Assembly (NCBI RefSeq): GCF_044647545.1
Contig: NZ_CP172818.1
Length of the DNA: 64,000 bases
Source of the DNA: Escherichia coli
Lineage (GTDB): Bacteria > Pseudomonadota > Gammaproteobacteria > Enterobacterales > Enterobacteriaceae
Direction: 5' to 3' (one strand)
This document shows positions 1-64,000 of this stretch, piece after piece (within the stretch, counting starts at the first letter, position 1; the number at the start of each line of letters is the position of its first letter). The position numbers were made by a program, and so were the translations under genes. The notes under the pieces are model-generated. The model was not told where the DNA came from. It worked only from the letters and a program-made list of their open reading frames with translations, and did no database searches.

Positions 1-83
1 GTAAACGATAAAGTCTCGGTAGAAGCAAAAGAGCTGATCGCAATAGGGGTTGTCAGGACTATTCCCAGAAGTTTCGCCCGCAT
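1..83 (-). CDS. ompT: Outer membrane protease OmpT, 5' fragment (start codon and signal peptide only; gene continues beyond window start)
   Basis: Reverse-complement of bases 1-83 translates MRAKLLGIVLTTPIAISSFASTETLSFT, which I recognise as the OmpT signal peptide and mature N-terminus; AT-rich upstream region follows. Confidence 0.7.
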   Translation of the reverse strand, partial: MRAKLLGIVLTTPIAISSFASTETLSF

Positions 84-507
84 AAAAGTTCTCCATTCAA
101 TCGTTTTAATGATTGAATATGTATTTTTTATATCTAACTTAATGAGTCAATTACATATTGCTCCACTGTTTATATTTTGTTTAGTATTGAATGATTATCA
201 CAATGCGCTATCTGTTTTTGGTTTAATTATCTGTTATTGTTTCATATTGCGGTTTTACTGTGTGGTTTTTTTATGCTTTTGTGGTGCTTTTATCTATTTA
301 AGTGCCATGCCTTTAGAGGCATATAAGCGAAAATAGCATGAGGTTTATCCTCAATTACTATGTTTTTTAGTACAAAAAAGAGGGACAAAACTGAGACACA
401 TAAGGCCTCACAATGGCTTGCAAGGCTTTACATGTTTTGAGGTAGTGGGACGTGTGAGCGCAGAGATGGCGCGGTAAGTTGTTGACTTAAAATGTCGTTC
501 TAGGAAC

Positions 508-551
508 TTCTAAGTCGTGGGCCGCAGGTTCGAATCCTGCAGGGCGCGCCA
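508..551 (+). pseudogene. pauD: 3' fragment of tRNA-Arg (argU-like), the DLP12 prophage right attachment-site remnant
   Basis: CTTCTAAGTCGTGGGCCGCAGGTTCGAATCCTGCAGGGCGCGCCA matches the anticodon-loop-to-3'-end portion of argU tRNA; no 5' half is present, so it is not a functional tRNA. Confidence 0.7.
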
Positions 552-595
552 TTTCTTCTTCATTTAATCCCGTCTTATCCGTTCCGCTTTGCTCT

Positions 596-1357
596 TCACC
601 ACATCACTTTTTGTCGCTGTTTGGCGAGATAATTCAACGGTGTCAGGCCGTAAAACGCCTTAAAAACAGAGATAAAGTACGACGTGCTGCTATAGCCACA
701 TAATTGCGCCACCTGAGTGATATTTTTGTTATCCATCAATAACATCTGTACGGCGTAACGCATACGACACTCTGTGACAATCTGGCTATAGCTGGTATTT
801 TCGTTTTTTAATTTCTTTTTGAGCAGGCTGGGGCTTAAACATAGCGAACTGGCGACAATTCGCAGATTCCAGTAATGCTGAATATCGCTTTGAATAATGC
901 GGCAGACGCTGTCGCGGACGCTGCTGCGTAAGATATACATCAGTAGGGCAATAAACCGCGATTGCTCAAGAAAGTTAGACAATACGGTAAAAAGCAATGC
1001 GCGCGTCAACTCCGCTTCGCAGGGTTTGCTGGGTTGCTGCTTGCTGTGGTTGGCGGCTAGCCGGAACACTTCCGGTGTACGGCTATGACAAGCGATAACC
1101 GGGGTTGCCAGCCGCGACCAGGGCTTTATACAGGTTAAGTTCTTATTTAAAAACAACAGATAATCGTTGATGATGTTACGGTTGATGTGGGTGATTAATA
1201 CGTGATTTAACGTTGAGAGTTCAATGACGTTATTGTTGCACGCGAAGGCGGCCAGGTAGTTTTTCGGAAGGGTAAACGTAGCATGGTTATTGACGCTTAC
1301 CTCTACCTCTTTTTCGGTCAGGATCACCACGCAAGGTTCACTGCTGCTCAATTGCAT
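596..1357 (-). CDS. envY: AraC-family transcriptional regulator (porin thermoregulation)
   Basis: 253-aa ORF with a C-terminal AraC-type helix-turn-helix region; sequence recognised as EnvY; position between ompT/attR and ybcH matches K-12 synteny. Confidence 0.85.
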   Translation of the reverse strand: MQLSSSEPCVVILTEKEVEVSVNNHATFTLPKNYLAAFACNNNVIELSTLNHVLITHINRNIINDYLLFLNKNLTCIKPWSRLATPVIACHSRTPEVFRLAANHSKQQPSKPCEAELTRALLFTVLSNFLEQSRFIALLMYILRSSVRDSVCRIIQSDIQHYWNLRIVASSLCLSPSLLKKKLKNENTSYSQIVTECRMRYAVQMLLMDNKNITQVAQLCGYSSTSYFISVFKAFYGLTPLNYLAKQRQKVMW

Positions 1358-1539
1358 TTCGCACTCCTCAGATATCAGAAACTCCGCTCAAAGGATCTAT
1401 GCTTCCTGCATGAGTGATCGGCCCGTTCGCCGATAACGATCTTCTTTCTTTAGCACGCTTTTTAGCAATTAATCTTGATGGAATTCTGACGAGAGCGAAA
1501 GAGGTAAGCCAGGTCGTACCCGACTTACCTGGAGGAGAT

Positions 1540-2430
1540 TTAATACTCGAGAATGCCGTGCGCGACGGGCAAATAGCGCAGAGAGAAATAGAGCGTGTCT
1601 TTACCGCAAGAGGAACGTTTCGCTAACAGCGAGGCAATTTCTGCGTCCGGTTTCGGTTTCGCTGTAAAGGTTTTGCCTTTGCCGGCGACAAACAGTTCAT
1701 AAACAATGCCGCTTGCTGGGGCGGAGCTTTGGCAATCGGCGCTGGCCTGTAGATAACGTTCACGCTGTTCAGCGGTCAGTTTATCCACGCCGCTGCCATC
1801 CTGTACCCAGACATTAACGCCGGTTGCTTTAACGTGTTCCAGCAGTTGGCGATAGCCATCGGGCGACATGTTTCCGGCGAAAAAACTACTGATATAAACC
1901 GGTTTTGCTGAAACATCGCTAATCAACCGCTGCGCGTTGTTTAACCATGTTAGCAAAGGCTGACGGGCGGCTTCGCTGCGCCAGTTCAGGTCGTCAATTT
2001 CCGCGCTGATGTACCAGCCATCCGGCGTTACGCCAGGTACGGCGCTCCATAATCTGGCTTGCTGGAGATCGGCAGCCAGCAGGCGGTTAAGATAGCTTTC
2101 CAGCGCTGCAGACGACTGTTTCTGGTGCATAAAAAATTCCGGATCGGCATTCAGCCCGACAATCAGCTTCAGGCCAGCCTGTTGCGCAGCTGCGGCACGC
2201 TTAAACAATAACGCGTGCTGTTCTGGCTGGGTGAATGCATCGCCGTAACGAGTCCATTGCAAAACCAGGGTATCGAAGCCTTGCAAACGTAACTGACTCA
2301 TCAGCCCCTGCCACTGGGTATCGGTAACCTGACTATCACGGTTTTGTGGTTGCCAGATAATACCTTTCATCGCAAAGGAAAAAGGGCTGACCAAAAGCAG
2401 TGTCAGCAATACGAAAATGAACTTACGCAT
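1540..2430 (-). CDS. ybcH: Exported protein, third gene of the nfrB-nfrA-ybcH operon
   Basis: 296-aa ORF with N-terminal signal peptide (MRKFIFVLLTLLLVSPFSFA); its start lies directly beside the nfrA stop on the same strand. Confidence 0.85.
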   Translation of the reverse strand: MRKFIFVLLTLLLVSPFSFAMKGIIWQPQNRDSQVTDTQWQGLMSQLRLQGFDTLVLQWTRYGDAFTQPEQHALLFKRAAAAQQAGLKLIVGLNADPEFFMHQKQSSAALESYLNRLLAADLQQARLWSAVPGVTPDGWYISAEIDDLNWRSEAARQPLLTWLNNAQRLISDVSAKPVYISSFFAGNMSPDGYRQLLEHVKATGVNVWVQDGSGVDKLTAEQRERYLQASADCQSSAPASGIVYELFVAGKGKTFTAKPKPDAEIASLLAKRSSCGKDTLYFSLRYLPVAHGILEY

Positions 2431-5403
2431 TTACCAGTGCACTCCAATGGTGAGAAACGCATTGTTGCGCTCTCCGTTACGTTGATTAATCGCCTTAAAG
2501 GTATGTTGATACTCGACGCCGAGACTGACTTTGTGCGGCCAGGCGTCGTAGTGCGTCTCGCCGGTCCAGATATTCCAGCGGACCCCGACACCGCCAAGCT
2601 GCGCGCCCTGAGTGCCTTTATCACGATAGCCGTTGTCCTGAACGTGAGCGTAAGGCTCAATAGTCTGTCCGTTAGCTACCTTCTGATGCCAGCTGACGCG
2701 ATAATCTGCCGTCCACGCCTGAATATCCTGGCGGATATATTGCGCTGCATCGAGGTACAGGTTTTGGGCAAACCAGCCTGAACCGTTCGGGTGCCATTCG
2801 TCGCTGTATTTGCCGCCATTAAAGAATGAGGCGCTGGCGCGCAGCATGGTATCGGATGCGCCATTTTGCCCGTTCAGCGGCAACTGCTGTTCGACGGCGA
2901 GGAAAAAGATCTGATCGCGCAGCGGCTTCCAGCGCAGACCGGTGCCGGACATCGGATTTTTCACCGGCATCATCACCCCGTTTTCTCCAGTATCGGCAAA
3001 TACACGGCTGTAAACCGAGAGCAGGTCGCCTTCCAGCAGCATATTGCGTCCGATGCGATACTCGGCTTCCAGTTGCCCGTAGCTACGATAGCTTTTCCCT
3101 GGCGCTGCGCCGCCGACATTATTGTTAGCGGTACTTATTGCGCCGGAACGCAAGCCGATAGAAGAATCGAAACTGAACGTCCAGCGGCGACCGACCTCCT
3201 CATGCAGACGGCGGAAATTGAAGCGTTGCTGATTTTGCTCTGGGGTCAGTGGGGTTATCAGCGCCTGATTATCAATGTCATCAATCACCAGCCGGGCGTA
3301 GTGCTGCGTCGCAGGCATGTCATCCAGACGCTGGTTCACGTAGGCCAGTTGTCGGATAAGTGCCGGATCGTCCGGTAGCCCTTTATGCGCCTGTTCGAGC
3401 ATTTCCCGCGACTGTGCGATATCACCGCTATCCCACAAGGCGTAACCGAGCGCTGCCTGGGTGTTGCTATTATTCGGTTCCAGTTCCAGCGCGGCGCGCA
3501 AATCACTCACCGCCGCCGGGACATTATGACGTTGGCGATAAATTGTCGCCCGCGCAACGTAAGCGTTGGCAGAAGGCGCAATATTGATTGAGCGCGTGAG
3601 ATCGTTCAGTGCGAGTTCCGGCTGACCAGGAATGTAACGTTGCGCATGCAGCCACCAGTAGAGGGCATTGTTTCCCAGCCCACGTTGTTCTGCCTGCTGA
3701 AGCCAGCGATCGCGAGCCGCACCATTTCCTGCCGCCTGGGCGGTATTGGCAGCAGCAAGCAGATCCTCATTGCTCATGTCGTGAAGACTGATTTTCTGCC
3801 AGGCCGCCAGTGCGGTGGCGTAGTCCTCAACCTGATACGCCTGATAGGCTACCGCACGATGTTGCCAGGCGTTCGGTTGTCGTTGTTCGGCCTGAAGCCA
3901 TGCATACAACGCCACACCGGGTAGCGTGTCCCGATAACACTTTGCCAGACGGTTCCAGGCGGCGGCATCGTAGGAAGGCGACATATCGCCCAGCAAGCGA
4001 ACTATTGCCGGGCAATTATCTGCAATACCCGGCAACTGACTTTGCCACTGACGTTGCTCCGCCAGCGGTAAAGGTTTCGATAAAATCGCCACCTTCGCCG
4101 GCGTTGCCAGGTAAGGATGACTTTCCAGCAGAGACGCCAGTCGCGCCATTAACGTCTGGCTGACACGCGCATCGCCCTGGAAAGGATAGCGTTGCAGCAA
4201 TAAATCGGCAGCTTCGCGTGACTGCTCGTTCTGCATCAGTTGCCAGGTCAGTTGATCCAGGCGGGTAAGATTTGCCGGTTCTTGCTGATACAGCAATCGT
4301 GCCAGACGCAGAGCTTCAGCCTTGTTATGGGTCGCTACGCTAACGGTATAACGCTCCTCAAGCATTTCATTGGCGGGGAGGGTGGCGAGCAGTTTTTGCG
4401 CTGCGTCGTACTGACCTTCTTTTAACAGCACCGGTAGCGTCGCGCCAACAACATACTGGCGGTTATCGGCAAACTGTACCGTATAATTCGCCAACGCCTG
4501 AACGGGGTTGACGCTGTATTTAGATAACAGATAGAGCCAACTTTTCTCTTGTGCGTCCGTGGTAAACAGCGGCTTATTTTCAATGAGATAATGCTGGAGG
4601 CGCGCTTTTTCGCCACGATAAGCCAGCGCGGTCGCGTAAGTAATATATGACTGAGGATCGGTGAAGATCCCCTGTGATTGCAGCGCCAGGATCCGATCAT
4701 CCAGCTGCGCGGCAAGAAGCACGTCAAACCACTGACGGCGTTCTGCCGCGCTTAATGTGTTCTGCTGGCGTGCTTCATTATATAGCGTATCTGCCTGGGA
4801 CCATTGTTTCAGGTAGATTGCGCGTTGCAGCAGATCGGTTCGCAACGTTTTTCCTTCCGGCGATGCAGCAAACGTCGCATCGTTTAGTTGCGCTCTGGCG
4901 ACAGGTAATTGTGCCAGCCGCAGGGCATTCTGCCCGACTTCACTGCGACAACGCAGGGTCGGCGCAGCGTCGCACGCTTTTTGCTGGGCAAGCAGTTCTT
5001 CAACAGTCGTAACGCTTTTCACTTCAACTGGAATAGCCGCCAGACTGCGCTCAAGTCGGGCATCTCCTGGGTGACGTTTCAGTTGATCCTCAAGCAACAG
5101 CCGCGCCCGGTCATCATGACCAAAATGGCGATAGGCTTCCGCAAGGTATAAAGTCAGCGGAATATTATCCGGCACCTGCTGGTGTATATATTCAAATTCG
5201 CGGATGGCGGTTGCTTCGTCGTTATTTTTCTGTGCCTTCAGCGCCTTGTCGAGACGGGGATAAATAACGAAATGGCGATAATCGCTCAGCCCCAGCTCTT
5301 CTGCGCTGGTGCCGATATTGTCTGCGAGTGCGCTGGTACTCAATAAAGACGTCAGCAGTAAACCAGACCATCCGATGACGCGATTAAGGTTATTCTCCTT
5401 CAT
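2431..5403 (-). CDS. nfrA: Outer-membrane phage N4 receptor subunit / polysaccharide export protein with TPR repeats
   Basis: 990-aa product starting MKENNLNRVIGWSGLLLTSLLSTSALA (signal peptide), long TPR-like N-terminal half, C-terminus ending in an aromatic residue (…GVHW) typical of outer-membrane beta-barrels. Confidence 0.9.
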   Translation of the reverse strand: MKENNLNRVIGWSGLLLTSLLSTSALADNIGTSAEELGLSDYRHFVIYPRLDKALKAQKNNDEATAIREFEYIHQQVPDNIPLTLYLAEAYRHFGHDDRARLLLEDQLKRHPGDARLERSLAAIPVEVKSVTTVEELLAQQKACDAAPTLRCRSEVGQNALRLAQLPVARAQLNDATFAASPEGKTLRTDLLQRAIYLKQWSQADTLYNEARQQNTLSAAERRQWFDVLLAAQLDDRILALQSQGIFTDPQSYITYATALAYRGEKARLQHYLIENKPLFTTDAQEKSWLYLLSKYSVNPVQALANYTVQFADNRQYVVGATLPVLLKEGQYDAAQKLLATLPANEMLEERYTVSVATHNKAEALRLARLLYQQEPANLTRLDQLTWQLMQNEQSREAADLLLQRYPFQGDARVSQTLMARLASLLESHPYLATPAKVAILSKPLPLAEQRQWQSQLPGIADNCPAIVRLLGDMSPSYDAAAWNRLAKCYRDTLPGVALYAWLQAEQRQPNAWQHRAVAYQAYQVEDYATALAAWQKISLHDMSNEDLLAAANTAQAAGNGAARDRWLQQAEQRGLGNNALYWWLHAQRYIPGQPELALNDLTRSINIAPSANAYVARATIYRQRHNVPAAVSDLRAALELEPNNSNTQAALGYALWDSGDIAQSREMLEQAHKGLPDDPALIRQLAYVNQRLDDMPATQHYARLVIDDIDNQALITPLTPEQNQQRFNFRRLHEEVGRRWTFSFDSSIGLRSGAISTANNNVGGAAPGKSYRSYGQLEAEYRIGRNMLLEGDLLSVYSRVFADTGENGVMMPVKNPMSGTGLRWKPLRDQIFFLAVEQQLPLNGQNGASDTMLRASASFFNGGKYSDEWHPNGSGWFAQNLYLDAAQYIRQDIQAWTADYRVSWHQKVANGQTIEPYAHVQDNGYRDKGTQGAQLGGVGVRWNIWTGETHYDAWPHKVSLGVEYQHTFKAINQRNGERNNAFLTIGVHW

Positions 5404-7627
5404 TTTCGGACTCCAGTTGCGCAACCTTTTCTGTGTTTAAACCTGCTTTGAGTAATAGTGATTGCATCGAAACTTGTAATTCGCGTTGAATTGTCAGAAC
5501 GCGATCCAACGTTTCCTGGCTGATAACGCCTTCGGTGACCAAAAACTTGCCGAGCGGCAGAGAACTGCGTTCATGGTGCAATAACAACACGTTAATTGCT
5601 GAACGATTAATATGACCGAGCGTGGTCAGTATTTCGGCGAACAGGAACTGATGCGGCACATATTGCCGCCAGATTTCACCGGCCTGCTGTTCCGTGAGCC
5701 ACTGATGCTGAACCGCATTGTACAACATTGCCCGCGGATCGTGACCGCGTCGGCGCGCATACCAGTGGCGTAACCCCGTGACAATTTGTCCCCGCAGAAC
5801 AATGACGTAACGCACTTTGCGTCCGACTTTACGCGTCAGGGCCGCCAGCGAAACCGGGTCAATACCATCTTCACTGCCGACAATTAACTCATCATTTTCC
5901 AGACGCAGCGGCAGCACTGCATAATGCAGCGCCACGGAGGCCGGCATCTCGGCAATCAGTGATGAAGGGATCTGCCAGGCGTCGATCGACTCCCACGCCA
6001 CGCCGTTTTGCTCTGCCAGCGCCTGTGCCAGCTGCTCGGCGCTAATCAGCCCCTGCATCAGCATTGAACCGCCAAGGCGTAGACCTTCGACGCGATTACG
6101 CAGTGCTGTATCGAGTTGTTCTTCAGTGATGACCTGATTTTCCAGCAGAATTTGACCTAACGGGCGCAACGAGCGGGTATCGCCAGTCACGCTGGGGAAG
6201 TCATGCGTTGTTTTATCCCACGCCACGCGACGTGGATCGCCGTGTTGAAGTACCTGTTTTAACGCGCGCCAGTTGGCCATGAAGTTAATCAGGTTGCCCC
6301 AGAAAAGACGCAGGACAGATAGTAGCCCCTGCGTCAGGCCGTAGTAGCCAGTGACGAAAATCACCCGCTGCACGATGCGGTTAACCATCAAGCCAAAGTT
6401 TAGCCACAGCAGGGTCATTAACCATGCGCTGCCGCTGAAAATAGAAAGGAAATGCCAGGCATCGGGCCACAAACTTTCATACGCCAGTAACAGCAAAAGC
6501 TGGATCATCACCAGCATCGCGAGGAAGCTGACAAAGTTACTGATTGCCCCTTTGCGGTCGCGCCAGAGAAAGTAGTTCAGCGTCAGGCTGGAGGTCCATT
6601 TGTGGGTTTTAAAGCCCTGGAAAACAATGCCGATGATCCAGCGAGATTTTTGTCGAACCGCCGTCGAAAAGGTATCGGGGAAATATTCGCGCACGCAGAT
6701 CATGTTTGACGTCCGCGCGTGCTGTAAAAATTTACGCTGCTCGCGTTCTTTGGCTTCGTCCACCACCGGAAAACGGACAAAAATTTCCGTCATACCTTTT
6801 TCTTTCAGGCGGAAACCAATGTCGTAATCTTCAGTAAGACTCTGCACGTCGAAAGCAATACCGTCACCGTCAGCTAACAGTGCGGTCACGGCGCGGCGGC
6901 TGAAACAAGTACCGACACCTGCGCTGGGCACCTGTCCGGCGAGGGCTTCACGCACCGGAACATCTTTGCCATGCAGTTCTGAAAACTCATCAATGTAAGT
7001 CATGCTGGTGAAGTGCGTCCATTCGCGTTCGAATGGGTATACCGGGATCTGAATCAGATCTTTACGCTCGACCAGATAGTTGAACAGACGCAATTCCATC
7101 GGTGAAATTACGTCTTCGGCGTCATGCAGAATAAAACCAGCAAAAGCGAAATTGGCGCTACGCTCAAACTGGGTGATGGCGTCCAGCACGTTGTTCAGGC
7201 AGTCGGCTTTGCTGGTGGGGCCAGGACGCGCGCAGACTACCTTATGCACGTTTGGGAAGCGAGCGCACACTTCGTCAACATCACGCTGAGTATCGGGGTC
7301 GTTGGGGTAGGTGCCAACAAAGATATGATAGTTTTCATAGTCGAGCGTGGTCGCCGCCAGCTCGGCCATATTGCCGATGACGCCCGTTTCATTCCACGCC
7401 GGAACCATAATCGCTAACGGTTTTTCATCTGGTTTATACAGTTCGCGGTAACTCATTCGCGGGTAGCGGCGATAAACACTCAACTTGCGTTTAATGCGGC
7501 GTACCCAGTAGACGACATCAATAAAAAAATCGTCCAGCCCGCTGATGAACATGATGACCGCTAACGTTATCGCGATTACTTTTAAGCCATATAGCCAGGT
7601 TGCAAAAACATCAAGAAGCCAGTCCAC
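5390..7627 (-). CDS. nfrB: Inner-membrane family-2 glycosyltransferase, phage N4 adsorption protein B (c-di-GMP-responsive)
   Basis: 745-aa ORF with N-terminal transmembrane segment, a DAED acidic motif and a QKSRW (QxxRW) motif characteristic of processive GT2 synthases; overlaps the nfrA start by 14 bp. Confidence 0.9.
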   Translation of the reverse strand: MDWLLDVFATWLYGLKVIAITLAVIMFISGLDDFFIDVVYWVRRIKRKLSVYRRYPRMSYRELYKPDEKPLAIMVPAWNETGVIGNMAELAATTLDYENYHIFVGTYPNDPDTQRDVDEVCARFPNVHKVVCARPGPTSKADCLNNVLDAITQFERSANFAFAGFILHDAEDVISPMELRLFNYLVERKDLIQIPVYPFEREWTHFTSMTYIDEFSELHGKDVPVREALAGQVPSAGVGTCFSRRAVTALLADGDGIAFDVQSLTEDYDIGFRLKEKGMTEIFVRFPVVDEAKEREQRKFLQHARTSNMICVREYFPDTFSTAVRQKSRWIIGIVFQGFKTHKWTSSLTLNYFLWRDRKGAISNFVSFLAMLVMIQLLLLLAYESLWPDAWHFLSIFSGSAWLMTLLWLNFGLMVNRIVQRVIFVTGYYGLTQGLLSVLRLFWGNLINFMANWRALKQVLQHGDPRRVAWDKTTHDFPSVTGDTRSLRPLGQILLENQVITEEQLDTALRNRVEGLRLGGSMLMQGLISAEQLAQALAEQNGVAWESIDAWQIPSSLIAEMPASVALHYAVLPLRLENDELIVGSEDGIDPVSLAALTRKVGRKVRYVIVLRGQIVTGLRHWYARRRGHDPRAMLYNAVQHQWLTEQQAGEIWRQYVPHQFLFAEILTTLGHINRSAINVLLLHHERSSLPLGKFLVTEGVISQETLDRVLTIQRELQVSMQSLLLKAGLNTEKVAQLESENEGE

Positions 7628-7776
7628 ACAAAAACCTTACATTAACGCTGGTTATGTTTAGGGTGGCGTATATTAAAGTTTTTTATGAATTGTGACAGCT
7701 TTTTATCATTAATAGGTAGGATTATTGCGGCACGTTATTTTTACACTGGTTATAAAAGTTGCCGATTGCTGAAGGA

Positions 7777-9219
7777 TTAAGCGGGTAGTTTGATCATAAA
7801 CCTTGTTCCCCGCGCATCTGACGTTACTGCAACCGTGCCTTTATGCGCGACAACAATTGATTTCACTATCGCCAGCCCAATGCCGCTACCTTCGCCTTTT
7901 CGCTGGCGGGAAGGATCAACGCGGTAGAAACGGTCAAACAATCGCGGTAAGTGTTCGGGCGCAATGGGCGTACCGGGGTTTTCGACGGAAACTTGCACCT
8001 GGTGATCGACCGTCTGGCAGCGCACAACAATTGCCTCTCCGGGTGGCGTATAACGCAGGGCGTTCGAAAGCAGGTTGCTTAACGCCCGACGCAACATCAG
8101 CGGATCGCCCGCAACCTGACACTCGTCACCAACAAACCGCAACTCCACGCCGCGATCTTCCGCTAACGCCTCGAAAAAATCGAACACTTTGCCGACTTCA
8201 TCCGCCAGGTTGAGCATTTTCTTTTCGGGGATTAACTGGTTGTTATCGGCCTGAGCGAGAAACAGCATATCGCTGACCATTTTCGCCATTCGAGTCAGCT
8301 CTTCGAGATTAGAGTAGAGCACATCTTCCAGCTCCTTCTGACTGCGCGACTGGCTGAGGGCGATTTCCGTTTGCGTTATGAGATTCGTAATCGGCGTGCG
8401 AATTTCGTGAGCGATATCCGCTGAGAAATTGGACTGGCGGGTAAAGACATCCTCGATACGCTCGATCATATGGTTGAACGACAGCACCAGTTGTTCGAGT
8501 TCAATGGGCACGGTCTGTGGATCGAGGCGAACGTCGAGATCTTTCGAGGTAATGTTCTGGATTTGACGGCTGACGCTGCGAATTGGCGCGTGGCCTTTAT
8601 GTACCGCCAGCAGCACGATAAAGACGATCAGGATGCTGATGATCGATGCGGTCATAATAAGTTTATTCATCAAATCATTTATGTAATGAAGATGAAAATC
8701 GATCGAAAGCGCGATGTAGAGCGTATAAATCGGTTTGCCGTCCACCAACGGGCCAACCGGCAAGTTAATCATCCGCCAGTTGCTGTGTTCCATATGCCCG
8801 TGACCGTGGCCTGGCATCATAATCGTCGGGCCGGAAAGGAGATACACCTCGCCACCCTGAGCGTCTTTATCGGGTATGGCGTCACGCGTAAACTCGCGGA
8901 TATCCGGCGCACCGGGGGAGTGATACACCGTTTTGCCGTGGCTATCTGCCAGGGAAATCAACACGTTGGAATAACCACTGACGATATCTTCCAGCGTCAT
9001 TAAGCGTCGGGCTTGCGTCTCGTCAGGATGATTAAGTACCCGTTCAAGGGTGGCGCTAATTTCTTTTAAATCATTAATATCCTGCTCGGCAAAATGCACT
9101 TTCACTGAGTGGATCATGATCCATGCAAAGGCGAAAAACGCCGCGATGGTGGCCAGGCTGATAAAAAAGGTCAGACGGGTTGCCAGCGAAAACGGGCGCT
9201 GAAATGGCTTACTGACCAT
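7777..9219 (-). CDS. cusS: Copper/silver-sensing histidine kinase
   Basis: 480-aa product from [16 protein letters not shown]; two transmembrane segments flanking a periplasmic domain, conserved His-containing phosphoacceptor region ([10 protein letters not shown]) and ATPase domain; overlaps cusR by 11 bp. Confidence 0.9.
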
Positions 9220-9892
9220 CCGGCACCTCAAGCATATAGCCCACGCCGCGCACGGTCTGAATCAGCTTCGGCTCAAAGTCGTTGTCGATTTTGCCGCGTA
9301 GCCGCTTCACCGCCACATCAATGGCGTTAGTGTCGCTGTCGAAATTCATGTCCCACACCTGCGAGGCGATAAGCGAGCGGGGCAGCACTTCACCCTGATG
9401 GCGGAGGAAAAACTCCAGCAAAGTAAATTCTTTACTGGTCAACGTGATGCGCGTGCCGCTACGGGTGACTTTGCGGCTGACGAGATCGACCATCAGATCG
9501 GCAACCTGAAACTGACTTTCGATAATCACCGCCGCCCCGCGCCGCAGTAGAGTGCGCACCCGCGCCAGCAGTTCAGCAAAAGCGAACGGCTTAACCAGAT
9601 AGTCATCCGCCCCCAACTCCAGCCCCTTGACGCGATGTTCAATGGTGCCAAGCGCGGTAAGCAACAGAATCGGCATCCCCTTATTGGCGGAACGCAACAT
9701 GCGCACGATATCCCAGCCGTTCACGTCCGGCAGCATAATATCGAGGATTATCAGATCATAATCACCGGTCATCGCCAGATGGTAGCCATTCAGCCCGTTG
9801 TCGGCCAAATCGACCACAAAACCGGCTTCGGTTAACCCTTTGGTCAAGTATTCTCCGGTTTTCTTTTCATCTTCGACAATCAACAGTTTCAT
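9209..9892 (-). CDS. cusR: OmpR-family response regulator for copper/silver efflux
   Basis: 227-aa ORF with receiver domain ([11 protein letters not shown]…, [10 protein letters not shown]) and winged-helix C-terminus; recognised as CusR. Confidence 0.92.
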
Positions 9893-9956
9893 ATTTCCTC
9901 CGCATGTTGCCCGGGCAATTCTAGAGTAGCGGGATCAGATGGCAATCGCTTATTGG

Positions 9957-9978
9957 CAAAATGACAATTTTGTCATTT
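9957..9978. promoter_or_regulatory. CusR box: perfect palindrome AAAATGACAA-TT-TTGTCATTTT in the cusR/cusC divergent promoter region
   Basis: Perfect 10-2-10 inverted repeat read directly in the intergenic sequence between divergent cusR and cusC; matches the CusR operator as I recall it. Confidence 0.6.
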
Positions 9979-10048
9979 TCCTGTCACCGGAAAATCAGAG
10001 CCTGGCGAGTAAAGTTGGCGGCATAAAATCACCAGAAATTATGAGCCT

Positions 10049-11437
10049 ATGTCTCCTTGTAAACTTCTGCCATTTTGTGTGGCCCTTGCGCTAACCGGTT
10101 GTTCACTGGCACCGGATTATCAGCGTCCGGCAATGCCCGTGCCGCAGCAGTTCTCACTCAGCCAGAACGGCCTGGTTAACGCAGCAGATAACTACCAGAA
10201 CGCGGGCTGGCGCACCTTTTTTGTTGATAATCAGGTGAAGACGCTGATTAGCGAGGCGTTGGTGAATAACCGGGATTTACGCATGGCGGCGCTGAAAGTG
10301 CAGGAGGCACGGGCGCAATATCGTCTGACCGATGCCGACCGCTACCCACAGCTCAATGGCGAGGGCAGCGGCAGCTGGAGCGGTAATCTTAAAGGGAATA
10401 CCGCCACGACACGGGAGTTTTCGACCGGCCTTAACGCCAGCTTTGACCTCGATTTTTTCGGGCGCTTAAAGAACATGAGCGAAGCCGAGCGTCAAAATTA
10501 TTTAGCTACTGAGGAAGCTCAGCGCGCGGTGCATATTCTGCTGGTTTCTAATGTCGCGCAAAGCTATTTCAATCAGCAACTGGCGTATGCGCAAGTGCAA
10601 ATAGCCGAAGAAACGCTGCGTAATTATCAGCAGTCATATGCATTTGTCGAAAAACAACTGTTGACCGGTAGCAGCAATGTTCTGGCGCTAGAACAGGCTC
10701 GCGGGGTGATAGAAAGTACCCGCAGCGACATCGCTAAACGTCAGGGGGAACTGGCGCAGGCGAATAATGCATTGCAACTGTTATTGGGAAGCTACGGCAA
10801 GCTGCCGCAAGCGCAGACAGTAAACAGCGACAGCCTGCAAAGCGTTAAATTACCGGCGGGCTTGTCGTCGCAAATCTTATTGCAGCGCCCTGATATTATG
10901 GAAGCTGAACACGCGTTAATGGCGGCTAATGCCAATATTGGCGCTGCACGCGCGGCATTTTTCCCGTCTATCAGCCTGACCAGCGGAATATCGACCGCCA
11001 GTAGCGATCTGTCGTCATTATTTAACGCCAGCAGCGGGATGTGGAATTTTATACCCAAAATTGAGATCCCCATTTTTAATGCCGGACGCAACCAGGCCAA
11101 TCTGGATATCGCCGAAATTCGCCAGCAGCAGTCGGTGGTGAATTATGAACAGAAAATCCAGAATGCCTTTAAAGAAGTGGCAGATGCGCTGGCATTACGT
11201 CAAAGCCTGAACGATCAAATCAGCGCCCAGCAGCGTTATCTGGCATCGCTGAAAATTACTTTGCAACGGGCGCGGGCATTATATCAGCACGGCGCAGTAA
11301 GTTATCTGGAAGTGCTGGATGCCGAGCGTTCTTTATTTGCAACCCGACAAACTTTACTTGACCTGAATTATGCCCGTCAGGTTAACGAAATTTCTTTATA
11401 TACCGCCTTAGGGGGCGGTTGGCAGCAAAATTTTTAA
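10049..11437 (+). CDS. cusC: Outer-membrane factor lipoprotein of the Cus efflux system
   Basis: ORF beginning MSPCKLLPFCVALALTGC (lipoprotein signal with lipobox Cys); TolC-like OMF family; 462 aa in this frame, a few residues longer than I remember for K-12. Confidence 0.92.
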   Translation: MSPCKLLPFCVALALTGCSLAPDYQRPAMPVPQQFSLSQNGLVNAADNYQNAGWRTFFVDNQVKTLISEALVNNRDLRMAALKVQEARAQYRLTDADRYPQLNGEGSGSWSGNLKGNTATTREFSTGLNASFDLDFFGRLKNMSEAERQNYLATEEAQRAVHILLVSNVAQSYFNQQLAYAQVQIAEETLRNYQQSYAFVEKQLLTGSSNVLALEQARGVIESTRSDIAKRQGELAQANNALQLLLGSYGKLPQAQTVNSDSLQSVKLPAGLSSQILLQRPDIMEAEHALMAANANIGAARAAFFPSISLTSGISTASSDLSSLFNASSGMWNFIPKIEIPIFNAGRNQANLDIAEIRQQQSVVNYEQKIQNAFKEVADALALRQSLNDQISAQQRYLASLKITLQRARALYQHGAVSYLEVLDAERSLFATRQTLLDLNYARQVNEISLYTALGGGWQQNF

Positions 11438-11453
11438 CTCCAGGAGAGAATAA

Positions 11454-11786
11454 ATGAAAAAAGCACTGCAAGTCGCGATGTTCAGTCTGTTTACCGTTAT
11501 TGGCTTTAATGCCCAGGCTAACGAACATCATCATGAAACCATGAGCGAAGCACAACCACAGGTTATTAGCGCCACTGGCGTGGTAAAAGGTGTTGATCTG
11601 GAAAGCAAAAAAATCACCATCCATCACGATCCGATTGCTGCCGTGAACTGGCCGGAGATGACCATGCGCTTTACCATCACCCCGCAGACGAAAATGAGCG
11701 AAATTAAAACCGGCGACAAAGTGGCGTTTAATTTTGTCCAGCAGGGCAACCTTTCTTTATTACAGGATATTAAAGTCAGCCAGTAA
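11454..11786 (+). CDS. cusF: Periplasmic copper/silver chaperone
   Basis: 110-aa ORF with signal peptide and the His/Met/Trp-containing region (…HDPIAAVNWPEMTMRF…) recognised as CusF. Confidence 0.9.
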   Translation: MKKALQVAMFSLFTVIGFNAQANEHHHETMSEAQPQVISATGVVKGVDLESKKITIHHDPIAAVNWPEMTMRFTITPQTKMSEIKTGDKVAFNFVQQGNLSLLQDIKVSQ

Positions 11787-11801
11787 CCCAGGTTTAATGA
11801 G

Positions 11802-13025
11802 ATGAAAAAAATCGCGCTTATTATCGGCAGCATGATTGCGGGCGGTATTATTTCTGCGGCAGGTTTTACCTGGTTTGCAAAGGCTGAACCGCCCGCAGAA
11901 AAAACGCCGACCGCAGAACGTAAAATCTTATTCTGGTACGACCCGATGTATCCCAATACGCGGTTCGATAAACCAGGTAAATCGCCGTTTATGGATATGG
12001 ATCTGGTGCCGAAATATGCCGATGAAGAGAGTTCTGCGTCTGGTGTACGCATTGACCCGACCCAGACGCAGAATCTGGGGGTGAAAACGGCGACCGTCAC
12101 GCGCGGGCCGCTGACTTTTGCCCAGAGTTTCCCGGCGAATGTCAGTTACAACGAGTATCAGTATGCCATTGTGCAGGCTCGCGCTGCCGGGTTTATCGAT
12201 AAGGTGTATCCGCTTACCGTGGGCGATAAAGTACAAAAGGGCACACCGCTTCTCGACCTGACCATTCCCGACTGGGTGGAAGCGCAGAGTGAGTATTTAC
12301 TGCTGCGCGAAACCGGCGGTACGGCGACCCAGACTGAAGGCATTCTTGAGCGGCTGAGACTGGCGGGAATGCCGGAGGCGGATATTCGCCGCCTGATCGC
12401 CACGCAAAAAATCCAGACTCGCTTTACGCTCAAAGCGCCCATTGATGGCGTGATCACCGCGTTTGATCTGCGCGCGGGAATGAATATCGCCAAAGATAAC
12501 GTGGTCGCGAAAATTCAGGGTATGGACCCGGTGTGGGTCACTGCTGCGATCCCGGAGTCCATCGCCTGGCTGGTGAAAGATGCCTCGCAGTTTACGCTCA
12601 CCGTTCCGGCGCGACCTGATAAAACACTCACCATTCGCAAATGGACGCTGCTACCCGGCGTGGATGCCGCGACCCGCACGCTGCAACTGCGTCTGGAAGT
12701 CGACAACGCCGACGAGGCGCTAAAACCGGGCATGAACGCCTGGTTGCAACTCAATACCGCCAGCGAACCGATGCTGCTCATTCCGTCACAGGCGCTGATT
12801 GATACCGGCAACGAACAGCGGGTGATTACCGTTGATGCTGACGGGCGCTTTGTACCGAAACGCGTTGCCGTTTTCCAGGCATCGCAAGGCGTCACCGCGT
12901 TACGCTCTGGTCTGGCGGAAGGTGAAAAGGTGGTTTCCAGCGGCCTGTTCCTGATTGATTCTGAAGCCAATATTTCTGGCGCACTGGAGCGGATGCGCTC
13001 TGAAAGTGCTACCCATGCGTATTGA
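11802..13025 (+). CDS. cusB: Membrane fusion (periplasmic adaptor) protein of the Cus efflux system
   Basis: 407-aa ORF, N-terminal membrane anchor, RND adaptor family; sits between cusF and cusA. Confidence 0.92.
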   Translation: MKKIALIIGSMIAGGIISAAGFTWFAKAEPPAEKTPTAERKILFWYDPMYPNTRFDKPGKSPFMDMDLVPKYADEESSASGVRIDPTQTQNLGVKTATVTRGPLTFAQSFPANVSYNEYQYAIVQARAAGFIDKVYPLTVGDKVQKGTPLLDLTIPDWVEAQSEYLLLRETGGTATQTEGILERLRLAGMPEADIRRLIATQKIQTRFTLKAPIDGVITAFDLRAGMNIAKDNVVAKIQGMDPVWVTAAIPESIAWLVKDASQFTLTVPARPDKTLTIRKWTLLPGVDAATRTLQLRLEVDNADEALKPGMNAWLQLNTASEPMLLIPSQALIDTGNEQRVITVDADGRFVPKRVAVFQASQGVTALRSGLAEGEKVVSSGLFLIDSEANISGALERMRSESATHAY

Positions 13026-13036
13026 GGGAATAACCA

Positions 13037-16000
13037 ATGATTGAATGGATTATTCGTCGCTCGGTGGCGAACCGTTTTCTGGTGCTGATGGGCGCGTTGT
13101 TTCTGAGCATCTGGGGCACCTGGACCATCATTAACACGCCAGTGGATGCGCTGCCGGATCTCTCTGATGTACAGGTGATTATTAAAACCAGCTATCCCGG
13201 TCAGGCACCGCAAATCGTTGAAAATCAGGTGACTTATCCGCTAACCACCACCATGTTGTCGGTACCTGGCGCGAAGACAGTGCGCGGTTTCTCGCAGTTT
13301 GGCGACTCTTATGTGTATGTCATTTTTGAAGATGGCACCGATCCGTACTGGGCGCGCTCGCGGGTGCTGGAGTACCTCAATCAGGTACAGGGGAAGCTGC
13401 CTGCGGGAGTCAGCGCCGAGCTGGGGCCAGACGCCACGGGCGTTGGCTGGATCTATGAATATGCACTGGTAGATCGCAGCGGTAAGCACGATCTGGCCGA
13501 TTTACGCTCATTGCAGGACTGGTTTCTCAAATATGAGCTAAAAACCATCCCTGACGTTGCGGAAGTGGCGTCGGTGGGCGGTGTGGTGAAAGAGTATCAG
13601 GTGGTTATCGATCCTCAGCGCCTGGCGCAGTATGGCATCAGTCTCGCCGAAGTAAAAAGCGCGCTGGATGCTTCAAACCAGGAAGCGGGCGGTTCGTCGA
13701 TCGAACTGGCGGAAGCGGAATATATGGTGCGCGCCAGCGGATATCTGCAAACGCTCGACGACTTTAATCACATCGTTTTAAAAGCCAGTGAAAATGGCGT
13801 GCCCGTTTATCTGCGTGATGTTGCGAAGGTCCAGGTTGGCCCGGAGATGCGCCGGGGCATTACCGAACTGAACGGCGAAGGCGAAGTGGCGGGCGGGGTG
13901 GTGATCCTGCGTTCCGGCAAAAACGCCCGTGAAGTGATCGCTGCCGTGAAGGACAAACTGGAAACGCTGAAAAGCAGTCTGCCGGAAGGCGTGGAGATAG
14001 TTACAACATACGATCGCAGCCAGCTCATTGACCGCGCCATTGACAACCTCAGTGGCAAGTTGCTGGAAGAGTTTATTGTGGTGGCGGTAGTCTGTGCGCT
14101 GTTTCTCTGGCATGTGCGCTCGGCGCTGGTGGCGATTATTTCGTTGCCGCTGGGGTTGTGTATTGCTTTTATTGTCATGCACTTTCAGGGACTGAACGCC
14201 AATATTATGTCGCTGGGCGGTATTGCGATTGCCGTCGGGGCGATGGTCGATGCCGCTATCGTCATGATCGAGAATGCGCATAAACGGCTGGAAGAGTGGC
14301 AGCACCAGCATCCTGACGCCACGCTGGATAATAAAACGCGCTGGCAGGTGATTACCGATGCATCTGTTGAAGTGGGGCCGGCGCTGTTTATCAGTCTGCT
14401 GATTATCACGCTGTCGTTTATCCCGATCTTCACCCTGGAAGGGCAGGAAGGTCGTCTGTTTGGCCCGCTGGCGTTCACCAAAACCTATGCGATGGCGGGC
14501 GCGGCGCTACTGGCGATCGTAGTGATCCCGATCCTGATGGGCTACTGGATCCGTGGCAAAATTCCGCCGGAAAGCAGTAACCCGCTCAATCGCTTTTTGA
14601 TTCGTGTTTATCATCCGCTGTTGCTGAAAGTACTGCACTGGCCGAAAACCACGCTGTTGGTGGCAGCGCTTTCGGTGCTGACGGTACTCTGGCCGCTCAA
14701 TAAAGTTGGCGGGGAATTTTTACCGCAGATCAATGAAGGCGACTTGTTGTATATGCCATCGACGCTGCCGGGGATTTCCGCAGCAGAGGCGGCGAGCATG
14801 CTGCAAAAAACCGACAAGCTGATTATGAGCGTACCGGAAGTGGCGCGGGTATTTGGCAAAACCGGGAAAGCGGAAACCGCCACCGATTCAGCTCCACTGG
14901 AGATGGTAGAAACGACTATCCAGCTTAAGCCACAAGATCAGTGGCGGCCAGGCATGACGATGGACAAAATCATTGAGGAACTGGATAACACCGTGCGTCT
15001 GCCGGGGCTGGCGAATCTGTGGGTGCCGCCAATTCGTAACCGTATCGATATGCTCTCGACTGGCATTAAAAGCCCTATCGGCATTAAAGTTTCCGGCACT
15101 GTGCTGGCGGATATCGACACGATGGCGGAGCAAATTGAAGAAGTGGCGCGAACGGTGCCAGGCGTAGCTTCTGCTCTTGCCGAGCGGCTGGAAGGTGGGC
15201 GCTATATCAACGTTGAGATTAACCGTGAAAAAGCCGCGCGTTACGGTATGACGGTGGCGGATGTGCAATTGTTTGTGAAATCTGCGGTGGGCGGGGCGAT
15301 GGTTGGCGAAACGGTGGAAGGGATTGCCCGTTATCCAATTAATCTGCGTTATCCGCAAAGCTGGCGCGATAGCCCGCAGGCACTGCGCCAGTTGCCGATC
15401 CTCACGCCGATGAAGCAGCAAATCACCCTGGCAGACGTGGCCGACGTTAAAGTCTCTACCGGACCGTCGATGCTGAAAACCGAGAATGCGCGCCCGACGA
15501 GCTGGATTTATATCGATGCCCGCGATCGTGACATGGTGTCGGTGGTTCACGATCTGCAAAAAGCGATAGCTGAAAAAGTGCAGTTAAAACCGGGCACCAG
15601 CGTGGCATTCTCCGGGCAGTTCGAGCTACTGGAGCGCGCCAACCATAAGCTGAAACTGATGGTGCCGATGACGCTGATGATCATCTTCGTGCTGTTGTAC
15701 CTGGCGTTCCGTCGGGTGGGCGAAGCGTTGCTGATTATCAGCAGCGTACCGTTTGCGCTGGTGGGCGGCATCTGGTTGCTGTGGTGGATGGGCTTTCATC
15801 TTTCCGTGGCGACGGGCACCGGTTTTATTGCCCTTGCCGGGGTCGCCGCCGAATTTGGCGTGGTGATGCTGATGTATTTACGTCACGCCATAGAGGCCGA
15901 GCCGTCGTTGAATAATCCGCAAACATTCAGCGAGCAGAAGCTGGATGAGGCGTTGTATCACGGCGCGGTCCTGCGCGTGCGCCCGAAAGCGATGACGGTG

Positions 16001-16180
16001 GCGGTGATTATCGCTGGTCTGCTGCCGATTCTGTGGGGAACGGGAGCAGGTTCAGAGGTGATGAGCCGGATTGCCGCGCCGATGATTGGCGGCATGATCA
16101 CCGCGCCTTTGCTATCGCTGTTTATTATCCCGGCGGCGTATAAGCTGATGTGGCTGCACCGACATCGGGTACGGAAATAA
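13037..16180 (+). CDS. cusA: RND-family heavy-metal efflux pump, inner-membrane component
   Basis: 1047-aa ORF with 12-TM RND topology and large periplasmic loops; recognised as CusA. Confidence 0.95.
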
Positions 16181-16281
16181 AAGCAGGATACCCCGTTTAA
16201 CCGTGTGGATTGTGTCTTGCGACGATGGGCACTAAATGTTAAAAGGTGCCCCTCAACAAAAAAGACACACAGGGGAAAGGC

Positions 16282-17658
16282 GTGAAAAACGCGTCAACCG
16301 TATCGGAAGATACTGCGTCGAATCAAGAGCCGACGCTTCATCGCGGATTACATAACCGTCATATTCAACTGATTGCGCTGGGTGGCGCAATTGGTACTGG
16401 TCTGTTTCTTGGCATTGGCCCGGCGATTCAGATGGCGGGTCCGGCTGTATTGCTGGGCTACGGCGTCGCCGGGATCATCGCTTTCCTGATTATGCGCCAG
16501 CTTGGCGAAATGGTGGTTGAGGAGCCGGTATCCGGTTCATTTGCCCACTTTGCCTATAAATACTGGGGACCGTTTGCGGGCTTCCTCTCTGGCTGGAACT
16601 ACTGGGTAATGTTCGTGCTGGTGGGAATGGCAGAGCTGACCGCTGCGGGCATCTATATGCAGTACTGGTTCCCGGATGTTCCAACGTGGATTTGGGCTGC
16701 CGCCTTCTTTATTATCATCAACGCCGTTAACCTGGTGAACGTGCGCTTATATGGCGAAACCGAGTTCTGGTTTGCGCTGATTAAAGTGCTGGCGATCATC
16801 GGTATGATCGGCTTTGGCCTGTGGCTGCTGTTTTCTGGGCACGGCGGCGAGAAAGCCAGTATCGATAACCTCTGGCGCTACGGTGGTTTTTTTGCCACCG
16901 GCTGGAATGGGCTGATTTTGTCGCTGGCGGTGATTATGTTCTCCTTCGGCGGGCTGGAGCTGATTGGGATTACTGCCGCTGAAGCGCGCGCTCCGGAAAA
17001 AAGCATCCCGAAAGCAGTGAATCAGGTGGTGTATCGCATCCTGCTGTTTTATATCGGTTCACTGGTGGTTTTACTGGCACTCTATCCGTGGGTGGAAGTG
17101 AAATCCAACAGTAGCCCGTTTGTGATGATTTTCCATAATCTCGACAGCAACGTGGTAGCCTCTGCGCTGAACTTCGTCATTCTGGTAGCATCATTATCGG
17201 TGTATAACAGCGGGGTTTACTCTAACAGCCGCATGCTGTTTGGCCTTTCTGTGCAGGGTAATGCGCCGAAGTTTTTGACTCGCGTCAGCCGTCGCGGTGT
17301 GCCGATTAACTCGCTGATGCTTTCCGGAGCGATCACTTCGCTGGTGGTGTTAATCAACTATCTGCTGCCGCAAAAAGCGTTTGGTCTGCTGATGGCGCTG
17401 GTGGTAGCAACGCTGCTGTTGAACTGGATTATGATCTGCCTGGCGCATCTTCGTTTTCGTGCTGCGATGCGACGTCAGGGACGTGAAACACAGTTTAAGG
17501 CGCTGCTTTATCCGTTCGGCAACTATCTCTGCATTGCCTTCCTCGGCATGATTTTGCTGCTGATGTGCACGATGGATGATATGCGCTTGTCAGCGATTCT
17601 GCTGCCGGTGTGGATTGTATTCCTGTTTGTAGCATTTAAAACGCTGCGTCGGAAATAA
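16282..17658 (+). CDS. pheP: Phenylalanine-specific permease (APC family)
   Basis: Start taken at GTG (VKNASTVSEDTASNQEPTLHRGLHNRH…) preceded by a Shine-Dalgarno-like AGGGGAAAGG; 458 aa; amino-acid permease signature. Confidence 0.9.
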   Translation: MKNASTVSEDTASNQEPTLHRGLHNRHIQLIALGGAIGTGLFLGIGPAIQMAGPAVLLGYGVAGIIAFLIMRQLGEMVVEEPVSGSFAHFAYKYWGPFAGFLSGWNYWVMFVLVGMAELTAAGIYMQYWFPDVPTWIWAAAFFIIINAVNLVNVRLYGETEFWFALIKVLAIIGMIGFGLWLLFSGHGGEKASIDNLWRYGGFFATGWNGLILSLAVIMFSFGGLELIGITAAEARAPEKSIPKAVNQVVYRILLFYIGSLVVLLALYPWVEVKSNSSPFVMIFHNLDSNVVASALNFVILVASLSVYNSGVYSNSRMLFGLSVQGNAPKFLTRVSRRGVPINSLMLSGAITSLVVLINYLLPQKAFGLLMALVVATLLLNWIMICLAHLRFRAAMRRQGRETQFKALLYPFGNYLCIAFLGMILLLMCTMDDMRLSAILLPVWIVFLFVAFKTLRRK

Positions 17659-17689
17659 GGCATTCACGCTACATCCGACAAAACGATGT

Positions 17690-17723
17690 CCGCTCTCATC
17701 CATTCGATGAGAGCGGTTTTTTT
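17690..17723. terminator. Hairpin terminator between convergent pheP and ybdG
   Basis: 11-bp perfect stem CCGCTCTCATC / GATGAGAGCGG with 5-nt loop followed by TTTTTTT, 30 bp after the pheP stop and just before the ybdG stop on the other strand. Confidence 0.6.
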
Positions 17724-17725
17724 AA

Positions 17726-19021
<1,296 letters not shown>

Positions 19022-19080
19022 TTATGCAAATCAGGAGAATCTGAGGGGAAATAGCCGGGCAGATGCCCGGCAAGAGAGAA

Positions 19081-19734
19081 TTACACTTCGGTTAAGGTGA
19101 TGTTTTGCGGCAGACGAGATTTCGGCAGCGTAGCGTTAAAATCTTCAACGCTGTGATGACCCACCGGAACAACTACCAGACTGGTGTAGCCTTTCTCTTT
19201 CAGACCAAATTCTGCATCGAGGATTGCGGCGTCAAAACCTTCGATGGGTACCGCGTCCAGACCCAGCGCCGCCACGCCGAGCAGGAAGTTGCCGACGTTG
19301 AGATAAACCTGTTTTGCCATCCACTCTGCATCATCATGCAGATCTTTACGGTGCATATCGGCGAAGAACTTGCGACCTTTATCGTTCGCGGCTTTCGCTT
19401 CCGGCGTGGCAAAGCGGCCATCGGCATCTTCCTGGTCAACAACCAGCTTCAGCCAGGCATCGTCCATCGCGGTTTTTGCACAGAACACCACGACGTGCGA
19501 GGCATCAAGCATTTTACGCTCGTTGAACACGTAATTACCGGCAGCGGATTTGGCAACACGCGCTTTACCTTCTTCCGTGCTGGCAACAATAAAATGCCAC
19601 GGCTGGGAGTTGGTGCTGGATGGGCTGTATTGCAGTAGCGTTTTTATCTGCTCGGCCTGTTCCGGGGTAAGTTTTTTGCTGGCATCAAATGCCTTAGTGG
19701 AATGACGCTTTAAGGCGACAGAAATGATATCCAT
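19081..19734 (-). CDS. nfsB: Oxygen-insensitive NAD(P)H nitroreductase
   Basis: 217-aa [26 protein letters not shown]… recognised as NfsB (nitroreductase fold). Confidence 0.92.
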
Positions 19735-19812
19735 AAAGACTCCATGTGAAAGTAATTTTGCGTGCCAGCAGATTACAAGGATCGAGATGAAATGGTAAGC
19801 GAGAAAAATGCG

Positions 19813-20196
19813 CTATTGATTTACGGTTGAGTCAGGACGCACTCTTTTTTGATCGCGTTTAGCCAGACCATCAACCACCAGATTCCACGAATCGTTGATC
19901 AGATCGCGAAGTAACGCTTCGGAGATTTCCTCGCCGGGATACACCGAAATCCAGTGCTTTTTATTCATGTGATACCCTGGCTTGATGCTTGGGTATATTT
20001 GCTGATTTAGCAGGGATTTTTGTGGATCGGACTTCAGATTGATAAAGGGGACGCCGCGCAGCTCCGACGACAGCATAAAAATCTTGCCGCCAATTTTAAA
20101 AACATCGAACTCCGGGCCAAAAGGCCAGCAAAGCTCGACAAAGGGTAACTCAAGAGCCAGGCGTTTCGCCGTTTCGTGCAGTGATTGCTTATCCAT
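19813..20196 (-). CDS. ybdF: Uncharacterised small cytoplasmic protein
   Basis: Start chosen at the internal Met ([19 protein letters not shown]…) giving about 122 aa; the longer 167-aa ORF would overlap ybdJ and is rejected. Confidence 0.75.
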
Positions 20197-20260
20197 AAAC
20201 GTTCCTTTAGGCGAAGGAGAATAAGCAAAGTATGCCGCGAAGTTCGGCGATAATCGACGT

Positions 20261-20509
20261 TTAATCCGCCAGCGAGAACCAGCGTCGCCAGATAAAGCGC
20301 AGAACAAAATACTCAATAGCGCCCAGCACTAAAAACCACAGACAAAACAATAAAGTGTAAAGCTGGCTAAGATCCATCAGATGGAACGTGGTCACCAGTT
20401 TTTGTGCCAGCGTCAGCCCCAATGCGGGGGCGGGAAGCAGCAGGCAAGAGAGGAAAGCCATCAGCAAAATGCCTGCTGCGGTGGTCAAGGTTTCTAAAGG
20501 GTGTTTCAT
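20261..20509 (-). CDS. ybdJ: Small inner-membrane protein of unknown function
   Basis: 82-aa ORF with two hydrophobic helices (…[21 protein letters not shown]… and …[18 protein letters not shown]…). Confidence 0.7.
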
Positions 20510-20574
20510 AACATTGTTAAATGTAAGTTAAAACACCATTGTCAGGGATATTCTTCTGTAAGGCAATTCCCGGC

Positions 20575-21702
<1,128 letters not shown>

Positions 21703-22029
21703 TTATGTTGGCGTTTTCTATTCAGTATAGAAGTGGGAGCGACTGGGCGAGATGCGGAAGTTCTGGAATATTTCTTTTTTTGGTGATGGTGAACTGATTG
21801 TGAGTGAAGCAATTTAGCTACTTTTTCAATGTGGCAAGTTATGGCACAGCTGGCTGGTGGCGAAGAATTTTGACGATTGAGGCATGCAGAAAAAACGGGC
21901 TCAGCTTCAGTTGATCAAATGGGGAGTGAGAAGTCCGAAACAGGATTCACTGTATAAATAAACAGCTATTTTGCTGAGGAAGCGTAAGATAACGGCGGGT
22001 GCCTGAAGCTTTCCGGTTTCAGGTTAACT

Positions 22030-22100
22030 CTGAGGTCTGGAAAGATGAAGCCCCAGGACGATATTTCTATCAACCCTGGGGCTGCCACTCCAAACCCGAA
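22030..22100 (-). ncRNA. sokE: Predicted Sok-type antisense RNA overlapping the mokE translation start (coordinates approximate)
   Basis: By analogy with hok/sok loci the antitoxin RNA is antisense to the mok start; on the minus strand a candidate promoter (TTGCCT, 17-nt spacer, TACCAT) sits near 22105-22135 and an inverted repeat (GCCCCAGG…CCTGGGGC) near 22049-22081. Ends not determined. Confidence 0.3.
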
Positions 22101-22233
22101 CAATTTGGATGGTAGTCCCTTCTTCGCATGGAGGCAATATAAACATGCTGACGAAATATGCCCTTGTGGCAGTCATAGTGCTGTGTTTAACGGTGCTGGG
22201 ATTTACGCTTCTGGTCGGCGACTCGCTGTGTGA
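22045..22233 (+). CDS. mokE: mok-type overlapping reading frame that couples translation to hokE
   Basis: 62-aa ATG-initiated ORF overlapping the first two-thirds of hokE in a different frame, the arrangement typical of hok/mok/sok loci. Confidence 0.4.
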
Positions 22234-22297
22234 GTTTACGGTGAAGGAACGTAATATTGAGTTTAAGGCTGTTCTCGCTTACGAACCGAAGAAGTAG
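22145..22297 (+). CDS. hokE: Hok-family type I toxin (small membrane peptide)
   Basis: 50-aa peptide [50 protein letters not shown]: single TM helix plus the conserved Hok C-terminal region. Confidence 0.85.
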
Positions 22298-22418
22298 CCG
22301 TTGTGCGGGGAGCAATCCCCGCATATCCGGTTGTCAGGTCAGGATGGTAAGGCACCTGCTTTACACTTTCGCCCGTGGTCAGTGATGGCTGCGGGCGAAT
22401 CGTACCAGATGTTGTCAA

Positions 22419-23039
22419 TTAATCGTGTTGGCACAGCGTTATGACTATTTTTTCTTTTATCTGCCAGTGCACAGCAAACTGCTCATCCTCTAGTCGAATG
22501 ATGATCTGCTGTTTATTCCAGCTAATTATCTGATAATCCAGAAAACCTTGAGCGGCCTGTATCTTGCTTGCCTTAAATGCGCTTTCTTTGGCGGAAAATG
22601 CCAGTGTCAGCGCCAGAGAAAAGGTTAAACCGCATTCTGCGAGTCGCTCGTGTTCTGCTGGTGTAATAATGTTGTCTGTCAATTCTCTTGCGGTTTGTAC
22701 AGAGAAAATCTCTTCGATATCAATGCCAATCGGTTGACGAGATACCACGGCTAATGCCGTAGTCCCACAGTGACTAATGCTGCCGTATACCCCCGCAGGC
22801 CACACAGGTTGGCGTAGCTCGCCGATTGCGGGCACACATTTATAGCCATATTCCCGCAGCGCATAAACTGCAGCGATCCGTCCGGCTAAATGCTCTGTTT
22901 TACGTTTACGTCCAGCGTGTTGCAGTTGCGCGTAGTGTGGCAGCCAGAGTAAATCCTGCTCACAAAAACTCGCCGGATCAAACTCAACAAAATGCAGCGT
23001 ATGTCCTACAAAGGGGAGGGCGGTATGCGTAGTTTTCAT
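22419..23039 (-). CDS. entD: Enterobactin synthase 4'-phosphopantetheinyl transferase
   Basis: Start chosen at MKTTHTALPF… (206 aa); the longer track ORF start is rejected; PPTase family. Confidence 0.88.
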   Translation of the reverse strand: MKTTHTALPFVGHTLHFVEFDPASFCEQDLLWLPHYAQLQHAGRKRKTEHLAGRIAAVYALREYGYKCVPAIGELRQPVWPAGVYGSISHCGTTALAVVSRQPIGIDIEEIFSVQTARELTDNIITPAEHERLAECGLTFSLALTLAFSAKESAFKASKIQAAQGFLDYQIISWNKQQIIIRLEDEQFAVHWQIKEKIVITLCQHD

Positions 23040-23213
23040 GTCGACCATATTAGAGACTGATGACAAACGCAAAACTGCCTGATGCGCTACGCTTATCAGG
23101 CCTACGTGGTCCTGCAATATATTGAATTGGCAAGATTTTTGTAGGCCGGATAAGGCGTTCACGCCGCATCCGGCATGAACGACGCGCACTTTGTCAACAA
23201 TCTGACGTTAGCA

Positions 23214-25454
23214 TCAGAAGTGAGTGTTTACGCTCATATACCACGTACGTCCCGGCTCGTTATAGGTATACGCCCCGGCACCTGCGATATAGTTGGCTCC
23301 TGCCAGATCGCCCGTGGTCTGGGCATTACCCGCACGCCACAAACGTTTGTCGAACAGGTTGTCCACGCCGCCGGTCAGACTGACATTCTTCGTCACATCC
23401 CAGGTCGCGCTCAGGCCAACAATGCTGTACGGGCTGATTTCTTTGGTTTCCGGTCCAACCGCTGGCTGACCTTTATAGTTGTACTTCTTCGGCTGCTGCT
23501 TGCCGTACCAGGTGAAGGTTGTTTGCATCGACAAATCTTCCCGTGCCTGCCAGCTCAGCGTTGAGTTCAACGTATACTCCGGGATGATCGACAAACGGTC
23601 GCCCGTGGTTTTGTTTTCACTCTTCAGCATATAAGTGATGTTATTGGTCCACATCACCGTTTCGCTAACCGGTACGTTTAACGATCCTTCCAGACCTTCA
23701 ACCACCGCTTTCGGTACGTTATCCCACTGATAGAGATCGGTGCCGACTGCGTTTTGCCCTACAGCCACATAGCCCGCTTCAATCTTATTGCGATAATCGT
23801 TACGGAACCAGGTGACGCCCGCCAGCCAGCCGTCGCGTTTGAACTCCAGACCAATCTCTTTGTTGATGCTGGTTTCCGCTTTCAGGTCATCATTACCTTG
23901 CAGATAGCAGCCGCCCGCGCTGGCATAGCAACCCTGACCTTTACTGTAGAGAATGTAGTTCGGGTTAGTCTGGTACAGGCTCGGTGCTTTATAGGCGCGG
24001 GCAATGCCCATTTTCAGCGTGAAGTCATCGCCTAAACCTTGCGATATGTTCAGCGCCGGGCTCCAGTTATTGCCAACAATGCTGTGATGATCGAAACGCA
24101 GCCCCGGCGTTACGATGGTGCTGTCAGTCAGCTCCATATTGTTTTCGGCAAATAGCGAGAAAATTTCTGCTTTTGAATACGGGCTACGGTCGGTGGCACT
24201 CACACCATCAATAGCACCGCCAGTATTCGTCCCAGTGAGCGCCTGGGTGTTGGAACTTAAATCCTTCATCCGCTGCTGATTCCACTCCGTACCCAGCGTC
24301 AGCGTCTGGTTAACGAGGAAATCAATCGGCAGGTTAACTTCGCTGTGCAGCATCACGTCATCGAGATCGATATCGACGAAATCCTGTGTCGCTTTTTCGT
24401 TAAATTTCCCTTCGGTACCGCCCGCCAGACCTTCCGGAATACGCGAGTTACGGGTGTGTTCGTACTGCACCCAGTTGCTGGTGGTCACGCCGTTATCCCA
24501 GCCACCGTTCCAGGTCAGCGAGTAGTTCTGGCGATACAGGCGGTTGGTTTCATCGCCATATTTCGAGCGAGTGTAAGCGTCAGAGTTGGTGTTCTGAGTA
24601 TCACCCGCATACAGGTTACCCTGGCGGCTGTAGCCCGCTTCCAGTTCGAGTGATTGCAGAGGCGCGAAGTCCCAGCGCACTACGCCATTAATATCTTTGT
24701 TAATTACCCCTTCGCGCCCGGCTGGTAACGTCGTGGCATACGTTCCGGCACGCGCGGACTGATGGCCCTGGTTGATATCCCACGCGTCAGCCTGGGTTTT
24801 GTCGAGGTTGCCATACAAGCGGAAGCTGAATTCGTCGCCCAGCGGACCGGTCAGGCTGAAGTTGGTGCGTTTGGTGGCACCTTCCTCTTTATGTTCTGGC
24901 GCATTGAAATAAGCATCCCAGGAGCCGTGCCACTCACCGCTGCCTTTTTTGGTAATGATGTTAACCACGCCGCCCGCCGCGCCGTTGCCATAACGCGCAG
25001 CTGCCGGACCACGCAGAACTTCAATACGTTCAATCATTTCAGGTGGCACCCAGGAGGTATCACCACGGGTATCGCGCTCGCCACGCCAGCCCTGACGCAC
25101 TGAGTTACGGCTGCTTACCGGCTTGCCGTCAATCAAAATCAGCGTGTTTTCCGGACCCATGCCGCGAATATCAATCTGGCGGTTATTCCCACGCTGACCA
25201 CTGGTGGAGTTACCGGTCAGGTTAACGCCTGGCATGGTACGGATGATCTCCGACACATCACGGGCAACGGGGTTTTTGCGGATTTCATCTGCGGTGATGG
25301 TCGAAACGCCAGGCGCCTGCAAGTTCTGCTCGGCGGCGGTAACGACAATGGTATCGTCATGTGAAACAGGAGTATCGGTCGGCTCTTGTGCCTGTGCTAC
25401 CCCATAAATCCCCAGATTGACCAACAAGGCCAGGGAATGAATCTTCTTGTTCAT
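23214..25454 (-). CDS. fepA: TonB-dependent ferric enterobactin outer-membrane receptor
   Basis: 746-aa precursor from MNKKIHSLALLVNLGIYGVAQA; TonB box DTIVVTA near the N-terminus; C-terminal …VNTHF terminal Phe. Confidence 0.95.
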   Translation of the reverse strand: MNKKIHSLALLVNLGIYGVAQAQEPTDTPVSHDDTIVVTAAEQNLQAPGVSTITADEIRKNPVARDVSEIIRTMPGVNLTGNSTSGQRGNNRQIDIRGMGPENTLILIDGKPVSSRNSVRQGWRGERDTRGDTSWVPPEMIERIEVLRGPAAARYGNGAAGGVVNIITKKGSGEWHGSWDAYFNAPEHKEEGATKRTNFSLTGPLGDEFSFRLYGNLDKTQADAWDINQGHQSARAGTYATTLPAGREGVINKDINGVVRWDFAPLQSLELEAGYSRQGNLYAGDTQNTNSDAYTRSKYGDETNRLYRQNYSLTWNGGWDNGVTTSNWVQYEHTRNSRIPEGLAGGTEGKFNEKATQDFVDIDLDDVMLHSEVNLPIDFLVNQTLTLGTEWNQQRMKDLSSNTQALTGTNTGGAIDGVSATDRSPYSKAEIFSLFAENNMELTDSTIVTPGLRFDHHSIVGNNWSPALNISQGLGDDFTLKMGIARAYKAPSLYQTNPNYILYSKGQGCYASAGGCYLQGNDDLKAETSINKEIGLEFKRDGWLAGVTWFRNDYRNKIEAGYVAVGQNAVGTDLYQWDNVPKAVVEGLEGSLNVPVSETVMWTNNITYMLKSENKTTGDRLSIIPEYTLNSTLSWQAREDLSMQTTFTWYGKQQPKKYNYKGQPAVGPETKEISPYSIVGLSATWDVTKNVSLTGGVDNLFDKRLWRAGNAQTTGDLAGANYIAGAGAYTYNEPGRTWYMSVNTHF

Positions 25455-25611
25455 TGTTTTATTCCTGCATTTTTGCCACGAATTGCAACTGTCGGGCATG
25501 GTCGTCATCAATACGACGCACCCCGCTACCGCGAAAACCTTTGATCCTGAAAGACACGCAGTGCAGTTGGTTAATTAATGTCCGCGCTTCCCACGGCGCG
25601 CCATTACGCTA

Positions 25612-25676
25612 TTGCAAATGCAAATAGTTATCAATAATATTATCAATATATTTCTGCAATCAATGAAAAATTGCAC
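25612..25676. promoter_or_regulatory. Fur-box cluster in the fepA/fes divergent promoter region
   Basis: AT-rich hexamer array GCAAATGCAAATAGTTATCAATAATATTATCAATAT resembling the GATAAT-type Fur consensus, plus TGCAAT…ATTGCA inverted repeat. Confidence 0.55.
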
Positions 25677-25696
25677 AGTAAACATGGGGTTATGGT

Positions 25697-26899
25697 GTGA
25701 CGGCGTTAAAAGTAGGAAGTGAGAGCTGGTGGCAGTCGAAACATGGCCCGGAATGGCAGCGTCTGAATGACGAAATGTTTGAGGTCACTTTCTGGTGGCG
25801 TGATCCCCAAGGTTCTGAAGAATACTCGACGATAAAGCGCGTATGGGTCTACATCACTGGTGTGACCGATCACCATCAGAACAGCCAGCCCCAGTCGATG
25901 CAGCGAATTGCAGGCACCAACGTCTGGCAGTGGACGACACAGCTCAATGCCAACTGGCGCGGCAGCTACTGCTTTATTCCCACCGAACGCGATGACATTT
26001 TTTCTGCACCATCCCCCGATCGCCTCGAATTACGTGAAGGCTGGCGAAAACTATTACCCCAGGCGATAGCCGATCCGCTGAATCCACAAAGCTGGAAAGG
26101 CGGGCGAGGGCACGCTGTTTCTGCACTCGAAATGCCGCAAGCGCCTCTGCAACCGGGATGGGATTGTCCGCAAGCGCCAGAAACGCCTGCCAAAGAAATT
26201 ATCTGGAAAAGTGAACGGTTGAAAAATTCACGCCGTGTATGGATTTTTATCACCGGCGATGCAACAGCAGAAGAACGCCCGCTGGCAGTTTTGCTTGATG
26301 GTGAATTTTGGGCGCAGAGTATGCCCGTCTGGCCTGCGCTAACTTCGCTGACCCATCGTCGGCAACTTCCTCCCGCCGTGTATGTGTTGATCGATGCTAT
26401 CGACACCACGCACCGCGCCCACGAACTGCCGTGTAATGCGGATTTCTGGCTGGCAGTACAGCAAGAGTTATTACCCCTGGTGAAAGCTATTGCCTCTTTT
26501 AGCGATCGCGCCGATCGCACCGTGGTCGCCGGGCAGAGTTTTGGTGGGCTTTCCGCGCTGTATGCCGGACTGCACTGGCCTGAACGCTTTGGCTGTGTAT
26601 TAAGCCAGTCAGGATCGTACTGGTGGCCGCATCGGGGCGGGCAGCAAGAAGGTGCTTTACTTGAGCAACTTAAAGCTGGTCAAGTTAGCGCCGAAGGTCT
26701 GCGCATTGTGCTGGAAGCGGGTATTCGCGAGCCGATGATCATGCAGGCCAATCAGGCGCTGTATGCGCAATTACACCCCATAAAAGAATCCATTTTCTGG
26801 CGTCAGGTTGACGGCGGACATGATGCGCTTTGTTGGCGCGGTGGCTTGATGCAGGGGCTAATCGACCTCTGGCAACCACTTTTCCATGACAGGAGTTGA
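25697..26899 (+). CDS. fes: Ferric enterobactin esterase
   Basis: ORF from a GTG start (MTALKVGSESWWQSKHGPEWQ…), 400 aa; esterase GQSFGG (GxSxG) motif present. A later start giving about 374 aa is possible. Confidence 0.88.
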   Translation: MTALKVGSESWWQSKHGPEWQRLNDEMFEVTFWWRDPQGSEEYSTIKRVWVYITGVTDHHQNSQPQSMQRIAGTNVWQWTTQLNANWRGSYCFIPTERDDIFSAPSPDRLELREGWRKLLPQAIADPLNPQSWKGGRGHAVSALEMPQAPLQPGWDCPQAPETPAKEIIWKSERLKNSRRVWIFITGDATAEERPLAVLLDGEFWAQSMPVWPALTSLTHRRQLPPAVYVLIDAIDTTHRAHELPCNADFWLAVQQELLPLVKAIASFSDRADRTVVAGQSFGGLSALYAGLHWPERFGCVLSQSGSYWWPHRGGQQEGALLEQLKAGQVSAEGLRIVLEAGIREPMIMQANQALYAQLHPIKESIFWRQVDGGHDALCWRGGLMQGLIDLWQPLFHDRS

Positions 26900-26901
26900 A
26901 T

Positions 26902-27120
26902 ATGGCATTCAGTAATCCCTTCGATGATCCACAGGGAGCGTTTTACATTTTGCGCAATGCGCAGGGGCAATTCAGTCTGTGGCCGCAACAATGCCTCTTA
27001 CCGGCAGGCTGGGACATTGTGTGTCAGCCGCAGTCACAAGAGTCCTGCCAGCAGTGGCTGGAAGTCCACTGGCGTACTCTGACACCGGCGAATTTCACCC
27101 AGTTGCAGGAGGCACAATGA
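26902..27120 (+). CDS. ybdZ: MbtH-like protein, NRPS adenylation-domain partner
   Basis: 72-aa ORF MAFSNPFDDPQGAFYILRNAQGQFSLWPQQ… with the conserved Trp pattern of MbtH-like proteins; its ATG lies 2 bp after the fes stop and its stop overlaps the entF ATG. Confidence 0.85.
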   Translation: MAFSNPFDDPQGAFYILRNAQGQFSLWPQQCLLPAGWDIVCQPQSQESCQQWLEVHWRTLTPANFTQLQEAQ

Positions 27121-30100
27121 GCCAGCATTTACCTTTGGTCGCCGCACAGCCCGGCATCTGGATGGCAGAAAAACTGTCGGATTTACCCTCCGCCTGGAGC
27201 GTGGCGCATTACGTTGAGTTAACCGGAGAGGTTGATGCGCCATTACTGGCCCGCGCGGTGGTTGCCGGATTAGCGCAAGCAGATACGCTGCGGATGCGTT
27301 TTACGGAAGATAACGGCGAAGTCTGGCAATGGGTCGATGATGCGCTGACGTTCGAACTGCCAGAAATTATCGACCTGCGAACCAACATTGATCCGCACGG
27401 TACTGCGCAGGCATTAATGCAGGCGGATTTGCAACAAGATCTGCGCGTCGATAGCGGTAAACCACTGGTCTTTCATCAGTTGATACAGGTGGCGGATAAC
27501 CGCTGGTACTGGTATCAGCGTTATCACCATTTGCTGGTCGATGGGTTTAGTTTCCCGGCCATTACCCGCCAGATCGCCAACATTTACTGCGCATGGCTGC
27601 GTGGCGAACCTACGCCTGCTTCGCCGTTTACGCCTTTCGCTGATGTAGTGGAAGAGTACCAGCAATACCGCGAAAGCGAAGCCTGGCAGCGTGATGCGGC
27701 ATTCTGGGCGGAACAGCGTCGTCAATTGCCGCCGCCCGCGTCACTTTCTCCGGCACCTTTACCGGGGCGCAGCGCCTCGGCAGATATTCTGCGCCTGAAA
27801 CTGGAATTTACCGACGGGGAATTCCGCCAGTTGGCTACGCAACTTTCAGGTGTGCAGCGTACCGATTTAGCCCTTGCGTTGGCAGCCTTGTGGCTGGGGC
27901 GATTGTGCAACCGCATGGACTACGCTGCCGGATTTATCTTTATGCGTCGACTGGGCTCGGCGGCGCTGACGGCTACCGGACCCGTGCTCAACGTTTTGCC
28001 GTTGGGTATTCATATTGCGGCGCAAGAAACGCTGCCGGAACTGGCAACCCGACTGGCGGCTCAACTGAAAAAAATGCGTCGCCATCAACGTTACGATGCC
28101 GAACAAATTGTCCGTGACAGCGGGCGAGCGGCAGGTGATGAACCGCTGTTTGGTCCGGTACTCAATATCAAGGTATTTGATTACCAACTGGATATTCCTG
28201 ATGTTCAGGCGCAAACCCATACCCTGGCTACCGGTCCGGTTAATGACCTTGAGCTGGCCCTGTTCCCGGATGAACACGGTGATTTGAGTATTGAGATCCT
28301 CGCCAATAAACAGCGTTACGATGAGCCAACGTTAATTCAACACGCTGAACGCCTGAAAATGCTGATTGCCCAGTTCGCCGCGGATCCGGCGCTGTTGTGC
28401 GGCGATGTCGATATTATGCTGCCAGGTGAATATGCGCAGCTGGCGCAGATCAACGCCACTCAGGTTGAGATTCCAGAAACCACGCTGAGCGCGCTGGTGG
28501 CAGAACAAGCGGCAAAAACACCGGATGCTCCGGCGCTGGTTGATGCGCGTTACCAGTTCAGCTATCGGGAAATGCGCGAACAGGTGGTGGCGCTGGCGAA
28601 TCTGCTGCGTGAGCGCGGCGTTAAACCAGGCGACAGCGTGGCGGTGGCATTACCGCGCTCGGTCTTTTTGACCCTGGCGCTACATGCGATTGTTGAAGCT
28701 GGTGCGGCCTGGCTACCTCTGGATACCGGCTATCCGGACGATCGCCTGAAAATGATGCTGGAAGATGCGCGTCCATCGCTGTTAATCACCACCGACGATC
28801 AACTGCCGCGCTTTGCCGATGTTCCAGATTTAACCCGCCTTTGCTATAACGCCCCGCTTATACCACAGGGCAGTGCGCCGCTGCAGCTTTCACAACCGCA
28901 CCACACGGCTTATATCATCTTCACCTCCGGTTCCACCGGCAGGCCGAAAGGGGTAATGGTCGGGCAGACGGCTATCGTTAACCGCCTGCTCTGGATGCAA
29001 AACCACTACCCGCTTACAGGCGAAGATGTCGTTGCCCAAAAAACGCCGTGCAGTTTTGATGTCTCGGTGTGGGAGTTTTTCTGGCCGTTTATTGCCGGGG
29101 CTAAACTGGTGATGGCTGAACCGGAAGCGCACCGCGACCCGCTCGCTATGCAGCAATTCTTTGCCGAATATGGTGTAACAACCACGCACTTTGTGCCGTC
29201 GATGCTGGCGGCATTTGTTGCATCGATGACGCCGCAAACCGCTCGTCAGAGTTGCGCGACGTTGAAACAGGTTTTCTGTAGTGGTGAGGCCTTACCGGCT
29301 GATTTATGCCGCGAATGGCAACAGTTAACCGGCGCGCCGTTGCATAATCTGTATGGCCCGACGGAAGCAGCGGTAGATGTCAGCTGGTATCCGGCCTTTG
29401 GCGAGGAACTGGCACAGGTACGCGGCAGCAGTGTGCCGATTGGTTATCCGGTGTGGAATACGGGCCTGCGCATTCTCGATGCGATGATGCATCCGGTGCC
29501 GCCGGGTGTGGCGGGAGATCTCTATCTCACCGGTATTCAACTGGCGCAGGGGTATCTTGGACGACCCGATCTGACAGCCAGCCGCTTTATTGCCGATCCT
29601 TTTGCGCCAGGTGAACGCATGTACCGTACCGGAGATGTTGCCCGCTGGCTGGATAACGGCGCGGTGGAGTATCTCGGGCGTAGTGATGATCAGCTAAAAA
29701 TTCGCGGGCAGCGTATCGAACTGGGCGAAATTGATCGCGTGATGCAGGCGCTGCCGGATGTCGAACAAGCCGTTACCCACGCCTGTGTGATTAACCAGGC
29801 GGCAGCCACTGGTGGTGATGCGCGTCAGTTGGTGGGCTATCTGGTGTCGCAATCAGGTCTGCCGTTGGATACCAGCGCATTACAGGCGCAGCTTCGTGAA
29901 ACATTGCCACCACATATGGTACCGGTGGTTCTGCTGCAACTTCCACAGTTACCACTTAGCGCCAACGGCAAGCTGGATCGCAAAGCCTTACCGTTGCCTG
30001 AACTGAAGGCACAAGCGCCGGGGCGTGCGCCGAAAGCGGGCAGTGAAACGATTATCGCCGCGGCATTCTCGTCGTTGCTGGGTTGTGACGTGCAGGATGC

Positions 30101-30998
30101 CGATGCTGATTTCTTTGCGCTTGGCGGTCATTCGCTACTGGCAATGAAACTGGCAGCGCAGTTAAGTCGGCAGTTTGCCCGTCAGGTGACGCCGGGTCAG
30201 GTGATGGTCGCGTCAACCGTCGCCAAACTGGCAACGATTATTGATGGTGAAGAAGACAGCACCCAGCGCATGGGATTCGAAACCATTCTGCCGTTGCGTG
30301 AAGGTAATGGTCCGACGCTGTTTTGTTTCCATCCGGCATCCGGTTTTGCCTGGCAGTTTAGCGTGCTCTCGCGTTATCTCGATCCACAATGGTCGATTAT
30401 TGGCATCCAGTCGCCACGCCCTCATGGCCCCATGCAGACGGCGGCAAACCTGGATGAAGTCTGCGAAGCGCATCTGGCAACGTTACTTGAGCATCAACCG
30501 CACGGCCCTTATTACCTGCTGGGTTATTCGCTGGGCGGTACGCTGGCGCAGGGTATTGCGGCGCGGCTGCGTGCCCGTGGCGAACAGGTGGCATTTCTTG
30601 GCTTGCTGGATACCTGGCCGCCAGAAACGCAAAACTGGCAGGAAAAAGAGGCTAATGGCCTGGACCCGGAAGTGCTGGCGGAGATTAACCGCGAGCGCGA
30701 GGCCTTCCTGGCGGCACAGCAGGGAAGTACTTCAACGGAGTTGTTTACCACCATTGAAGGCAACTACGCTGATGCTGTGCGCCTGCTGACGACTGCTCAT
30801 AGCGTACCGTTTGAAGGTAAAGCGACGCTGTTTGTTGCTGAACGCACGCTTCAGGAAGGTATGAATCCCGAACGCGCCTGGTCGCCGTGGATTACGGAGC
30901 TGGATATCTATCGTCAGGATTGTGCGCATGTGGATATTATCTCGCCGATGGCGTTTGAAAAAATAGGGCCGATTATTCGTGCGACGCTAAATAAGTAA
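27117..30998 (+). CDS. entF: Enterobactin non-ribosomal peptide synthetase (C-A-PCP-TE, serine-activating)
   Basis: 1293-aa product from MSQHLPLVAAQPGIWMAEKL; adenylation core FTSGSTGRPKG, carrier-domain GGHSL motif, thioesterase GYSLGG motif all visible. Confidence 0.95.
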   Translation: MSQHLPLVAAQPGIWMAEKLSDLPSAWSVAHYVELTGEVDAPLLARAVVAGLAQADTLRMRFTEDNGEVWQWVDDALTFELPEIIDLRTNIDPHGTAQALMQADLQQDLRVDSGKPLVFHQLIQVADNRWYWYQRYHHLLVDGFSFPAITRQIANIYCAWLRGEPTPASPFTPFADVVEEYQQYRESEAWQRDAAFWAEQRRQLPPPASLSPAPLPGRSASADILRLKLEFTDGEFRQLATQLSGVQRTDLALALAALWLGRLCNRMDYAAGFIFMRRLGSAALTATGPVLNVLPLGIHIAAQETLPELATRLAAQLKKMRRHQRYDAEQIVRDSGRAAGDEPLFGPVLNIKVFDYQLDIPDVQAQTHTLATGPVNDLELALFPDEHGDLSIEILANKQRYDEPTLIQHAERLKMLIAQFAADPALLCGDVDIMLPGEYAQLAQINATQVEIPETTLSALVAEQAAKTPDAPALVDARYQFSYREMREQVVALANLLRERGVKPGDSVAVALPRSVFLTLALHAIVEAGAAWLPLDTGYPDDRLKMMLEDARPSLLITTDDQLPRFADVPDLTRLCYNAPLIPQGSAPLQLSQPHHTAYIIFTSGSTGRPKGVMVGQTAIVNRLLWMQNHYPLTGEDVVAQKTPCSFDVSVWEFFWPFIAGAKLVMAEPEAHRDPLAMQQFFAEYGVTTTHFVPSMLAAFVASMTPQTARQSCATLKQVFCSGEALPADLCREWQQLTGAPLHNLYGPTEAAVDVSWYPAFGEELAQVRGSSVPIGYPVWNTGLRILDAMMHPVPPGVAGDLYLTGIQLAQGYLGRPDLTASRFIADPFAPGERMYRTGDVARWLDNGAVEYLGRSDDQLKIRGQRIELGEIDRVMQALPDVEQAVTHACVINQAAATGGDARQLVGYLVSQSGLPLDTSALQAQLRETLPPHMVPVVLLQLPQLPLSANGKLDRKALPLPELKAQAPGRAPKAGSETIIAAAFSSLLGCDVQDADADFFALGGHSLLAMKLAAQLSRQFARQVTPGQVMVASTVAKLATIIDGEEDSTQRMGFETILPLREGNGPTLFCFHPASGFAWQFSVLSRYLDPQWSIIGIQSPRPHGPMQTAANLDEVCEAHLATLLEHQPHGPYYLLGYSLGGTLAQGIAARLRARGEQVAFLGLLDTWPPETQNWQEKEANGLDPEVLAEINREREAFLAAQQGSTSTELFTTIEGNYADAVRLLTTAHSVPFEGKATLFVAERTLQEGMNPERAWSPWITELDIYRQDCAHVDIISPMAFEKIGPIIRATLNK

Positions 30999-31011
30999 AT
31001 TTATATTATCT

Positions 31012-31060
31012 ATAAACCCATAATTACAATAAATGATTATGGGTTTATTATTTATTTAAT
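31012..31060 (+). terminator. AT-rich 13-bp perfect inverted repeat followed by T-rich tract downstream of entF
   Basis: ATAAACCCATAAT … ATTATGGGTTTAT with about an 11-nt loop, then TTATTTATTTAATTTAT; about 14 bp after the entF stop. Confidence 0.5.
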
Positions 31061-31212
31061 TTATCAATTTAACGGATATTTCTCTGAAATAGAGTGAATG
31101 TTGCATTCAGTGGGAGGAATTTACAAACTTCAGCTTCGGATAAATCTCACCAACTGGTAAAGTGGGGGCCGTGGAGATTTACTCTTATTGGACCCATTTC
31201 AGGTTATACCGC

Positions 31213-32346
31213 ATGTCATCACTGAATATTAAACAGGGAAGTGACGCTCATTTTCCCGAGTATCCTCTGGCGTCGCCCAGTAATAATGAAATTGATTTAC
31301 TTAATCTAATCGACGTTTTATGGCGGGCAAAAAAAACGGTCATGGCGGTCGTTTTTGCGTTTGCCTGCACAGGATTGCTGATCTCTTTCATCCTGCCGCA
31401 AAAATGGACCAGCGCGGCGGTTGTCACGCCTCCAGAACCTGTTCAGTGGCAAGAACTGGAGAAAACATTCACTAAGCTTCGTGTGCTGGATCTGGATATC
31501 AAAATTGATCGTACAGAAGTATTTAACCTGTTTATCAAGAAGTTTCAGTCTGTTAGCTTACTAGAAGAGTACCTGCGCTCATCACCTTATGTGATGGACC
31601 AATTAAAAGAGGCGAAAATCGACGAACTGGATTTGCATCGAGCTATCGTCGCATTGAGCGAAAAAATGAAAGCGGTTGATGACAATGCCAGTAAGAAAAA
31701 AGATGAACCGTCACTGTATACCTCCTGGACGCTAAGTTTTACCGCGCCAACCAGTGAAGAGGCGCAGACCGTTTTGAGCGGGTATATCGATTATATCTCT
31801 GCGTTGGTGGTGAAAGAGTCGATAGAAAACGTCCGTAATAAACTGGAGATCAAAACCCAGTTTGAAAAAGAAAAACTGGCTCAGGATCGCATTAAAACGA
31901 AAAATCAACTTGATGCAAACATTCAGCGCCTCAATTATTCACTCGACATTGCCAACGCGGCAGGAATTAAAAAGCCCGTTTACAGTAATGGTCAGGCCGT
32001 TAAAGATGACCCCGATTTCTCTATTTCTCTCGGCGCAGACGGTATTGAACGCAAACTGGAAATTGAAAAAGCGGTTACTGACGTTGCGGAATTGAACGGT
32101 GAATTACGTAATCGTCAGTATCTTGTTGAGCAGCTAACAAAAGCAAATATCAACGATGTGAATTTTACGCCGTTTAAATATCAGTTAAGCCCGTCATTGC
32201 CAGTGAAAAAAGACGGTCCGGGTAAGGCGATTATTGTGATCCTTTCTGCGATGATCGGCGGGATGGTGGCTTGTGGTGGCGTGCTGTTGCGCCATGCGAT
32301 GGCATCCAGAAAACAGGATGCCGTGATGGAAGAGCACTTAGTTTAA
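31213..32346 (+). CDS. fepE: Wzz-type polysaccharide co-polymerase (chain-length regulator) encoded inside the enterobactin cluster
   Basis: Start at MSSLNIKQGSDAHFPEY… (377 aa); two TM helices at the N- and C-terminal ends flanking a coiled-coil-rich periplasmic domain; visibly lower GC than neighbours. Confidence 0.85.
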   Translation: MSSLNIKQGSDAHFPEYPLASPSNNEIDLLNLIDVLWRAKKTVMAVVFAFACTGLLISFILPQKWTSAAVVTPPEPVQWQELEKTFTKLRVLDLDIKIDRTEVFNLFIKKFQSVSLLEEYLRSSPYVMDQLKEAKIDELDLHRAIVALSEKMKAVDDNASKKKDEPSLYTSWTLSFTAPTSEEAQTVLSGYIDYISALVVKESIENVRNKLEIKTQFEKEKLAQDRIKTKNQLDANIQRLNYSLDIANAAGIKKPVYSNGQAVKDDPDFSISLGADGIERKLEIEKAVTDVAELNGELRNRQYLVEQLTKANINDVNFTPFKYQLSPSLPVKKDGPGKAIIVILSAMIGGMVACGGVLLRHAMASRKQDAVMEEHLV

Positions 32347-33158
32347 ATCTTGGCAGTTGAAGGTGCCGTTCGTCCGAGCGGCACCACGAGCGGAGTTCCG
32401 GCTACCGGATCGTCAATAATCATGCAGCGCAGACCATAAATGCGCTCGATCAATTCAGCAGTGACAATCTCCTTCGGCGCTCCCTGAGCAACAATTTTCC
32501 CTTCCCGCAATGCAATCAAATGGCTGGCGTAACGACAGGCCTGATTAAGATCGTGCAGCACCGCCGCCAGGGTATAGCCTTTCTCGCGGTTCAGTTCGCT
32601 TAACAGTTCCAGCAAATCAATCTGATGACTGATATCCAGCCAGGTCGTGGGTTCATCGAGCAGCATAATTGCCGTTTCCTGGGCCAGCACCATTGCTATC
32701 CACGCTCGCTGGCGTTGTCCGCCAGAAAGGGTATCCACGCTTTGATCTGCCAGATGAGTGATTCCCGTGGCCTGCATCGCTTTCGTTACCGCGTCTTCAT
32801 CCTCTTTGCGCCAGCGGGTAAACAGCGGTTGATGCGGGTAACGTCCACGCGCCACCAGCTCCTGCACGGTGATATCGCCCGGCGTGGTAGCATTTTGCGC
32901 CAACAGACCAATCCGGCGTGCAACCTCTTTACTGGCGTAATGTTGAATGTGCTCACCATCCAGCCAGACATGCCCGTGAGCAGGTGTCATCAGGCGGCTT
33001 AAAGTACGCAGTAACGTGGATTTACCGCAGCCATTTGGCCCGATAATTGCCGTGAAGTGACCATCAGGTATTTCTACAGTCAGATTCTCCGCAACGGTAT
33101 ATTTGCCATATCCGAGGGTTAACTGTTCGCCGCGCAAACGGGCTACTGATTCGGTCAT
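32343..33158 (-). CDS. fepC: Ferric enterobactin ABC transporter ATP-binding protein
   Basis: 271 aa from MTESVARLRGEQL; Walker A GPNGCGKST and ABC signature LSGGQRQR present. Confidence 0.92.
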   Translation of the reverse strand: MTESVARLRGEQLTLGYGKYTVAENLTVEIPDGHFTAIIGPNGCGKSTLLRTLSRLMTPAHGHVWLDGEHIQHYASKEVARRIGLLAQNATTPGDITVQELVARGRYPHQPLFTRWRKEDEDAVTKAMQATGITHLADQSVDTLSGGQRQRAWIAMVLAQETAIMLLDEPTTWLDISHQIDLLELLSELNREKGYTLAAVLHDLNQACRYASHLIALREGKIVAQGAPKEIVTAELIERIYGLRCMIIDDPVAGTPLVVPLGRTAPSTAKI

Positions 33159-34147
33159 TTTTTGCGAGACTCCTGAATTAACAAGACGATAAGGTAAATA
33201 CCGCCGAGGCTGACGGTAACGACGCCAACCGGAAGTTGATACGGCATAAACAGTTGTTGGGCGCAGAGATCGGCCGCCAGCAGTAACAACGCCCCGCACA
33301 GCGCCGCCTGGGTCAGCCCCCAGCGAGCGGTGCCGCTAATGCGTCGGGCAATGTGCGGCGCGACTAAAGCAATAAAGGAAATCGGCCCGGCAAGCGCTGT
33401 TGCCGCAGCGGTAAGCACCACTGCAACCAGCATCATTAACAGACGCGAACGTTCGACGCTGACGCCCAGCGCACACGCGGTATCATCGCCCATTTCCAGC
33501 AAGCGCATCCGGCGTACCAGTAAGGCGGCGGCAATTAGCATCAATATAATGATGGGTGCGGAAGGCGAGGTTTTTGCCCACGTCAGGCCGTTGAGCGATC
33601 CGGCATTCCATAAACCCGCTGTTAGCGCCGTTTCTAAAGACGCTTTCAGCAACAGCCAGGTATTAAAGGCCACCAGCATGGCGCGAACGCCGATACCAAT
33701 AATAATCAACCGAAAGGTGTCGATGCCGTTACGCCAGGCGAGCAGCCAGACCAGCAGCGAAGTGACAATGCCGCCCACCATTGCTGCCAGCGCGATAGCC
33801 GTCAGATCCTGACCAAACAGCACCATCGCCACCAGCACGCCGCTCCACGCCCCGGTGTTAAAGCCCATTACGTCAGGGCTACCGAGCGGGTTACGCATCA
33901 GCGACTGAAAAATCGCGCCGCTGACGCCCAGAGCCGCGCCAATTAACAGCGCCATCAGCACGCGTGGTAAACGCCATTCAGTGACCACCATCGTCATACT
34001 GCGCGGCGCATCGCCCATCAGCGCGGCGAATACCTGCGAGGTTTCCAGCGTGACGGTACCGCTGCGTAATCCCCAGATACCTGCAACCACACAGGCGGTA
34101 ATTAGCAGCAAACAGGTGATGATTAATCGGCGAGAGACGTAAATCAT
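33155..34147 (-). CDS. fepG: Ferric enterobactin ABC transporter permease
   Basis: 330-aa polytopic FecCD-family permease; start overlaps the fepD stop by 4 bp and its stop overlaps the fepC start. Confidence 0.92.
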   Translation of the reverse strand: MIYVSRRLIITCLLLITACVVAGIWGLRSGTVTLETSQVFAALMGDAPRSMTMVVTEWRLPRVLMALLIGAALGVSGAIFQSLMRNPLGSPDVMGFNTGAWSGVLVAMVLFGQDLTAIALAAMVGGIVTSLLVWLLAWRNGIDTFRLIIIGIGVRAMLVAFNTWLLLKASLETALTAGLWNAGSLNGLTWAKTSPSAPIIILMLIAAALLVRRMRLLEMGDDTACALGVSVERSRLLMMLVAVVLTAAATALAGPISFIALVAPHIARRISGTARWGLTQAALCGALLLLAADLCAQQLFMPYQLPVGVVTVSLGGIYLIVLLIQESRKK

Positions 34148-35148
34148 GCGCCACCTCGCGTTTTACGTCGCACGAGGAAGATCAGCACCGGTGCGCCAAT
34201 AAAGGCACTGACTACAGAAACGCGTAACTCGCCGGGCACAATCACCCGCCCGATGATATCGGCAAACAGCAGCAGGGCAGGGGTGGCAAGTAGCGTGACG
34301 GGCAGCGACCAGCGATGATCGGCACCTACCAGCCAGCGCGCCATATGCGGCATCATCAGGCCAATAAAGGCAATCGGGCCAACTACCGCCGTCGCACTAC
34401 CACAAAGCACGGTAATCGCCAGCAGACCAATCAACTGTGTGCGCGCCACGCGGCTGCCCAGCGCCGTCGCGGTGTCACTGCCGAGGCTTAAACTGTTCAG
34501 CGCGCGGCTCAGTAATAGCGCGGTTGCTCCGGCGATCAGCACCGGGATCAGCACAACTTTTAAGGTATATAGATTGCGAATATCCAGCGAACCGGCTTGC
34601 CAGAAACGCAGTTGATCGTAGACGTCAGGATTAAGCAGGGCGATGCCGCTGGTCAGCCCTTCCAGCACCGCCGCCAGCGCCACGCCCGCCAGGGTTAAAC
34701 GCACCGGACTTAACTGCCCGCCGCCCTGGCTGCCGGTAAAGGCAACAATCAACGAGGCCACTAGCGCCCCGGCGAAGGCCATCGCCAGTTGTTCCTGCGC
34801 GGATGAGTATCCAAACAGCGCCGCACCCAGCACAATGGCAAAGCTGGCTCCGGCGTTTACGCCAAGCAAGCCGGGGTCGGCAAGTGGGTTTCGGGTGAGG
34901 GTTTGCATCAACGCCCCGGCAAGGCCAAGCGCACCGCCGGCCAGTAAACCGGCAAGGGTGCGCGGCAGTCGTGCGTCGAGCACGATGGTGCAGTCGGCGC
35001 TCTGGCAGGTGCCGGAGAGGGCCTCCAGCACTACGGAAGCGGGGAGTGATTTTGCTCCAATGAGCAGGCTTAATGCCGTCGCGATAATCAGTAATAACAG
35101 CAATCCGGGCACGGCAATGGCGCGTGTCACGGCAACAGAACCAGACAT
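34144..35148 (-). CDS. fepD: Ferric enterobactin ABC transporter permease
   Basis: Start chosen at MSGSVAVTRAIAVPGLLLLL… (about 334 aa); FecCD-family permease. Confidence 0.9.
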   Translation of the reverse strand: MSGSVAVTRAIAVPGLLLLLIIATALSLLIGAKSLPASVVLEALSGTCQSADCTIVLDARLPRTLAGLLAGGALGLAGALMQTLTRNPLADPGLLGVNAGASFAIVLGAALFGYSSAQEQLAMAFAGALVASLIVAFTGSQGGGQLSPVRLTLAGVALAAVLEGLTSGIALLNPDVYDQLRFWQAGSLDIRNLYTLKVVLIPVLIAGATALLLSRALNSLSLGSDTATALGSRVARTQLIGLLAITVLCGSATAVVGPIAFIGLMMPHMARWLVGADHRWSLPVTLLATPALLLFADIIGRVIVPGELRVSVVSAFIGAPVLIFLVRRKTRGGA

Positions 35149-35160
35149 ACGAACTTCCAT

Positions 35161-35185
35161 GATAATGAAATTAATTATCGTTATC
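35161..35185. promoter_or_regulatory. Fur box in the fepD/entS divergent promoter region
   Basis: GATAATGAAATTAATTATCGTTATC is a close match to the Fur consensus GATAATGATAATCATTATC and sits immediately upstream of the fepD start. Confidence 0.6.
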
Positions 35186-35258
35186 GATCTTATTTGGATA
35201 TGTTAGCATGTGCAGCCTAAGAATAGGTATTTAAAATATTTGATGGCAAGGCATTGTA

Positions 35259-36509
35259 ATGAATAAACAATCCTGGCTGCTTAACCTCAGCCTGTTGAAA
35301 ACGCACCCGGCGTTTCGCGCAGTATTCCTCGCTCGTTTTATCTCAATTGTGTCTCTGGGTTTGCTCGGCGTCGCGGTGCCGGTGCAGATCCAGATGATGA
35401 CGCATTCTACCTGGCAGGTGGGGCTTTCGGTGACGCTGACCGGCGGCGCGATGTTTGTTGGCCTGATGGTCGGCGGTGTGCTGGCGGATCGCTATGAGCG
35501 TAAAAAAGTGATTTTGCTGGCGCGCGGCACCTGTGGCATTGGCTTCATTGGACTGTGCCTGAACGCGCTGCTGCCGGAGCCGTCATTGCTGGCAATCTAT
35601 TTACTTGGTTTATGGGATGGTTTTTTCGCATCACTTGGCGTTACGGCGCTACTGGCGGCGACACCTGCACTGGTAGGGCGTGAAAACCTAATGCAGGCCG
35701 GGGCGATCACCATGTTGACTGTGCGTCTGGGATCGGTGATTTCGCCCATGATTGGCGGTTTACTGCTGGCGACCGGAGGCGTAGCCTGGAACTACGGGCT
35801 GGCGGCGGCGGGCACGTTTATTACCTTGCTACCGTTGTTAAGCCTTCCGGCGTTGCCACCACCGCCGCAGCCGCGTGAGCATCCGTTGAAATCATTACTG
35901 GCAGGATTTCGTTTTCTACTCGCCAGCCCGCTGGTGGGAGGGATTGCGTTGCTGGGTGGTTTATTGACGATGGCGAGCGCGGTGCGGGTCCTGTATCCGG
36001 CGCTGGCTGACAACTGGCAGATGTCGGCGGCACAGATTGGTTTTCTCTATGCGGCGATTCCGCTCGGCGCGGCTATTGGCGCGTTAACCAGCGGGAAGCT
36101 GGCACATAGTGCGCGACCAGGGTTATTGATGCTGCTCTCCACGCTGGGATCGTTCCTTGCCATTGGTCTGTTTGGCCTGATGCCGATGTGGATTTTAGGC
36201 GTGGTTTGCCTGGCGCTGTTCGGTTGGTTGAGCGCGGTTAGTTCGTTGCTGCAATATACAATGCTGCAAACGCAAACCCCGGAAGCGATGTTAGGGCGGA
36301 TTAACGGTTTGTGGACGGCGCAAAACGTGACGGGCGATGCCATAGGCGCAGCGCTGCTGGGCGGTTTGGGCGCGATGATGACACCGGTTGCTTCCGCAAG
36401 CGCGAGCGGTTTTGGTTTGTTGATTATCGGCGTGTTGTTATTGCTGGTGCTGGTGGAGTTGCGACGTTTTCGCCAGACGCCGCCGCAGATGACAGCGTCC
36501 GACAGTTAA
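35259..36509 (+). CDS. entS: Enterobactin exporter, MFS transporter
   Basis: 416-aa ORF with 12 predicted TM helices; recognised as EntS (YbdA). Confidence 0.92.
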
Positions 36510-36512
36510 TGC

Positions 36513-37469
36513 TTAAAACAGCGCCTTAAGTCGTTCCAGCACTTGCATGGCGCTGTAGTAATCCAGGCGGAACGTCTCGGTTCCCAGCGCATAAACCTGC
36601 TTGTTTTGTACTGCAGGCAGGTGCGCGAGCAGTGGATTGGCATAAATCGCATCGGCATCTTTCTGATCACCAGCGAACAGGAATAGTGAATCGCCATTTA
36701 ACCCTGCAGCCAGATTTTCTCCACCAAGCTGAATGATGTCATGGCGTTTGCCCTGGCTTTGGCTGGCGTTTAACCCTGCGGGCAATTTCGCCAACGTAAA
36801 GCCGAGTTGTTCCAGCATCTGCCCTTGTGCTGATTCCGGCGTCCAGAGATTGGCACTGTGTGCAGCGGCGGTATAGACAATGGCAGTGACCGGCTGCGGC
36901 GGTAATTTGATTTGCTCTTTCGCCGCCGCCAGTTGCTTATCAAACTGTGCAATCCGCTCTGCCGCTTGTTTCTCATGCCCGGTAATTTCGCCAAGCTGCG
37001 TTAACAGCGACTGCCAGCTTTTGTCGTCGTAATTGATGATTAATGTTGGGGCGATGGTAGAAAGCTGATCGTACAGCGCCAGCGCCGAATCGCCGCCGGT
37101 TGCGCTAATTAAAATCAGATCCGGCATTTGCGCGGCAACGGCTTCGGCGCTCGGTTCGCCGATATAGATCCGTTGCAGTTTGCGTTCTTTCGCCACCTTG
37201 CTCCACTGGCGTAAAAAGCCCTGGTCATCCGCGACGCGGTTATTTGGCGTGGTCGCGCCGCTGGCGATCACCGGAGCATCAATCGCCAGCAGTGAGCCGG
37301 TCAGGGTGACGCTGGTGGAAACTATACGCTGCGGCTGGCTTTCCAGGGTATGAGTGCCCCGGCTGTCAGTAATCTGACGCGGCCAGTCGGCGGCCTGAAC
37401 TGCGACTATTCCTGAAAGCAAAAGTCCTGTTAATAGAAGGGCGTTGCGGTAGAGCGGGGCGAGTCTCAC
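36513..37469 (-). CDS. fepB: Ferric enterobactin periplasmic binding protein
   Basis: 318-aa ORF with signal peptide ([26 protein letters not shown]); siderophore-binding PBP family. Confidence 0.92.
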
Positions 37470-37607
37470 AAATTAGCTTCCTGTTATTAATAGAGTTAAT
37501 GCTTCTCATTTTCATTGTAACCACAAACAGATGCAACCCCGAGTTGCAGATTGCGTTACCTCAAGAGTTGACATAGTGCGCGTTTGCTTTTAGGTTAGCG
37601 ACCGAAA

Positions 37608-37630
37608 ATATAAATGATAATCATTATTAA
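37608..37630. promoter_or_regulatory. Fur box in the fepB/entC divergent promoter region
   Basis: ATAAATGATAATCATTATTAAAG contains GATAATCATTAT, a near-perfect Fur consensus core, about 30 bp upstream of the entC start. Confidence 0.6.
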
Positions 37631-37657
37631 AGCCTTTATCATTTTGTGGAGGATGAT

Positions 37658-38833
37658 ATGGATACGTCACTGGCTGAGGAAGTACAGCAGACCATGGCAA
37701 CACTTGCGCCCAATCGCTTTTTCTTTATGTCGCCGTACCGCAGTTTTACGACGTCAGGATGTTTCGCCCGCTTCGATGAACCGGCTGTGAACGGGGATTC
37801 GCCCGACAGTCCCTTCCAGCAAAAACTCGCCGCGCTGTTTGCCGATGCCAAAGCGCAGGGCATCAAAAATCCGGTGATGGTCGGGGCGATTCCCTTCGAT
37901 CCACGTCAGCCTTCGTCGCTGTATATTCCCGAATCCTGGCAGTCGTTCTCCCGTCAGGAAAAACAAGCTTCCGCACGCCGTTTCACCCGCAGCCAGTCGC
38001 TGAACGTGGTGGAACGTCAGGCCATTCCGGAACAAGCCACGTTTGAACAGATGGTTGCCCGTGCTGCCGCACTTACCGCCACGCCGCAGGTCGACAAAGT
38101 GGTGTTGTCACGGTTGATTGATATCACCACTGACGCCGCCATTGATAGTGGCGTATTGCTGGAACGGTTGATTGCGCAAAACCCGGTTAGTTACAACTTC
38201 CATGTTCCGTTGGCTGATGGTGGCGTTCTGCTGGGGGCCAGCCCGGAACTGCTGCTACGTAAAGACGGCGAGCGTTTTAGCTCCATTCCGTTAGCCGGTT
38301 CCGCGCGTCGTCAGCCGGATGAAGTGCTCGATCGCGAAGCGGGTAATCGTCTGCTGGCGTCAGAAAAAGATCGCCATGAACATGAACTGGTGACTCAGGC
38401 GATGAAAGAGGTACTGCGCGAACGCAGTAGTGAGTTACACGTTCCTTCCTCTCCACAACTGATCACCACGCCGACGCTGTGGCATCTCGCAACGCCCTTT
38501 GAAGGTAAAGCGAATTTGCAAGAAAACGCACTGACTCTGGCCTGTCTGCTGCATCCGACCCCCGCGTTGAGCGGTTTCCCGCATCAGGCCGCGACTCAGG
38601 TTATTGCTGAACTGGAGCCGTTCGACCGCGAACTGTTTGGCGGCATTGTGGGTTGGTGTGACAGCGAAGGTAACGGCGAATGGGTTGTGACCATCCGCTG
38701 CGCGAAGCTGCGGGAAAATCAGGTGCGTCTGTTTGCCGGAGCGGGGATTGTGCCTGCGTCGTCACCGTTGGGTGAGTGGCGCGAAACGGGCGTCAAACTT
38801 TCTACCATGTTGAACGTTTTTGGATTGCATTAA
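37658..38833 (+). CDS. entC: Isochorismate synthase
   Basis: ATG-initiated [16 protein letters not shown]… (391 aa); the track ORF begins at an upstream GTG; chorismate-binding enzyme family. Confidence 0.92.
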
Positions 38834-38842
38834 GGAGCGAGG

Positions 38843-40453
38843 ATGAGCATTCCATTTACCCGCTGGCCGGAAGAGTTTGCCTGTCGCTATCGGGAAAAAG
38901 GCTACTGGCAGGATTTGCCGCTGACCGACATTCTGACGCGACATGCTGCGAGTGACAGCATCGCGGTTATCGACGGCGAGCGGCAGTTGAGTTACCGGGA
39001 GCTGAATCAGGCGGCGGATAACCTCGCGTGTAGTTTGCGCCGTCAGGGCATTAAACCTGGTGAAACCGCGCTGGTACAGCTGGGTAACGTCGCTGAATTG
39101 TATATTACCTTTTTCGCGCTGCTGAAACTGGGCGTTGCGCCGGTGCTGGCGCTGTTCAGCCATCAGCGTAGTGAACTGAACGCCTACGCCAGCCAGATTG
39201 AACCGGCGTTACTGATTGCCGATCGCCAACATGCGCTGTTTAGCGGGGATGATTTCCTCAACACATTTGTTGCAGGGCATTCTTCCATTCGCGTGGTGCA
39301 ACTTCACAACGACAGCGGTGAGCATAACTTGCAGGATGCGATTAACCATCCGGCTGAGGATTTTACTGCCACGCCATCTCCTGCTGATGAAGTGGCCTAT
39401 TTCCAGCTTTCCGGCGGAACCACCGGCACACCGAAACTCATCCCACGCACTCATAATGACTATTACTACAGCGTGCGTCGTAGCGTCGAGATTTGTCAGT
39501 TCACACAACAGACGCGCTACCTGTGCGCGATCCCGGCGGCTCATAACTACGCCATGAGTTCACCGGGATCGTTGGGGGTATTTCTCGCTGGCGGCACTGT
39601 CGTTCTGGCTGCCGACCCCAGCGCCACGCTTTGCTTCCCATTGATTGAAAAACATCAGGTGAACGTCACCGCGCTGGTGCCACCAGCAGTCAGCCTGTGG
39701 TTACAAGCGCTGACCGAAGGTGAAAGCCGGACGCAGCTTGCTTCCCTGAAACTGTTACAGGTCGGCGGCGCCCGTCTTTCTGCCACGCTGGCAGCGCGTA
39801 TTCCCGTAGAGATTGGCTGCCAGTTACAGCAGGTGTTCGGTATGGCGGAAGGGCTGGTGAACTACACCCGACTTGATGATAGCGCGGAGAAAATTATCCA
39901 TACCCAGGGTTACCCAATGTGTCCGGACGATGAAGTGTGGGTTGCCGATGCCGAAGGAAATCCACTGCCGCAAGGGGAAGTTGGACGCCTGATGACCCGC
40001 GGTCCGTACACCTTCCGTGGCTATTACAAAAGCCCGCAGCACAATGCCAGCGCCTTTGATGCCAACGGTTTTTACTGTTCCGGCGATCTGATCTCTATTG
40101 ATCCAGAGGGTTACATCACTGTGCAGGGGCGCGAGAAAGATCAGATCAACCGTGGCGGCGAGAAGATCGCTGCCGAAGAGATCGAAAACCTGCTGCTGCG
40201 CCATCCGGCGGTGATCTACGCCGCACTGGTGAGCATGGAAGATGAGCTGATGGGCGAAAAAAGCTGTGCTTATCTGGTGGTAAAAGAGCCGCTGCGCGCG
40301 GTGCAGGTGCGTCGTTTCCTGCGTGAACAGGGTATTGCCGAATTTAAATTACCGGATCGCGTGGAGTGTGTGGATTCACTTCCGCTGACGGCGGTCGGGA
40401 AAGTCGATAAAAAACAATTACGTCAGTGGCTGGCGTCACGCGCATCAGCCTGA
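38843..40453 (+). CDS. entE: 2,3-dihydroxybenzoate-AMP ligase
   Basis: 536-aa adenylating enzyme; [12 protein letters not shown]-binding motif visible. Confidence 0.95.
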
Positions 40454-40466
40454 AGGAGAGAACACG

Positions 40467-41323
40467 ATGGCTATTCCAAAATTACAGGCTTACGCACTGC
40501 CGGAGTCTCACGATATTCCTAAGAATAAAGTCGACTGGGCCTTTGAACCGCAACGTGCCGCGTTGTTAATCCATGATATGCAGGACTATTTTGTCAGCTT
40601 CTGGGGCGAGAACTGCCCGATGATGGAGCAGGTGATCGCGAATATTGCGGCACTACGCGACTACTGCAAACAGCACAATATCCCGGTTTATTACACCGCC
40701 CAGCCGAAAGAGCAGAGCGATGAAGATCGGGCGCTGTTGAATGATATGTGGGGGCCAGGCCTGACCCGTTCGCCGGAACAGCAAAAGGTGGTGGATCGCC
40801 TGACGCCAGATGCCGACGACACGGTGCTGGTGAAGTGGCGCTACAGCGCGTTTCATCGTTCCCCGCTGGAGCAAATGCTGAAAGAGAGTGGACGTAACCA
40901 GCTGATTATTACCGGGGTATATGCCCACATTGGCTGTATGACCACCGCAACGGACGCATTTATGCGCGATATTAAACCGTTTATGGTGGCAGATGCGCTG
41001 GCCGATTTCAGCCGTGACGAGCATTTGATGTCGCTGAAATATGTGGCCGGACGTTCTGGCCGGGTGGTGATGACCGAAGAATTGCTGCCAGCACCTATCC
41101 CCGCCAGCAAAGCGGCGCTGCGTGAGGTGATCCTGCCGTTGCTGGACGAGTCCGATGAACCGTTCGATGATGACAACCTGATCGACTACGGTCTGGATTC
41201 GGTGCGGATGATGGCGCTGGCGGCGCGCTGGCGCAAAGTGCATAGCGATATCGACTTTGTCATGCTGGCGAAAAACCCGACCATCGACGCCTGGTGGAAG
41301 CTACTTTCCCGCGAGGTGAAATA

Positions 41324-41324
<1 letters not shown>
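40467..41324 (+). CDS. entB: Isochorismatase / aryl carrier protein (bifunctional)
   Basis: 285-aa ORF; N-terminal isochorismatase domain and C-terminal carrier domain with phosphopantetheine-attachment motif DYGLDSVRMMAL. Confidence 0.95.
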
Positions 41325-42486
<1,162 letters not shown>

Positions 42487-42666
42487 GCCCGACAGAATTA
42501 AATGAGATTGCAGGAAAACGCGGTTAACGGAGTGATCGAGTTAACATTGTTAAGTTAAATATTGGTTTCAACTCTGATTTACATGGTTGCTGTGTTGTTA
42601 AATTGTACAAAGATGTTATAGAAACAAAATGTAACATCTCTATGGACACGCACACGGATAACAACT

Positions 42667-44772
42667 ATGAACAAATCAGGGAAATACCTCGTCTGGACAG
42701 TGCTCTCTGTAATGGGAGCATTTGCTCTGGGATACATTGCTTTAAATCGTGGGGAACAGATCAACGCGCTGTGGATTGTGGTGGCGTCGGTCTGTATCTA
42801 TCTGATCGCTTACCGTTTTTATGGGTTGTATATCGCCAAAAATGTGCTGGCGGTTGACCCGACGCGTATGACGCCAGCGGTGCGCCATAACGACGGGCTG
42901 GACTATGTGCCGACGGACAAGAAAGTGCTGTTCGGTCACCATTTTGCGGCCATTGCCGGAGCTGGCCCGCTGGTGGGGCCGGTACTGGCGGCGCAAATGG
43001 GTTACCTGCCAGGGATGATCTGGCTGCTCGCCGGGGTGGTTCTCGCCGGTGCGGTGCAGGATTTCATGGTGCTGTTTGTTTCTACGCGCCGTGACGGTCG
43101 CTCGCTGGGTGAGCTGGTCAAAGAAGAGATGGGGCCAACCGCCGGGGTGATAGCGCTGGTGGCCTGCTTTATGATCATGGTCATTATCCTTGCCGTGCTG
43201 GCGATGATCGTGGTGAAAGCCCTGACTCATAGCCCGTGGGGAACGTATACCGTTGCGTTCACCATTCCGCTGGCGCTGTTTATGGGGATCTACCTGCGCT
43301 ATTTGCGTCCGGGGCGTATTGGCGAAGTGTCGGTGATTGGTCTGGTGTTCCTGATTTTCGCCATTATCTCTGGCGGCTGGGTGGCAGAAAGCCCGACCTG
43401 GGCACCGTACTTTGACTTTACCGGCGTGCAGCTGACCTGGATGCTGGTGGGCTACGGTTTTGTGGCGGCGGTGCTGCCGGTGTGGTTGCTGCTGGCCCCG
43501 CGCGACTACCTCTCAACCTTCCTGAAAATCGGGACTATCGTCGGTCTGGCGGTAGGCATTCTGATTATGCGCCCGACGCTGACCATGCCTGCGCTAACTA
43601 AATTTGTCGATGGCACTGGCCCGGTATGGACCGGTAACCTGTTCCCGTTCCTGTTTATCACCATCGCCTGTGGCGCGGTGTCTGGCTTCCATGCACTGAT
43701 CTCTTCCGGCACTACACCGAAGATGCTGGCGAACGAAGGGCAGGCGTGCTTTATCGGCTACGGTGGGATGTTGATGGAATCCTTCGTGGCGATTATGGCG
43801 CTGGTTTCCGCCTGTATCATCGATCCGGGTGTGTACTTCGCCATGAACAGCCCGATGGCGGTGCTGGCTCCGGCAGGGACGGCGGATGTGGTTGCTTCTG
43901 CCGCGCAGGTGGTGAGTAGCTGGGGCTTTGCGATTACCCCGGATACGCTAAACCAGATTGCCAGCGAAGTGGGTGAACAGTCGATCATTTCCCGTGCGGG
44001 CGGTGCGCCGACCCTGGCGGTGGGGATGGCCTACATTCTGCACGGTGCGCTGGGCGGCATGATGGATGTGGCGTTCTGGTATCACTTCGCCATTCTGTTT
44101 GAAGCACTGTTTATTCTGACGGCGGTGGATGCAGGTACGCGTGCTGCGCGCTTTATGTTGCAGGATCTGCTGGGCGTGGTGTCTCCGGGCCTGAAACGGA
44201 CCGATTCACTGCCTGCTAACCTGCTGGCAACGGCGCTGTGCGTACTGGCGTGGGGCTACTTCCTCCATCAGGGCGTGGTCGATCCGCTGGGCGGTATTAA
44301 CACTCTGTGGCCGCTGTTTGGTATTGCCAACCAGATGCTGGCAGGGATGGCGCTGATGCTCTGTGCTGTGGTGCTGTTCAAAATGAAACGTCAACGTTAC
44401 GCCTGGGTGGCGCTGGTACCAACGGCCTGGCTGCTGATTTGTACCCTGACCGCAGGCTGGCAGAAAGCGTTTAGCCTGGATGCAAAAGTCGGCTTCCTGG
44501 CGATTGCTAACAAGTTCCAGGCAATGATCGACAGCGGCAATATTCCGTCGCAGTATACCGAGTCACAGCTGGCGCAACTGGTGTTCAACAACCGTCTGGA
44601 TGCCGGGTTAACCATCTTCTTTATGGTGGTCGTGGTGGTTCTGGCACTGTTCTCGATTAAGACGGCACTGGCGGCATTGAAAGAGCCGAAGCCAACGGCG
44701 AAAGAAACGCCGTATGAGCCGATGCCGGAAAATGTCGAGGAGATCGTGGCGCAGGCAAAAGGCGCGCACTAA
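42667..44772 (+). CDS. cstA: Carbon starvation protein A, CstA-family peptide/pyruvate transporter
   Basis: 701-aa polytopic membrane protein recognised as CstA. Confidence 0.93.
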   Translation: MNKSGKYLVWTVLSVMGAFALGYIALNRGEQINALWIVVASVCIYLIAYRFYGLYIAKNVLAVDPTRMTPAVRHNDGLDYVPTDKKVLFGHHFAAIAGAGPLVGPVLAAQMGYLPGMIWLLAGVVLAGAVQDFMVLFVSTRRDGRSLGELVKEEMGPTAGVIALVACFMIMVIILAVLAMIVVKALTHSPWGTYTVAFTIPLALFMGIYLRYLRPGRIGEVSVIGLVFLIFAIISGGWVAESPTWAPYFDFTGVQLTWMLVGYGFVAAVLPVWLLLAPRDYLSTFLKIGTIVGLAVGILIMRPTLTMPALTKFVDGTGPVWTGNLFPFLFITIACGAVSGFHALISSGTTPKMLANEGQACFIGYGGMLMESFVAIMALVSACIIDPGVYFAMNSPMAVLAPAGTADVVASAAQVVSSWGFAITPDTLNQIASEVGEQSIISRAGGAPTLAVGMAYILHGALGGMMDVAFWYHFAILFEALFILTAVDAGTRAARFMLQDLLGVVSPGLKRTDSLPANLLATALCVLAWGYFLHQGVVDPLGGINTLWPLFGIANQMLAGMALMLCAVVLFKMKRQRYAWVALVPTAWLLICTLTAGWQKAFSLDAKVGFLAIANKFQAMIDSGNIPSQYTESQLAQLVFNNRLDAGLTIFFMVVVVVLALFSIKTALAALKEPKPTAKETPYEPMPENVEEIVAQAKGAH

Positions 44773-44777
44773 AGTCA

Positions 44778-44870
44778 GAGTGAGGGGGGATGTTGGCGAA
44801 TGTTGGCATGGTGCCGAGGGTTCCCCCTCACCCTAACCCTCTCTCCTGTGGGGCGAGGGGACTGACCGAG
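44778..44870. repeat. GC-rich structured inverted-repeat element in the cstA-ybdD spacer
   Basis: GTGAGGGGGGA (about 44780-44790) pairs with TCCCCCTCAC (about 44822-44831) across a loop containing the tandem ATGTTGGC…ATGTTGGC, followed by a CCCTAACCCTCTCTCC…GGGGCGAGGGGA tract. Confidence 0.4.
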
Positions 44871-44915
44871 CGCGTTGATAGCACCCTCTCAGCAACCTGT
44901 TTACCGGAGGTTTAG

Positions 44916-45113
44916 ATGTTTGATTCACTGGCAAAAGCCGGAAAATATTTAGGTCAGGCGGCGAAACTGATGATTGGTATGCCTGATTACGACAACTATG
45001 TCGAACATATGCGGGTTAACCATCCCGATCAAACGCCGATGACCTACGAAGAGTTTTTCCGTGAGCGGCAGGACGCGCGCTACGGTGGAAAAGGCGGCGC
45101 GCGCTGCTGCTAA
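44916..45113 (+). CDS. ybdD: Small conserved protein paired with cstA (DUF466-like)
   Basis: 65-aa [61 protein letters not shown]… recognised as YbdD. Confidence 0.8.
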
Positions 45114-45122
45114 ATCTGTACG

Positions 45123-46211
45123 TCAGGCTTTAAACGATTCCACTTTTTCGAACGCTGCACGCAACGTATCCGGTGTCAGCGTGACCGGCAGGTAATGAAT
45201 GGATTCCACCGGACGTAAGGTGTGGGCAATCACTTTGTCGATCTCCGCCTGATTATTGATATCCACTTCCAGCTCCGCCAGCGTAGTCGGCAGATGAAAA
45301 CGCTGATACGCTCCAGTTAATTGCGCCAGCACATCATCCTGACCCAGCAAGGCGCTTTGCACCAGAATTCCGTAGGCGACTTTGGTGCCGTGGAGAAACT
45401 TCTCGGTTTGCGGCAGCACGGTCAGACCGTTATGCACGGCATGAGCTGCCGCCACACGCGTAAAACGATCGCCCAGACCACCAACCATCCCACCACCAGC
45501 AATAATGGCATCCACCACATCGCAAAATGATTGCGTTAACTGGTGATTTTGCTGATCGCTCAGCGCCTGTTCGCTACTGTTTAACAAGACGTCGCGAATG
45601 GCCTGCGCATTATTGATCCCCAGTCGCACGGTTAGCGGCAACGTTTCTGGTTGCGGGGCCAGCACCACCGCTTCATACCATTTCGCCAGCGTGTCACCGA
45701 TCCCCGCCAGCAGATATTGTTGCGGCGCGTTGAGGATAATCTCCGGTTCCACCAGCACCATAAAATTGGCGTCGTCGAAAATCTCATAATGCAGCGCCTG
45801 TCCGGCATCGTTATACCAGACAGAGAGCGGTGTCCAGGCGGCGCAGGTAGCGGCGATCGTCGGAACGGCAACAAATGGCAGACCGAGACGGCGGGCGAGG
45901 GCTTTCGCGGTGTCGAGCAGTGCGCCGCCGCCGACGCCAATCACCACGTTGCGATCGTCAGCGGATTCAGCCGCCAGTTGCTGTACATCGCTTTCGCTGC
46001 AATGACCACGAAACAAAATATGCTTTGCCCCTGGCAGTTCAAACGCTGGCGGCAGTTTGGTTTGCGCCGCAGCAATGGCGCGTTCGCCGTAGATCCACAC
46101 CGCGCGAGAAAGCTGTTCATCAGTGAAAAAATCGTGCAGGTGATTGAAACTTCCTGGATGTGAAAAGTAGTTAGCCGGGCCGACGACCACGCGGATAGGA
46201 TTGTGAGGCAT
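45123..46211 (-). CDS. ybdH: Iron-containing alcohol dehydrogenase family protein (hydroxycarboxylate dehydrogenase)
   Basis: 362-aa ORF with glycerol-dehydrogenase-like fold features (GGGSxxD-type region VIGVGGGALLDTAK). Confidence 0.88.
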   Translation of the reverse strand: MPHNPIRVVVGPANYFSHPGSFNHLHDFFTDEQLSRAVWIYGERAIAAAQTKLPPAFELPGAKHILFRGHCSESDVQQLAAESADDRNVVIGVGGGALLDTAKALARRLGLPFVAVPTIAATCAAWTPLSVWYNDAGQALHYEIFDDANFMVLVEPEIILNAPQQYLLAGIGDTLAKWYEAVVLAPQPETLPLTVRLGINNAQAIRDVLLNSSEQALSDQQNHQLTQSFCDVVDAIIAGGGMVGGLGDRFTRVAAAHAVHNGLTVLPQTEKFLHGTKVAYGILVQSALLGQDDVLAQLTGAYQRFHLPTTLAELEVDINNQAEIDKVIAHTLRPVESIHYLPVTLTPDTLRAAFEKVESFKA

Positions 46212-46319
46212 GTTGTGTTGTCCTTATTGTTTTATTTAGACATCTAAACGTCTTGATTGCCAAATACTAGCATCGTGTTATAGTGCCTTCAACACGCAAC
46301 TTCATCAGGCACAATAAAA

Positions 46320-47480
46320 ATGACAAATAACCCTCTGATTCCACAAAGCAAACTTCCACAACTTGGCACCACTATTTTCACCCAGATGAGTGCACTGGCG
46401 CAGCAACACCAGGCGATTAACCTGTCGCAAGGCTTTCCTGATTTTGATGGTCCGCGCTATTTGCAGGAACGGCTGGCGTACCACGTTGCCCAGGGGGCAA
46501 ACCAATACGCACCCATGACCGGCGTGCAAGCATTACGCGAGGCGATTGCTCAGAAAACGGAACGGCTGTATGGCTATCAACCAGATGCCGACAGCGATAT
46601 CACCGTAACAGCAGGGGCGACGGAAGCGCTATACGCAGCGATTACTGCATTGGTTCGCAATGGCGATGAAGTGATTTGCTTTGATCCCAGCTATGACAGT
46701 TACGCGCCCGCCATCGCGCTTTCTGGGGGAATAGTGAAGCGTATGGCACTGCAACCACCGCATTTTCGCGTGGACTGGCAGGAATTTGCCGCATTGTTAA
46801 GCGAGCGCACCCGACTGGTGATCCTCAACACCCCGCATAACCCCAGTGCAACTGTCTGGCAGCAGACTGATTTCGCCGCTCTGTGGCAGGCGATTGCCGG
46901 GCACGAGATTTTTGTCATTAGCGATGAAGTTTACGAGCACATCAACTTTTCACAACAGGGCCATGCCAGCGTACTGGCGCATCCGCAGCTGCGTGAGCGG
47001 GCGGTGGCGGTGTCATCGTTTGGCAAGACCTATCATATGACCGGCTGGAAAGTGGGTTATTGCGTTGCGCCAGCGCCCATCAGTGCCGAAATTCGCAAGG
47101 TACACCAGTATCTGACCTTTTCGGTGAATACCCCGGCACAGCTGGCACTTGCGGATATGCTACGTGCAGAACCTGAGCATTATCTTGCGTTACCGGACTT
47201 TTATCGCCAGAAGCGCGATATTCTGGTGAATGCCTTAAATGAAAGTCGGCTGGAGATTTTACCGTGCGAAGGTACATACTTTTTGATGGTGGATTACAGC
47301 GCCGTATCTACGCTGGATGATGTTGAGTTTTGCCAGTGGCTGACGCGGGAGCACGGCGTAGCGGCGATTCCGCTGTCGGTGTTTTGCGCCGATCCCTTCC
47401 CACATAAACTGATTCGTCTCTGTTTTGCCAAGAAGGAATCGACGTTGCTGGCAGCAGCAGAACGCCTGCGCCAGCTTTAG
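46320..47480 (+). CDS. ybdL: PLP-dependent methionine aminotransferase
   Basis: 386-aa class I/II aminotransferase; PLP-lysine context SSFGKTYHMTGWKVGY visible. Confidence 0.9.
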   Translation: MTNNPLIPQSKLPQLGTTIFTQMSALAQQHQAINLSQGFPDFDGPRYLQERLAYHVAQGANQYAPMTGVQALREAIAQKTERLYGYQPDADSDITVTAGATEALYAAITALVRNGDEVICFDPSYDSYAPAIALSGGIVKRMALQPPHFRVDWQEFAALLSERTRLVILNTPHNPSATVWQQTDFAALWQAIAGHEIFVISDEVYEHINFSQQGHASVLAHPQLRERAVAVSSFGKTYHMTGWKVGYCVAPAPISAEIRKVHQYLTFSVNTPAQLALADMLRAEPEHYLALPDFYRQKRDILVNALNESRLEILPCEGTYFLMVDYSAVSTLDDVEFCQWLTREHGVAAIPLSVFCADPFPHKLIRLCFAKKESTLLAAAERLRQL

Positions 47481-48110
47481 TTATTTAACCGTCCAGGCGC
47501 GGGAAAATTGACGGTCGGCAAACAACTCTTGCAGGCCGTTAATTTGCTTCAGGCGCAACACTTCGTCGCTGTCCATTCCCAGCTCTTTGCCAATTTTATT
47601 ATCGTCCCATCCCAACTGGCTGAGTTCTCGGACGATTTCTGACATGGCAGTGATTTGGTGACGTCCACGAGCGCGATTATGACGAATAGTTGCGGCGATG
47701 CGTTGATTACGCGTACCTTCCAGACAGGTCACCGGCAAATAACCTTTTAAGCGTAATTTTAACGATGATGAGCCTTTACCAATTTCATGGCGGTGAAAAC
47801 CATCCACGATTTCCAGGGCATTTTTATCCGTATGCGTGACCACAATGGGTTGGGTAAAACCATCTATTTCAATGGATTTTTTCAGCAGTTTTTTTTCGGG
47901 TGGTGCCACGTTGTTTGGGTTGTAATCATTAGGCATAAGTTGGCTGTTTTTAACCCACAGAACGCAATCCACTGGCTCTTCACGAAAGGGGCTAACCTGA
48001 TGGATCGCCATGCGGATTTCATTAATCGCTTTGATGCGATCATCTTCCGGCAAGCTGGCGAGAAATTGGGTTAAATCCTGCGTTAATCGTTGTTGCATAG
48101 TATCCCCCAT
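47481..48110 (-). CDS. ybdM: ParB/sulfiredoxin-like domain protein (IbrB-like)
   Basis: 209-aa ORF containing EIVDGFHRHEIG (DGxHR ParB/Srx-type motif); start overlaps the ybdN stop by 28 bp; its stop abuts the convergent ybdL stop. Confidence 0.8.
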   Translation of the reverse strand: MGDTMQQRLTQDLTQFLASLPEDDRIKAINEIRMAIHQVSPFREEPVDCVLWVKNSQLMPNDYNPNNVAPPEKKLLKKSIEIDGFTQPIVVTHTDKNALEIVDGFHRHEIGKGSSSLKLRLKGYLPVTCLEGTRNQRIAATIRHNRARGRHQITAMSEIVRELSQLGWDDNKIGKELGMDSDEVLRLKQINGLQELFADRQFSRAWTVK

Positions 48111-49303
48111 TCCTGACGTTTTCCTTTTATCCGTTCGTTATAACGCTGATAGTTCTTCGCTTTCGTAGGACTAAATGATAATGCCCGGCACCAGTAATCG
48201 TTATTGAGTAAAACTTTGCATATTCGCCGCCAGGAGGGGATATCTTTCGCGCCAATGTCCCCTTGCTGGGTTTGTGGAACTTCGATGCCTTTTTTCTGAT
48301 ACCAGTGCAAATAAATGGCGATTTTATTGCGGTAATGCTCAGCTGTTTTTTCCGGCATGCTATTGAGCAGCAATAATGCATATTCTTGCCAGTCTAAATG
48401 TTCTGGCTTGAGGATTTTCCGATGACCATAAAAATGATTATCATGTCCGGCGTAAATGCCGCCACTTTTTACCCCGCTGACTCGTGCGCACATAGCAGCC
48501 CAGCGATCCGGTTCGATAACGTGATAGAGCCATAATCCTTGCCGTTGCTCCGGGCCAAAAGGTTCGCAAATTCGCATATGACGCAGAGGAACGCCTGCCT
48601 GATACATTATATTATACAGTGGGTTACAGAGCTGTTGATGGTTAGCATACCAGGTCCAGATATCAGCCACTTTCCAGTCGTAGATGGGGTAAATGTACCA
48701 ACTATGACCGCCTGGTGCGGCGGTGGTCCAGGGCTTATCATCGGCAAAACGTTGTTTATTTAAACTGGCGATGGCGACAAAACGGTTGTAGGACTCATCT
48801 GCACGGATGCCGATCATCATCGCCGCCGGACGTTTTTGTGAAAACCATTCAGCAAACTCACGCACAAATTGTTCGAAGGTCATGCCAGGCTGGTAAAAGG
48901 AGAAAAAGTCAGGATCGGTTATCGCATCTTGCGGGGGCTGACGCACCCATTCGACATCAGGTTCCCAGCACTGCCATTCGGGTTGGTATTGAGAAAGGGA
49001 ATTTTGCGTCGTAAGCGGGAGCGCAACCCAGTAAAACTCTTCGATGACATCGGCGTAAAACTCACGTAATGACTGAACATAGTTAATAGTGCATGAGAAC
49101 TGCGCTTCCCAGTCGATAAACAAAACGCAGATTTTTTTGCCCATTTGTCGGGCAATTTCGGCGGTCAGATGCAGCATTAATCCGGAATCTTTACCACCCG
49201 AAAAAGAAACGCAGACACGGGGTAGGGTATTAAGTGTCCAGGTAATACGTTCTTTTGCAGCTTCCAGAATATTCAGTGGAAGCGGGATTTTATAAATAGA
49301 CAT
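48083..49303 (-). CDS. ybdN: PAPS-reductase-like PP-loop ATP pyrophosphatase family protein (IbrA-like)
   Basis: 406-aa ORF with N-terminal PP-loop VSFSGGKDS (SGGxDS) typical of the PAPS reductase / DndC superfamily. Confidence 0.85.
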   Translation of the reverse strand: MSIYKIPLPLNILEAAKERITWTLNTLPRVCVSFSGGKDSGLMLHLTAEIARQMGKKICVLFIDWEAQFSCTINYVQSLREFYADVIEEFYWVALPLTTQNSLSQYQPEWQCWEPDVEWVRQPPQDAITDPDFFSFYQPGMTFEQFVREFAEWFSQKRPAAMMIGIRADESYNRFVAIASLNKQRFADDKPWTTAAPGGHSWYIYPIYDWKVADIWTWYANHQQLCNPLYNIMYQAGVPLRHMRICEPFGPEQRQGLWLYHVIEPDRWAAMCARVSGVKSGGIYAGHDNHFYGHRKILKPEHLDWQEYALLLLNSMPEKTAEHYRNKIAIYLHWYQKKGIEVPQTQQGDIGAKDIPSWRRICKVLLNNDYWCRALSFSPTKAKNYQRYNERIKGKRQEWGILCNND

Positions 49304-49449
49304 CTAAAAACGCTCTCTGAACGTTACGGGGTGACTCGTGAGATGAATCCGCTAATTATAGGATAAACGAAGCAAGATAGAGCACATTATTTTATATTCA
49401 CATAATGAATTAATTGATGCGTAATATATTATTTGCCAGTGGTAATGAA

Positions 49450-50352
49450 TCAGAAGCTATCATTTAAACGATCTATGAATCGGGAGAAGACAAGGTTGTT
49501 CAACGAAGCCTTGTTATAGGAAATATAAAGTTTAACCGCAGGAAGAGGTTGTTCCAGTTTTATTTCTTTTAACTTCAAAAAGTCACGATGTAAATTGTAC
49601 AGTTCGGTGGGCACAATGCCTAATAAGTCAGTAACAGAAATACTATTAATTATAGTCATCAAAGAAGAACTGCGAAATGAAACTTTACGGTTCATAAAAC
49701 GTTCATCTATGTCCATTTGAATTTCGTCAATCCCTGCTGATTTAGATATCAACAGGGTGAATTCTTCGGCGATAATTTGTTCATAGTTACTGGTATCGGT
49801 AATACGAGGATGTTTGTTGCTACATATAAGAGAATTGCGAATAGTATGTAACGGCATGCAGATGACAGAGCGGCTAATTACTGGTTGTAGTGTAATTGCC
49901 AGGTCAGTTTTGCGTTGAACCAACAGTTCTTCGGCATTTTCAGCTGAAAGCAGTATGTCATGGCATTCTATATCGATTGAAGTATCTTGTCTAAGACAGC
50001 GGATTAGCATGTTGTTATTAGTACAAGAAATAAGCTGAGGACCGTAGATAATAAAATTTTTCTTTAGCTCAGACTTATTAACAATATTGATCGTTTGTTC
50101 AATGCCTCTGAGATTTTTCTCAAGATGATGATGCAGATTTAACCCTGTCGTAGTCGGCGCGATACCTTTCCCTGAACGAATGAATAACGGGTCATTAAAT
50201 TGCGCACGTAAACGTTGTAACGACTGACTAACAGCAGAGGGCGTTATATATAATGATTCTGCCGCTTTACTAATGCTGAGATGTTGATAAATACATTCAA
50301 ATATGACCAGTAAATTGAGGTCAAATTTTTTTAGATCATAAAGATTCGCCAT
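49450..50352 (-). CDS. ybdO: LysR-family transcriptional regulator
   Basis: Start at MANLYDLKKFDLNLLVIFECIYQHLSISKAAESLYITPSAVSQ (LysR HTH); about 300 aa; markedly AT-rich coding sequence. Confidence 0.8.
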   Translation of the reverse strand: MANLYDLKKFDLNLLVIFECIYQHLSISKAAESLYITPSAVSQSLQRLRAQFNDPLFIRSGKGIAPTTTGLNLHHHLEKNLRGIEQTINIVNKSELKKNFIIYGPQLISCTNNNMLIRCLRQDTSIDIECHDILLSAENAEELLVQRKTDLAITLQPVISRSVICMPLHTIRNSLICSNKHPRITDTSNYEQIIAEEFTLLISKSAGIDEIQMDIDERFMNRKVSFRSSSLMTIINSISVTDLLGIVPTELYNLHRDFLKLKEIKLEQPLPAVKLYISYNKASLNNLVFSRFIDRLNDSF

Positions 50353-50556
50353 AACATACTCCGTTGTATTGTCTCTTCCATAAATCATTCACTTGATCAA
50401 TATTGTTGTTGTATTTATATGTGTTATGTTTTTCTGCTTAACTTTGGATTAAGATTTTCTAAAATAGCATAGCTGTCAGGTGGGTTACGAGCAATTCATG
50501 CTTTTTTAGGATGGTTGAAAAGCAGGAATATATTTCAACCATCCATAAATTATCTT

Positions 50557-51303
50557 TTATTTATTCCCCATAATGATATTAAGCGTTTTCTGATCGGGCA
50601 ACCCCACGGCCTGTTGCAGTGTATTTTCCTTACTCATGTAATAGATAGCTGGCGTGACATTTGCCCCCAGATCGTCCATCAGTTTCTCGTTATCGCTTAA
50701 CACTTTCATTTGCTCTGTACTTACGTTTGCAGGCACGTTTAGTTTAAGCTTGCCACCAGAGGCTTCATATTCTTGCCAGGTTTTTGCGGGATCTTTGGAG
50801 GCAAGAATTGCCGCTGCTGTCGCCGGGCTTTCTGGCTTGATAACGCCAACCAACAATGTTCTTAATTGCACTTTGCCAGAATCTACCCACGGGCGAGCCT
50901 GCTGCCAGAACTGTTTACAATATGGGCAGAACGGATCGGCGAAGACGTAGACAATGACCGGCGCGTCTTTTTTACCGTCGAGGAGCCAGTGGGATTGTTC
51001 CATCCGTTGCCACATTTCGCGTCCGGCGGGTGCGTAAATTTCTTTTTCGATAAGTGTGTTACTCAGGTTTTCACCTTTCTCGTTGTACATGTAACCGGAG
51101 ATAGCGTGCTTACCATCTGGAGTCAGGTAGATGGTGACGCCCATATCCTGATACTTGCCGAGATAACCTTTCATTCCTCCGGGAGCATCGAACGTTTTGA
51201 TGATTGTAATGCCCTGTTTTTCAATCGCTTTTACTGGGGCAGGAAGTTCCTCTGCGAAGGCGATTGCAGGAAGCAGAGCCAGTAAAAGTATCTTTTTTAA
51301 CAT
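50557..51303 (-). CDS. dsbG: Periplasmic thiol:disulfide interchange protein
   Basis: Start at [17 protein letters not shown] (signal peptide), 248 aa; thioredoxin-fold CPYC active site present. Confidence 0.9.
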
Positions 51304-51674
51304 TAATTTGTCCTTTTCAGTCAGTGCAAAAGTCGAGTAAAAGGCATAACCTATCACTGTCATAGGTAAGAGCTTAGATCAGGTGATTGCCCTTTGTTTA
51401 TGAGGGTGTTGTAATCCATGTCGTTGTTGCATTTGTAAGGGCAACACCTCAGCCTGCAGGCAGGCGCTGAAGATACCAAAGGGTAGTTCAGATTACACGG
51501 TCACCTGGAAAGGGGGCCATTTTACTTTTTATCGCCGCTGGCGGTGCAAAGTTCACAAAGTTGTCTTACGAAGGTTGTAAGGTAAAACTTATCGATTTGA
51601 TAATGGAAACGCATTAGCCGAATCGGCAAAAATTGGTTACCTTACATCTCATCGAAAACACGGAGGAAGTATAG

Positions 51675-52238
51675 ATGTCCTTGATTAACACCAAAATTAA
51701 ACCTTTTAAAAACCAGGCATTCAAAAACGGCGAATTCATCGAAATCACCGAAAAAGATACCGAAGGCCGCTGGAGCGTCTTCTTCTTCTACCCGGCTGAC
51801 TTTACTTTCGTATGCCCGACCGAACTGGGTGACGTTGCTGACCATTACGAAGAACTGCAGAAACTGGGCGTAGACGTATACGCAGTATCTACCGATACTC
51901 ACTTCACCCACAAAGCATGGCACAGCAGCTCTGAAACCATCGCTAAAATCAAATATGCGATGATCGGCGACCCGACTGGCGCCCTGACCCGTAACTTCGA
52001 CAACATGCGTGAAGATGAAGGTCTGGCTGACCGTGCGACCTTCGTTGTTGACCCGCAGGGTATCATCCAGGCAATCGAAGTTACCGCTGAAGGCATTGGC
52101 CGTGACGCGTCTGACCTGCTGCGTAAAATCAAAGCAGCACAGTACGTAGCTTCTCACCCAGGTGAAGTTTGCCCGGCTAAATGGAAAGAAGGTGAAGCAA
52201 CTCTGGCTCCGTCTCTGGACCTGGTTGGTAAAATCTAA
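51675..52238 (+). CDS. ahpC: Alkyl hydroperoxide reductase, peroxiredoxin subunit C
   Basis: 187-aa [31 protein letters not shown]… with peroxidatic Cys context FTFVCPTEL. Confidence 0.95.
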
Positions 52239-52255
52239 TCGCAATCGCGTAATTA

Positions 52256-52283
52256 ATCGGGTGCTGCGGCACCCGATTTTCTT
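52256..52283 (+). terminator. Hairpin with T-tract between ahpC and ahpF (partial terminator / attenuator candidate)
   Basis: Perfect 9-bp stem ATCGGGTGC / GCACCCGAT with 4-nt loop followed by TTTCTT, 18 bp after the ahpC stop; a second imperfect inverted repeat (CATGATGCAAGC…GCTTGCATGATG) precedes the ahpF ribosome-binding site. Confidence 0.45.
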
Positions 52284-52363
52284 CCCCGCACCATGATGCA
52301 AGCTGCATCCAGGTAGCCGCAGAGGCCGCTTGCATGATGATGTTTAAAGCCCAGGAGATAAAC

Positions 52364-53929
52364 ATGCTCGACACAAATATGAAAACTCAACTCAAGGCTT
52401 ACCTTGAGAAATTGACCAAGCCTGTTGAGTTAATTGCCACGCTGGATGACAGCGCTAAATCGGCAGAAATCAAGGAACTGTTGGCTGAAATCGCAGAACT
52501 GTCAGACAAAGTCACCTTTAAAGAAGATAACAGCTTGCCGGTGCGTAAGCCGTCTTTCCTGATCACTAACCCAGGTTCCAACCAGGGGCCACGTTTTGCA
52601 GGATCCCCGCTGGGCCACGAGTTCACCTCGCTGGTACTGGCGTTGCTGTGGACCGGTGGTCATCCGTCGAAAGAAGCGCAGTCTCTGCTGGAGCAGATTC
52701 GCCATATTGACGGTGATTTTGAATTCGAAACCTATTACTCGCTCTCTTGCCACAACTGCCCGGACGTGGTGCAGGCGCTGAACCTGATGAGCGTACTGAA
52801 CCCGCGCATCAAGCACACTGCAATTGACGGCGGCACCTTCCAGAACGAAATCACCGATCGCAACGTGATGGGCGTTCCGGCAGTGTTCGTAAACGGGAAA
52901 GAGTTTGGTCAGGGCCGCATGACGTTGACTGAAATCGTTGCCAAAATTGATACTGGTGCGGAAAAACGTGCGGCAGAAGAGCTGAACAAGCGTGATGCTT
53001 ATGACGTATTAATCGTTGGTTCCGGCCCGGCGGGTGCAGCGGCAGCAATTTACTCCGCACGTAAAGGCATCCGTACCGGTCTGATGGGCGAACGTTTTGG
53101 TGGTCAGATCCTCGATACCGTTGATATCGAAAACTACATTTCTGTACCGAAGACCGAAGGCCAGAAACTGGCAGGTGCGCTGAAAGTTCATGTTAATGAA
53201 TACGACGTTGATGTGATCGACAGTCAGAGCGCGAGCAAACTGATCCCGGCAGCGGTTGAAGGCGGCCTGCATAAGATTGAAACAGCTTCTGGCGCGGTAC
53301 TGAAAGCACGCAGCATTATCGTGGCGACCGGTGCAAAATGGCGCAACATGAACGTTCCGGGCGAAGATCAGTATCGCACCAAAGGCGTGACCTACTGCCC
53401 GCACTGCGACGGCCCGCTGTTTAAAGGCAAACGCGTAGCGGTTATCGGCGGCGGTAACTCCGGCGTGGAAGCGGCAATTGACCTGGCGGGTATCGTTGAG
53501 CACGTAACGCTGCTGGAATTTGCGCCAGAAATGAAAGCCGACCAGGTTCTGCAGGACAAACTGCGCAGCCTGAAAAACGTCGACATTATTCTGAATGCGC
53601 AAACCACGGAAGTGAAAGGCGACGGTAGCAAAGTCGTAGGTCTGGAATATCGCGATCGTGTCAGCGGCGATATTCACAACATCGAACTGGCCGGTATTTT
53701 CGTCCAGATTGGTCTGCTGCCGAACACCAACTGGCTCGAAGGCGCAGTCGAACGTAACCGCATGGGCGAGATTATCATTGATGCGAAATGCGAAACCAAC
53801 GTCAAAGGCGTGTTCGCAGCGGGTGACTGTACGACGGTTCCGTACAAGCAGATCATCATCGCTACTGGCGAAGGTGCCAAAGCCTCTCTGAGTGCTTTTG
53901 ACTACCTGATTCGCACCAAAACTGCATAA
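52364..53929 (+). CDS. ahpF: Alkyl hydroperoxide reductase, flavoprotein subunit F
   Basis: Start at [14 protein letters not shown] (521 aa) preceded by AGGAG; redox motifs CHNC and CPHC and FAD/NAD-binding glycine-rich segments visible. Confidence 0.95.
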
Positions 53930-53959
53930 GAAGAAGTAAGATTCACCTGCAATTGCTTA

Positions 53960-53990
53960 GCCGCCGGGGTCAAACCTGGCGGCTTTTTTA
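53960..53990 (+). terminator. Rho-independent terminator downstream of ahpF
   Basis: GC-rich stem GCCGCCGGGG…CCTGGCGGC followed by TTTTTT, about 30 bp after the ahpF stop. Confidence 0.65.
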
Positions 53991-53995
53991 TTGCA

Positions 53996-54030
53996 TTAAA
54001 AAGCCCTGCAGGGATGGCTCCGGGCAGGGC
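53996..54030 (-). terminator. Rho-independent terminator downstream of uspG (minus strand)
   Basis: Inverted repeat GCCCTGC…GCAGGGC; on the minus-strand transcript it is followed by a U-tract (plus-strand AAAAA at 53998-54002). Confidence 0.5.
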
Positions 54031-54049
54031 GGGATATTTATTCTGGCAA

Positions 54050-54478
54050 TTAACGCACAACCAGCACCGGCAGATTGGCGTGGCGGATCACGCTCGAGGC
54101 GTTAGAACCCAACAGATGAGTTGAAATTGATGGGTTACGCGAACCAATCACTACTACATCTGCATCAAGTTCTTTCGCTAACTCGTTAACTTCATCCCGC
54201 ACACTACCAAAACGGACATGTTGCTTAATGCGGGAAGGATCGATGGTGAAGTGGCTGACCATCGTTTGCAGACGTTCTTCTGCTTCATGTTGCAGATGCT
54301 CTTCAAAACGACGTACATCAGCGGCAAAACGGTGCAGACTCAGGCTGGCGGACCCCGGTAGTACGTGAAGTAGATGAATAACTCCGTCATCCTGGGCGAG
54401 GAATTCAGCGTGGCGAACCGCTTTGTCGCTCAATTCCATTTCGAAAACATCCACTGGCATGATGATTGTTTTGTACAT
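54050..54478 (-). CDS. uspG: Universal stress protein G
   Basis: Start at [26 protein letters not shown] (142 aa); UspA-family fold with C-terminal G-rich nucleotide-binding segment (VVIGSRNPS). Confidence 0.88.
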
Positions 54479-54756
54479 AAGCATTCTCTCCTTGTTTTTG
54501 CATGTTATAAAGAACTAAAGCGTTGTTCAAGGTATAGCACTGCAGCACACAATAATTGCTGCTATGAATATATAAATATGCAGTGATATCGAGAGCTTCG
54601 CTCATATGAGGTTATTCCGCAGATGAATAACCAGTTCAGATTAGAATGCTGCAGCATAAGAGAAAAATGATAAATCTGGATAAATTGATATTTGAGCGGA
54701 AAGAGGATGCGAGTGCATCCTCTGGGCAAAGCGAGTTGTCGCTTGTGCAGATGGGA

Positions 54757-55167
54757 TTAAAGCAGGTAGTCGCCAGCAGCTTCTGGCTGGTATTCGAGTT
54801 CCAGCACTTCAAGGTGGGTTGCAACGCCGCCCGGAAGTTCCCAGTGAATGGAATCGCCAACGCGCAGCCCCAGCAGTGCGGCACCTACCGGAGCCATAAC
54901 GGAAAGCTGAGTATTGCTGTCGGTCATTTTTGCCGGATACACCAGCGTGCGCACACGCACTTCGCCATCGCTAAGATTGCGGAATTTAACCCGGCTGTTC
55001 ATTGTCACCACGTCGTGTGGCATCTCTTCTGGCGAACACATTTGGGCGCGATCCAACTCTGCGTTTAACGCGTCGGCGATTGGCAAACCAGCATAGGCGG
55101 GTTGCTCCAGCAGAATATCGATGCGTTCGGCATCCAGGTCGTTAATGATGATAGTTGGTCTGGACAT
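54757..55167 (-). CDS. rnk: Regulator of nucleoside diphosphate kinase (GreA/GreB-like C-terminal domain)
   Basis: 136-aa [46 protein letters not shown]… recognised as Rnk. Confidence 0.88.
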
Positions 55168-55214
55168 TTTTACTCCATGTCGTCGGTACTGCGAGTGTCG
55201 CAGATAAACATACC

Positions 55215-55250
55215 CAAAAGAAAACCCTCACCGTCAGGCGGCGAGGGTTT
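55215..55250 (-). terminator. Hairpin terminator between rna and rnk (minus strand)
   Basis: AACCCTCACCG…CGGCGAGGGTT inverted repeat; on the minus-strand transcript it is followed by UUUUCUUUUGGG. Confidence 0.5.
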
Positions 55251-55396
55251 AACTCACATGATGATACTGACTGTTGCTCACTCTTTGAAGTGATTTGCGT
55301 CACATTCAGGGAATTCCTCAATGTAGCGCATTATGTATAAATCTTAATCGTCATGGTTTATGGAAGACGAATTAGCGTGTTTTGTAAATCAGAGGA

Positions 55397-56203
55397 TTAA
55401 TAACCAGCTTTATCAATCACAAAGGTTTTGCCACAGTTGCCTGGGTGTGGTTGTGGCAAGAATGAGTTGGCAGAAAGCGGAGCGTTGATGGCGTCAGCTT
55501 TGATCGAGATCTGAATTTCAGTCAAATACGCAGGGTTACCCTGGCACGTTAGCTTAACTGCTTTCACGTTCTCTTTTCCCCAGCTTTTGGCAAAGGCGGC
55601 ATCAAAGTCACGGCGGCTCACTGTTTTACCGTAGTTATCCGCAAGGAATTTTCCGGCTTCGCTCTCTTTAATTTCTTGATTCAGGCGTACCATCGTGCCG
55701 AAGTATGCGTCTGGATCAAAACCAAAGCAGGCACCGTGTTTGGCATATTCGTAGCGTTCCAGGCAGGAACGTCCGCCAGCTCCTGGCATGACTTCACTTA
55801 GTTTAGCGGCCGTTTCCAGCGATAACCCGGTTTCCGGAGATGAACACATTCGGCTGGCGCGCGCTTCTGGTAGATTCGGGATTGGGCGAGTAGCGCAACC
55901 GAAGCGCATCCAGCGGCGTTCATCAACACCACGGGCAGCAACCGATTTAGGCAATCCTGGCCACAGACCATGTACGGTCAGAAAATCAGCTTTGTTGGTC
56001 GTTTCGGTTTGCAGGCGACATTCATCTCGTTCGTTACGATTTCGATCGTGTTGACTCTGGCAAAATCCGGTTTGCCAGGAGAGGGCCAGGACATAGCGAT
56101 CAAAATCGCCATACTGTTTTGCCTGCAACGCCACGGCGTTGGCAGAAGAGAAGGGAAGCAGAGAAACCGCGAGCAACGCGGCGTTACGCCAGAATGCTTT
56201 CAT
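55397..56203 (-). CDS. rna: Periplasmic ribonuclease I (RNase T2 family)
   Basis: Start at MKAFWRNAALLAVSLLPFSSANA (signal peptide), 268 aa; T2-family catalytic motifs VHGLWPG and YAKHGAC present. Confidence 0.9.
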   Translation of the reverse strand: MKAFWRNAALLAVSLLPFSSANAVALQAKQYGDFDRYVLALSWQTGFCQSQHDRNRNERDECRLQTETTNKADFLTVHGLWPGLPKSVAARGVDERRWMRFGCATRPIPNLPEARASRMCSSPETGLSLETAAKLSEVMPGAGGRSCLERYEYAKHGACFGFDPDAYFGTMVRLNQEIKESEAGKFLADNYGKTVSRRDFDAAFAKSWGKENVKAVKLTCQGNPAYLTEIQISIKADAINAPLSANSFLPQPHPGNCGKTFVIDKAGY

Positions 56204-56249
56204 AATGGGTGTGGAACTCATACATATACTGAATACTATCTATTAAATC

Positions 56250-56286
56250 ATAAAAAAGCCCGCCAGGTGGGCTTACCTGGCGGGCG
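56250..56286 (-). terminator. Rho-independent terminator downstream of citT (minus strand)
   Basis: Perfect 10-bp palindrome GCCCGCCAGG…CCTGGCGGGC; the minus-strand transcript continues into UUUUUUAU (plus-strand ATAAAAAA at 56251-56257). Confidence 0.6.
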
Positions 56287-56316
56287 TGATGATTTATTCA
56301 GCGTTTGGCGAACGTA

Positions 56317-57780
56317 TTAGTTCCACATGGCGAGAATCGGCCAGCCAACCAACAGCAGCATAGAGATGTAAATCACCCCGAAGATTGCACCAAGTCGCCA
56401 GTAATCTTTTGATTTCACATAGCCACAGCCGTAAATAATCACCCCAGGACCGGTTGCATACGGCGTCAGACAGCCCATGATACCGATAGACAGCACCAGC
56501 AGAATACACAGTTGTTCCATTGGTACGCCCGGAATACCTTTACCGACGGCCAGAATAACCGGCAGCATGGTTGCGGTGTGCGCAGACAGGCTGGCAAACA
56601 GGTAGTGTGCAAAGTAGAACACCAGAACCAGTACAATCACCGTTGCGTTTGGTGAGAAGCCTTCCAGGTGTGTACTCATCGTGTTGGCGAACCAGTCGAT
56701 AAAGCCAGAACGGGTCAGGCCATTCGCCATAACAACCAGCGTTGCCAGGTTGACCAGCGTGTTCCATGCGCTGTTATAGCGAGTAATGTCTTTCCACGGC
56801 ACAACGTGCAGCGCCAGCATCAGCGAAACTGCCAGCAGACCTACCGCAGTAGCATTAATGACTTCACTGCCAAATACCCACAAACCTAAGCTGAGCAATA
56901 CAAGGCCAATCAGCGTCCACTCTCTGCGCGTCAGCGCACCCATGGTTTTTAGTTCATCACCCGCCCAGGTTGCCACTTCTTCACTGTGTGTGATTTCCGG
57001 TTTGTACAGCACGTAGGAAAGCCACGGCGCAATGATAAGCAAGATAACCCCAACCGGCAGGAAGCAGAGGAACCACTGCAACCAGCTAATCTGGATACCA
57101 GCAATTTTGCTGACGAACTCCAGACCCAGCACGTTTGGTGCCGCACCGGTGACAAACATGGACGAACTCAGACTGGTACTAATGACCATCATCCACATCA
57201 AATAGCCGCCAATACGACGCGCGGACGGATCGTTCGGGAATGATTTAAACAGCGGCGGCAGGTTTTTAATGACCGGAAAAACCGTACCCCCGGTACGCGC
57301 GGTGTTGGACGGTGTAAACGGTGCCAGCAGAATGTCGATAATGACAATCGCATAACCCAACGTCAGCGTGCGTTTGCCCATGAATTTCACCAGGAAAAGG
57401 GCAATGCGACGACCTAACCCGGAAACTTCATACCCTAATGCAAAAATAAATGCGCCAAATACCAGCCATACCGTGGTGCTGGAAAAACCAGCCAGACCCC
57501 ATTTCAGCGCCTGTTTTTGCGCATTAAACGCTGGGTCAGCTAATTCTTTGGCATCAAAGAGCAGGTAATTACTGCCAATAACGCAAATAGTAACCGCAAT
57601 AAAACTGATCGCCGTTGCCGGAATTGGCTCGAGGATCATGCCGACAATCATTGCCACAAACACTGCAAAGTAATGCCACGCCTGCGGCGGCATACCGTCA
57701 GGTACAGGGATAAGAAACATGACACCCATCACCACCAGGGGCGCCAATAATTTCCATATATTATCTTTTGCTAAAGACAT
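56317..57780 (-). CDS. citT: Citrate:succinate antiporter (DASS family)
   Basis: 487-aa polytopic membrane protein recognised as CitT; last gene of the citCDEFXGT operon. Confidence 0.92.
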   Translation of the reverse strand: MSLAKDNIWKLLAPLVVMGVMFLIPVPDGMPPQAWHYFAVFVAMIVGMILEPIPATAISFIAVTICVIGSNYLLFDAKELADPAFNAQKQALKWGLAGFSSTTVWLVFGAFIFALGYEVSGLGRRIALFLVKFMGKRTLTLGYAIVIIDILLAPFTPSNTARTGGTVFPVIKNLPPLFKSFPNDPSARRIGGYLMWMMVISTSLSSSMFVTGAAPNVLGLEFVSKIAGIQISWLQWFLCFLPVGVILLIIAPWLSYVLYKPEITHSEEVATWAGDELKTMGALTRREWTLIGLVLLSLGLWVFGSEVINATAVGLLAVSLMLALHVVPWKDITRYNSAWNTLVNLATLVVMANGLTRSGFIDWFANTMSTHLEGFSPNATVIVLVLVFYFAHYLFASLSAHTATMLPVILAVGKGIPGVPMEQLCILLVLSIGIMGCLTPYATGPGVIIYGCGYVKSKDYWRLGAIFGVIYISMLLLVGWPILAMWN

Positions 57781-57829
57781 ACGGGTTCTCCGACAATTAA
57801 TATTCCAATTTTATCAAGTGCTTAAATTA

Positions 57830-59234
<1,405 letters not shown>

Positions 59235-59237
59235 GGC

Positions 59238-60770
59238 TTATTCCTTCACCTGATGCACAACATCGATCACCGAGCCATCGCGGTAACGCACAACGGCAAC
59301 GACGCGGTCGGTGAATTCAATCGGCTGTGGTTCACCGGTCAGCAGACGCGCACGTTCACGCAGCCACTCAATAGAAACCACTTTGATCCCCGCTTCCTGC
59401 AGACGTTCTGCCAGCTCCGGACGTGCCGGGTTAACAGCGATGCCGTGGTCTGTGACCAGAATATCGACACTGGAGCCCGGGGTGATGCAGGTCAGCACGT
59501 TATCCACCAGCGTCGGAATACGACCGCGTACCAGCGGCGCGACGATGATGGAAAGCGCAGAGGCAATCGCGGTATCGCAGTGACCACCGGAAGCACCACG
59601 CAGTACGCCGTCAGAGCCGGTCAGCACGTTAACGTTGAACTGGGTGTCAATTTCCAGCGCACTCAGTACCACCACGTCGAGACGATCAACCGATGCGCCT
59701 TTCGACCCCCAGTTAGCGTACTGGTTGGCGCTGATTTCGATGTGATTGGGGTTACGGGCCAGCGATTGCGCAGCATGGCTGTCAAAGCTCTGCACATCCA
59801 GCAGTTTGCGGATCAAACCTTTTTCGTGCAGCTCAACCATCGTTGCGGTAATACCGCCGAGGGCGAAGTCGGCGCGAATATCGCGGCTACGCATTTTGTC
59901 TTCCAGGAAACGGGTTACCGCCAGCGAAGCGCCGCCGGTGCCGGTCTGCATGGAGAAACCTTCTTTGAAGTAGCCAGAGTTAACAATCACATCCGCAGCG
60001 CTACGGGCAATAAGCAGTTCGCGCGGGTTAGTGGTCATACGGGTAGCACCAGCGCCGATTTTTGCAGCATCGCCAACGCGATCAACTTTGACGATCAGAT
60101 CAACCTGATCTTGCTCAATGCTTGCCGGATTATGCGGATAAGGCAGCAGTTCTTCGGTAAGCATCACGACCTGTTTTGCGTTGTCGGCATCAACCATTGC
60201 ATAGCCGAGGGAGCCGCAGCAGGCTTTACCGGAGTAGCCGTTGGCATTACCGAATTCATCACAGGACGGGACGCCGAGGAAAGCCACGTCGATATTCAGT
60301 TCGCCGCTCTGTACCAGATGCACACGTCCGCCGTGAGAGTGGATTTGCACCGGTTCCGCCAGCAGACCACGGGAGATTTCTTCCGCCAGTGGACCGCGCA
60401 GGCCAGAGGTATAAATGCGGGTAACCACGCCCTGGCGAATGTGTTCTACCAGCGGCGCATGGCAATCACTCAGGGAGCTGGAGGCCAGAGTCAGGTTTTT
60501 AAAGCCCATCTTCGCGATGACGTCCATCACCATATTGACGGTCAGGTCACCGCCACGGAAAGCGTGATGGAAGGAAACCGTCATACCGTCCTGTAAGCCA
60601 GAGCGACGAATCGCTTCTTCCAGGTTGGCGCACAGTTTGCGATCGCGCGCTTTTTCAGCCTGGTAGGTTTGCTTTGGCGAGTTCTGGAAAGCGGCAAGAT
60701 CGCATTCAGCGCGACGATTCCAGGCCGCTACCCGTTCTTGTCGTTGAGATTGTTCAATTTTCTGCGTCAT
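59238..60770 (-). CDS. citF: Citrate lyase alpha subunit (citrate CoA-transferase)
   Basis: 510-aa ORF recognised as CitF. Confidence 0.95.
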   Translation of the reverse strand: MTQKIEQSQRQERVAAWNRRAECDLAAFQNSPKQTYQAEKARDRKLCANLEEAIRRSGLQDGMTVSFHHAFRGGDLTVNMVMDVIAKMGFKNLTLASSSLSDCHAPLVEHIRQGVVTRIYTSGLRGPLAEEISRGLLAEPVQIHSHGGRVHLVQSGELNIDVAFLGVPSCDEFGNANGYSGKACCGSLGYAMVDADNAKQVVMLTEELLPYPHNPASIEQDQVDLIVKVDRVGDAAKIGAGATRMTTNPRELLIARSAADVIVNSGYFKEGFSMQTGTGGASLAVTRFLEDKMRSRDIRADFALGGITATMVELHEKGLIRKLLDVQSFDSHAAQSLARNPNHIEISANQYANWGSKGASVDRLDVVVLSALEIDTQFNVNVLTGSDGVLRGASGGHCDTAIASALSIIVAPLVRGRIPTLVDNVLTCITPGSSVDILVTDHGIAVNPARPELAERLQEAGIKVVSIEWLRERARLLTGEPQPIEFTDRVVAVVRYRDGSVIDVVHQVKE

Positions 60771-60780
60771 TTTGATTGCC

Positions 60781-61689
60781 TTATTCTTCGCGGATGCCGG
60801 AAAGTTCTGCGCGGGAGAGCACCAGACGGGCGCGATCGATAACCGGACCGTCTACCATCTTGCCGTTCAGGGAAACCACGCCGAGGCCTTCGCGAGCGGC
60901 GGCTTCAGCGGCTTCTACGACGCGGCGGGCGTGATCCACTTCTTTCTGAGTCGGTGCGTAGAGGTTGTGCAGCAGATCAATCTGACGCGGGTTGATCAGC
61001 GATTTGCCGTCAAAGCCCAGCTGTTTGATGTGGGCGGCTTCTTGCAGGAATCCGGCTTCGTTGTTAGCGTCGGAATAGACGGTATCGAACGCCTGAATAC
61101 CCGCAGAGCGCGCGGCCTGCAAAATGGAGCAGCGTGCGAACAGCAGTTCAGTTCCTTCCGGAGAGCGTTCTGTACGCAGGTTGCGCACATAGTCTTCTGC
61201 ACCGAGGGCGATACCGATCAAACGCTCGGAAGCGTGAGCGATTTCCACTGCGCGGGTAATGCCCAGCGGAGATTCAATCGCTGCCAGCAGGCCGGTGCTG
61301 CCGGGTTCACGACCACAGGCTTTTTCGATGCGCAGGATCTCTTTTTCGATATCCAGAACATCCTGAGCGGTATCGGTTTTCGGCAGACGCACAACGTCCG
61401 CACCACCGCGAACGACGGCTTCCAGGTCGTTAACACCCCATTCGGAATCCAGCGCGTTTACACGCACAATGGTTTCAATATCGCGATACAGCGGATGTTG
61501 CAGCGCGTGGTAAACCATGCGGCGGGCTGTGTCTTTTTCACGCAATGCCACGGAGTCTTCGAGGTCAAACATCAGGGCATCAGCCGGGTAGATGAATGAG
61601 TTGCTGACCATCGCGGCATTGGCACCTGGCACAAACAGCATGCTGCGGCGGGTGCGAGTTTTACGTTGTTGCAGCGAAGCGGAAATCAT
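60781..61689 (-). CDS. citE: Citrate lyase beta subunit (citryl-CoA lyase)
   Basis: Start at [22 protein letters not shown] (302 aa); HpcH/HpaI aldolase-like fold; overlaps the citD stop by 4 bp. Confidence 0.92.
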
Positions 61690-61982
61690 TGGCAATCCTC
61701 CCATGGCAGAGCCGGGATACCGCTGGCGCGTGCCAGCAGGGCTTCCAGTCGTGCACGTAAAATGCAGTCCAGTGCGCCTTTGTCATCGACATTCAGCTGT
61801 ACGCCGCGCACGTTGTAGCGGGCGAGAACGTCCAGAATGGTGGTGCGAATTGCATCGCCAAACTGTTTCTCAACGCTGCTGTTGATTTGCAGGTCGATAT
61901 CCTGCGTATCGAGTGGGGCGATGCGTATCATCACATCCCCAGACTCAAGGGTGCCTGCAACGGCGGGCTGGTTTATTTTCAT
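61686..61982 (-). CDS. citD: Citrate lyase gamma subunit (acyl carrier protein)
   Basis: 98-aa [26 protein letters not shown]… with the prosthetic-group serine context (GTLESGD). Confidence 0.9.
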
Positions 61983-61996
61983 TTTTCACCTGTTTC

Positions 61997-63055
61997 TCAT
62001 GCGGGGGTCTTTTGACGAGCTGCCGCGTCCTGGCGGGAGTGCTCAAGCAGGTTCTGCAAATAATGCAGCGTGACTGCAGGGACCAGCGGCGCGATAGCCG
62101 TGAGATCGTTTTTCGCCAGCAGTTGACGTACCCGGGAAGCGGATATCGGCATCTCCTGGTAACGCAGCCGCTCAATTTCAACCAGTTCGATGGGCGGTGC
62201 GGAGATAGTCGGCGTTTCCAGCCAGTAGCGCATATCCTGGTTGTACTGGGCGGTAACGCGACAAAAGGGTTCAGTACCGACAAAGCGGTGAGTTACACCC
62301 AGCGCGGGAGCGAGGTACTGACGGAAAATCTTCAGATCAATTTCGGTGTAACAATGGTTAATGACGCTCTGTTCTTTAATGAAGTAGCAAGGGAACGTAG
62401 CGCGGGAGATGATGTATTCGGAGCCGCGATGCACAGTCAGGCGTGGAATATCGGCGGTGCCTTTTAACACCAGATCCAGCCGGTCTTCATAGGGGAAGCG
62501 TGAAGAATCTTCTTTGACTAAAAACAGATGCAACCAGTCGCACTGTGCCGCAGCCTGTTGAATCAGATAACGGTGACCATTCGTAAAGGGATTGGCGTTC
62601 ATCACAATGCAGCCAATCTTGTTCCCTGGATGACGAAATTTTTTCAGCGATTCGGCATAGCGTTTCAGTCGCGTGGCGCTGTTTTCCATCAGCACCATCA
62701 CGCCGGGTACGCTGGTCAGCGTGGAAAAACCGCACTGGCGGAACAGCGCCTCGTATTCGGTTTTGGTATAAATAAACAGATGCGTGCTGTGCCGCTCATA
62801 GGCGAGGTTTATCAATTCAGTGGCTAATGTCAGCGCCAGTCCTTCACCGCGAACGGATTCACTGATAGCAACGCATTTAATAATATTTCCGGCAATTCCA
62901 CCGCACGCGATAAGCTTTTCATCGCGGGTTACGGTAATAAATACTTCGACTGTGGTGTCAACGCTCAAATCATTTTCATGCAGGAATTGGGCGATTTCCG
63001 CCATTTTTTTATTTTCTGAACGTTTTACACGGGTGAAAATATCATTGCCGAACAT
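61997..63055 (-). CDS. citC: [Citrate (pro-3S)-lyase] ligase
   Basis: Start at MFGNDIFTRVKRSENKKMAEIAQ (352 aa); the longer 381-aa track ORF start is rejected. Confidence 0.88.
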   Translation of the reverse strand: MFGNDIFTRVKRSENKKMAEIAQFLHENDLSVDTTVEVFITVTRDEKLIACGGIAGNIIKCVAISESVRGEGLALTLATELINLAYERHSTHLFIYTKTEYEALFRQCGFSTLTSVPGVMVLMENSATRLKRYAESLKKFRHPGNKIGCIVMNANPFTNGHRYLIQQAAAQCDWLHLFLVKEDSSRFPYEDRLDLVLKGTADIPRLTVHRGSEYIISRATFPCYFIKEQSVINHCYTEIDLKIFRQYLAPALGVTHRFVGTEPFCRVTAQYNQDMRYWLETPTISAPPIELVEIERLRYQEMPISASRVRQLLAKNDLTAIAPLVPAVTLHYLQNLLEHSRQDAAARQKTPA

Positions 63056-63213
63056 AATAAATAGTATCCTGAAGGTGCATGTTGTTATCGATTTGCAACG
63101 AATGTTGTTCGATGTTGCAAACTGATAACCTTTTATTTTCACTTGGGAGAAAGGGGGGCGATCGAGGTATATCTTTTTCTCCTTTCGCTATACATCCTAA
63201 GGAGTATTGCTGC

Positions 63214-63236
63214 GTGAAATTTTGATTTATTTCACA
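63214..63236. promoter_or_regulatory. Palindrome GTGAAAT-N8-ATTTCAC in the AT-rich citC/citA divergent control region (candidate regulator-binding site)
   Basis: Perfect 7-bp arms read directly; the right arm contains the TCACA half-site of a CRP-like motif; the region also carries repeated TTTAA/TTAAT motifs. Confidence 0.3.
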
Positions 63237-63434
63237 TAGAGTTAGTGGTTTTTTATTTATTTAATGGTTTTAAGTTTTTTAATTAATGTAATTACGAAAT
63301 GACCCGCAGGTTTAAGTGATTTAATTGATTTAATGAATAAAATTTGCCACGATTATATTTAATATCTATGTATTTTGATTCAACATTTTAATTACATCTG
63401 TCAAAGAGGCTCGGGACAACCCGCAAGGAAAACA

Positions 63435-64000
63435 ATGTTGCAGCTTAACGAGAATAAACAGTTTGCATTTTTCCAAAGACTGGCATTTCCGCTGCGTATC
63501 TTTTTGCTGATTCTGGTGTTCTCAATATTTGTCATTGCAGCCCTGGCGCAATATTTTACGGCCAGTTTTGAGGACTATTTAACGCTTCATGTGCGCGACA
63601 TGGCAATGAATCAGGCAAAAATTATTGCTTCTAATGACAGTATCATCAGCGCAGTGAAAACGCGTGACTACAAGAGGCTGGCGACCATCGCTGACAAATT
63701 ACAAAGAGATACTGATTTCGATTATGTGGTGATTGGCGATCGGCACTCGATTCGTCTTTACCATCCTAATCCGGAGAAAATTGGTTATCCTATGCAGTTC
63801 ACCAAACCGGGCGCGCTGGAGAAAGGGGAGAGCTACTTCATCACCGGGAAAGGGTCAATTGGCATGGCGATGCGTGCCAAAACGCCAATCTTTGATGACG
63901 ATGGAAAAGTCATCGGCGTGGTGTCGATTGGCTACCTGGTGAGTAAAATCGATAGCTGGCGGGCTGAGTTTTTATTACCGATGGCTGGCGTGTTTGTCGT
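63435..64000 (+). CDS. citA: Citrate-sensing histidine kinase, N-terminal part (continues beyond window end)
   Basis: ATG-initiated MLQLNENKQFAFFQRLAFPLRIFLLILVFSIFVIAALAQ… (TM1 then periplasmic PAS-like citrate-binding domain); open to the end of the window. Confidence 0.85.
   Translation, partial: MLQLNENKQFAFFQRLAFPLRIFLLILVFSIFVIAALAQYFTASFEDYLTLHVRDMAMNQAKIIASNDSIISAVKTRDYKRLATIADKLQRDTDFDYVVIGDRHSIRLYHPNPEKIGYPMQFTKPGALEKGESYFITGKGSIGMAMRAKTPIFDDDGKVIGVVSIGYLVSKIDSWRAEFLLPMAGVFV

Follow-up and report, generated by a model that had tools for sequence, protein, structure and literature searches.

The segment at positions 384–595 of the analyzed window, a stretch of 64,000 nt of Escherichia coli DNA, is almost certainly (probability about 0.97) the right attachment site, attR, generated by a DLP12-family lambdoid phage that integrated into the argU tRNA-Arg(UCU) gene. 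The initial annotation had proposed a prophage right attachment site here, and this was borne out by the recovery of the corresponding attB, attL and attP sequences together with an exact 47-bp repeat. Its statement that acquired DNA meets the chromosomal backbone at this place also held: to the left of the core the window matches phage DNA up to position 506, the shared core occupies 507–553, and from 554 onward the sequence is that of the empty-site chromosome. The acquired side includes ompT, an AT-rich block and the phage P arm, and the backbone begins within or after 507–553. The attR of an argU-integrated DLP12-family prophage is already known from the reference annotation and the literature, and the DLP12/argU arrangement was reportedly first described by Lindsey et al. 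in 1989. The value of the present analysis is therefore practical rather than conceptual, and current understanding is unchanged. For annotation, the prophage–chromosome boundary can be set exactly, at 506/507 to 553/554, with ompT and its H-NS-silenced upstream region assigned to the phage cargo and envY to the backbone. The sub-anatomy of the site (Table 1), its frequencies in the population, the ompT-carrying phage relatives and a mis-annotated “tRNA-Pro” in two phage records are mildly useful by-products.

Table 1. Features of the attR region and its flanks (window coordinates)
Feature	Position	Strand	Basis or remark
5' end of ompT	1–83	minus	start codon 81–83; signal peptide codons 24–83, then 7 mature residues
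ompT translation-initiation region, predicted to pair with OmrA/OmrB	64–98	minus	converted from PMC2588501
AT-rich ompT upstream region	84–383	none	G+C composition
Inverted repeat in the ompT 5'UTR	95–105/108–118	minus-strand mRNA	inverted-repeat search
Sigma-70-like promoter (weak candidate)	-35 TTGACT 150–145; -10 AAAAAT 128–123	minus	consensus search
[T/A]G[G/A]GAC copies, putative integrase arm-type sites	381–386, 392–397, 446–451	same strand	motif recurrence, conservation
P arm, phage-derived half of attR	384–506	plus	homology to int-att modules of other phages
Imperfect palindrome	405–426	minus-strand hairpin	folding, -14.2 kcal/mol
IHF-like sequence TAAGTTGTTGACT, putative IHF site	476–488	plus	resemblance and conservation
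Attachment core, displaced argU 3' part plus TT	507–553	plus	exact identity with attL/argU
Chromosomal flank (B' side), core to envY stop codon	554–595	none	continuation of the empty site
envY, AraC-family regulator gene	596–1357	minus	ORF of 253 aa, 42 bp past the repeat

The junction is defined by a displaced piece of argU. Alignment of the region to argU, which had been suggested as a check, found the expected similarity: the longest exact match of the window to argU and its flanks was 47 bp, at 507–553 (CTTCTAAGTCGTGGGCCGCAGGTTCGAATCCTGCAGGGCGCGCCATT), comprising argU nucleotides 33–77 (45 nt) and the two downstream bases TT. An exact 45-nt match to argU cannot be due to chance, and the 47-bp sequence occurs only once in the 64-kb window. 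An exact match of 44 bp to the argU 3' end had been described previously; the exactness stood and the length did not, the match covering 45 tRNA nucleotides, or 47 bp with the flank. The core contains the anticodon loop CTTCTAA, the 3' anticodon stem, the variable loop, the T arm, the 3' acceptor strand, the CCA and the terminal TT, and it was recovered without a mismatch at attL/argU of strain FDAARGOS_497, in the empty site of strain 13C1079T and in both K-12 copies. The first base of the core is the first base of the argU anticodon loop, which in attB lies between the arms of the stem dyad ACGAC/GTCGT. The crossover lies somewhere inside 507–553. Integrases that target tRNA genes usually cross over in the 7-bp anticodon loop, and since the block of identity opens with the very first base of this loop, strand exchange probably took place within CTTCTAA.

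All four attachment sites of the integration reaction could be compared. The empty site, attB, was found in 13C1079T, where the gene order is sfmF-fimZ-argU-envY-ybcH-nfrA and the DNA to the right of argU is the DNA to the right of window position 553. An uninterrupted argU–envY junction, scored with a 247-bp probe spanning the junction and covered to at least 80%, was present in 2538 of the 5426 complete E. coli genomes, O157:H7 being among them. The occupied ompT-type junction, scored by at least 80% coverage of window 1–620, was found in 2715 of the same 5426 genomes, and the site is therefore a roughly 50/50 presence/absence polymorphism. The left site, attL, was identified in FDAARGOS_497, which is 100% identical to the window over 1–7769 and carries a second copy of the core about 47 kb away, at argU/intD, where an intact argU is followed directly by intD (387 aa). 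The lambdoid prophage of this strain encodes exo/bet/gam, a repressor, O/P-like replication genes, emrE, ybcK, rusA, Q, lysis functions, terminase, portal, capsid and tail proteins, J, lom and fibres, and finally appY and ompT. The pairing of the two repeats was thus seen in near-identical genomes and in K-12; attL, intD and the prophage body lie outside the window.

The fourth site, attP, was found in phage Kati (PP925833), in which appY and ompT are followed by window 84–553 at 100% identity, the P' arm and the integrase gene. Downstream of the core, Kati continues with the P' sequence of attL with four mismatches in 230 bp, and its integrase is 99.5% identical to the IntD of FDAARGOS_497. 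Within the extracted Kati locus (2048–4470), the genes adjoining attP are appY (100% at the amino acid level) and ompT (99.7% amino acid identity to K-12 OmpT), which is the same appY–ompT cargo. Phages Turner, 2G7b, ev243, PhiR49_1, PhiR26_1, PhiR30_1 and PhiR68_2 also match 84–553, at 98–99%. The phage attP sites continue from the core into the P' arm and int, whereas the attR of the window continues from it into chromosomal DNA and envY. As sequenced phages share 84–553, the “cryptic” DLP12 has relatives among phages, and ompT is carried by at least one of them.

These sequence relationships show attP and attB giving rise to attL and attR. Most probably the tyrosine integrase IntD recombined attP (P arm, 47-bp core and P' arm) with an attB consisting of the 3' 45 nt of argU and two further bases, with strand exchange probably in CTTCTAA, flanked by the anticodon-stem dyad. 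After integration, attL at the far end, beyond the window, consists of an intact argU with intD beside it, and the end analyzed here is an attR composed of the P arm (384–506), the argU fragment (507–553) and the original chromosomal downstream DNA with envY. Positions 1–383 represent the last phage cargo, namely the start of ompT and its AT-rich, H-NS-targeted upstream region, and these occupy the slot adjoining attP where related phages hold other lysogenic-conversion genes, for example gtrABC.

Comparison with K-12 MG1655 revealed the same locus (ompT, core, envY), with a 47-bp core at 586057–586103 identical to that of the window. The previously suggested alignment to DLP12 thus recovered the same locus and core, with 99.6% identity over 1–506 and a spacing between ompT and envY of 512 bp as against 513 bp in K-12. 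Over 1–620 the identity was 98.9% (six substitutions and one indel); two differences were located in 1–506, none in the core, and three substitutions and one indel in the 42-bp B' flank. Judging from its sequence, the window is from a lineage other than K-12. In NC_000913.3 the “cryptic prophage DLP12” is annotated at 564755..586056 and the 47-bp repeats start at 564755 and 586057; the DLP12 boundary in the reference is therefore exactly that of the repeat. A 47-bp argU-like sequence at the far end of DLP12 has been described as a probable recombinant attR (Ramisetty and Sudhakari, 2019; PMC6379469), and the location of DLP12 in argU is standard background (PMC10057817). A more degraded form of the site was observed in SE15 (phylogroup B2), where the remnant consists of an int fragment, a fibre-assembly fragment, a methyltransferase gene and ompT (extracted locus 3102–6760) and the attR core carries 5 substitutions in 47 positions, in contrast to the intact core of the window. 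In addition, envY has been deleted in SE15 save for a diverged 3' remnant. Although envY has been worded as “inserted” in other strains (PMC6854850), this diverged remnant suggests the loss of envY in B2 rather than its insertion elsewhere.

The phage-derived half of attR could be delimited by comparison with related modules. Homology to other int-att modules (epsilon34, SfIV, ENT47670, an Enterobacter phage) begins at window 379–384, and 384–506 was therefore assigned to the P arm and 84–383 to the ompT cargo. Six copies of the motif [T/A]G[G/A]GAC (three in P and three in P') were counted on one strand of the reconstructed attP and none on the other, with about 0.5 copies expected per strand, and the pairs are spaced 11 bp apart. 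As the motif was chosen after the data had been seen, we treat the copies as putative integrase arm-type sites. A literature search returned no usable mapped arm sites of the P22 type. The junction 18-mer was used to retrieve 33 distinct attP/attR sequences. The conserved columns of their alignment included the G.GAC motifs and GTGTGAGCGC, and the most conserved elements of the P arm were the tandem G.GAC at 381–386/392–397, the third motif at 446–451 within ..TGGGACGTGTGAGCGC.., and TTGTTGACTTA at about 476–488. The last of these differs from the IHF consensus by one mismatch, and 476–488 may accordingly be regarded as a putative IHF site.

An imperfect palindrome within the P arm (405–426) is predicted to form a strong minus-strand hairpin in the window, as well as in the epsilon34 subgroup, and the epsilon34 record carries a possible int terminator at the homologous place. 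A retroregulator resembling lambda sib, or an int terminator, was considered for this element and dropped, because the hairpin is not conserved across the attP family: RNAalifold over the 33 variants found no consensus structure at 405–426 on either strand, and several members are devoid of the hairpin. A sib-like role of the palindrome is thus speculative.

Among related systems, the attP of Salmonella phage epsilon34 has a P arm homologous to that of the window (80.6% identity; about 80% over 384–553). It is annotated as [quoted passage not shown] and lies beside a DLP12-like integrase gene, the product of which is 80% identical to the integrase of Kati. The layout in epsilon34 and in P22-like/SfIV-type modules is the same, with the core followed by int on the opposite strand and xis overlapping int. 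However, the cargo beside an epsilon34-type attP is gtrABC (O-antigen modification) instead of ompT/appY, and its core follows the Salmonella argU sequence. The architecture also resembles the textbook attR of lambda (P-O-B'), in which a phage arm bearing arm-type motifs and an IHF site is joined to the chromosome through an identity core, the corresponding arm-type and IHF-like sites of the window being putative. The lambda core, in contrast, is 15 bp long and lies between gal and bio, whereas the target in the window is a tRNA gene and the identity block spans 47 bp.

On the far side of the P arm, ompT is a prophage cargo gene. The reverse complement of window 1–83 (MRAKLLGIVLTTPIAISSFASTETLSF) begins with ATG and translates into OmpT residues 1–27, that is, the 20-residue signal peptide and seven mature residues, identical to K-12 OmpT over this stretch, which confirmed the earlier reading of an OmpT signal peptide on the minus strand in the first 83 bp; ompT is annotated at the counterpart of 1–83 in all matching E. 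coli genomes. The G+C content is 28.7% for 84–383 and 33.8% for 84–506, as compared with 52.3% for the whole window. The initial annotation had placed about 400 bp of very AT-rich DNA upstream of ompT. The AT-rich block is real, at 84–383, but its length is about 300 bp, because the adjoining 384–506 (123 bp, 46% G+C) is a different element, the P arm.

In K-12, a 351-bp “promoter island” (584821_351, ompT/envY) has been reported, which was bound by H-NS in all compiled ChIP studies and overlaps predicted genomic islands (Panyukov and Ozoline; PMC3661553); by coordinate conversion it maps to about window 48–398. A consensus search of the region returned one sigma-70-like promoter, which would yield an ompT 5'UTR of about 35 nt; with 1.6 such sites expected by chance, it is a weak candidate by itself. 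OmrA and OmrB are small RNAs whose pairing with the ompT mRNA spans nucleotides -15 to +20 relative to the ATG (PMC2588501), and window 64–98, which is identical to K-12, corresponds by sequence to this pairing region. Directly upstream of the ompT Shine-Dalgarno sequence, the inverted repeat ATTCAATCGTT / AATGATTGAAT at 95–118, kept in K-12, SE15 and O157, could fold as a hairpin. The ompT of O157:H7 has only window 1–196 in common, with homology that stops some 113 bp before the start codon (near window 196), which agrees with the reported divergence of the distal ompT promoters more than 150 bp upstream (PMC6854850). In O157:H7 strain 611, ompT was located away from argU, in an IS-rich region near minCDE (extracted locus 4130–5600). 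An ORF on the plus strand of the AT-rich block (109–336, 75 aa) would encode a hydrophobic, low-complexity product of this AT-rich DNA; it has no RefSeq annotation and is called in phage Kati, though only as “hypothetical”.

Two alternative origins of the argU-like block were weighed, and both appear highly improbable. A complete phage-borne tRNA or tRNA-like gene at 468–551, rather than a displaced fragment, is what the records of phages Kati (PP925833; extracted locus 4385–4468) and Turner (PP925837) would imply, since an 84-nt “tRNA-Pro” is annotated there on sequence identical to window 468–551. ARAGORN at a relaxed 80% threshold (-ps80) similarly returned a “tRNA-Leu” at 469–551, and the Rfam tRNA model gave a match of 24.8 bits (E=0.02) at 457–540; an inverted repeat of 8–12 nt (462–473 with 545–556) can pass for an acceptor stem that is out of register by 3 nt. 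However, ARAGORN found no tRNA or tmRNA gene in the whole 64-kb window at default settings and called no tRNA at the site with -ps90, although in the comparison loci it does detect tRNA-Arg(tct), 77 nt long. The Rfam match does not reach the gathering score of 29; it is limited to model positions 9–63, includes an insertion of 29 nt and owes its score to the genuine T arm. The three tools disagree in identity and structure (Pro, Leu and unassigned), RefSeq lists no tRNA at the site in any E. coli genome inspected, the 5' half of 468–551 shows no similarity to argU, and the acceptor pairing is often broken across the 33 attP variants (A.C or C.A in many). The P arm plus core was thus dropped as a real tRNA on account of its sub-threshold score, inconsistent identities and unconserved pairing, and the earlier claim that the fragment is not a complete tRNA agrees with the ARAGORN default result (0 genes) and the Rfam score (24.8 against 29 bits). 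We judge the “tRNA-Pro” of Kati and Turner to be a false positive composed of the real argU 3' half and unrelated P-arm sequence; the style of the locus tags suggests that it came from an automated pipeline. The default cutoff of tRNAscan-SE is 20 bits, and this program would probably fire here without refuting the fragment reading, which makes the tRNAscan-SE call named as a refutation in the initial annotation an unsafe test; its mis-calling of tRNA fragments at att sites is a documented problem (PMC9897764). The site thus serves as a worked example that a tRNA-finder match at an attachment site is not to be taken as a tRNA gene. Equally remote is a reading in which the argU-like block bounds a genomic island of non-phage origin or arose as a duplication by homologous recombination. 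Non-phage islands may also be bounded by tRNA fragments (PMC4383910), and “integration via homologous recombination” is the wording, loosely used, of one DLP12 study (PMC6379469), but a lambdoid phage genome lies between the repeats with a tyrosine integrase at attL, in free phage genomes these P and P' arms are joined through the core without a break, and the sharp edge of the identity block at the anticodon loop is typical of integrase cores.

Whether this attR still functions is a separate matter, on which two readings can be entertained, each less likely than not. It may be only an inert scar, the prophage of the source strain being grounded as in K-12 and attR past excision. The K-12 element is a 21-kb remnant with IS3 in renD, IS5 in nmpC, xisD and exoD pseudogenes and most head and tail genes lost, the int of SE15 is truncated and its attR core carries the substitutions given above, and the element is usually termed cryptic or defective (PMC6379469; PMC10057817). 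Yet the 47-bp core of the window is still identical to argU, and the closest relatives of the window carry, unlike K-12, a complete-looking 47-kb prophage with an intact int and genes for recombination, immunity, replication, lysis, terminase, head, tail and fibres. In addition, the 5' end of int is overlapped in FDAARGOS_497 and Kati by an open Xis-like ORF, sequenced phage records share the same attP (Kati, Turner, 2G7b, ev243, PhiR49_1 and others), and, according to one report, induction of Hha leads even K-12 DLP12 to excise (PMC4632033). In the second reading, the element of the source strain may be, instead of the “cryptic” DLP12, a Kati-like lambdoid phage that is complete and inducible, with this attR as a live excision substrate. 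If so, ompT (an outer-membrane protease gene) and appY (a regulator gene) would count as lysogenic-conversion genes that phages can transduce, and not as fixed genes of the chromosome. The polymorphic site and the sequenced DLP12 relatives bear on the spread of ompT, a factor in antimicrobial peptide resistance. The Xis-like ORF (..SLTLDEACQFLKISRPTATNWIRTGRL..) is located at 19962–20363 (minus strand) of the extracted FDAARGOS_497 locus and at 5503–5958 (minus strand) of the Kati locus; the RefSeq annotation at this place is limited to a 66-bp helix-turn-helix pseudogene fragment, and xisD of K-12 is listed as a pseudogene.

On the chromosomal side, envY is the first gene beyond the prophage and adjoins argU in prophage-free strains; it is 99.7% identical to K-12 envY and is annotated as envY in every matching genome. 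The intervening 554–595 continues the empty-site sequence downstream of argU and is not phage sequence. A signal of recent horizontal spread was sought in the identity to K-12, and no clear one was seen, with 99.6% for 1–506 versus 99.7% for envY and only the B' flank divergent. This 42-bp flank was unusually polymorphic, with three substitutions and one indel relative to K-12 and two and one relative to 13C1079T; its identity to these two strains was 90–92.5%, as compared with 99.5–99.7% for envY. Further into the backbone, window 7770–7783 consists of 14 nt (TGAAGGATTAAGCG) at the place where every genome matching 1–24000 at 100% carries a 10.45-kb island that is missing from the window; no genome of the collection is thus collinear with the window, and FDAARGOS_497 was rejected as the source strain because it departs beyond position 7769. 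This insertion lies between nfrB and cusS and encodes an ISAs1 transposase, RHS fragments, an RHS core protein, a DcrB-like protein and VgrG.

Follow-up and report, generated by a model that had tools for sequence, protein, structure and literature searches.

The closest described counterpart of the locus analysed here is the CusR box of Escherichia coli, a feature between cusR and cusC that has already been characterised and that figures in several studies of copper regulation. The palindrome AAAATGACAAnnTTGTCATTTT, located between cusRS and cusC(F)BA, was reported to be favoured by E. coli CusR, with no second chromosomal CusR site found in E. coli (PLoS Genetics/bioRxiv paper), and later papers credit the sequence of the site to Munson et al (2000) and Yamamoto & Ishihama (2005). 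ChIP-chip at 2 mM copper gave one CusR peak only, in the cusR/cusC spacer, and genomic SELEX identified the same spacer as the sole target of unphosphorylated CusR. The binding of phospho-CusR to the box is described in a review of cusS mutants as leading to the induction of both operons, and a mutational scan by Reg-Seq (PMC12132413), in which cusC was used as a gold-standard promoter, detected activity of the cusC promoter at 2 mM copper and, under two further conditions, in single replicates. One group has described unphosphorylated CusR as a repressor of cusCFBA, and unmodified CusR may act at the box too. For P. paraeruginosa, the mutation of the analogous palindrome was reported to abolish the activation of the cusRS promoter (PLoS Genetics/bioRxiv paper). 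A sequence search of the PDB found no CusR-DNA complex, the only hits being to OmpR-family regulators, among them PcoR (its DNA-binding domain).

Several related systems share parts of this arrangement. The hprR-hiuH box of K-12, CATTACAAAATTGTAATG, a target of HprR as well as of CusR, also consists of two half-sites with 2 bases between them in a divergent spacer separating a regulator gene from a structural gene, and it is followed, at a distance of 11 bases, by a third GTAA and then by a TAnnnT at the offset seen in the cusC promoter. It differs from the CusR box in having TTACA/TGTAA cores instead of TGACA/TGTCA, arms of 8 bases, and a peroxide/hypochlorite-responsive operon. The same dyad, with 0–2 core mismatches, is present at the plasmid promoters of silR/silC, of silE, and downstream of pcoS (a pcoE-type copper box), where it is followed by a third element, CTGTCAC, CTGTCAT or CAGTCAC, and by a CAG block and a −10 element at identical offsets. 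The silE and post-pcoS promoters differ from the present locus in being one-directional and in having the consensus −10 TATAAT, with SilR and PcoR as their cognate regulators; CusR has been reported as an activator of pcoE (PLoS Genetics/bioRxiv paper). The occurrence of the dyad at these two one-directional promoters therefore identifies it as the standard site of the family, and not as an adaptation to divergent operons. The palindrome ATTCATnnATGTAAT of Pseudomonas CusR/CopR/CzcR likewise lies in a divergent spacer between a regulator gene and a copper gene and is common to several paralogous regulators, but its half-site sequence is another one, and the regulator is ~70% identical to E. 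coli CusR.

The DNA that we analysed, referred to as the window, is a stretch of 64,000 nucleotides from E. coli, in which the sequence AAAATGACAATTTTGTCATTTT occupies positions 9958–9979, near the middle of the cusR/cusC spacer. Its left, cusR-proximal arm AAAATGACAA (9958–9967, with the TGACA core at 9962–9966) and its right, cusC-proximal arm TTGTCATTTT (9970–9979, with the TGTCA core at 9971–9975) are 100% complementary and are separated by the 2-base gap TT (9968–9969), which corresponds to NN in the consensus and to CA in sil. The comparison of the 22-mer with its own reverse complement gave 2 differences, both of which are at the central TT. The structure is thus a perfect 10-2-10 hyphenated dyad; since TT is not its own complement, the term 22-bp palindrome does not strictly apply. 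Of the "perfect 22-bp palindrome" in the preliminary description, the perfection of the arms (10/10) therefore stands, and only the strict palindrome is lost. The range given there, 9893–10048, is the complete 156-bp spacer, of which the dyad is only a part; the centre of the dyad (9968.5) is offset by 2 bases from that of the spacer. Its placement between a divergent two-component operon and an efflux operon was confirmed, with cusR on the minus strand and cusC on the plus strand.

The dyad at 9958–9979 was found to be letter-for-letter the published E. coli CusR box AAAATGACAANNTTGTCATTTT, and it lies where that box is located, in the spacer of the divergent cusRS and cusCFBA operons. Compared with the K-12 box, the same 20 specified bases are found at the same position in the same species, and the box itself is identical; the only difference is one base beyond it, at 9980, which is C here and T in K-12-like strains. 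Nothing in this analysis contradicted the assignment, and we conclude with high confidence that the dyad is the CusR box and serves as operator for the copper/silver-responsive CusS/CusR two-component system. The earlier proposal that one operator gives copper-responsive activation of both operons is supported by the published box, the ChIP-chip and genomic SELEX results, the review of cusS mutants, and Reg-Seq, and the experiments that had been proposed alongside it have in substance already been done by others. For the binding of CusR, the dependence on copper, and the control of two operons we rely on published work; the sequence, its position, its non-randomness, the genes, and the conservation were computed in this study.

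The flanking genes were assigned as follows. The response regulator gene cusR (9209–9892, minus strand, 227 aa) was identified by the model NCBIfam NF007346 with 507.9 bits against a cut-off of 420 and by the RefSeq annotation. The sensor kinase gene cusS was identified in the longest ORF at 7777–9231 on the minus strand by NCBIfam NF007345 with 982 bits; the match starts at residue 5 of this ORF and the RefSeq cusS is 1449 nt long, and the true start of cusS is probably a few codons inside the ORF. The efflux operon cusCFBA (10049–16180, plus strand), which consists of cusC (10049–11437), cusF (11454–11786), cusB (11802–13025), and cusA (13037–16180), matched NCBIfam models far above their curated cut-offs and agreed with the RefSeq annotation, the RefSeq gene names being taken from a 100%-identical E. 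coli record. The cusC product is 462 aa long here and 460, 459, and 457 aa long in other E. coli records, the differences being in-frame. To the left of cusS, the minus-strand ORF at 5390–7627 (745 aa) encodes glycosyltransferase-2 and MshEN domains and is NfrB-like. Strain FDAARGOS_497, which carries a 100%-identical spacer, has T6SS vgrG/Rhs genes at that place, and the region left of cusS is therefore strain-variable.

As for non-randomness, the expected number of matches to the 22-mer was 0.00 even with 3 mismatches permitted (100 shuffles of the window), and the 22-mer was unique in the 64-kb window with up to 3 mismatches tolerated. A perfect 10-base inverted repeat arose in 10 of 5,000 simulated 156-bp spacers (first-order Markov model, repeat spacer of at most 10). 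Over the whole 64-kb window, ~1 repeat of this kind would arise by chance, compared with 4 distinct ones observed, so that the argument for the dyad rests on its location and conservation and not on the repeat alone. The other three repeats are at 17690–17716, 52255–52278, and 56258–56285. The first of these, between the plus-strand ORF 16246–17658 (pheP) and the minus-strand ORF 17726–18991 (ybdG), both named by correspondence to an annotated E. coli record, looks like a shared terminator. Two further repeats within the spacer were rejected as features: an inverted repeat at 9975–9995 is not conserved in sil and was regarded as a chance or incidental occurrence, and a direct repeat of 20 bases (9984–10003 and 10029–10048, copies offset by 45 bases, with 80% identity), whose second copy abuts the cusC start codon, is likewise not conserved in sil and is probably due to chance.

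The spacer was found in 5333 of 5426 complete E. coli genomes, being 100% identical in many chromosomes and missing from 93 genomes; five copies are on records labelled as plasmids, for example, NZ_CP110860 (113 kb, with 99.6% identity in cusR/cusC). The 46 bases around the box were perfectly matched in 3335 E. coli genomes and had one change in 1897. The common change among the aligned E. coli alleles is C/T at 9980, in the linker just past the box, which probably accounts for the one difference seen in the 46-mer in ~36% of genomes, and BL21 has a C to T change at 9987. These natural SNPs leave the arms and the third TGTCA core described below untouched, and no arm substitution was found in the five other E. 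coli alleles that were aligned. In the silR/silC paralogue, the coding flanks are ~70% identical and four islands stand out from an otherwise diverged spacer, namely the box with 1 mismatch and the spacer CA, the segment CCTGTCACC immediately 3' of the box, a CAGAG block followed by GTAAAGT, and, on the cusR side, CATTCTA, which represents the minus-strand TAGAAT of a promoter-like TTGCCA-16-TAGAAT site. The same conserved islands were observed in Citrobacter werkmanii. A CpxR-type GTAAA repeat around GTAAAGT was considered and rejected, as the second repeat was absent on reading the sequence.

Putative promoters were located on the two sides of the box. On the cusC side, the hexamer TAAAGT at 10010–10015 (plus strand), which falls on a TAnnnT at a fixed offset across loci, is the putative −10 element, and no consensus promoter was found on the plus strand of the spacer, there being no −35 match on the cusC side. 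With a −10 and no −35, the cusC promoter would therefore be activator-dependent. The candidates CTGTCA and the CAG block were both rejected as a −35 hexamer on account of their spacings to the conserved −10, which are 23 and 12 bases, respectively. For a predicted cusC start at ~10022, the box would extend from −64 to −43 (centre at −53.5) and the third TGTCA from −40 to −36. On the cusR side, a putative promoter lies at 9918–9945 on the minus strand, with a −35 TTGCCA (9945–9940), a 16-base spacer, and a −10 TAGAAT (9923–9918), matching the consensus at 10 of 12 positions; sil and Citrobacter retain this −10 and have a similar −35. The box would be centred at about −57.5 for the predicted cusR start, and this position, together with the near-consensus promoter, fits basal expression with modest autoinduction. 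The two promoter sides are thus not equivalent, in that conserved extra elements are present on the cusC side only and cusR has a near-consensus promoter of its own; in the study of PhoB, too, the change was larger for cusC than for cusR. In E. coli O19:H7 730V1 (NZ_CP061764), an IS903B-family insertion is located right after CAGAGC, at about window position 10001, so that the CusR box lies on one side of it and the putative cusC −10 and cusC itself on the other; it should silence the copper induction of the efflux pump.

The mechanism that best explains this arrangement is that Cu(I) or Ag(I) in the periplasm would activate CusS, leading to the phosphorylation of CusR, and that CusR, a winged-helix regulator of the OmpR/PhoB family, would then occupy the TGACA/TGTCA half-sites of 9958–9979. 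The bound CusR would activate the cusCFBA promoter to the right of the box, presumably through contact with RNA polymerase, and the same bound site would also boost the cusRS promoter to the left.

For a family-wide test, 80 regulator loci from other species were fetched by a protein scan with CusR, and not by a DNA motif. A single relative was close (Citrobacter, 98%) and the others were 45–70% identical, so that the footprint within the enterobacteria rests on few sequences, whereas the family-wide test benefited. The 14-base core was found with at most 3 mismatches in 21 of 79 regulator loci, when the best match within 350 bases upstream was taken, and the control segments gave no core match at up to 2 mismatches. 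Nearly all regulators of the core-matching loci were at least ~53% identical to CusR, and the dyad was located 40–115 bases from the start codon. The dyad of the window has the form T(G/T)ACA-N4-TGT(C/A)A and precedes a gene for a CusR-like regulator or for copper handling, which places it in the copper-box family of heavy-metal response regulators (sites of CopR, CusR, PcoR, SilR, and HprR). We then stacked 22 loci, each oriented like the window with its regulator gene on the left, and scored the occurrence of motifs offset by offset. The left arm contained T[GT]AC in 20 of the 22 loci and the right arm GT[CA]A in 21.

Beyond the dyad, the stack revealed a fixed layout that, relative to the dyad, is a property of the structural-gene promoter only. 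A GTCA located 11 bases past the right-arm GTCA (at 9983 in the window) was present in 12 of the 22 loci against a background of 0.21 per position (binomial P ~3e-19), whereas TGAC at the mirror position on the regulator side (9951) was present in 3 (background ~0.15; Fisher P of 0.005–0.01 for the asymmetry), and a −10-like TAnnnT at the offset of 10010 was present in 10 (background 0.29; binomial P ~9e-14), it being noted that the 22 loci are not fully independent, as three of them, from Pseudomonas, resemble one another. On the conserved side, the neighbouring genes code for CusF-like proteins, outer-membrane efflux proteins, multicopper oxidases, and cupredoxins. The corresponding elements in the window are CTGTCAC (9981–9987, plus strand), a candidate third half-site found on the cusC side only, whose TGTCA (9982–9986) starts 11 bases after that of the right arm and is conserved in sil and Citrobacter, and the block ATCAGAG (9994–10000, plus strand; CAG at 9996–9998), which is conserved in sil, Citrobacter, silE, and the post-pcoS promoter and may be either a weak fourth repeat or another promoter element. 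The layout of third TGTCA, CAG block, and −10 on the structural-gene side is conserved across the stack of 22 distant loci and in 5 enterobacterial promoters, suggesting an extended, asymmetric operator.

This leads to the alternative that survives best, which refines the CusR-box explanation and does not replace it. In it, the functional unit at cusC would be a PhoB-style head-to-tail pair formed by the right arm and the third TGTCA, TTGTCATTTTCCTGTCAC (9970–9987), possibly with a weak fourth repeat near 9994–9998, and the left arm would be used by an additional CusR molecule or for the cusR side. We give this reading a probability just short of even. It is favoured by the asymmetry between the two sides in the stacked loci, by the position of the copper-handling genes on the side of the third element, and by the recurrence of this layout, including the offset of the −10, at PsilC, PsilE, the post-pcoS promoter, and PhiuH. 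The E. coli SNPs, being in the linker (9980) or just past the motif (9987), fall outside the TGTCA. Head-to-tail binding is typical of OmpR/PhoB regulators, and the extended footprints of P. putida CopR, which cover 27–47 bases and several half-sites in the form of TGACA-like motifs, provide an experimental precedent. The published CusR box, on the other hand, is the dyad alone, no E. coli binding data on the third element were found, and the third element could instead be a contact for RNA polymerase, such as an upstream or −35-proximal element.

A comparison with the pho box bears on the same reading from both sides. The pho box, a pair of 7-base CTGTCAY direct repeats spaced 11 bases apart with an A/T-rich linker of 4 bases, has the consensus CTGTCATAWAWCTGTCAY, replaces the −35 element, and ends ~10 bases upstream of the −10. 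The right arm and the third element resemble it in representing two TGTCA repeats 11 bases apart, and the regulators are of the same family. The 18-mer 9970–9987 agreed with the pho-box consensus at 14 of 18 positions (15 of 18 in K-12; the linker is TTTC or TTTT), which is better than the 12 of 18 obtained for the dyad, and PhoB binds the cusR/cusC spacer in vivo and in vitro. The CusR site differs, however, in having an extra inverted half-site upstream and in lying ~12 bases farther from the −10: the last base of the pair is 9987 and the first of the putative −10 is 10010, a gap of 22 bases, compared with ~10 for the pho box. The pair is thus not in a position to replace a −35, and the pho box was rejected as the class for 9970–9987 because of this spacing.

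Far less probable, and in our judgment very unlikely, is that the site mainly serves HprR (peroxide/hypochlorite) and PhoB (phosphate starvation), with CusR being secondary. The strongest peak of HprR in genomic SELEX was reported to be the cusR/cusC spacer, and a ChIP-chip peak and a gel shift were reported for PhoB there, with PhoB-dependent increases in expression (log2 changes of 2.75 for cusC and 1.03 for cusR). Against this, the site adjoins cusRS and controls the copper pump, the dyad is located 40–115 bases upstream of a CusR-like regulator also in the distant loci with a close core, CusR is present on the site in vivo under copper stress, and the gel shifts with PhoB required micromolar protein. 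The binding of HprR and PhoB is best read as cross-regulation at the CusR site, and the reported binding makes the spacer a hub of cross-regulation for phosphate starvation (PhoB), peroxide/hypochlorite (HprR), and copper. An RNA hairpin (attenuator or terminator) or a DNA cruciform in place of a protein site can be dismissed as extremely improbable: the region does fold better than its shuffles (z = −3.05), but the best fold uses a shifted pairing that leaves the dyad unused, the 2-base spacer is too short for a loop, the half-site sequence is kept across the family and pairing through compensatory changes is not, neither a terminator-like T-run nor an Rfam match was found for the region, and the box should be untranscribed because it is upstream of both predicted promoters.

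Taken together, the identification of the dyad as the CusR box serves as a positive control, in that a real operator was recognised from raw sequence, and it holds nothing new as first stated. The new material is limited to the conserved third TGTCA and the fixed geometry of the −10, which represent a testable refinement with partial precedent. The third TGTCA lies one helical turn past the structural-gene-proximal arm and is conserved from E. coli to beta- and gamma-proteobacteria. We tentatively propose, while holding it to be somewhat less probable than the contrary, that the operator of the CusR family is larger and more polar than the dyad and that the third TGTCA is a regulator contact that chooses which promoter is strongly activated. 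If this is true, such a contact would account for the cross-binding by PhoB, which is a tandem-repeat binder. A functional third element could also guide the design of copper biosensors based on the cusC promoter, and it would account for the difference in activation between the two operons and for the cross-talk with HprR and PhoB.

Follow-up and report, generated by a model that had tools for sequence, protein, structure and literature searches.

The locus between ybdK and entD was very probably a complete chromosomal hokE/sokE type I toxin-antitoxin module of Escherichia coli, working through the refolding mechanism proposed below. The window, i.e., the whole stretch of 64,000 nucleotides that was analyzed, was E. 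coli chromosome with the gene order ybdK/hokE/entD/fepA, and many RefSeq genomes carried DNA 100% identical to the locus that was annotated as hokE and had the same neighbors (ybdK-hokE-entD-fepA). The module is an already known, ordinary locus. The Rfam sok model (RF01794) matched in full (model positions 1-157) at 21997-22153 (+), scoring 79.4 bits against a gathering score of 59. This plus-strand match was not taken as a sign of a plus-strand Sok, because the model is written in the mRNA sense and ends at the hok AUG. The earlier note had read the interval 21900-22330 as a hokE/sokE type I toxin-antitoxin locus, and the RefSeq hokE annotation, the Rfam sok and Pfam HOK_GEF matches and the projection of sokE from K-12 all backed this identification. 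The open reading frames, inverted repeats and minus-strand promoter on which it was built were all found in place. The interval held the core of the locus, but the fold-back inhibitory (fbi) element (22350-22357) and a terminal hairpin (22368-22399) lay outside it, and a LexA box upstream of the gene had gone unmentioned.

The 50-aa hokE coding sequence was located at 22145-22297 (+), with the Shine-Dalgarno (SD) sequence GGAGG at 22131-22135 (+). Its DNA was identical to that annotated for WP_000956465.1, and HokE matched the Pfam family HOK_GEF (PF01848) over residues 5-46 (34 bits vs. a cutoff of 22), which confirmed the Hok-family toxin ORF noticed at first reading. The NCBIfam HokA and Hok models also matched, but under their curated cutoffs, and for this reason the name HokE rests on the Pfam match and the identical annotated DNA. 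Across relatives from several genera the median dN/dS was 0.15, which indicated purifying selection on HokE.

In the Hok family, Cys29 is combined with either an editable Tyr46 (TACG) or a hard-coded Cys46 (PMC5630033). HokE had Cys29 (TGT at 22229-22231) and Tyr46 encoded by TAC followed by G; this TACG motif (22280-22283, +) is the published site of A-to-I editing by TadA, which changes Tyr to Cys. The sequence GCTTACGAA around the site was near-invariant in 50 HokE-type loci, synonymous positions included, and editing of hokE mRNA has been reported at 40% (PMC5630033, PMC12214031). The K-12 HokE coding sequence has been reported as a known-toxic control on overexpression (bioRxiv 10.1101/2025.08.07.668861), and the HokE studied here differed from it only at residue 8 (A8 in K-12, V8 here).

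Upstream of hokE, the LexA (SOS) box CTGTATAAATAAACAG was found at 21950-21965. It was the sole match to CTGT-N8-ACAG in the 64-kb window, and as ~0.7 such matches are expected by chance in that length, a lone match is weak evidence. The box lay at -47 to -32 from the inferred start of the hokE mRNA, i.e., over the -35 region of the promoter. The hokE-type loci of Escherichia, Citrobacter and Pseudocitrobacter carried it at an unchanged offset, and a CTGG variant occurred in Klebsiella. This conserved position fits the SOS induction reported for hokE (Fernandez De Henestrosa 2000, as cited in PMC1891008 and PMC11951105). The inferred -10 hexamer TAAGAT was at 21985-21990 (+), 6 nt 5' of GGGTGCC, and no good -35 hexamer was present, its place being filled by the LexA box. 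A TAnnAT hexamer (TAGAAT, TATGAT, TACGAT, TAGGAT and others) occurred at the same offset in all 18 related loci for which the upstream sequence was covered, and it was also visible in the leaders of the remaining related loci. A consensus scan of 21694-22420 (threshold of 9 of 12 positions) returned no promoter and no terminator. The hokE and sokE promoters escaped it because each matches at most 8 of the 12 consensus positions, and both were placed by homology instead.

By analogy with plasmid R1, the full-length hokE mRNA would extend from 21997 to 22362 (+), its 5' end GGGUGCCU coinciding with position 1 of the Rfam sok model. Its 3' end would lie just past fbi, and transcription may run on to the hairpin at 22368-22399. 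The initial GGGTGC was invariant in the 50 loci, and the stretch 21997-22362 folded much better than shuffled sequences (z = -6.6). This bore out the expectation of a structured mRNA, and the three inverted repeats that had been pointed out around the toxin gene all formed hairpins or helices. Inverted repeats of 6-9 bases are common in any sequence (31 pairs in 541 nt), but these three were real and conserved: they were kept as pairs in 96.6%, 85% and 96% of cases in the 50 related loci from several genera, compared with 20-60% when the partner columns were slid. They had been interpreted as the fold-back elements of hok mRNAs, and this part did not hold. None of them is fbi; they are instead a hairpin of the mRNA 5' end, the ucb/SD helix and a hairpin after the stop codon.

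The first repeat, CCTGAA/TTCAGG, is by analogy with the metastable structure of R1 (PMC9841398) a metastable hairpin (22002-22023, +; arms 22002-22007 and 22018-22023) that would hold tac together with the sequence directly 3' of it. Its pairs were kept in 96.6% of cells in the 50 loci, and one C-G pair was swapped to U-A, in 19 vs. 19 sequences. The tac element itself (21997-22004, +), at the mRNA 5' end, was placed from the minimum free energy (MFE) folds of 21997-22362 and 21997-22328. The partner of tac in these folds was fbi when the RNA was full-length and ucb (22050-22054) once the 3' end was truncated. The core pairs of tac/fbi (6 bp) and tac/ucb were invariant in the 50 loci, and because of this invariance conservation supports the two pairings and covariation does not. 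The leader hairpin P1 (22009-22044, +), which was present in both MFE folds and sequestered GGAAAG just 5' of an ATG at 22045, showed compensatory changes at 10 of its 15 pairs.

The second repeat formed the hairpin AGCCCCAGG...CCUGGGGCU (22049-22083, +) in the full-length fold, in which ucb pairs with the SD homologue through the arms AGCCCCAGG and CCTGGGGCT (22049-22057 and 22075-22083); it was conserved in the 50 loci. The pair GCCCCAGG/CCTGGGGC that had been described at the start of the upstream ORF is this helix, and on the opposite strand the same palindrome makes the terminator stem of SokE. An additional C carried by the source allele fell within the internal loop of the hairpin. In the truncated mRNA the predicted fold was different: GGGG (22078-22081) paired with the UCCC of dcb (22116-22119), which formed a Sok-target hairpin at 22078-22119 (+) with the loop CCCGAACAA. 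This hairpin was predicted only in the truncated form. Compensatory changes were detected at 6 of its 16 pairs, including GAGG/UCUC to GGGG/CCCC, and an A-U pair between SD and dcb covaried to G-C (40 vs. 9 sequences). The predicted folds switched from ucb/SD to SD/dcb pairing after 3' truncation, exactly as in the scheme for R1 (PMC9841398). Across the 50 HokE-type loci, the full-length structure had 86.7% of its cells paired and the truncated structure 88.1% (slid controls, 32-52%), with compensatory changes at 14 and 18 pairs, respectively.

The antisense RNA SokE (~61 nt) would be encoded at 22041-22101 (-). This position was projected by alignment from K-12 sokE (b4835, 607733-607792), and it agreed with the placement of the antisense gene made before any alignment. 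The predicted layout was a single-stranded 5' tail, GUUCGGGUUUGGAG, complementary to 22088-22101 of the mRNA, with a terminator-like hairpin and then a U-rich stretch 3' of it, and the fold was stable (-25.6 kcal/mol, z = -3.3). The promoter TTGCCT-17-TACCAT (22137-22109, -; -35 at 22137-22132, -10 at 22114-22109) lay 7 nt upstream of the point onto which the K-12 sokE 5' end mapped and agreed with the consensus at 8 of 12 positions. The minus-strand promoter-like sequence suspected at the Sok start was confirmed. The complement of its -35 hexamer, AGGCAA, overlaps the hokE SD; AGGCAA and the T, A and T of the -10 hexamer were invariant in 50 of 50 loci. The same hexamers, TTGCCT and TACCAT, were given for this spacer in a study of RNA polymerase holoenzyme binding (Shimada et al., 2014; PMC3946193). 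SokE would accordingly have the form of a cis-encoded antisense RNA whose own promoter overlaps the mRNA leader, with expression in the source strain projected from K-12.

The third repeat, GCGGGGA/TCCCCGC, directly followed the hokE stop codon. It formed the hairpin UGCGGGGA-GCAA-UCCCCGCA (22304-22323, +), whose arms TGCGGGGA and TCCCCGCA (22304-22311 and 22316-22323) were paired in 96% of cases in the 50 loci, and by analogy with R1 it is likely to form the 3' end of the processed, active mRNA. The fbi element AGGCACCU (22350-22357, +) began 20 nt past the end of the interval that had been reported for the locus. It is complementary to the mRNA 5' end and paired with 21997-22004 in the MFE fold. 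In 49 aligned relatives, searched with the pattern G[CT]ACC[CT], an element GCACC[CT] was present 35-70 nt past the stop codon, in most of them followed by a T-rich run. A terminal hairpin, TTCGCCCG...CGGGCGAA (22368-22399), lay between hokE and the convergent entD and formed the end of a unit (21929 to ~22398 in the window) that is tandemly duplicated in other strains. As a hokE terminator it is a doubtful candidate: no T-run followed the stem and the terminator scan was empty.

In K-12, IS186B was inserted inside the post-stop hairpin, with GGGAGTAATCCC on either side of the element in the alignment. The alignment with K-12, which had been named as a way to detect disruption, showed the window to be colinear across the insertion site. 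The source copy contained no IS186 and kept all RNA elements, so it is complete. Among 5426 complete genomes, IS186 occupied the 3' hairpin in 1911, and the 3' region was uninterrupted in 3627.

Taken together, the following mechanism was proposed, with RNA ends, 3' processing and Sok-mediated decay modeled on R1 and carried over to the source strain from other systems and strains. A weak promoter with its -35 region under the LexA box would produce a hokE mRNA of ~366 nt from 21997, and during synthesis the small 5' hairpin would hold tac. In the finished RNA, tac would pair with fbi, and GCCCC (ucb) with the SD-like GGGG, and in this closed form the RNA would escape both translation and binding by Sok. 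Slow trimming of the 3' end back to the hairpin at 22304-22323 would strip fbi. Then tac would pair with ucb and GGGG with dcb, and the Sok-target hairpin would appear. SokE, made constitutively from 22101 to 22041, would bind the trimmed form and block or destroy it. The 50-aa membrane toxin would be produced when hokE mRNA exceeds SokE, e.g., after LexA cleavage in the SOS response, with TadA editing of Tyr46 to Cys as a probable means of tuning its toxicity.

The closest known system was hokE/sokE of K-12 MG1655 (b4415/b4835). It occupies the same site between ybdK and entD and has the same leader, sokE region and LexA box, and its toxin is the same except for one residue. Unlike the source copy, K-12 carries IS186B 18 nt past the stop codon, which separates the ORF from fbi. 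K-12 also misses one C at GGA(C)GATA, so that the ATG at 22045 is in frame with hokE (83 aa), whereas in the source copy the two frames differ (62 aa).

The hok/mok/sok (parB) system of R1 shares the Hok-family toxin, a Sok -35 hexamer overlapping the hok SD, a homologous 5' leader (GGGUGCCUGAAG in the present hokE, GGCGCUUGAG in R1), the alternative tac/fbi, ucb/SD and SD/dcb pairings (mechanism in PMC9841398), and a hairpin directly past the stop codon with fbi ~55 nt downstream. In R1 the mok ATG is 58 nt 5' of hok, whereas hokE has no start codon there, and R1 mediates post-segregational killing of plasmid-free cells, a role that is not known for the chromosomal loci. In the R1-like copy, no CTGT-N8-ACAG box was found within the 40 nt upstream of the mRNA start that were covered. 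The chromosomal paralogues hokB/mokB/sokB and hokC/mokC/sokC of K-12 have the same leader architecture and Sok position, and the Sok 5' end is 44-49 nt 5' of the hok ATG in hokB, hokC and hokE alike. They differ in an annotated mok, which starts 57-58 nt 5' of hok and is overlapped by the Sok 5' end; hokE lacks one. Published work describes hokB as responsive to (p)ppGpp/Obg and not to LexA. The SOS-induced pairs tisB/istR-1, dinQ/agrB and symE/symR resemble hokE/sokE in that the toxin gene is under LexA control and the antitoxin RNA is not (PMC11951105), and in encoding small membrane peptide toxins. However, their toxins and RNA architectures are unrelated, there is no tac/fbi refolding switch, and IstR-1 and AgrB, encoded beside the toxin gene, are trans-acting instead of being antisense RNAs with full overlap.

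Several points spoke against the complete, working module. The canonical mok start codon, which is needed in R1, was absent; the sole upstream ORF that reached the hokE start began at a rare ATG with its SD buried in a conserved hairpin; and simple scans returned no consensus terminator or promoter. In addition, the uninterrupted chromosomal hokA, hokB and hokC do not cause post-segregational killing according to the literature, and deletion of hokE together with five other SOS toxins in K-12, where hokE is cut by IS186, left ofloxacin persistence unchanged. The caution expressed at first reading about the activity of this chromosomal copy was judged apt.

It could be argued that hokE is an inert relic, whose mRNA and SokE are both made and whose toxin is never translated natively since the mok start codon was lost. 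The position homologous to the mok start reads CCAAACC, and the canonical mok ATG was retained in only 9 of the 50 HokE-type loci. In many E. coli genomes the upstream ORF varies in frame or is cut short, and the frequent IS186 insertions in the 3' hairpin point in the same direction. However, purifying selection on HokE was clear across genera (dN/dS ~0.15), and the RNA switch elements, the Sok promoter and the LexA box were conserved, with some compensatory changes, which would not be expected of a dead locus. The 3' region was uninterrupted in most of the complete genomes counted above. Direct initiation at hokE is also conceivable, because its GGAGG was predicted to sit in a loop of the truncated-mRNA MFE fold. 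We consider the relic explanation unlikely.

The earlier note had described an out-of-frame, mok-type ORF overlapping hokE. The ORF was real: it starts with the ATG at 22045, 100 nt 5' of hokE, and encodes 62 aa at 22045-22233 (+); its frame is +1, and it stays open across the SD and start codon of hokE. As a counterpart of mok it did not stand, since mok in R1, hokB and hokC starts 57-58 nt 5' of hok, just past the SD at the base of the Sok-target hairpin, and by position the ORF would not be homologous to any of these. The ATG at 22045 might still be the true start of mokE, needed for HokE synthesis and covered by SokE as in R1. Its +1 frame is also that of mokB and of mok in R1 (at 100 nt vs. 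58 nt upstream), and the ATG falls within the stretch 22041-22101 covered by SokE. In R1, the mok start codon is needed for hok translation, and translation up to the hok SD matters and the Mok peptide itself does not, so a change of frame could be harmless.

On the other hand, this ATG was shared by only 7 of the 50 loci. Its SD was buried in the strongly covarying P1 in both predicted mRNA forms, so that 3' processing would not expose it. Among E. coli alleles the ORF was out of frame (62 aa, here), fused in frame (83 aa, K-12) or ended by early stops after 22 or 17 aa; in O157-type and other alleles it stopped before the hokE SD, and in R1 such stops abolish toxicity. The ORF had no match among Pfam or NCBIfam families, no mokE was annotated in the curated K-12 genome or by PGAP, and a literature search for 'mokE' returned no relevant paper. 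This ATG is quite doubtful as a required mokE start. Another candidate, the ATG at 22109, is in frame with hokE and occurred in 44 of the 50 relatives. It was set aside as a mok start because it is the complement of the sokE -10 hexamer and has no usable SD, and because the six loci without it still have the TAnnAT hexamer there (TACTAT). Chance intergenic ORFs and repeats without any functional unit can be dismissed despite the empty scans and the 31 repeat pairs, as the Rfam and Pfam thresholds were passed, the fold score was z = -6.6, the locus carries curated annotation in public genomes, and conservation with compensatory changes in 50 loci of many genera has already refuted this reading.

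Compared with these readings, the complete hokE/sokE module accounted best for the data as a whole. As a discovery it has little weight, because hokE/sokE has long been described and is annotated in public genomes. The description reportedly dates from 1999-2000, in the work of Pedersen and Gerdes (1999) and of Fernandez De Henestrosa (2000). What was added here is a precise map of the RNA elements of an uninterrupted hokE allele, and the correction of two tempting misreadings, namely where the fold-back element lies and what the "mok" ORF is.

A further idea, which we regard as speculative and rather improbable, is that hokE-type modules dropped the classical coupling to mok in favor of LexA control plus the tac/fbi/Sok switch, with hokE translated directly, by way of its own exposed SD, or via a lineage-specific AUG. 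If this were true, the lineage-specific upstream AUG would be nucleotide 49 of the mRNA, and single-base indels would shift its frame between E. coli strains: the overlap is out of frame here, alleles of the K-12 type would encode an N-terminally extended HokE of 83 aa, and those of the O157 type would stop early. Toxin production would then depend on the natural allele, both in its mechanism and in whether it is possible at all. As a working SOS-induced toxin, hokE would be better studied in an allele like the source copy, which is free of IS186, has an intact fbi and keeps the upstream ORF open through the hokE start, than in K-12, where IS186 severs the 3' regulatory part from the mRNA.

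The gene order across 20575–25511 was ybdK (−), a small + strand ORF, entD (−), and fepA (−), according to ORF calling and Pfam. A 751-nt query spanning the locus matched numerous complete E. coli chromosomes at 100% identity, and in this identical DNA, where the gene order matched that of the window, the RefSeq label on the small ORF was "hokE: type I toxin-antitoxin system toxin HokE." By identity and gene order, the window is E. coli chromosome, and its ybdK-entD spacer is the known hokE site. The hokE ORF (22145–22297, +) encoded 50 aa and matched Pfam HOK_GEF at 34 bits (cutoff 22), as expected from the Hok-family toxin described in the earlier note. The hokE/sokE locus is thus already known and had been correctly named, as supported by the Pfam and Rfam sok matches, the RefSeq label and the projection of K-12 sokE. 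HokE-type ORFs were under purifying selection (median dN/dS 0.15), and the overexpressed HokE coding sequence is toxic (bioRxiv 10.1101/2025.08.07.668861). A TACG motif at the Tyr46 codon (22280–83, +), unmentioned in the earlier note, coincided with the published TadA A-to-I editing site, where hokE editing is ~40% (PMC5630033, PMC12214031).

The Rfam sok family (RF01794) matched 21997–22153 (+) with 79.4 bits (gathering score 59). Since this match was on the + strand and ended at the hokE AUG, the model represents the sense strand of the hok mRNA leader, and the match is uninformative on the strand of Sok. The K-12 sokE gene (b4835, 607733–607792, minus strand) was projected via alignment to 22041–22101 (−). 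Its promoter, TTGCCT-17 nt-TACCAT (22137–22109, −), lay 7 nt upstream of the projected 5′ end and was missed by a 9-of-12 scan because only 8 of 12 positions matched the consensus. The same TTGCCT-17-TACCAT was given for the ybdK-entD spacer in the RNA polymerase holoenzyme binding survey of Shimada et al. (PMC3946193), and an R1-like plasmid copy had the analogous TTGCGC-17-TATCCT in the equivalent place. For comparison, one HokE scan over species-representative genomes yielded 54 loci from Escherichia, Citrobacter, Klebsiella, Kluyvera, Pseudocitrobacter, and other genera, and 50 leader-to-fbi sequences were aligned (A2). The sokE −35 (complement AGGCAA), which overlaps the hokE SD GGAGG, was invariant in the 50 loci, as were the T, A, and T of the −10. 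Together with the projection, this upheld the minus-strand promoter proposed at the Sok start. The 61-nt SokE was predicted to fold into a free 5′ tail, a strong hairpin, and then a U-rich tail.

In some strains, PGAP annotates an 89-aa antisense "hypothetical protein" (WP_009008364.1 and similar) over sokE and the leader (21907–22176, −). It was marked as a pseudogene with an internal stop in a genome identical to the window, and probably reflects spurious annotation of the conserved RNA region.

In plasmid R1, the inactive full-length transcript has tac paired with fbi (the fold-back inhibitory element) and ucb with SD-mok; after 3′ trimming, tac/ucb and SD-mok/dcb pairings replace them, and a metastable tac hairpin arises during transcription (PMC9841398). 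The predicted folds of the window RNA reproduced this scheme. In the fold of 21997–22362, the 5′ GGGUGCCU paired with AGGCACCU (fbi, 22350–22357), and GCCCCAGG paired with CCUGGGGC. In the fold cut past the post-stop hairpin (21997–22328), the 5′ end shifted to GCCCC (22050–54), and the released GGGGC and GUCCC made a new hairpin (22078–22119), whose loop and 5′ arm were complementary to the SokE 5′ tail. Compared with its shuffles, the 409-nt sequence had a far stronger fold (z = −6.6).

Across the 50 loci, the paired share was 86.7% for the full-length and 88.1% for the truncated structure, against 32–52% in slid controls, in which pairing was recomputed after partner columns were shifted. 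Compensatory changes occurred at 14 pairs (full-length) and 18 pairs (truncated). The strongest support was for the leader hairpin P1 (22009–22044, +), where 10 of 15 pairs had such changes, and for the Sok-target hairpin, where 6 of 16 did, among them the SD/dcb pair (A-U in 40 sequences, G-C in 9). For tac/fbi and tac/ucb, the cores were invariant, and hence conserved yet uninformative on covariation. The three inverted repeats that had been likened to fold-back elements were all found in place and, being paired and conserved across related loci, are genuine parts of the hok mRNA, but the fold-back element is not among them. The first, CCUGAA/UUCAGG, matches the metastable tac hairpin; it was 96.6% paired, with a C-G to U-A exchange that split the sequences 19 to 19.

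Eight nucleotides at 22119–22126, just upstream of the hokE SD, were also perfectly complementary to 22287–22294, in the last hokE codons (CUUCUUCG/CGAAGAAG). Both arms were highly conserved in the 50 loci and paired in the full-length MFE fold, and this predicted pairing may help to close the hokE translation start region.

In K-12, IS186B lies within the post-stop GC-rich hairpin of hokE (window 22304–22323), with GGGAGTAATCCC flanking the element on both sides, so that the hokE ORF is severed from fbi. Of 5426 complete E. coli genomes, 1911 had the K-12-identical junction, and 3627 carried one or more 3′ regions that, as in the window, were uninterrupted. Unlike the IS186-cut K-12 copy, the window locus was uninterrupted in the alignment, with all hokE/sokE elements contiguous. 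K-12 hokC likewise has IS186 just downstream. Persistence was unchanged in a K-12 strain without six SOS toxins including hokE, whose K-12 copy is IS186-disrupted. Tests of post-segregational killing are reported to have been negative for other intact chromosomal hok loci in a study that also mentions hok "islets" (bioRxiv 10.1101/2025.08.07.668861). Many E. coli genomes contained two tandem hokE modules with a period of ~503 bp (for example, L007 62–717 and L010 1103–1758, hokE regions from two such genomes). The unit corresponded to window 21929 to ~22398, beginning shortly before the LexA box and reaching the terminal hairpin, and the L010 copies comprised one +C and one −C leader allele. 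The window had a single hokE copy.

The LexA box CTGTATAAATAAACAG (21950–21965), which went unmentioned in the earlier note, spanned −47 to −32 relative to the inferred mRNA start. Downstream of it came a −10, TAAGAT, whose position is conserved, and the offset of the box was kept across several genera. SOS induction of hokE is attributed to Fernandez De Henestrosa et al. (2000), as cited in later papers (PMC1891008, PMC11951105).

Elsewhere in the window, the mechanical ORF list gave entD as 256 aa with a GTG start (22419–23189, −), which extends into the REP/ES036 region; the RefSeq version is 206 aa (equivalent to 22419–23039). Rfam ES036 (CssrF) scored above the gathering score at 23098–23139 (−) in the entD-fepA spacer, adjoined by a partial REP-like naRNA4 match under the gathering score (23144–23185). 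The sRNA STnc70 (44.1 bits; 51437–51530, +) and the rnk leader (124.9 bits; 55213–55321, −) also exceeded their gathering scores. No tRNA genes were found within the window.

Three corrections to the anatomy follow: fbi lies past the end of the interval first reported (21900–22330), the roles of the repeats differ, and "mokE" is not established. The mok-type ORF of the earlier note does exist, as 62 aa from ATG 22045 (+), overlapping hokE out of frame; however, it is not at the canonical mok position. In K-12, mokC starts 57 nt ahead of hokC and mokB 58 nt ahead of hokB, with the Sok 5′ end overlapping both; the R1 distance is 58 nt. At the aligned position, R1, hokC, and hokB have ATATG or AATG and hokE has CCAAACC, which leaves hokE without a canonical mok start. 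No mokE annotation was present in the K-12 or PGAP annotation, and a recent survey calls identifying mok "not trivial" (bioRxiv 10.1101/2025.08.07.668861). The GGAAAG SD of ATG 22045 was paired within P1 in both predicted RNA forms.

The frame of this ORF was set by 1-nt indels. The window allele GGACGATA gave 62 aa, out of frame, through the hokE start; the K-12 allele GGAGATA gave an 83-aa in-frame fusion; O157-type alleles gave a 22-aa ORF stopping ahead of the hokE SD, and another allele gave 17 aa. Of 5426 complete genomes, 2440 had the +C form and 4194 the −C form, counts that overlap because many genomes hold two tandem copies. In R1, what counts is translation reaching the hok SD, so by analogy the window allele could in principle allow mok-like coupling. 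ATG 22045 was found in 7 of the 50 relatives and is thus, on this alignment, confined to a small group. At the canonical mok position (A2 columns 100–102, ~window 22089–22095), just 9 of the 50 HokE-type loci had an ATG, in frame with hok in six. This suggested that mok loss or relocation is common within this HokE-type subfamily and not specific to E. coli.

Follow-up and report, generated by a model that had tools for sequence, protein, structure and literature searches.

In the layout of the hok mRNA family described by the Gerdes laboratory, a fold-back element and a terminal hairpin at the 3' end are removed by 3' processing. For the plasmid R1 hok/sok system, Gerdes and co-workers proposed a model that combines fold-back closure of the mRNA, 3' processing and control by Sok. 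On the chromosome of K-12, IS elements have been described as the cause of hok inactivation (Pedersen & Gerdes 1999, as cited in PMC2654758), and for the IS186 copy downstream of gef/hokC, disruption of the fold-back element and of processing is presumed (PMC3562002). An IS186 copy beside the hok/sok locus between cysH and cas3 has also been described (PMC3903273). IS186 prefers targets of the form 5'-GGGG(N6/N7)CCCC and is GC-specific (PMC6925257), and a hotspot for the element is reported in the lon promoter (SaiSree et al. 2001, as cited in PMC3861542 and PMC6925257). More generally, the hok/sok loci of E. coli and Klebsiella are neighbours of insertion hotspots for mobile elements, and the authors of that study raise the possibility that their disruption is adaptive (bioRxiv 10.1101/527788). 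A large deletion termed hokE_large, which removed the fep/ent operons, arose in evolution experiments (PMC4557228).

Here we describe the interval between hokE and entD in a 64-kb stretch of E. coli DNA, referred to as the window. The interval is an ordinary wild-type hokE 3' UTR with an unoccupied IS186 hotspot. The inactivation of K-12 hok loci by IS elements, the target preference of IS186 and the hok/sok hotspots are already published; only the numbers and a three-state polymorphism within one clone go beyond these reports.

The hokE/sokE locus and the hokE-entD interval

The elements of the locus upstream of the hokE stop codon, together with the adjoining interval and entD, are as follows.

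21950-21965, no strand assigned: LexA-box-like palindrome CTGTATAAATAAACAG, a candidate and the sole CTGT-N8-ACAG match in the window
21985-21990, plus strand: putative hokE -10 hexamer TAAGAT, placed by its spacing to the conserved GGCGGGTGC start motif
21994-22004, plus strand: putative 5' end of the hokE mRNA and tac-like pairing element, placed by homology only
22041-22101, minus strand: putative sokE antisense RNA gene, transferred by alignment from MG1655 sokE (607733..607792)
22109-22297, plus strand: probable mokE, an in-frame upstream extension of hokE (62 aa), by analogy with mokC
22145-22297, plus strand: hokE toxin gene (50 aa), with the stop codon TAG at 22295-22297
22298-22418, no strand assigned: hokE-entD interval, 121 bp between the CDS ends
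22419-23039, minus strand: entD, convergent with hokE, stop at 22419-22421, matching 4PPT_N and ACPS

The hokE product matches Pfam PF01848 (HOK_GEF) over residues 5-46 with 34 bits, against a cutoff of 22, and in RefSeq an identical sequence carries the name hokE (WP_000956465.1). Codon 46 of hokE (22280-22283) reads TAC followed by G. At sites of this type, A-to-I editing that changes Tyr to Cys has been reported in the hokB, hokC, hokD and hokE mRNAs (bioRxiv 10.1101/2025.08.07.668861).

The LexA-box-like palindrome sits upstream of the hokE promoter, some 30-45 nt before the putative transcript start. hokE has been listed among genes with a LexA box (PMC2826370, PMC11228462), yet despite this box it is not induced by AZT in K-12 (PMC11228462); K-12, in which this observation was made, represents the IS186-disrupted state. 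Consensus promoter and terminator scans of positions 21700-22500 returned no calls, so we infer the hokE promoter and the terminal hairpin from homology only. For the promoter, the distance from TAAGAT to GGCGGGTGC equals that of TATAAT, TAGAAT or TATTAT in the hokC, pndA and srnB loci.

The Rfam sok model RF01794 matches at 21997-22153 on the plus strand with 79.4 bits (gathering score 59). This match lies on the sense strand, in the hok mRNA leader, while MG1655 sokE is annotated on the opposite strand; RF01794 appears to model the hok leader rather than the antisense RNA. The assignment of mokE follows MG1655, where mokC is annotated likewise and shares its stop codon with hokC. A second open reading frame at 22045-22233 was considered as mokE and rejected, as it is without a Pfam match and owes its frame to an extra C at 22059 that is specific to the lineage. 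This extra C, within the hokE leader and sokE, gives CAGGACGAT where six other aligned alleles have CAGGAGAT; in the predicted Sok-target hairpin it is part of the loop, and it shifts the frame that starts at ATG 22045 out of the hokE frame. Antisense to the leader, at about 21908-22177 on the minus strand, RefSeq carries a 270-nt 'hypothetical protein'. It is marked as a pseudogene with an internal stop in a matching genome and as frameshifted in several others, and is probably not a real gene. Beyond entD, the entD-fepA intergenic region (23098-23185) has a match to ES036 (CssrF) of 42.2 bits (gathering score 37.6), next to a REP/naRNA4-like hairpin that stays below its own threshold.

The initial annotation had described an uninterrupted 120-bp spacer without IS186 between hokE and entD. 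The absence of the element is borne out by our searches. The interval holds only trivial open reading frames; the 23-nt terminal repeat of IS186 is found nowhere in the 64-kb window with up to three mismatches allowed; and searches of the window with the 1,337-bp IS186 core (blastn) and with InsL (tblastn) gave chance-level matches only. Neither the 23-bp terminal inverted repeats nor the IS4-family InsL transposase of an IS186 insertion is therefore present. The interval is indeed uninterrupted, measuring 121 bp, but it is far from a featureless spacer.

Elements and predicted folding of the hokE 3' UTR

Three structural elements follow the hokE stop codon.

22302-22325, plus strand: post-stop GC hairpin with a 10-bp stem (UGUGCGGGGA / UCCCCGCAUA) and loop GCAA, present in both folds described below; it coincides with the IS186 target
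22350-22360, plus strand: predicted fold-back-inhibition-like element AGGCACCUGCU (11 nt), pairing with 21994-22004
22368-22399, plus strand: terminal 14-bp hairpin seen in the folds, the probable 3' end of full-length hokE mRNA

The span 21994-22403 (410 nt) was folded with its 5' end taken from the GGCGGGTGC motif common to the hokC, srnB and pndA loci. The minimum free energy structure has -176.3 kcal/mol (z = -7.35) and is closed by an outermost 11-bp helix between 21994-22004 and 22350-22360. Folded alone, the 3' UTR forms the two hairpins at 22302-22325 and 22368-22399 (z = -6.2); the 14 bp given for the latter are those of the full-length fold. The duplex between the 5' end and the fold-back element, calculated with RNAduplex, reaches -21.5 kcal/mol, a value equalled in 10 of 500 shuffles. 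Long-range 5'-3' pairing is thus predicted computationally for hokE.

A similar arrangement is predicted for related loci. In a cross-matrix of seven hok loci (hokE, hokC without IS186, a pndA-type, an srnB-type, a Vibrio, a Proteus and a Salmonella plasmid locus), the first 16 nt pair best with the 3' UTR of their own locus in five cases. Across the hok loci compared, the complement of a locus's own 5' end lies at +47 to +78 nt past the stop codon, and the paired sequences vary from locus to locus, as in srnB (GGGUGUCUG with CAGACACCC) and Vibrio (GGGAGCU with AGCUCCC). The 5'-3' duplexes of hokC (equalled in 130/500 shuffles) and of the Salmonella plasmid locus (171/500) are not distinguishable from shuffled sequence. 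A post-stop hairpin is found in all ten hok loci compared, with different sequences and energies of -18 to -27 kcal/mol.

We also aligned hokE alleles from the window, MG1655 without IS186, EcN, O157:H7, O121, KV7 and the second copy of an island-carrying isolate. With 93-100% similarity between them, these alleles hold no covariation evidence: neither the 5' element nor the fold-back element varies, nor do most positions of the stems, and the approach was set aside as uninformative.

Tandem hokE/sokE units occur in many genomes, including O157:H7, O121 and APEC 102026, as two to three copies of 502-504 bp. The repeat unit corresponds to about 21929-22398 of the window and ends at the terminal hairpin. 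Between its hokE and entD, one isolate carries an island that encodes SDR oxidoreductases and an ABC transporter, and positions 3029-3989 of its locus sequence hold a tandem hokE. In the tandem duplications and at the island insertion alike, homology to the window breaks at about 22398.

Two strong hairpins between convergent genes only 121 bp apart would also suit a termination zone shared by hokE and fepA-entD, with the hairpins acting as bidirectional terminators or RNA stabilisers and the 5'-end complementarity having no regulatory role; the shuffle result for the hokE duplex is on its own modest support for pairing. However, on neither strand does a U-tract follow either hairpin, which is also why the terminator scan did not call the terminal hairpin. 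Post-stop hairpin, complement of the own 5' end and terminal hairpin follow one another in this order in plasmid and chromosomal hok loci whose neighbours are quite different, and the tandem duplications carry the whole hokE unit to about 22398. We therefore consider it unlikely that shared termination is the main role of the interval. With high probability, the 121 bp represent the intact 3' UTR of a hokE/sokE type I toxin-antitoxin locus that never received IS186.

By analogy with the plasmid system, 5'-3' closure would hold the full-length hokE mRNA in a compact form that cannot be translated and is refractory to Sok antisense RNA. Slow trimming from the 3' end would take off the terminal hairpin and the fold-back element, and the trimmed mRNA would refold so that mok/hok could be translated unless SokE binds. 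The post-stop hairpin would then form the protective 3' end of the trimmed RNA. An IS186 in this first hairpin separates the toxin gene from the fold-back element and terminal hairpin; with 1.3 kb placed between them, native closure and normal processing of the interrupted transcript would be impossible. The lineage of the window retains the wild-type arrangement. A fold of K-12 reading through into IS186 loses the native closure (z = -2.5 compared to -7.35); as its 3' end is arbitrary, we discarded it as evidence and mention it for illustration only. An intact hokE structure need not mean an active system, and chromosomal hok loci tested by others were without post-segregational killing.

Occupancy of the IS186 target site

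The post-stop hairpin contains an empty IS186 target.

22307-22320, no strand assigned: unoccupied preferred target GGGGAGCAATCCCC, of the form GGGG(N6)CCCC, the sole such site in the 64-kb window
22308-22319, no strand assigned: sole copy of the 12 bp GGGAGCAATCCC, which occupied genomes carry on both sides of IS186

The sequence at 22307-22320 conforms to the published preference GGGG(N6/N7)CCCC, and GGGAGCAATCCC sits within the palindrome GCGGGG-AGCAAT-CCCCGC. The insertion point lies 10-22 nt past the hokE stop codon, inside the 3' UTR, and precedes both the predicted fold-back element and the predicted terminal hairpin. It was this location that made the initial suggestion of a bearing on hokE regulation reasonable, although the consequence itself is something we infer.

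In MG1655 (NC_000913.3), IS186 occupies 608007..609351, between hokE (stop at 607988) and entD (stop at 609459). The element comprises a 1,337-bp core with the 12-bp direct repeat GGGAGTAATCCC on either side, and its junctions read ...GCGGGGAGTAATCCC / ATAAGCGC...IS186...GCGCTTAT / GGGAGTAATCCCCGC... The reference strain does carry IS186 at this position, and the insertion site given in the initial annotation was right. The name given to it, insL1, was not: in current RefSeq naming of MG1655, insL1 denotes the copy beside hokC, and the hokE copy is IS186B/insL2 (b0582). Two readings of the empty site had been offered, a non-MG1655 lineage or the pre-insertion state, and both hold. Differences between the window and MG1655 number 10 in the 400 bp to the left of the site and 39 in the 700 bp to its right, and the 12 bp that occur on both sides of IS186 in MG1655 and in clone-mates of the window are present once in the window itself.

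These clone-mates belong to a group of genomes that match the window at 100% identity for 11-17 kb and whose closest records include one named 'strain ST648'. Of the 60 best matches over 11 kb, 42 have an empty site, and the other 18 are occupied by an additional 1,349 bp. All three states (empty, IS186 forward and IS186 inverted) are represented by genomes whose flanks are the same as those of the window. Removal of the IS186 core and one 12-bp copy from ampC_0069 reproduces window positions 15000-32000 with 0 mismatches in 17,001 bp; its element is inserted forward and is identical to K-12 IS186B at 1337/1337 positions. In RS571, the same IS186 lies inverted in the same 12 bp, again with flanks identical to the window.

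We compared seven occupied configurations from seven genomes, which differ in flank haplotype, orientation and allele of the target-site duplication (TSD).

K-12 MG1655: TSD allele T, forward
ampC_0069: TSD allele C, forward, window-identical flanks
MB06233: TSD allele C, forward, different flanks
RS571: TSD allele C, inverted, window-identical flanks
AST262: TSD allele T, inverted
APEC 102026 (APEC102026): TSD allele C, inverted, behind three tandem hokE copies
VE-T9: TSD allele C on the left (hokE side) and T on the right (entD side), inverted, with an IS150 also upstream of hokE

The duplication of the 12-bp target around IS186 in all seven sequenced examples, in both orientations, indicates that the site is really used. 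In six of the seven, both TSD copies carry the local allele, which points to several independent insertions. The mismatched copies in VE-T9, together with its IS150, suggest recombination across the IS or a second insertion at the locus, and changes of orientation within one clone may reflect in-situ inversion between the 23-bp terminal repeats.

We further counted the junction states in 5,426 complete E. coli genomes, requiring that at least 80% of the junction query be covered; the resulting occupancy counts are approximate.

Empty junction: 3,646 genomes, the majority state (67%)
IS186 forward junction: 1,741 genomes; about 1/12 of sampled rows belong to another hok paralogue, leaving an estimate of roughly 1,600 for hokE
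IS186 inverted junction: 842 genomes; in an even sampling about 3/9 rows are hokE, an estimate of roughly 250-300

About six of the nine evenly sampled rows with an inverted junction represent the cysH-cas3 hok locus (about 600 genomes). The three classes total slightly more than 5,426 because of tandem hokE copies and cross-matching paralogues. IS186 is thus present at hokE in about one third of complete E. coli genomes, and the empty state is found in strains as unlike as Nissle (EcN), O157:H7 and O121:H19. The hokE site is a recurrent IS186 hotspot that has been struck in both orientations.

Precise loss of IS186, by slippage between the 12-bp direct repeats, would leave a locus that looks exactly like the window, and the clone-mates with identical flanks that carry the element show that it is active, or was present, in this lineage. 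However, 42 of the 60 closest genomes lack the element and the others carry it in two orientations, a pattern that a few gains explain more simply than many precise losses. The empty state also prevails across the species, in the diverse strains named above, and precise excision of IS elements is a rare event. That the window is a revertant is accordingly very unlikely. Still less credible, to a degree that makes it negligible, is an IS186 that is present in the genome and was collapsed out of the assembly. IS elements are often misassembled in short-read assemblies, but a collapsed element normally breaks the contig or leaves a duplicated target, and here there is one clean 12-bp copy. The same empty junction recurs in all of the complete genomes counted as empty, including the 42 near-identical ones among the best 60 matches. 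A site that never received the element is the reading we retain.

Insertions in the post-stop hairpin are repeated, occur in both orientations and are still turning over within one clone. This raises the question of whether they spread because it is advantageous to separate an SOS-linked toxin mRNA from its fold-back element and terminator, making the presence or absence of IS186 a selected on/off polymorphism of hokE. We regard this as a rather doubtful proposal; if true, the role of the post-stop hairpin in chromosomal hok mRNAs would go beyond that of a passive hotspot for IS186.

For studies of hokE regulation, K-12 is a disrupted reference. Its hokE 3' elements are split off by IS186, and results on hokE expression in K-12 may therefore not transfer to strains like the one that the window comes from. 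The same separation applies to B-derived strains such as C43(DE3) and to roughly a third of complete genomes. The empty, forward and inverted clone-mates with identical flanks provide near-isogenic natural variants in which the function of the hokE 3' UTR could be addressed.

Comparison with related hok loci and the lon hotspot

Among the closest described systems is hokE/sokE of K-12 (b4415/b4835), which is orthologous and, as in the window, flanked by ybdK and entD. Once IS186 is taken out in silico, the 410-nt unit of K-12 shows a handful of differences from the window, and the two share the LexA box, the sokE region, the fold-back element and the terminal hairpin. The main difference is the IS186 with its 12-bp duplication inside the post-stop hairpin of K-12. 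In addition, the window has C at 22313 in the hairpin loop where K-12 has T, Val8 instead of Ala8 in HokE, and the extra C at 22059 in the leader.

The plasmid systems R1 hok/sok, srnB (F-type) and pndA (IncI/IncB/IncK) resemble the window locus in encoding a Hok-family toxin of about 50 aa behind a leader of about 150 nt that starts with GGCG/GCGG; the antisense RNA that targets this leader has a putative counterpart in sokE of the window. They also share the post-stop GC hairpin, followed by the complement of the own 5' end, some 50-75 nt past the stop codon, and then by a terminal hairpin. In contrast to these three systems, hokE of the window is chromosomal and preceded by a LexA box, and the protein identity is only 40-47%. 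The plasmid hok hairpins compared are without the strict GGGG(N6-7)CCCC target, except for one truncated hok-like locus.

On the chromosome, the strict target is matched by the hairpins of hokE, hokC and the cysH-cas3 hok locus, and all three have been found occupied. At K-12 hokC (gef), IS186A lies in the equivalent post-stop hairpin with the 12-bp duplication GGGAGTGATCCC, and at the cysH-cas3 hok locus IS186 lies in the equivalent hairpin with the duplication GGGGTAAAACCC; both differ from hokE in paralogue and position. In strain 1223, the cysH-cas3 locus encodes a HokE-like paralogue of 50 aa and carries IS186 in its own post-stop hairpin GCGGGGGTAAAACCCCGC.

The lon promoter hotspot is similar to the hokE site in that a GGGG(N6/7)CCCC target has received repeated, independent IS186 insertions. 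The insertions at lon, however, change a promoter and were selected in the laboratory, whereas those at hokE strike an RNA-structure element in the 3' end of a toxin mRNA and are polymorphic among natural isolates.

Follow-up and report, generated by a model that had tools for sequence, protein, structure and literature searches.

Four Fur operators, and not three shared ones, serve the three divergent intergenic regions of the enterobactin cluster in this Escherichia coli strain, with a single cluster of sites in each of the fepA/fes and fepD/entS gaps and two separate clusters in the fepB/entC gap. The window, which is the whole 64-kb stretch of the E. coli chromosome that was analysed, holds the enterobactin cluster, its genes having been identified through 100% identity to the ent clusters of annotated E. 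coli genomes, and the genes that flank the operators are those of enterobactin synthesis and transport. The sites are present, lie far above chance expectation, are identical to DNA that has been footprinted in K-12, apart from the outer flank at fepB, and are conserved. With a probability of about 0.96 they represent the classical operators through which Fe2+-Fur controls the enterobactin regulon of E. coli, and nothing was found that contradicts this explanation. Fur binding and iron-dependent regulation are presumed by analogy with the K-12 literature, while the exact promoter hexamers and start sites are predictions from the sequence.

Sites were scored with a symmetric 19-bp position weight matrix (PWM) built from 15 K-12 Fur sites which are experimentally supported or well known and which all lie outside the enterobactin cluster. 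The matrix was rebuilt from the K-12 loci at the coordinates in Table 4 of Chen 2007, with gene starts serving to correct the offset between genome versions.2 and.3 (+777, +1976, +1977, +1978). The training sites were registered on centres from Chen's model, which had seen the ent sites, a mild circularity that concerns the alignment only. The three highest-scoring of the approximately 64,000 positions in the window fall in the three divergent intergenic regions, namely 37613-37631 at entC (24.9 bits), 35164-35182 at fepD/entS (19.7 bits) and 25617-25635 at fepA/fes (18.4 bits), and these values lie within the range of 18.0-28.9 bits obtained for the training sites by leave-one-out scoring. 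The chance expectation for a site of at least 18 bits is 0.023 against an iid background and 0.06 in dinucleotide shuffles, and when each intergenic region was shuffled alone with its dinucleotide composition kept, the observed score was reached in 0, 1 and 0 of 1000 shuffles. The control set of intergenic regions was restricted to 7770-54481 because the annotated genome from which coordinates were taken matches the window exactly across the ent cluster only, diverging at window positions 1-7783 and differing by small indels past ~54.5 kb. The other 19 intergenic regions reach a maximum of 5.4 bits, and the entD/fepA, entF/fepE and entH/cstA gaps lack a Fur-like site by PWM (at most 5.4 bits), so that no fourth regulated gap is seen among them.

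An earlier sequence-only reading of this DNA had proposed that all three divergent control regions carry Fur operators, fitting the known iron regulation of the cluster, and had named a PWM scan as a check; the general claim is borne out, also by that scan. The two strings that it quoted are present where expected. The only copy of GATAATGAAATTAATTATC lies at 35161-35179, 13 bp before the annotated start of fepD in the fepD/entS gap, which is 110 bp long, and none of 100 shuffled sequences gave a match; GATAATCATTAT also has a single occurrence, at 37616-37627, approximately 30 bp upstream of entC. Position 25612, where that reading began, falls within the fepA/fes site. Its description of the sites as close matches to the Fur consensus needs qualification at fepA/fes, where it fails by mismatch count and holds by PWM and conservation. 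Counting mismatches to the classical 19-mer consensus was dropped as a measure: the fepA/fes site has 6, equal to many hits in coding regions, and is separable from background only via the matrix and conservation data.

All four operators are composed of overlapping sites at 6-bp (and 3-bp) offsets, in line with the description of footprinted Fur sites as clusters of overlapping sites spaced 3 or 6 bp apart (Chen 2007). In mapped coordinates the best-site centres at 25626, 35173 and 37622 fall on exactly the same bases as the strongest sites listed in Table 4 of Chen 2007. DNase I footprints have been reported in K-12 for fepA-fes, fepB, entC and fepD-entS, together with a gel shift for fepD-entS, and their coordinates are used here second-hand from Table 3 of the same paper (Chen 2007). 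According to ChIP and expression data, the ent and fep genes belong to the Fur core regulon of nine strains of E. coli, and in K-12 they are among the operons under strong repression. Expression of the flanking genes has been reported to depend on iron and Fur in K-12 and in eight further strains of the species. Phylogenetic footprinting of 80 related loci from approximately 25 genera finds a site of at least 18.3 bits in every evaluable copy of the three regions (60/60, 55/55 and 67/67), and the conserved blocks, with operator cores of the form AATGATAAT/ATTATC, coincide with the published footprints. The features are collected in the table.

Table. Fur operators and predicted promoter elements in the three divergent regions (window coordinates; matrix scores in bits)
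Feature	Coordinates	Strand	Elements	Basis
fepA/fes Fur operator	25617-25647	none	three 19-bp sites staggered by 6 bp, centred at 25626 (18.4), 25632 (2.3) and 25638 (9.1)	PWM
Predicted fes promoter	25612-25640	+	-35 TTGCAA 25612-25617, 17-nt spacer, -10 TAATAT 25635-25640	sequence and cross-genus invariance
Predicted fepA promoters, two candidates	25606-25663	-	candidate 1: -35 TTGATT 25663-25658, -10 TATTAT 25639-25634; candidate 2: -35 TTGATA 25634-25629, -10 TAGCGT 25611-25606	candidate 1: consensus scan; candidate 2: conserved block
fepD/entS Fur operator	35158-35188	none	centres 35167 (5.8), 35173 (19.7) and 35179 (13.8); contains GATAATGAAATTAATTATC	PWM; K-12 identity
Shared fepD/entS core promoter, putative hexamers	35175-35228	both directions	entS (rightward): -35 TTATCG 35175-35180 inside the Fur cluster, -10 TATGTT 35199-35204; fepD (leftward): extended -10 TGcTAACAT 35208-35200, -35 at 35228-35223	published fragment and conservation
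fepB Fur operator	37492-37516	none	two sites 6 bp apart, centres 37501 (11.3) and 37507 (11.1)	PWM, conservation, K-12 footprint
Predicted fepB promoter	37509-37537	-	-35 TTGCAT 37537-37532, 17-nt spacer, -10 GAAAAT 37514-37509 (inside the fepB operator); predicted start near 37502	conserved GATGCAAGC and CATTTTC blocks
Predicted entC promoter	37568-37596	+	-35 TTGACA 37568-37573, 17-nt spacer, -10 TAGGTT 37591-37596; predicted start near 37603	cross-genus conservation
entC Fur operator	37607-37643	none	centres 37616 (14.6), 37619 (6.4), 37622 (24.9) and 37634 (10.2); contains GATAATCATTAT	PWM; K-12 identity

The overlap of operators with promoters is read from predicted hexamers, conservation and one published promoter fragment. 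A consensus promoter scan gave hits at about the level of shuffled sequence and missed the conserved entC TTGACA, and was replaced by conservation. At fepA/fes the K-12 DNase I footprint maps to 25605-25652 (Chen 2007, Table 3), and cross-genus identity is 0.96 inside this block as opposed to 0.44 in the remainder of the gap. The predicted fes promoter lies entirely within the conserved operator block, and the -10 hexamer predicted for the first fepA candidate would overlap the fes -10 on the opposite strand at 25634-25640. The predicted starts lie near 25647 for fes and near 25627 and 25599 for fepA. Two tandem fepA promoters were reportedly described by Hunt in 1994. The operator and promoter block is identical to that of K-12 fepA-fes (Hunt, Pettis and McIntosh 1994; Escolar et al. 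1998), from which the strain differs by only two SNPs further into the fepA leader and thus in nothing of substance; the best site has the same centre as in Chen 2007 and scores 18.4 bits here compared with 18.7 there.

The fepD/entS footprint maps to 35130-35198 and reaches into the start of the fepD coding sequence, and binding is also seen by gel shift (Chen 2007, Tables 3 and 4). The operator is conserved across genera, although most other genera carry it as GATAGTAATTATC (23.2 bits) where E. coli has GAAATTAATTATC (19.7 bits). A fragment spanning 35175-35229 has been used as a bidirectional fepD/entS promoter, in which the -35 hexamers were mutated at exactly the positions given in the table and transcription starts lie 10-23 bp apart (PMC12825309); the 'entS up' and 'fepD down' labels of the supplement seem to run against the orientation of these genes in the window, and the geometry of the fragment alone was used. 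The putative -10 hexamers on the two strands overlap at 35199-35205, and ATGTTAGCATGTGC within this core promoter is near-invariant across genera. Predicted starts lie near 35211 for entS and near 35193 for fepD. Over the 171 bp compared, the region is 100% identical to K-12 fepDGC-entS (ybdA), with the same single Fur cluster beside a shared core promoter and no difference within E. coli (Christoffersen et al. 2001; Lavrrar et al. 2002). In K-12 this cluster has been described as not overlapping a strong predicted promoter, with microarrays showing weak repression there (Chen 2007).

Under iron-sufficient conditions Fur dimers would load onto these clusters, in which 19-bp sites overlap at 6-bp steps, and since the clusters lie on or adjoin sigma-70 promoter elements RNA polymerase would be excluded; when iron is scarce Fur would leave and six units, fepA-entD, fes-ybdZ-entF, fepDGC, entS, fepB and entCEBAH, would fire. 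At fepA/fes both directions may be repressed because one cluster would cover the overlapping opposite-strand -10 elements as well as the fes -35. The single fepD/entS cluster may likewise act in both directions because it would cover the entS -35 and the first ~35 nucleotides of the fepD transcript and would adjoin the -10 core that both promoters share. The suggestion that one operator is able to control both divergent transcripts therefore stands for these two regions, each of which has one cluster on putative back-to-back promoter elements that overlap, and it does not stand for fepB/entC, where there are two clusters and the literature records two footprints. The box quoted for this third region belongs to the entC promoter only, and fepB has its own conserved operator which the sequence-only reading missed.

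The fepB/entC gap would thus comprise two independent promoter-operator units placed back to back, with the fepB operator over the fepB -10 and start site and the stronger entC operator just downstream of the entC -10. The K-12 entC footprint spans 37604-37652, corresponding to about +1 to +49 of the transcript as predicted, and the entC site scores 23.1 bits in Chen 2007, centred at the same base as here. Within the operator AAATGATAAT is invariant across genera, and in the promoter GTTGACA is invariant and TTAGGTTA nearly so in 23 genera. The fepB operator has a K-12 footprint of its own that maps to 37489-37519 (Chen 2007), and a conserved block, GTTAATGCTTCTCATTTTCA, lies 31-37 bp from the fepB start across genera. 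Its two scores are similar to those of the weakest footprinted K-12 sites (tonB 11.5 and fur 12.3 bits; Chen 2007, Table 3). A score of ~11 bits is expected one to two times per 64 kb by chance, and the case for this operator in the present strain is made by its position, its conservation and a footprint obtained in K-12 on a sequence that differs in part. The centres of the fepB and entC operators are approximately 115-121 bp apart, each operator lying over its own predicted promoter, and the predicted starts are separated by ~101 bp. This agrees with a distance of ~103 bp between the fepB and entC starts which is said to have been found by Brickman in 1990. The arrangement with two separate operators is that of K-12 fepB-entC (Brickman, Ozenberger and McIntosh 1990), and a single SNP is the only difference from K-12 across the entC promoter, the entC operator and the fepB operator core.

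A single shared operator could still be imagined in every region including this one, with the entC box alone also repressing fepB, given that the entC site far outscores the others in the region (24.9 bits) and that the fepB-side site is modest here (~11 bits) and falls to 2-5 bits in several genera. This is very unlikely: the centre of the entC box is ~120 bp from the predicted fepB start and hence beyond simple occlusion, the predicted fepB -10 is overlain by a separate, strongly conserved block that holds two Fur-like sites at a 6-bp offset, and K-12 shows two distinct footprints in the region. It is more improbable still, to the point of being barely credible, that the matches arise simply from AT-rich promoter DNA whose conservation reflects promoter function or another protein such as H-NS or CRP. 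The gaps are 57-70% AT and the sites overlap predicted -10 and -35 hexamers, which confounds the two signals, and additional regulatory components were reportedly suggested at fepA-fes by Hunt in 1994. However, composition-preserving shuffles reach the observed scores in at most 1 of 1000 cases, and equally AT-rich gaps do not exceed 5.4 bits (entF/fepE at 68% AT and citR/dsbG at 70% AT). Also in favour of Fur operators are the footprints, gel shift and ChIP on identical DNA, together with the K-12 reports that Fur binds in vitro and that repression is lost in a fur mutant.

A 186-bp palindromic (hairpin) repeat that is found in the K-12 fepB leader is absent from this strain. In K-12 the repeat is inserted at about +4 of the fepB transcript, and the fepB/entC gap measures 374 bp there and 188 bp here. 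Of 5426 complete E. coli genomes, 2755 carry the repeat. The short form without it, shared with E. albertii and the majority of the other genera, is therefore probably ancestral. One end of the repeat takes the place of the outermost 6 bp of the fepB Fur site, which reads ATCAATAATG... in K-12 (18.6 bits) and AGAGTTAATG... in the window (11.3 bits). The insertion lengthens the fepB 5' UTR from ~33 nucleotides, the leader predicted for this strain, to ~219 nucleotides, adds a hairpin of approximately -91 kcal/mol and increases the predicted strength of the Fur site by ~7 bits. An Rfam scan of the K-12 insert returned only sub-threshold look-alikes of microRNA hairpins, which were rejected.

The enterobactin operators helped to define the Fur box. 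They are real, functional according to the K-12 literature and already known, the K-12 footprints having been published between 1990 and 2002, so their confirmation adds nothing new beyond showing that they are readable from raw sequence; what is useful is the corrected architecture of four operators in three regions and the observation on the end of the fepB repeat. The K-12 fepB operator as it has been studied consists in part of the end of a repeat element which half of E. coli genomes, and this strain, lack. The product of fepB is the periplasmic enterobactin-binding protein. It is a tentative and rather doubtful possibility that the fepB-leader repeat, present in some genomes and absent from others, constitutes a natural regulatory variant, in which case the two halves of E. 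coli could differ in the tightness or speed of iron repression of fepB, or in its translation.

The enterobactin cluster carries Fur operators in all three of its divergent promoter regions, fepA/fes, fepD/entS and fepB/entC. These are type examples of Fur operators, and the finding is thus already known. In vivo, ChIP-exo combined with expression data places the ent and fep genes in the Fur core regulon across nine E. coli strains (PMC10164565), and in K-12 their operons count among those that are strongly repressed (PMC4676285). The sequence studied experimentally is nearly that of the window, since the fepD/entS gap of K-12 MG1655 is 100% identical, the fepA/fes gap shows no difference within the operator, and the fepB/entC gap differs by one SNP between the fepB operator core and entC. 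The published DNase I footprints (Chen 2007, PMC2189734) were mapped to window coordinates and are listed with gene coordinates, which are annotation transferred from a matching E. coli genome, and with promoter hexamers and starts predicted from the sequence and its conservation.

Features of the enterobactin cluster in window coordinates
Feature	Position	Strand, size or score	Remark
fepA	23214-25454	-	
fepA/fes divergent gap	25455-25696	242 bp	
fepA-fes DNase I footprint (K-12)	25605-25652		Chen 2007 Table 3
Predicted fes promoter	-35 TTGCAA 25612-25617; -10 TAATAT 25635-25640		sequence and conservation
fepA/fes site	25617-25635	18.4 bits	rank 3 in window
Predicted fepA -10 TATTAT	25639-25634	strand opposite fes	
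fes	25697-26899	+	
ybdZ, entF, fepE	between fes and fepC	+	
fepC, fepG	between fepE and fepD	-	
fepD	34144-35148	-	
fepD-entS DNase I footprint (K-12)	35130-35198		Chen 2007 Table 3
fepD/entS divergent gap	35149-35258	110 bp	
fepD/entS site	35164-35182	19.7 bits	rank 2 in window
Predicted entS -35	35175-35180		within Fur cluster 35158-35188
Predicted fepD/entS shared core	35199-35205		opposite-strand -10 hexamers
entS	35259-36509	+	
fepB	36513-37469	-	
fepB/entC divergent gap	37470-37657	188 bp	
fepB DNase I footprint (K-12)	37489-37519		Chen 2007 Table 3
Predicted fepB promoter	-35 TTGCAT 37537-37532; -10 GAAAAT 37514-37509		under operator 37492-37516
Predicted entC promoter	-35 TTGACA 37568-37573; -10 TAGGTT 37591-37596		followed by operator 37607-37643
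entC DNase I footprint (K-12)	37604-37652		Chen 2007 Table 3
entC-side site	37613-37631	24.9 bits	rank 1 in window
entC	37658-38833	+	

The fepA/fes site departs from the classical 19-mer consensus at 6 positions, as do many coding-region sequences; a mismatch count thus discriminates poorly and was dropped in favour of a matrix blind to the ent sites. The symmetric 19-bp matrix (consensus AATGATAATCATTATCATT) was derived from 15 Fur sites of K-12, none of them in the ent cluster (yoeA, gpmA, ryhB, sodA, fecI, fecA, fhuF, nohA, cir, fhuA, exbB, sufA, bfd, mntH and fiu), using centre coordinates from Chen et al. 2007 (PMC2189734, Table 4) that were each compared with the annotated gene start; it is blind in sequence, with the register of the training sites set by an earlier model to which the ent sites were known. 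The sequence-only reading had proposed Fur-like operators in all three divergent regions, checkable by such a scan, and is borne out: the best three of about 64,000 positions in the window fall in these gaps. Both strings it quoted are real, GATAATGAAATTAATTATC occurring once at 35161-35179 and GATAATCATTAT once at 37616-37627. The leave-one-out scores of the training sites range from 18.0 to 28.9 bits, and matches of at least 18 bits are expected by chance 0.023 times (iid background) or 0.06 times (200 dinucleotide shuffles). When each gap was shuffled with its AT-richness retained, 0, 1 and 0 of 1000 trials came up to the score of the real sequence, and the window's remaining 19 intergenic regions, gaps of 68-70% AT among them, all score at most 5.4 bits. 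The centres at 25626, 35173 and 37622 are the same bases as the strongest mapped sites of Chen 2007 (PMC2189734) at fepA-fes (18.7 bits), fepD-entS (19.4) and entC (23.1). The fourth-best match, CATAAAAATGATTATCATG in the ybdN coding sequence (48427-48445, 15.3 bits; about 0.13-0.23 as strong expected by chance), is absent from the Fur studies consulted; some intragenic sites are bound by Fur in vitro (Chen 2007, PMC2189734). A Fur-like site in the entE coding sequence (39449-39467, 12.1 bits) is about as strong as 64 kb would yield by chance.

Each of the four operators consists of clustered sites at a 6-bp offset, a pattern read by Chen 2007 (PMC2189734) as Fur dimers on different helix faces. 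At fepA/fes a single operator would serve both directions because the predicted promoter elements of both genes all lie inside the Fur cluster. A single operator would likewise serve fepD, whose transcription start is predicted near 35193, and entS; a 2026 study takes exactly 35175-35229 as the bidirectional promoter of fepD/entS, its starts separated by 10-23 bp (PMC12825309). That study's supplementary table has 'entS up' and 'fepD down' as labels, apparently for the -35 hexamers of the opposite gene, a reversal relative to chromosomal orientation that may be a mere naming convention. Besides its annotated ATG at 35148, fepD has another in frame 12 bp upstream, at 35160, which directly abuts the Fur box; the operator is thus part of, or immediately adjacent to, the translation initiation region. 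The earlier claim that one operator can control both transcripts thus holds for these two regions but fails for fepB/entC, where it overlooked the separate fepB operator. Here each gene has its own operator at a predicted promoter of its own; some 101 bp separate the predicted starts, and across genera the operator centres are spaced by 115-121 bp.

Within E. coli, window 25400-37800 is 100% identical to several complete chromosomes and is matched over at least 80% of its length by 5412 of 5426 genomes. One of the genomes identical over the cluster, FDAARGOS_497, does not align to window 1-7783 and has rhs, vgrG and type VI secretion genes in its place, so this stretch appears to be a variable region adjoining cusS. 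Across genera, 80 syntenic loci were collected by a scan for FepD relatives (Escherichia, Citrobacter, Salmonella, Klebsiella, Raoultella, Enterobacter, Kluyvera, Kosakonia, Buttiauxella and others) and divergent gene starts were placed by tblastn. No evaluable gap lacks a site scoring 18.3 bits or more (fepA/fes 60/60, fepD/entS 55/55, fepB/entC 67/67). In the alignments, ATACGCTATTGCAAATGCAAATAGTTATCAATAATATTATCAAT (25605-25648) of fepA/fes is almost invariant between unalignable flanks (identity 0.96 versus 0.44), fepD/entS keeps TGATAATGA.A.TAATTATCGTTATC and ATGTTAGCATGTGC, and fepB/entC keeps GTTAATGCTTCTCATTTTCA, GATGCAAGC, GTTGACA, TTAGGTTA and AAATGATAAT. Lineage-specific inserts of about 120-170 bp also occur in these control regions in other genera, always clear of the operator and promoter blocks. 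In the fepB/entC gap of Salmonella enterica subsp. arizonae (locus L034) the insert separates the entC Fur box from the entC ribosome-binding site; others lie in the fepD/entS gap of loci L035, L039, L045, L052, L054 and L025, the Raoultella and Enterobacter examples being downstream of the entS promoter block.

The three control regions depart from the K-12 reference only at fepB, where K-12 has 186 extra bases between operator and start codon, a GC-rich palindromic repeat (15542-15727 of the K-12 locus, L002) that is absent here at the junction 37496-37499. In K-12 it sits near +4 of the fepB transcript, whose leader thereby gains a predicted hairpin of about -91 kcal/mol. The insert, which may resemble the box C repeat, is dispersed at a median of 14 places per genome; of 5426 complete E. 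coli genomes, 2755 have the long form. For the interval between fepB and entC, PMC5100583 lists this insert as an 'HPG1' G-quadruplex/hairpin motif (HPGQ17/18). A second family member, 75% identical to the K-12 insert over 105 bp, lies in the cstA/ybdD gap (44776-44877) and is given as an HPG1 member in the same source. The short form is also found in E. albertii and most other genera and is therefore probably ancestral. In K-12 the right end of the insert forms the outermost 6 bp of the fepB Fur site, which lifts the matrix score of this site from 11.3 to 18.6 bits.

What the first reader, a model, noticed from the sequence alone, without database searches (positions are those of the whole stretch)
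26896..27120. Translationally coupled fes-ybdZ-entF junctions with a 72-aa MbtH-like ORF
The ybdZ ATG lies 2 bp after the fes stop and the ybdZ stop overlaps the entF ATG (ATGA). The small protein has the MbtH-like Trp pattern, pointing to stoichiometric co-production with the EntF adenylation domain. Small ORFs like this are often missed by gene callers.
Basis: partly seen in the sequence, partly recalled or inferred. Interest (0 to 1): 0.2.

Follow-up and report, generated by a model that had tools for sequence, protein, structure and literature searches.

The report
Known ybdZ gene in enterobactin operon

Summary
The fes stop (TGA 26897-26899) is followed after 2 nt by the ybdZ ATG (26902). 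The ybdZ stop overlaps the entF start as ATGA (27117-27120). The 72-aa product hits Pfam MbtH (73.5 bits against a cut-off of 27). It is 68/72 identical to YbdZ crystallised on EntF (PDB 5JA1_B).

The segment occurs in 5414 of 5426 complete E. coli genomes. ybdZ was annotated in every full-length record I sampled, so gene callers do not miss it here. The literature treats fes-ybdZ-entF-fepE as one Fur-regulated operon. It reports that YbdZ is needed for enterobactin and that MbtH-like proteins act 1:1 with adenylation domains.

The "translational coupling" claim rests on geometry only. The tight ybdZ-entF junction is conserved in 9 of 9 loci (-8 to +1 nt), and all six Escherichia loci share the exact geometry. 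However, both genes have good Shine-Dalgarno sites of their own that are not buried in RNA structure. Overlaps or gaps of 2 nt or less occur at 8 of 24 same-strand gene pairs nearby. Coupling is therefore plausible but unproven and unremarkable.

Verdict: already known, low interest.

The parts
25614..25650 (.). AT-rich stretch in the fepA-fes divergent intergenic region with weak Fur-box-like matches repeating every 6 bp. Probable Fur operator of the fes promoter.
   Evidence: the best match to the 19-bp Fur consensus has 6 mismatches at 25614, and a series of 7-mismatch matches falls at 25614, 25620, 25626 and 25632. One search found no match with 3 or fewer mismatches here. Fur regulation of fes-ybdZ-entF-fepE is taken from the literature. 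The assignment is weak by sequence alone.
25697..26899 (+). fes, enterochelin esterase (400 aa, GTG start), first gene of the operon
   Evidence: Pfam Enterochelin_N 143.9 bits and Esterase 78.5 bits. PGAP annotation has identical coordinates.
26891..26895 (+). Shine-Dalgarno AGGAG for ybdZ, lying inside the last codons of fes, 6 nt before the ATG
   Evidence: duplex with the 16S 3' end -6.9 kcal/mol. The motif (A/C)AGGAGTT is conserved in all 9 loci from 4 genera.
26902..27120 (+). ybdZ, 72-aa MbtH-like protein and partner of the EntF adenylation domain
   Evidence: Pfam MbtH 73.5 bits. 68/72 identical to PDB 5JA1_B. Annotated as ybdZ in E. coli genomes. pN/pS 0.13-0.38.
27107..27112 (+). Shine-Dalgarno AGGAGG for entF, inside the 3' end of ybdZ, 4 nt before the ATG
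   Evidence: duplex -10.3 kcal/mol, and only 0.2% of sampled window positions reach -10 or lower. The mean unpaired probability of the SD-to-start region is 0.50, so it is not sequestered.
27117..27120 (+). ATGA overlap of the entF start codon with the ybdZ stop codon
   Evidence: Identical in all 6 Escherichia loci and in Yokenella. It is a +1-nt gap in Enterobacter sp. kpr-6 and an 8-nt overlap in Trabulsiella.
27117..30998 (+). entF, a 1293-aa C-A-PCP-TE non-ribosomal peptide synthetase (L-serine module)
   Evidence: Pfam Condensation, AMP-binding, PP-binding and Thioesterase. PGAP annotation.
31012..31048 (+). 15-bp AT-rich hairpin followed by a T-rich tract, 14 nt after the entF stop. Possible partial terminator before fepE.
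   Evidence: terminator-like site. (MFE -18.6 kcal/mol, z = -4.33, 0 of 200 shuffles as stable).

Best explanation
The ORF at 26902-27120 is ybdZ. It is the MbtH-like protein (MLP) of the E. coli enterobactin pathway and the second gene of the Fur-repressed fes-ybdZ-entF(-fepE) operon.

Under iron limitation, one transcript from the fes promoter carries all three genes. YbdZ binds the adenylation domain of EntF 1:1, raises its solubility and serine-adenylation activity, and is needed for enterobactin production. These points are shown by others for the K-12 protein, which is 94% identical.

Placing ybdZ directly upstream of entF, with an ATGA stop/start overlap, keeps the two on one mRNA. It probably lets some ribosomes that terminate on ybdZ reinitiate on entF. 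Because entF also has a strong, accessible AGGAGG site, I infer that coupling is partial and not obligatory. The YbdZ:EntF production ratio is then set mainly by the two ribosome-binding sites. This last step is inference, not shown.
For: Identity: Pfam MbtH 73.5 bits against a cut-off of 27. PDB 5JA1_B 'Enterobactin biosynthesis protein YbdZ' E 7e-46, 68/72 identical. W27, W37 and W57 align with the conserved Trp residues of the MLPs 6EA3, 2MYY, 2KHR and 5U89.

Context: fes and entF domain content. PGAP coordinates are identical. The segment is present in 5414 of 5426 complete E. coli genomes.

Real gene: the frame is conserved at 69-73 aa in 4 genera, with pN/pS 0.13-0.38.

One transcription unit: no promoter-like or terminator-like site lies between 26225 and 28031. 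The literature lists fes-ybdZ-entF-fepE as a Fur operon, with RNA log2 changes of -5.04, -4.96, -3.10 and -1.69.

Function: the EntF-YbdZ crystal complex (PMC10510592). A ybdZ deletion abolishes enterobactin, YbdZ enhances EntF solubility and activity, and MLP:A-domain stoichiometry is 1:1 (PMC7593251). Salmonella ybdZ is induced about 200-fold by iron restriction and its deletion impairs growth (PMC11176087). ybdZ is listed among the enterobactin-pathway genes significantly enriched under severe acid stress in an E. coli ribosome-profiling study (PMC10746267). MLP domains fused to NRPS chains (4GR4/4GR5 and 6N8E) are independent support for a fixed 1:1 pairing.

Junction: the ybdZ-entF distance stays between -8 and +1 nt in 9 of 9 loci.
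Against: Nothing argues against the identity.

Against obligatory coupling or coupling-enforced stoichiometry:
- Both downstream genes have their own SD sites (-6.9 and -10.3 kcal/mol), with unpaired probability 0.57 and 0.50.
- The fes-ybdZ gap is 12-18 nt outside Escherichia, and the ybdZ-entF junction takes three different forms.
- Tight junctions are common in neighbouring operons, at 8 of 24 pairs.
- No synthesis-rate or protein copy-number data could be obtained.

NCBIfam has no model hitting the protein. The WTDxRP motif of MLPs is degenerate in YbdZ (WRTLTP), a known peculiarity.
Confidence: 0.95

Rival explanations
1. The tight junctions are only operon compaction. fes, ybdZ and entF are each initiated independently at their own Shine-Dalgarno sites, and the ATGA overlap has no role in setting the YbdZ:EntF ratio.
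For: Strong, structurally accessible SD sites sit before ybdZ and entF. The junction spacing is not fixed across genera: fes-ybdZ is 2, 12, 16 or 18 nt, and ybdZ-entF is -8, -4 or +1 nt. Overlaps or gaps of 2 nt or less occur at 8 of 24 same-strand pairs nearby, including pairs not known to form 1:1 complexes.
Against: The ybdZ-entF junction never opens beyond 1 nt in 9 of 9 loci, while protein identity falls to 59%. [quoted passage not shown]
Confidence: 0.4
2. The protein starts at the TTG at 26896 (74 aa), as the reported start coordinate and the maximal ORF imply, and so overlaps the fes stop codon.
For: TTG 26896 is in frame and is the first start codon of the ORF. It is present in all 6 Escherichia loci.
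Against: The AGGAG ends immediately before the TTG (spacing 0), which is unsuitable for initiation. No such upstream start exists in Enterobacter, Yokenella or Trabulsiella, where only the ATG is available. PGAP and the crystallised protein begin at MAFSN.
Confidence: 0.02
3. The 72-codon frame is a chance ORF in a fes-entF spacer and is not translated.
For: None found. It is considered only because the ORF is short.
Against: Pfam hit E 8.7e-21. A solved structure exists for the protein. There is purifying selection and a conserved frame. A ribosome-profiling study lists ybdZ among the significantly enriched enterobactin genes, and deletion phenotypes are reported.
Confidence: 0.01

Closest known systems
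E. coli K-12 YbdZ (PDB 5JA1 chain B, in complex with EntF)
   Same: Same gene at the same position between fes and entF. Same length (72 aa), 68/72 identical, with the same stop/start geometry.
   Different: Four substitutions (V32L, A47E, A55V, T63A). This allele is found at 99% DNA identity or more in 443 of 5414 genomes. Effects of these substitutions were not tested.
MbtH of Mycobacterium tuberculosis and other stand-alone MbtH-like proteins (PDB 2KHR, 6EA3, 2MYY, 5U89, PA2412 2PST)
   Same: About 70 aa, with the NPFDD...SLWP...P(A/Q/P)GW...W core and three aligned Trp residues. Encoded beside an NRPS with an adenylation domain.
   Different: In YbdZ the family's WTDxRP motif reads WRTLTP and the usual E of NxExQ is Q. 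YbdZ has an extra Trp at position 52.
MLP domains fused to NRPS chains (SlgN1, PDB 4GR4/4GR5; ObiF1, PDB 6N8E)
   Same: The same domain paired with an adenylation domain.
   Different: Here the two are separate polypeptides, divided by a stop codon that overlaps the next start. The ratio is therefore not fixed by covalent linkage.
Overlapping stop/start (ATGA) translational coupling, as in many bacterial operons
   Same: A 4-nt ATGA overlap, a downstream SD inside the upstream coding sequence, and a shared transcript.
   Different: Dependence of entF translation on ybdZ translation was not tested. The entF ribosome-binding site is not predicted to be masked by structure.

Membership tests
MbtH-like protein family (Pfam PF03621) | Profile HMM score above the curated gathering threshold | tested here: met
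   73.5 bits against a cut-off of 27, E 8.7e-21, covering profile positions 2-52 of 53.
MbtH-like protein family (Pfam PF03621) | Three conserved tryptophans (SxWP, PxGW, W of WTDxRP) | tested here: met
   W27, W37 and W57 align with the Trp residues of 6EA3, 2MYY, 2KHR and 5U89.
MbtH-like protein family (Pfam PF03621) | Complete WTDxRP motif | tested here: not met
   The sequence reads WRTLTP (residues 57-62). The literature notes that YbdZ departs from this motif at the R position yet is a functional MLP. This is a variable motif, not a disqualifying feature.
MbtH-like protein family (Pfam PF03621) | Small stand-alone protein (about 70 aa) encoded next to an NRPS with an adenylation domain | tested here: met
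   72 aa. The next gene is EntF, with AMP-binding at 300 bits.
MbtH-like protein family (Pfam PF03621) | Physical binding to, and activation of, the partner adenylation domain | not testable with these tools
   Shown by others for the 94%-identical K-12 protein: complex 5JA1 and biochemistry summarised in PMC7593251.
YbdZ orthologue group (E. coli enterobactin MLP) | Near-identity to YbdZ and synteny fes-ybdZ-entF | tested here: met
   68/72 identical to 5JA1_B. PGAP labels it ybdZ with identical coordinates. The same order holds in 9 loci.
YbdZ orthologue group (E. coli enterobactin MLP) | Match to a curated NCBIfam model | tested here: not met
   No NCBIfam family at E 0.001 or better. PGAP nevertheless names the protein, presumably by another rule, so this says nothing against membership.
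Translationally coupled gene pair | Same transcript, with no intervening promoter or terminator | tested here: met
   No consensus site lies between 26225 and 28031. The operon is listed in the literature.
Translationally coupled gene pair | Stop and start codons overlapping or within a few nucleotides | tested here: met
   A 2-nt gap and an ATGA overlap. ybdZ-entF stays at -8 to +1 nt in 9 of 9 loci.
Translationally coupled gene pair | Downstream ribosome-binding site masked unless the upstream gene is translated | tested here: inconclusive
   Mean unpaired probability of the SD-to-start region is 0.57 (ybdZ) and 0.50 (entF), close to the local averages of 0.48 and 0.46. No masking is evident, but this is a prediction only.
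Translationally coupled gene pair | Downstream translation falls when upstream translation is blocked | not testable with these tools
   Needs a reporter or Ribo-seq experiment. The 1987 paper on coupled fes/entF expression is not held.

The most novel reading that the evidence does not exclude
The order and ATGA junction may do more than co-regulate. YbdZ is finished on the same mRNA just before EntF synthesis begins. It would therefore be released next to the nascent EntF chain and could capture its adenylation domain co-translationally. This would be operon-directed assembly in cis, with termination-reinitiation guaranteeing at least one YbdZ per EntF. That could explain why the ybdZ-entF junction stays within -8 to +1 nt while the fes-ybdZ gap drifts from 2 to 18 nt.
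Probability: 0.15. Interest if true: 0.3.

Novelty: already known. Interest (0 to 1): 0.05.

Why it matters
It matters little beyond confirming that the first-stage reader can recognise a short real gene and its junctions from raw sequence. ybdZ, its MbtH fold, its complex with EntF and its operon are all published and routinely annotated. The one open point is whether the ATGA junction actually couples translation or sets the YbdZ:EntF ratio. That question is modest and specific to this operon. It could inform the design of MLP/NRPS co-expression constructs, but it would not surprise a specialist.

Tried and rejected
- NCBIfam scan of the 72-aa protein: no hit. This is uninformative, because Pfam and PDB are decisive.
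- Fur consensus search with 3 or fewer mismatches: it found only the fepD-entS site at 35161, not a fes operator. A looser scan gave weak matches with a 6-bp period at 25614-25650, which I list as weak evidence.
- Ribosome-profiling numbers: the supplementary files of PMC10746267 that are held as text contain no ybdZ, entF or fes rows, so only the paper's text statement could be used.
- Primary papers not held: Schomer 2018, Pettis & McIntosh 1987, Miller 2016, Felnagle 2010, Schomer & Thomas 2017 and the proteome paper PMC4888949. Their content is cited only through secondary sources or by title.
- The genome-contig scan used exact 8-residue words, so it returned only 9 loci. No Salmonella or Klebsiella locus was obtained, and the cross-genus sample is small.
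- TTG 26896 as the start: rejected (see rivals).
- The long upstream extension of the entF frame (GTG 26979): rejected as chance. The frame is closed by stop codons upstream of the ATG in E. albertii, Enterobacter, Yokenella and Trabulsiella.
- Rfam at gathering threshold: no RNA family at or near the junctions.
- Structure prediction was not run, because a crystal structure of the near-identical protein exists.

Full report
**Observation.** I read window 26780-27260 and listed the ORFs.
- The long + strand frame that starts at GTG 25697 ends with TGA at 26897-26899.
- Two bases (AT) follow, then ATG at 26902.
- That frame runs 72 codons (MAFSNPFDDPQGAFYILRNAQGQFSLWPQQCLLPAGWDIVCQPQSQESCQQWLEVHWRTLTPANFTQLQEAQ) to TGA at 27118-27120.
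- The next long frame has an ATG at 27117-27119, so the two genes share ATGA. It encodes 1293 aa and ends at 30998.

The only slip is the start coordinate. 26896 is the TTG of the maximal 74-codon ORF, not the ATG named in the text.

**Identity.**
- The 72-aa protein hits Pfam MbtH (PF03621) at 73.5 bits against a gathering score of 27.
- The upstream protein has the enterochelin-esterase N-terminal and esterase domains.
- The downstream protein has Condensation, AMP-binding, PP-binding and Thioesterase domains, which is the EntF architecture.
- Against solved structures, the best match is 5JA1 chain B, 'Enterobactin biosynthesis protein YbdZ'. It matches over all 72 residues with four substitutions: V32L, A47E, A55V and T63A.
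- Alignments to four other solved MbtH-like proteins place W27, W37 and W57 on the family's conserved Trp residues. The family's WTDxRP motif reads WRTLTP here. The literature notes that YbdZ departs from this motif.
- NCBIfam has no model that hits the protein.

**Distribution and annotation.**
- A 1-kb segment across the junctions is found in 5414 of 5426 complete E. coli genomes. It is 100% identical in several, including strain ST648.
- In NZ_CP033850.1, PGAP annotates fes, ybdZ and entF at exactly the coordinates I derived.
- In a spread sample down the whole ranking, all 39 full-length rows had ybdZ annotated, as 'enterobactin biosynthesis protein YbdZ' or 'MbtH family protein'.
- The remark that such ORFs are often missed therefore does not apply to this locus.

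**Is it a real, constrained gene?**
- A scan of one genome per species returned nine loci.
- The frame is intact at 69-73 aa in five further Escherichia lineages, Enterobacter sp. kpr-6, Yokenella regensburgei and Trabulsiella guamensis. Identity ranges from 96% down to 59%.
- Within Escherichia, substitutions concentrate at third codon positions. pN/pS is 0.13-0.38, which indicates purifying selection. It is looser than in the flanking 600 nt of fes (0.06-0.14) and entF (0.05-0.17).

**Operon context.**
- No promoter-like or terminator-like consensus site lies between 26225 and 28031.
- Papers list fes-ybdZ-entF-fepE as one Fur-regulated operon. One gives RNA log2 changes of -5.04, -4.96, -3.10 and -1.69 along it.
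- The fepA-fes intergenic region holds only weak Fur-box matches with a 6-bp period, at 25614-25650. The one good consensus match in the window is at 35161, between fepD and entS.
- A 15-bp hairpin with a T-rich tail follows entF at 31012-31048. It has z = -4.33.
- Rfam finds nothing at the junctions.

**Function (from the literature).**
- EntF has been crystallised with YbdZ bound to its adenylation domain (PMC10510592).
- Deletion of ybdZ abolishes enterobactin production. YbdZ enhances EntF solubility and catalysis. MLP:A-domain complexes work at 1:1 (PMC7593251, summarising Felnagle 2010 and others).
- In Salmonella, ybdZ is induced about 200-fold by iron restriction, and its deletion impairs growth (PMC11176087).
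- An E. coli K-12 ribosome-profiling study lists ybdZ among the enterobactin genes significantly enriched at pH 4.4 (PMC10746267). I could not obtain per-gene numbers.

**The coupling claim.**

Evidence in favour:
- The ybdZ-entF junction is ATGA in all six Escherichia loci and in Yokenella. It is a 1-nt gap in Enterobacter and an 8-nt overlap in Trabulsiella. It therefore never opens beyond 1 nt.
- The motif (A/C)AGGAGTT before ybdZ is conserved in all nine loci.
[quoted passage not shown] It is not held, so I cannot say what kind of coupling it showed.

Evidence against a strong reading:
- ybdZ and entF have their own Shine-Dalgarno sites. The duplex energies are -6.9 and -10.3 kcal/mol, and only 0.2% of sampled window positions reach -10 or lower.
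- Predicted structure does not mask these sites.
- The fes-ybdZ gap is 12-18 nt outside Escherichia.
- Tight junctions are routine. Of the 24 same-strand neighbouring pairs in the part of the reference colinear with the window, 8 overlap or lie within 2 nt, and three are ATGA.

I conclude that co-transcription is established and a 1:1 complex is established. Some termination-reinitiation at ATGA is likely. Coupling-enforced stoichiometry is an untested inference.

**Comparison and verdict.** This is E. coli ybdZ itself, as a minority allele with four substitutions, in its normal place. Nothing distinguishes it from the described gene. Novelty: already known. Interest: low. The most novel reading not excluded is that the gene order and junction serve co-translational capture of nascent EntF by freshly made YbdZ. 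I give that about 15%.

Noticed in passing
L011 (NZ_CP182374.1, E. coli bR_120_Kylling) 4034-4036; corresponds to window ~26896-27770: A natural deletion removes ybdZ and the 5' part of entF. fes and 'enterobactin synthase subunit F' are both annotated as truncated pseudogenes that abut each other. This strain is presumably enterobactin-negative. In addition, 12 of 5426 genomes lack the segment altogether, and 2 matching places are on plasmids.
   Followed up: partly
L007 (NZ_GG670150.1, 223 bp): A 223-bp scaffold of the 'Lactobacillus johnsonii ATCC 33200' assembly is E. coli ybdZ/entF junction DNA. It carries the K-12-type YbdZ residues (V32, A47, A55, T63) and the ATGA overlap. This is almost certainly E. 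coli contamination of that assembly.
   Followed up: partly
window 7769-7784: Window 1-7769 (ompT-envY-ybcH-nfrB-nfrA) adjoins the cusS region directly. The otherwise 99.99%-identical strain FDAARGOS_497 carries about 10.4 kb with vgrG, a DcrB-related gene and an RHS-repeat gene between them. This is a presence/absence polymorphism of a T6SS effector island.
   Followed up: partly
window ~11,400: A single-base indel relative to NZ_CP033850.1 shifts the register between window 7784 and about 11,400, near the end of cusC or the cusC-cusF spacer. I did not check whether it affects a reading frame.
   Followed up: no
window 31012-31048: A very stable AT-rich 15-bp hairpin plus T-tract lies 14 nt after the entF stop (z = -4.33). 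It is a possible partial terminator. This would fit the weaker co-regulation of fepE (log2 -1.69, against -3.1 to -5.0 for fes, ybdZ and entF) reported in PMC8910356.
   Followed up: partly
window 35161-35179: The only match in the window to the 19-bp Fur-box consensus with 3 or fewer mismatches, with none expected by chance. It lies in the divergent fepD-entS intergenic region.
   Followed up: no
window 21997-22153 (+), 23098-23139 (-), 51437-51530 (+), 55213-55321 (-): Rfam matches above gathering score: the sok antitoxin RNA next to hokE, ES036 sRNA between entD and fepA, STnc70 sRNA, and the rnk leader. A pseudogene with an internal stop is annotated opposite hokE at 21907-22176.
   Followed up: no
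window 26902-27117: ybdZ evolves under looser constraint than its neighbours within Escherichia: pN/pS 0.13-0.38, against 0.05-0.17 for adjacent parts of fes and entF. The window's allele differs from the crystallised K-12 protein at four positions: 32, 47, 55 and 63.
   Followed up: partly
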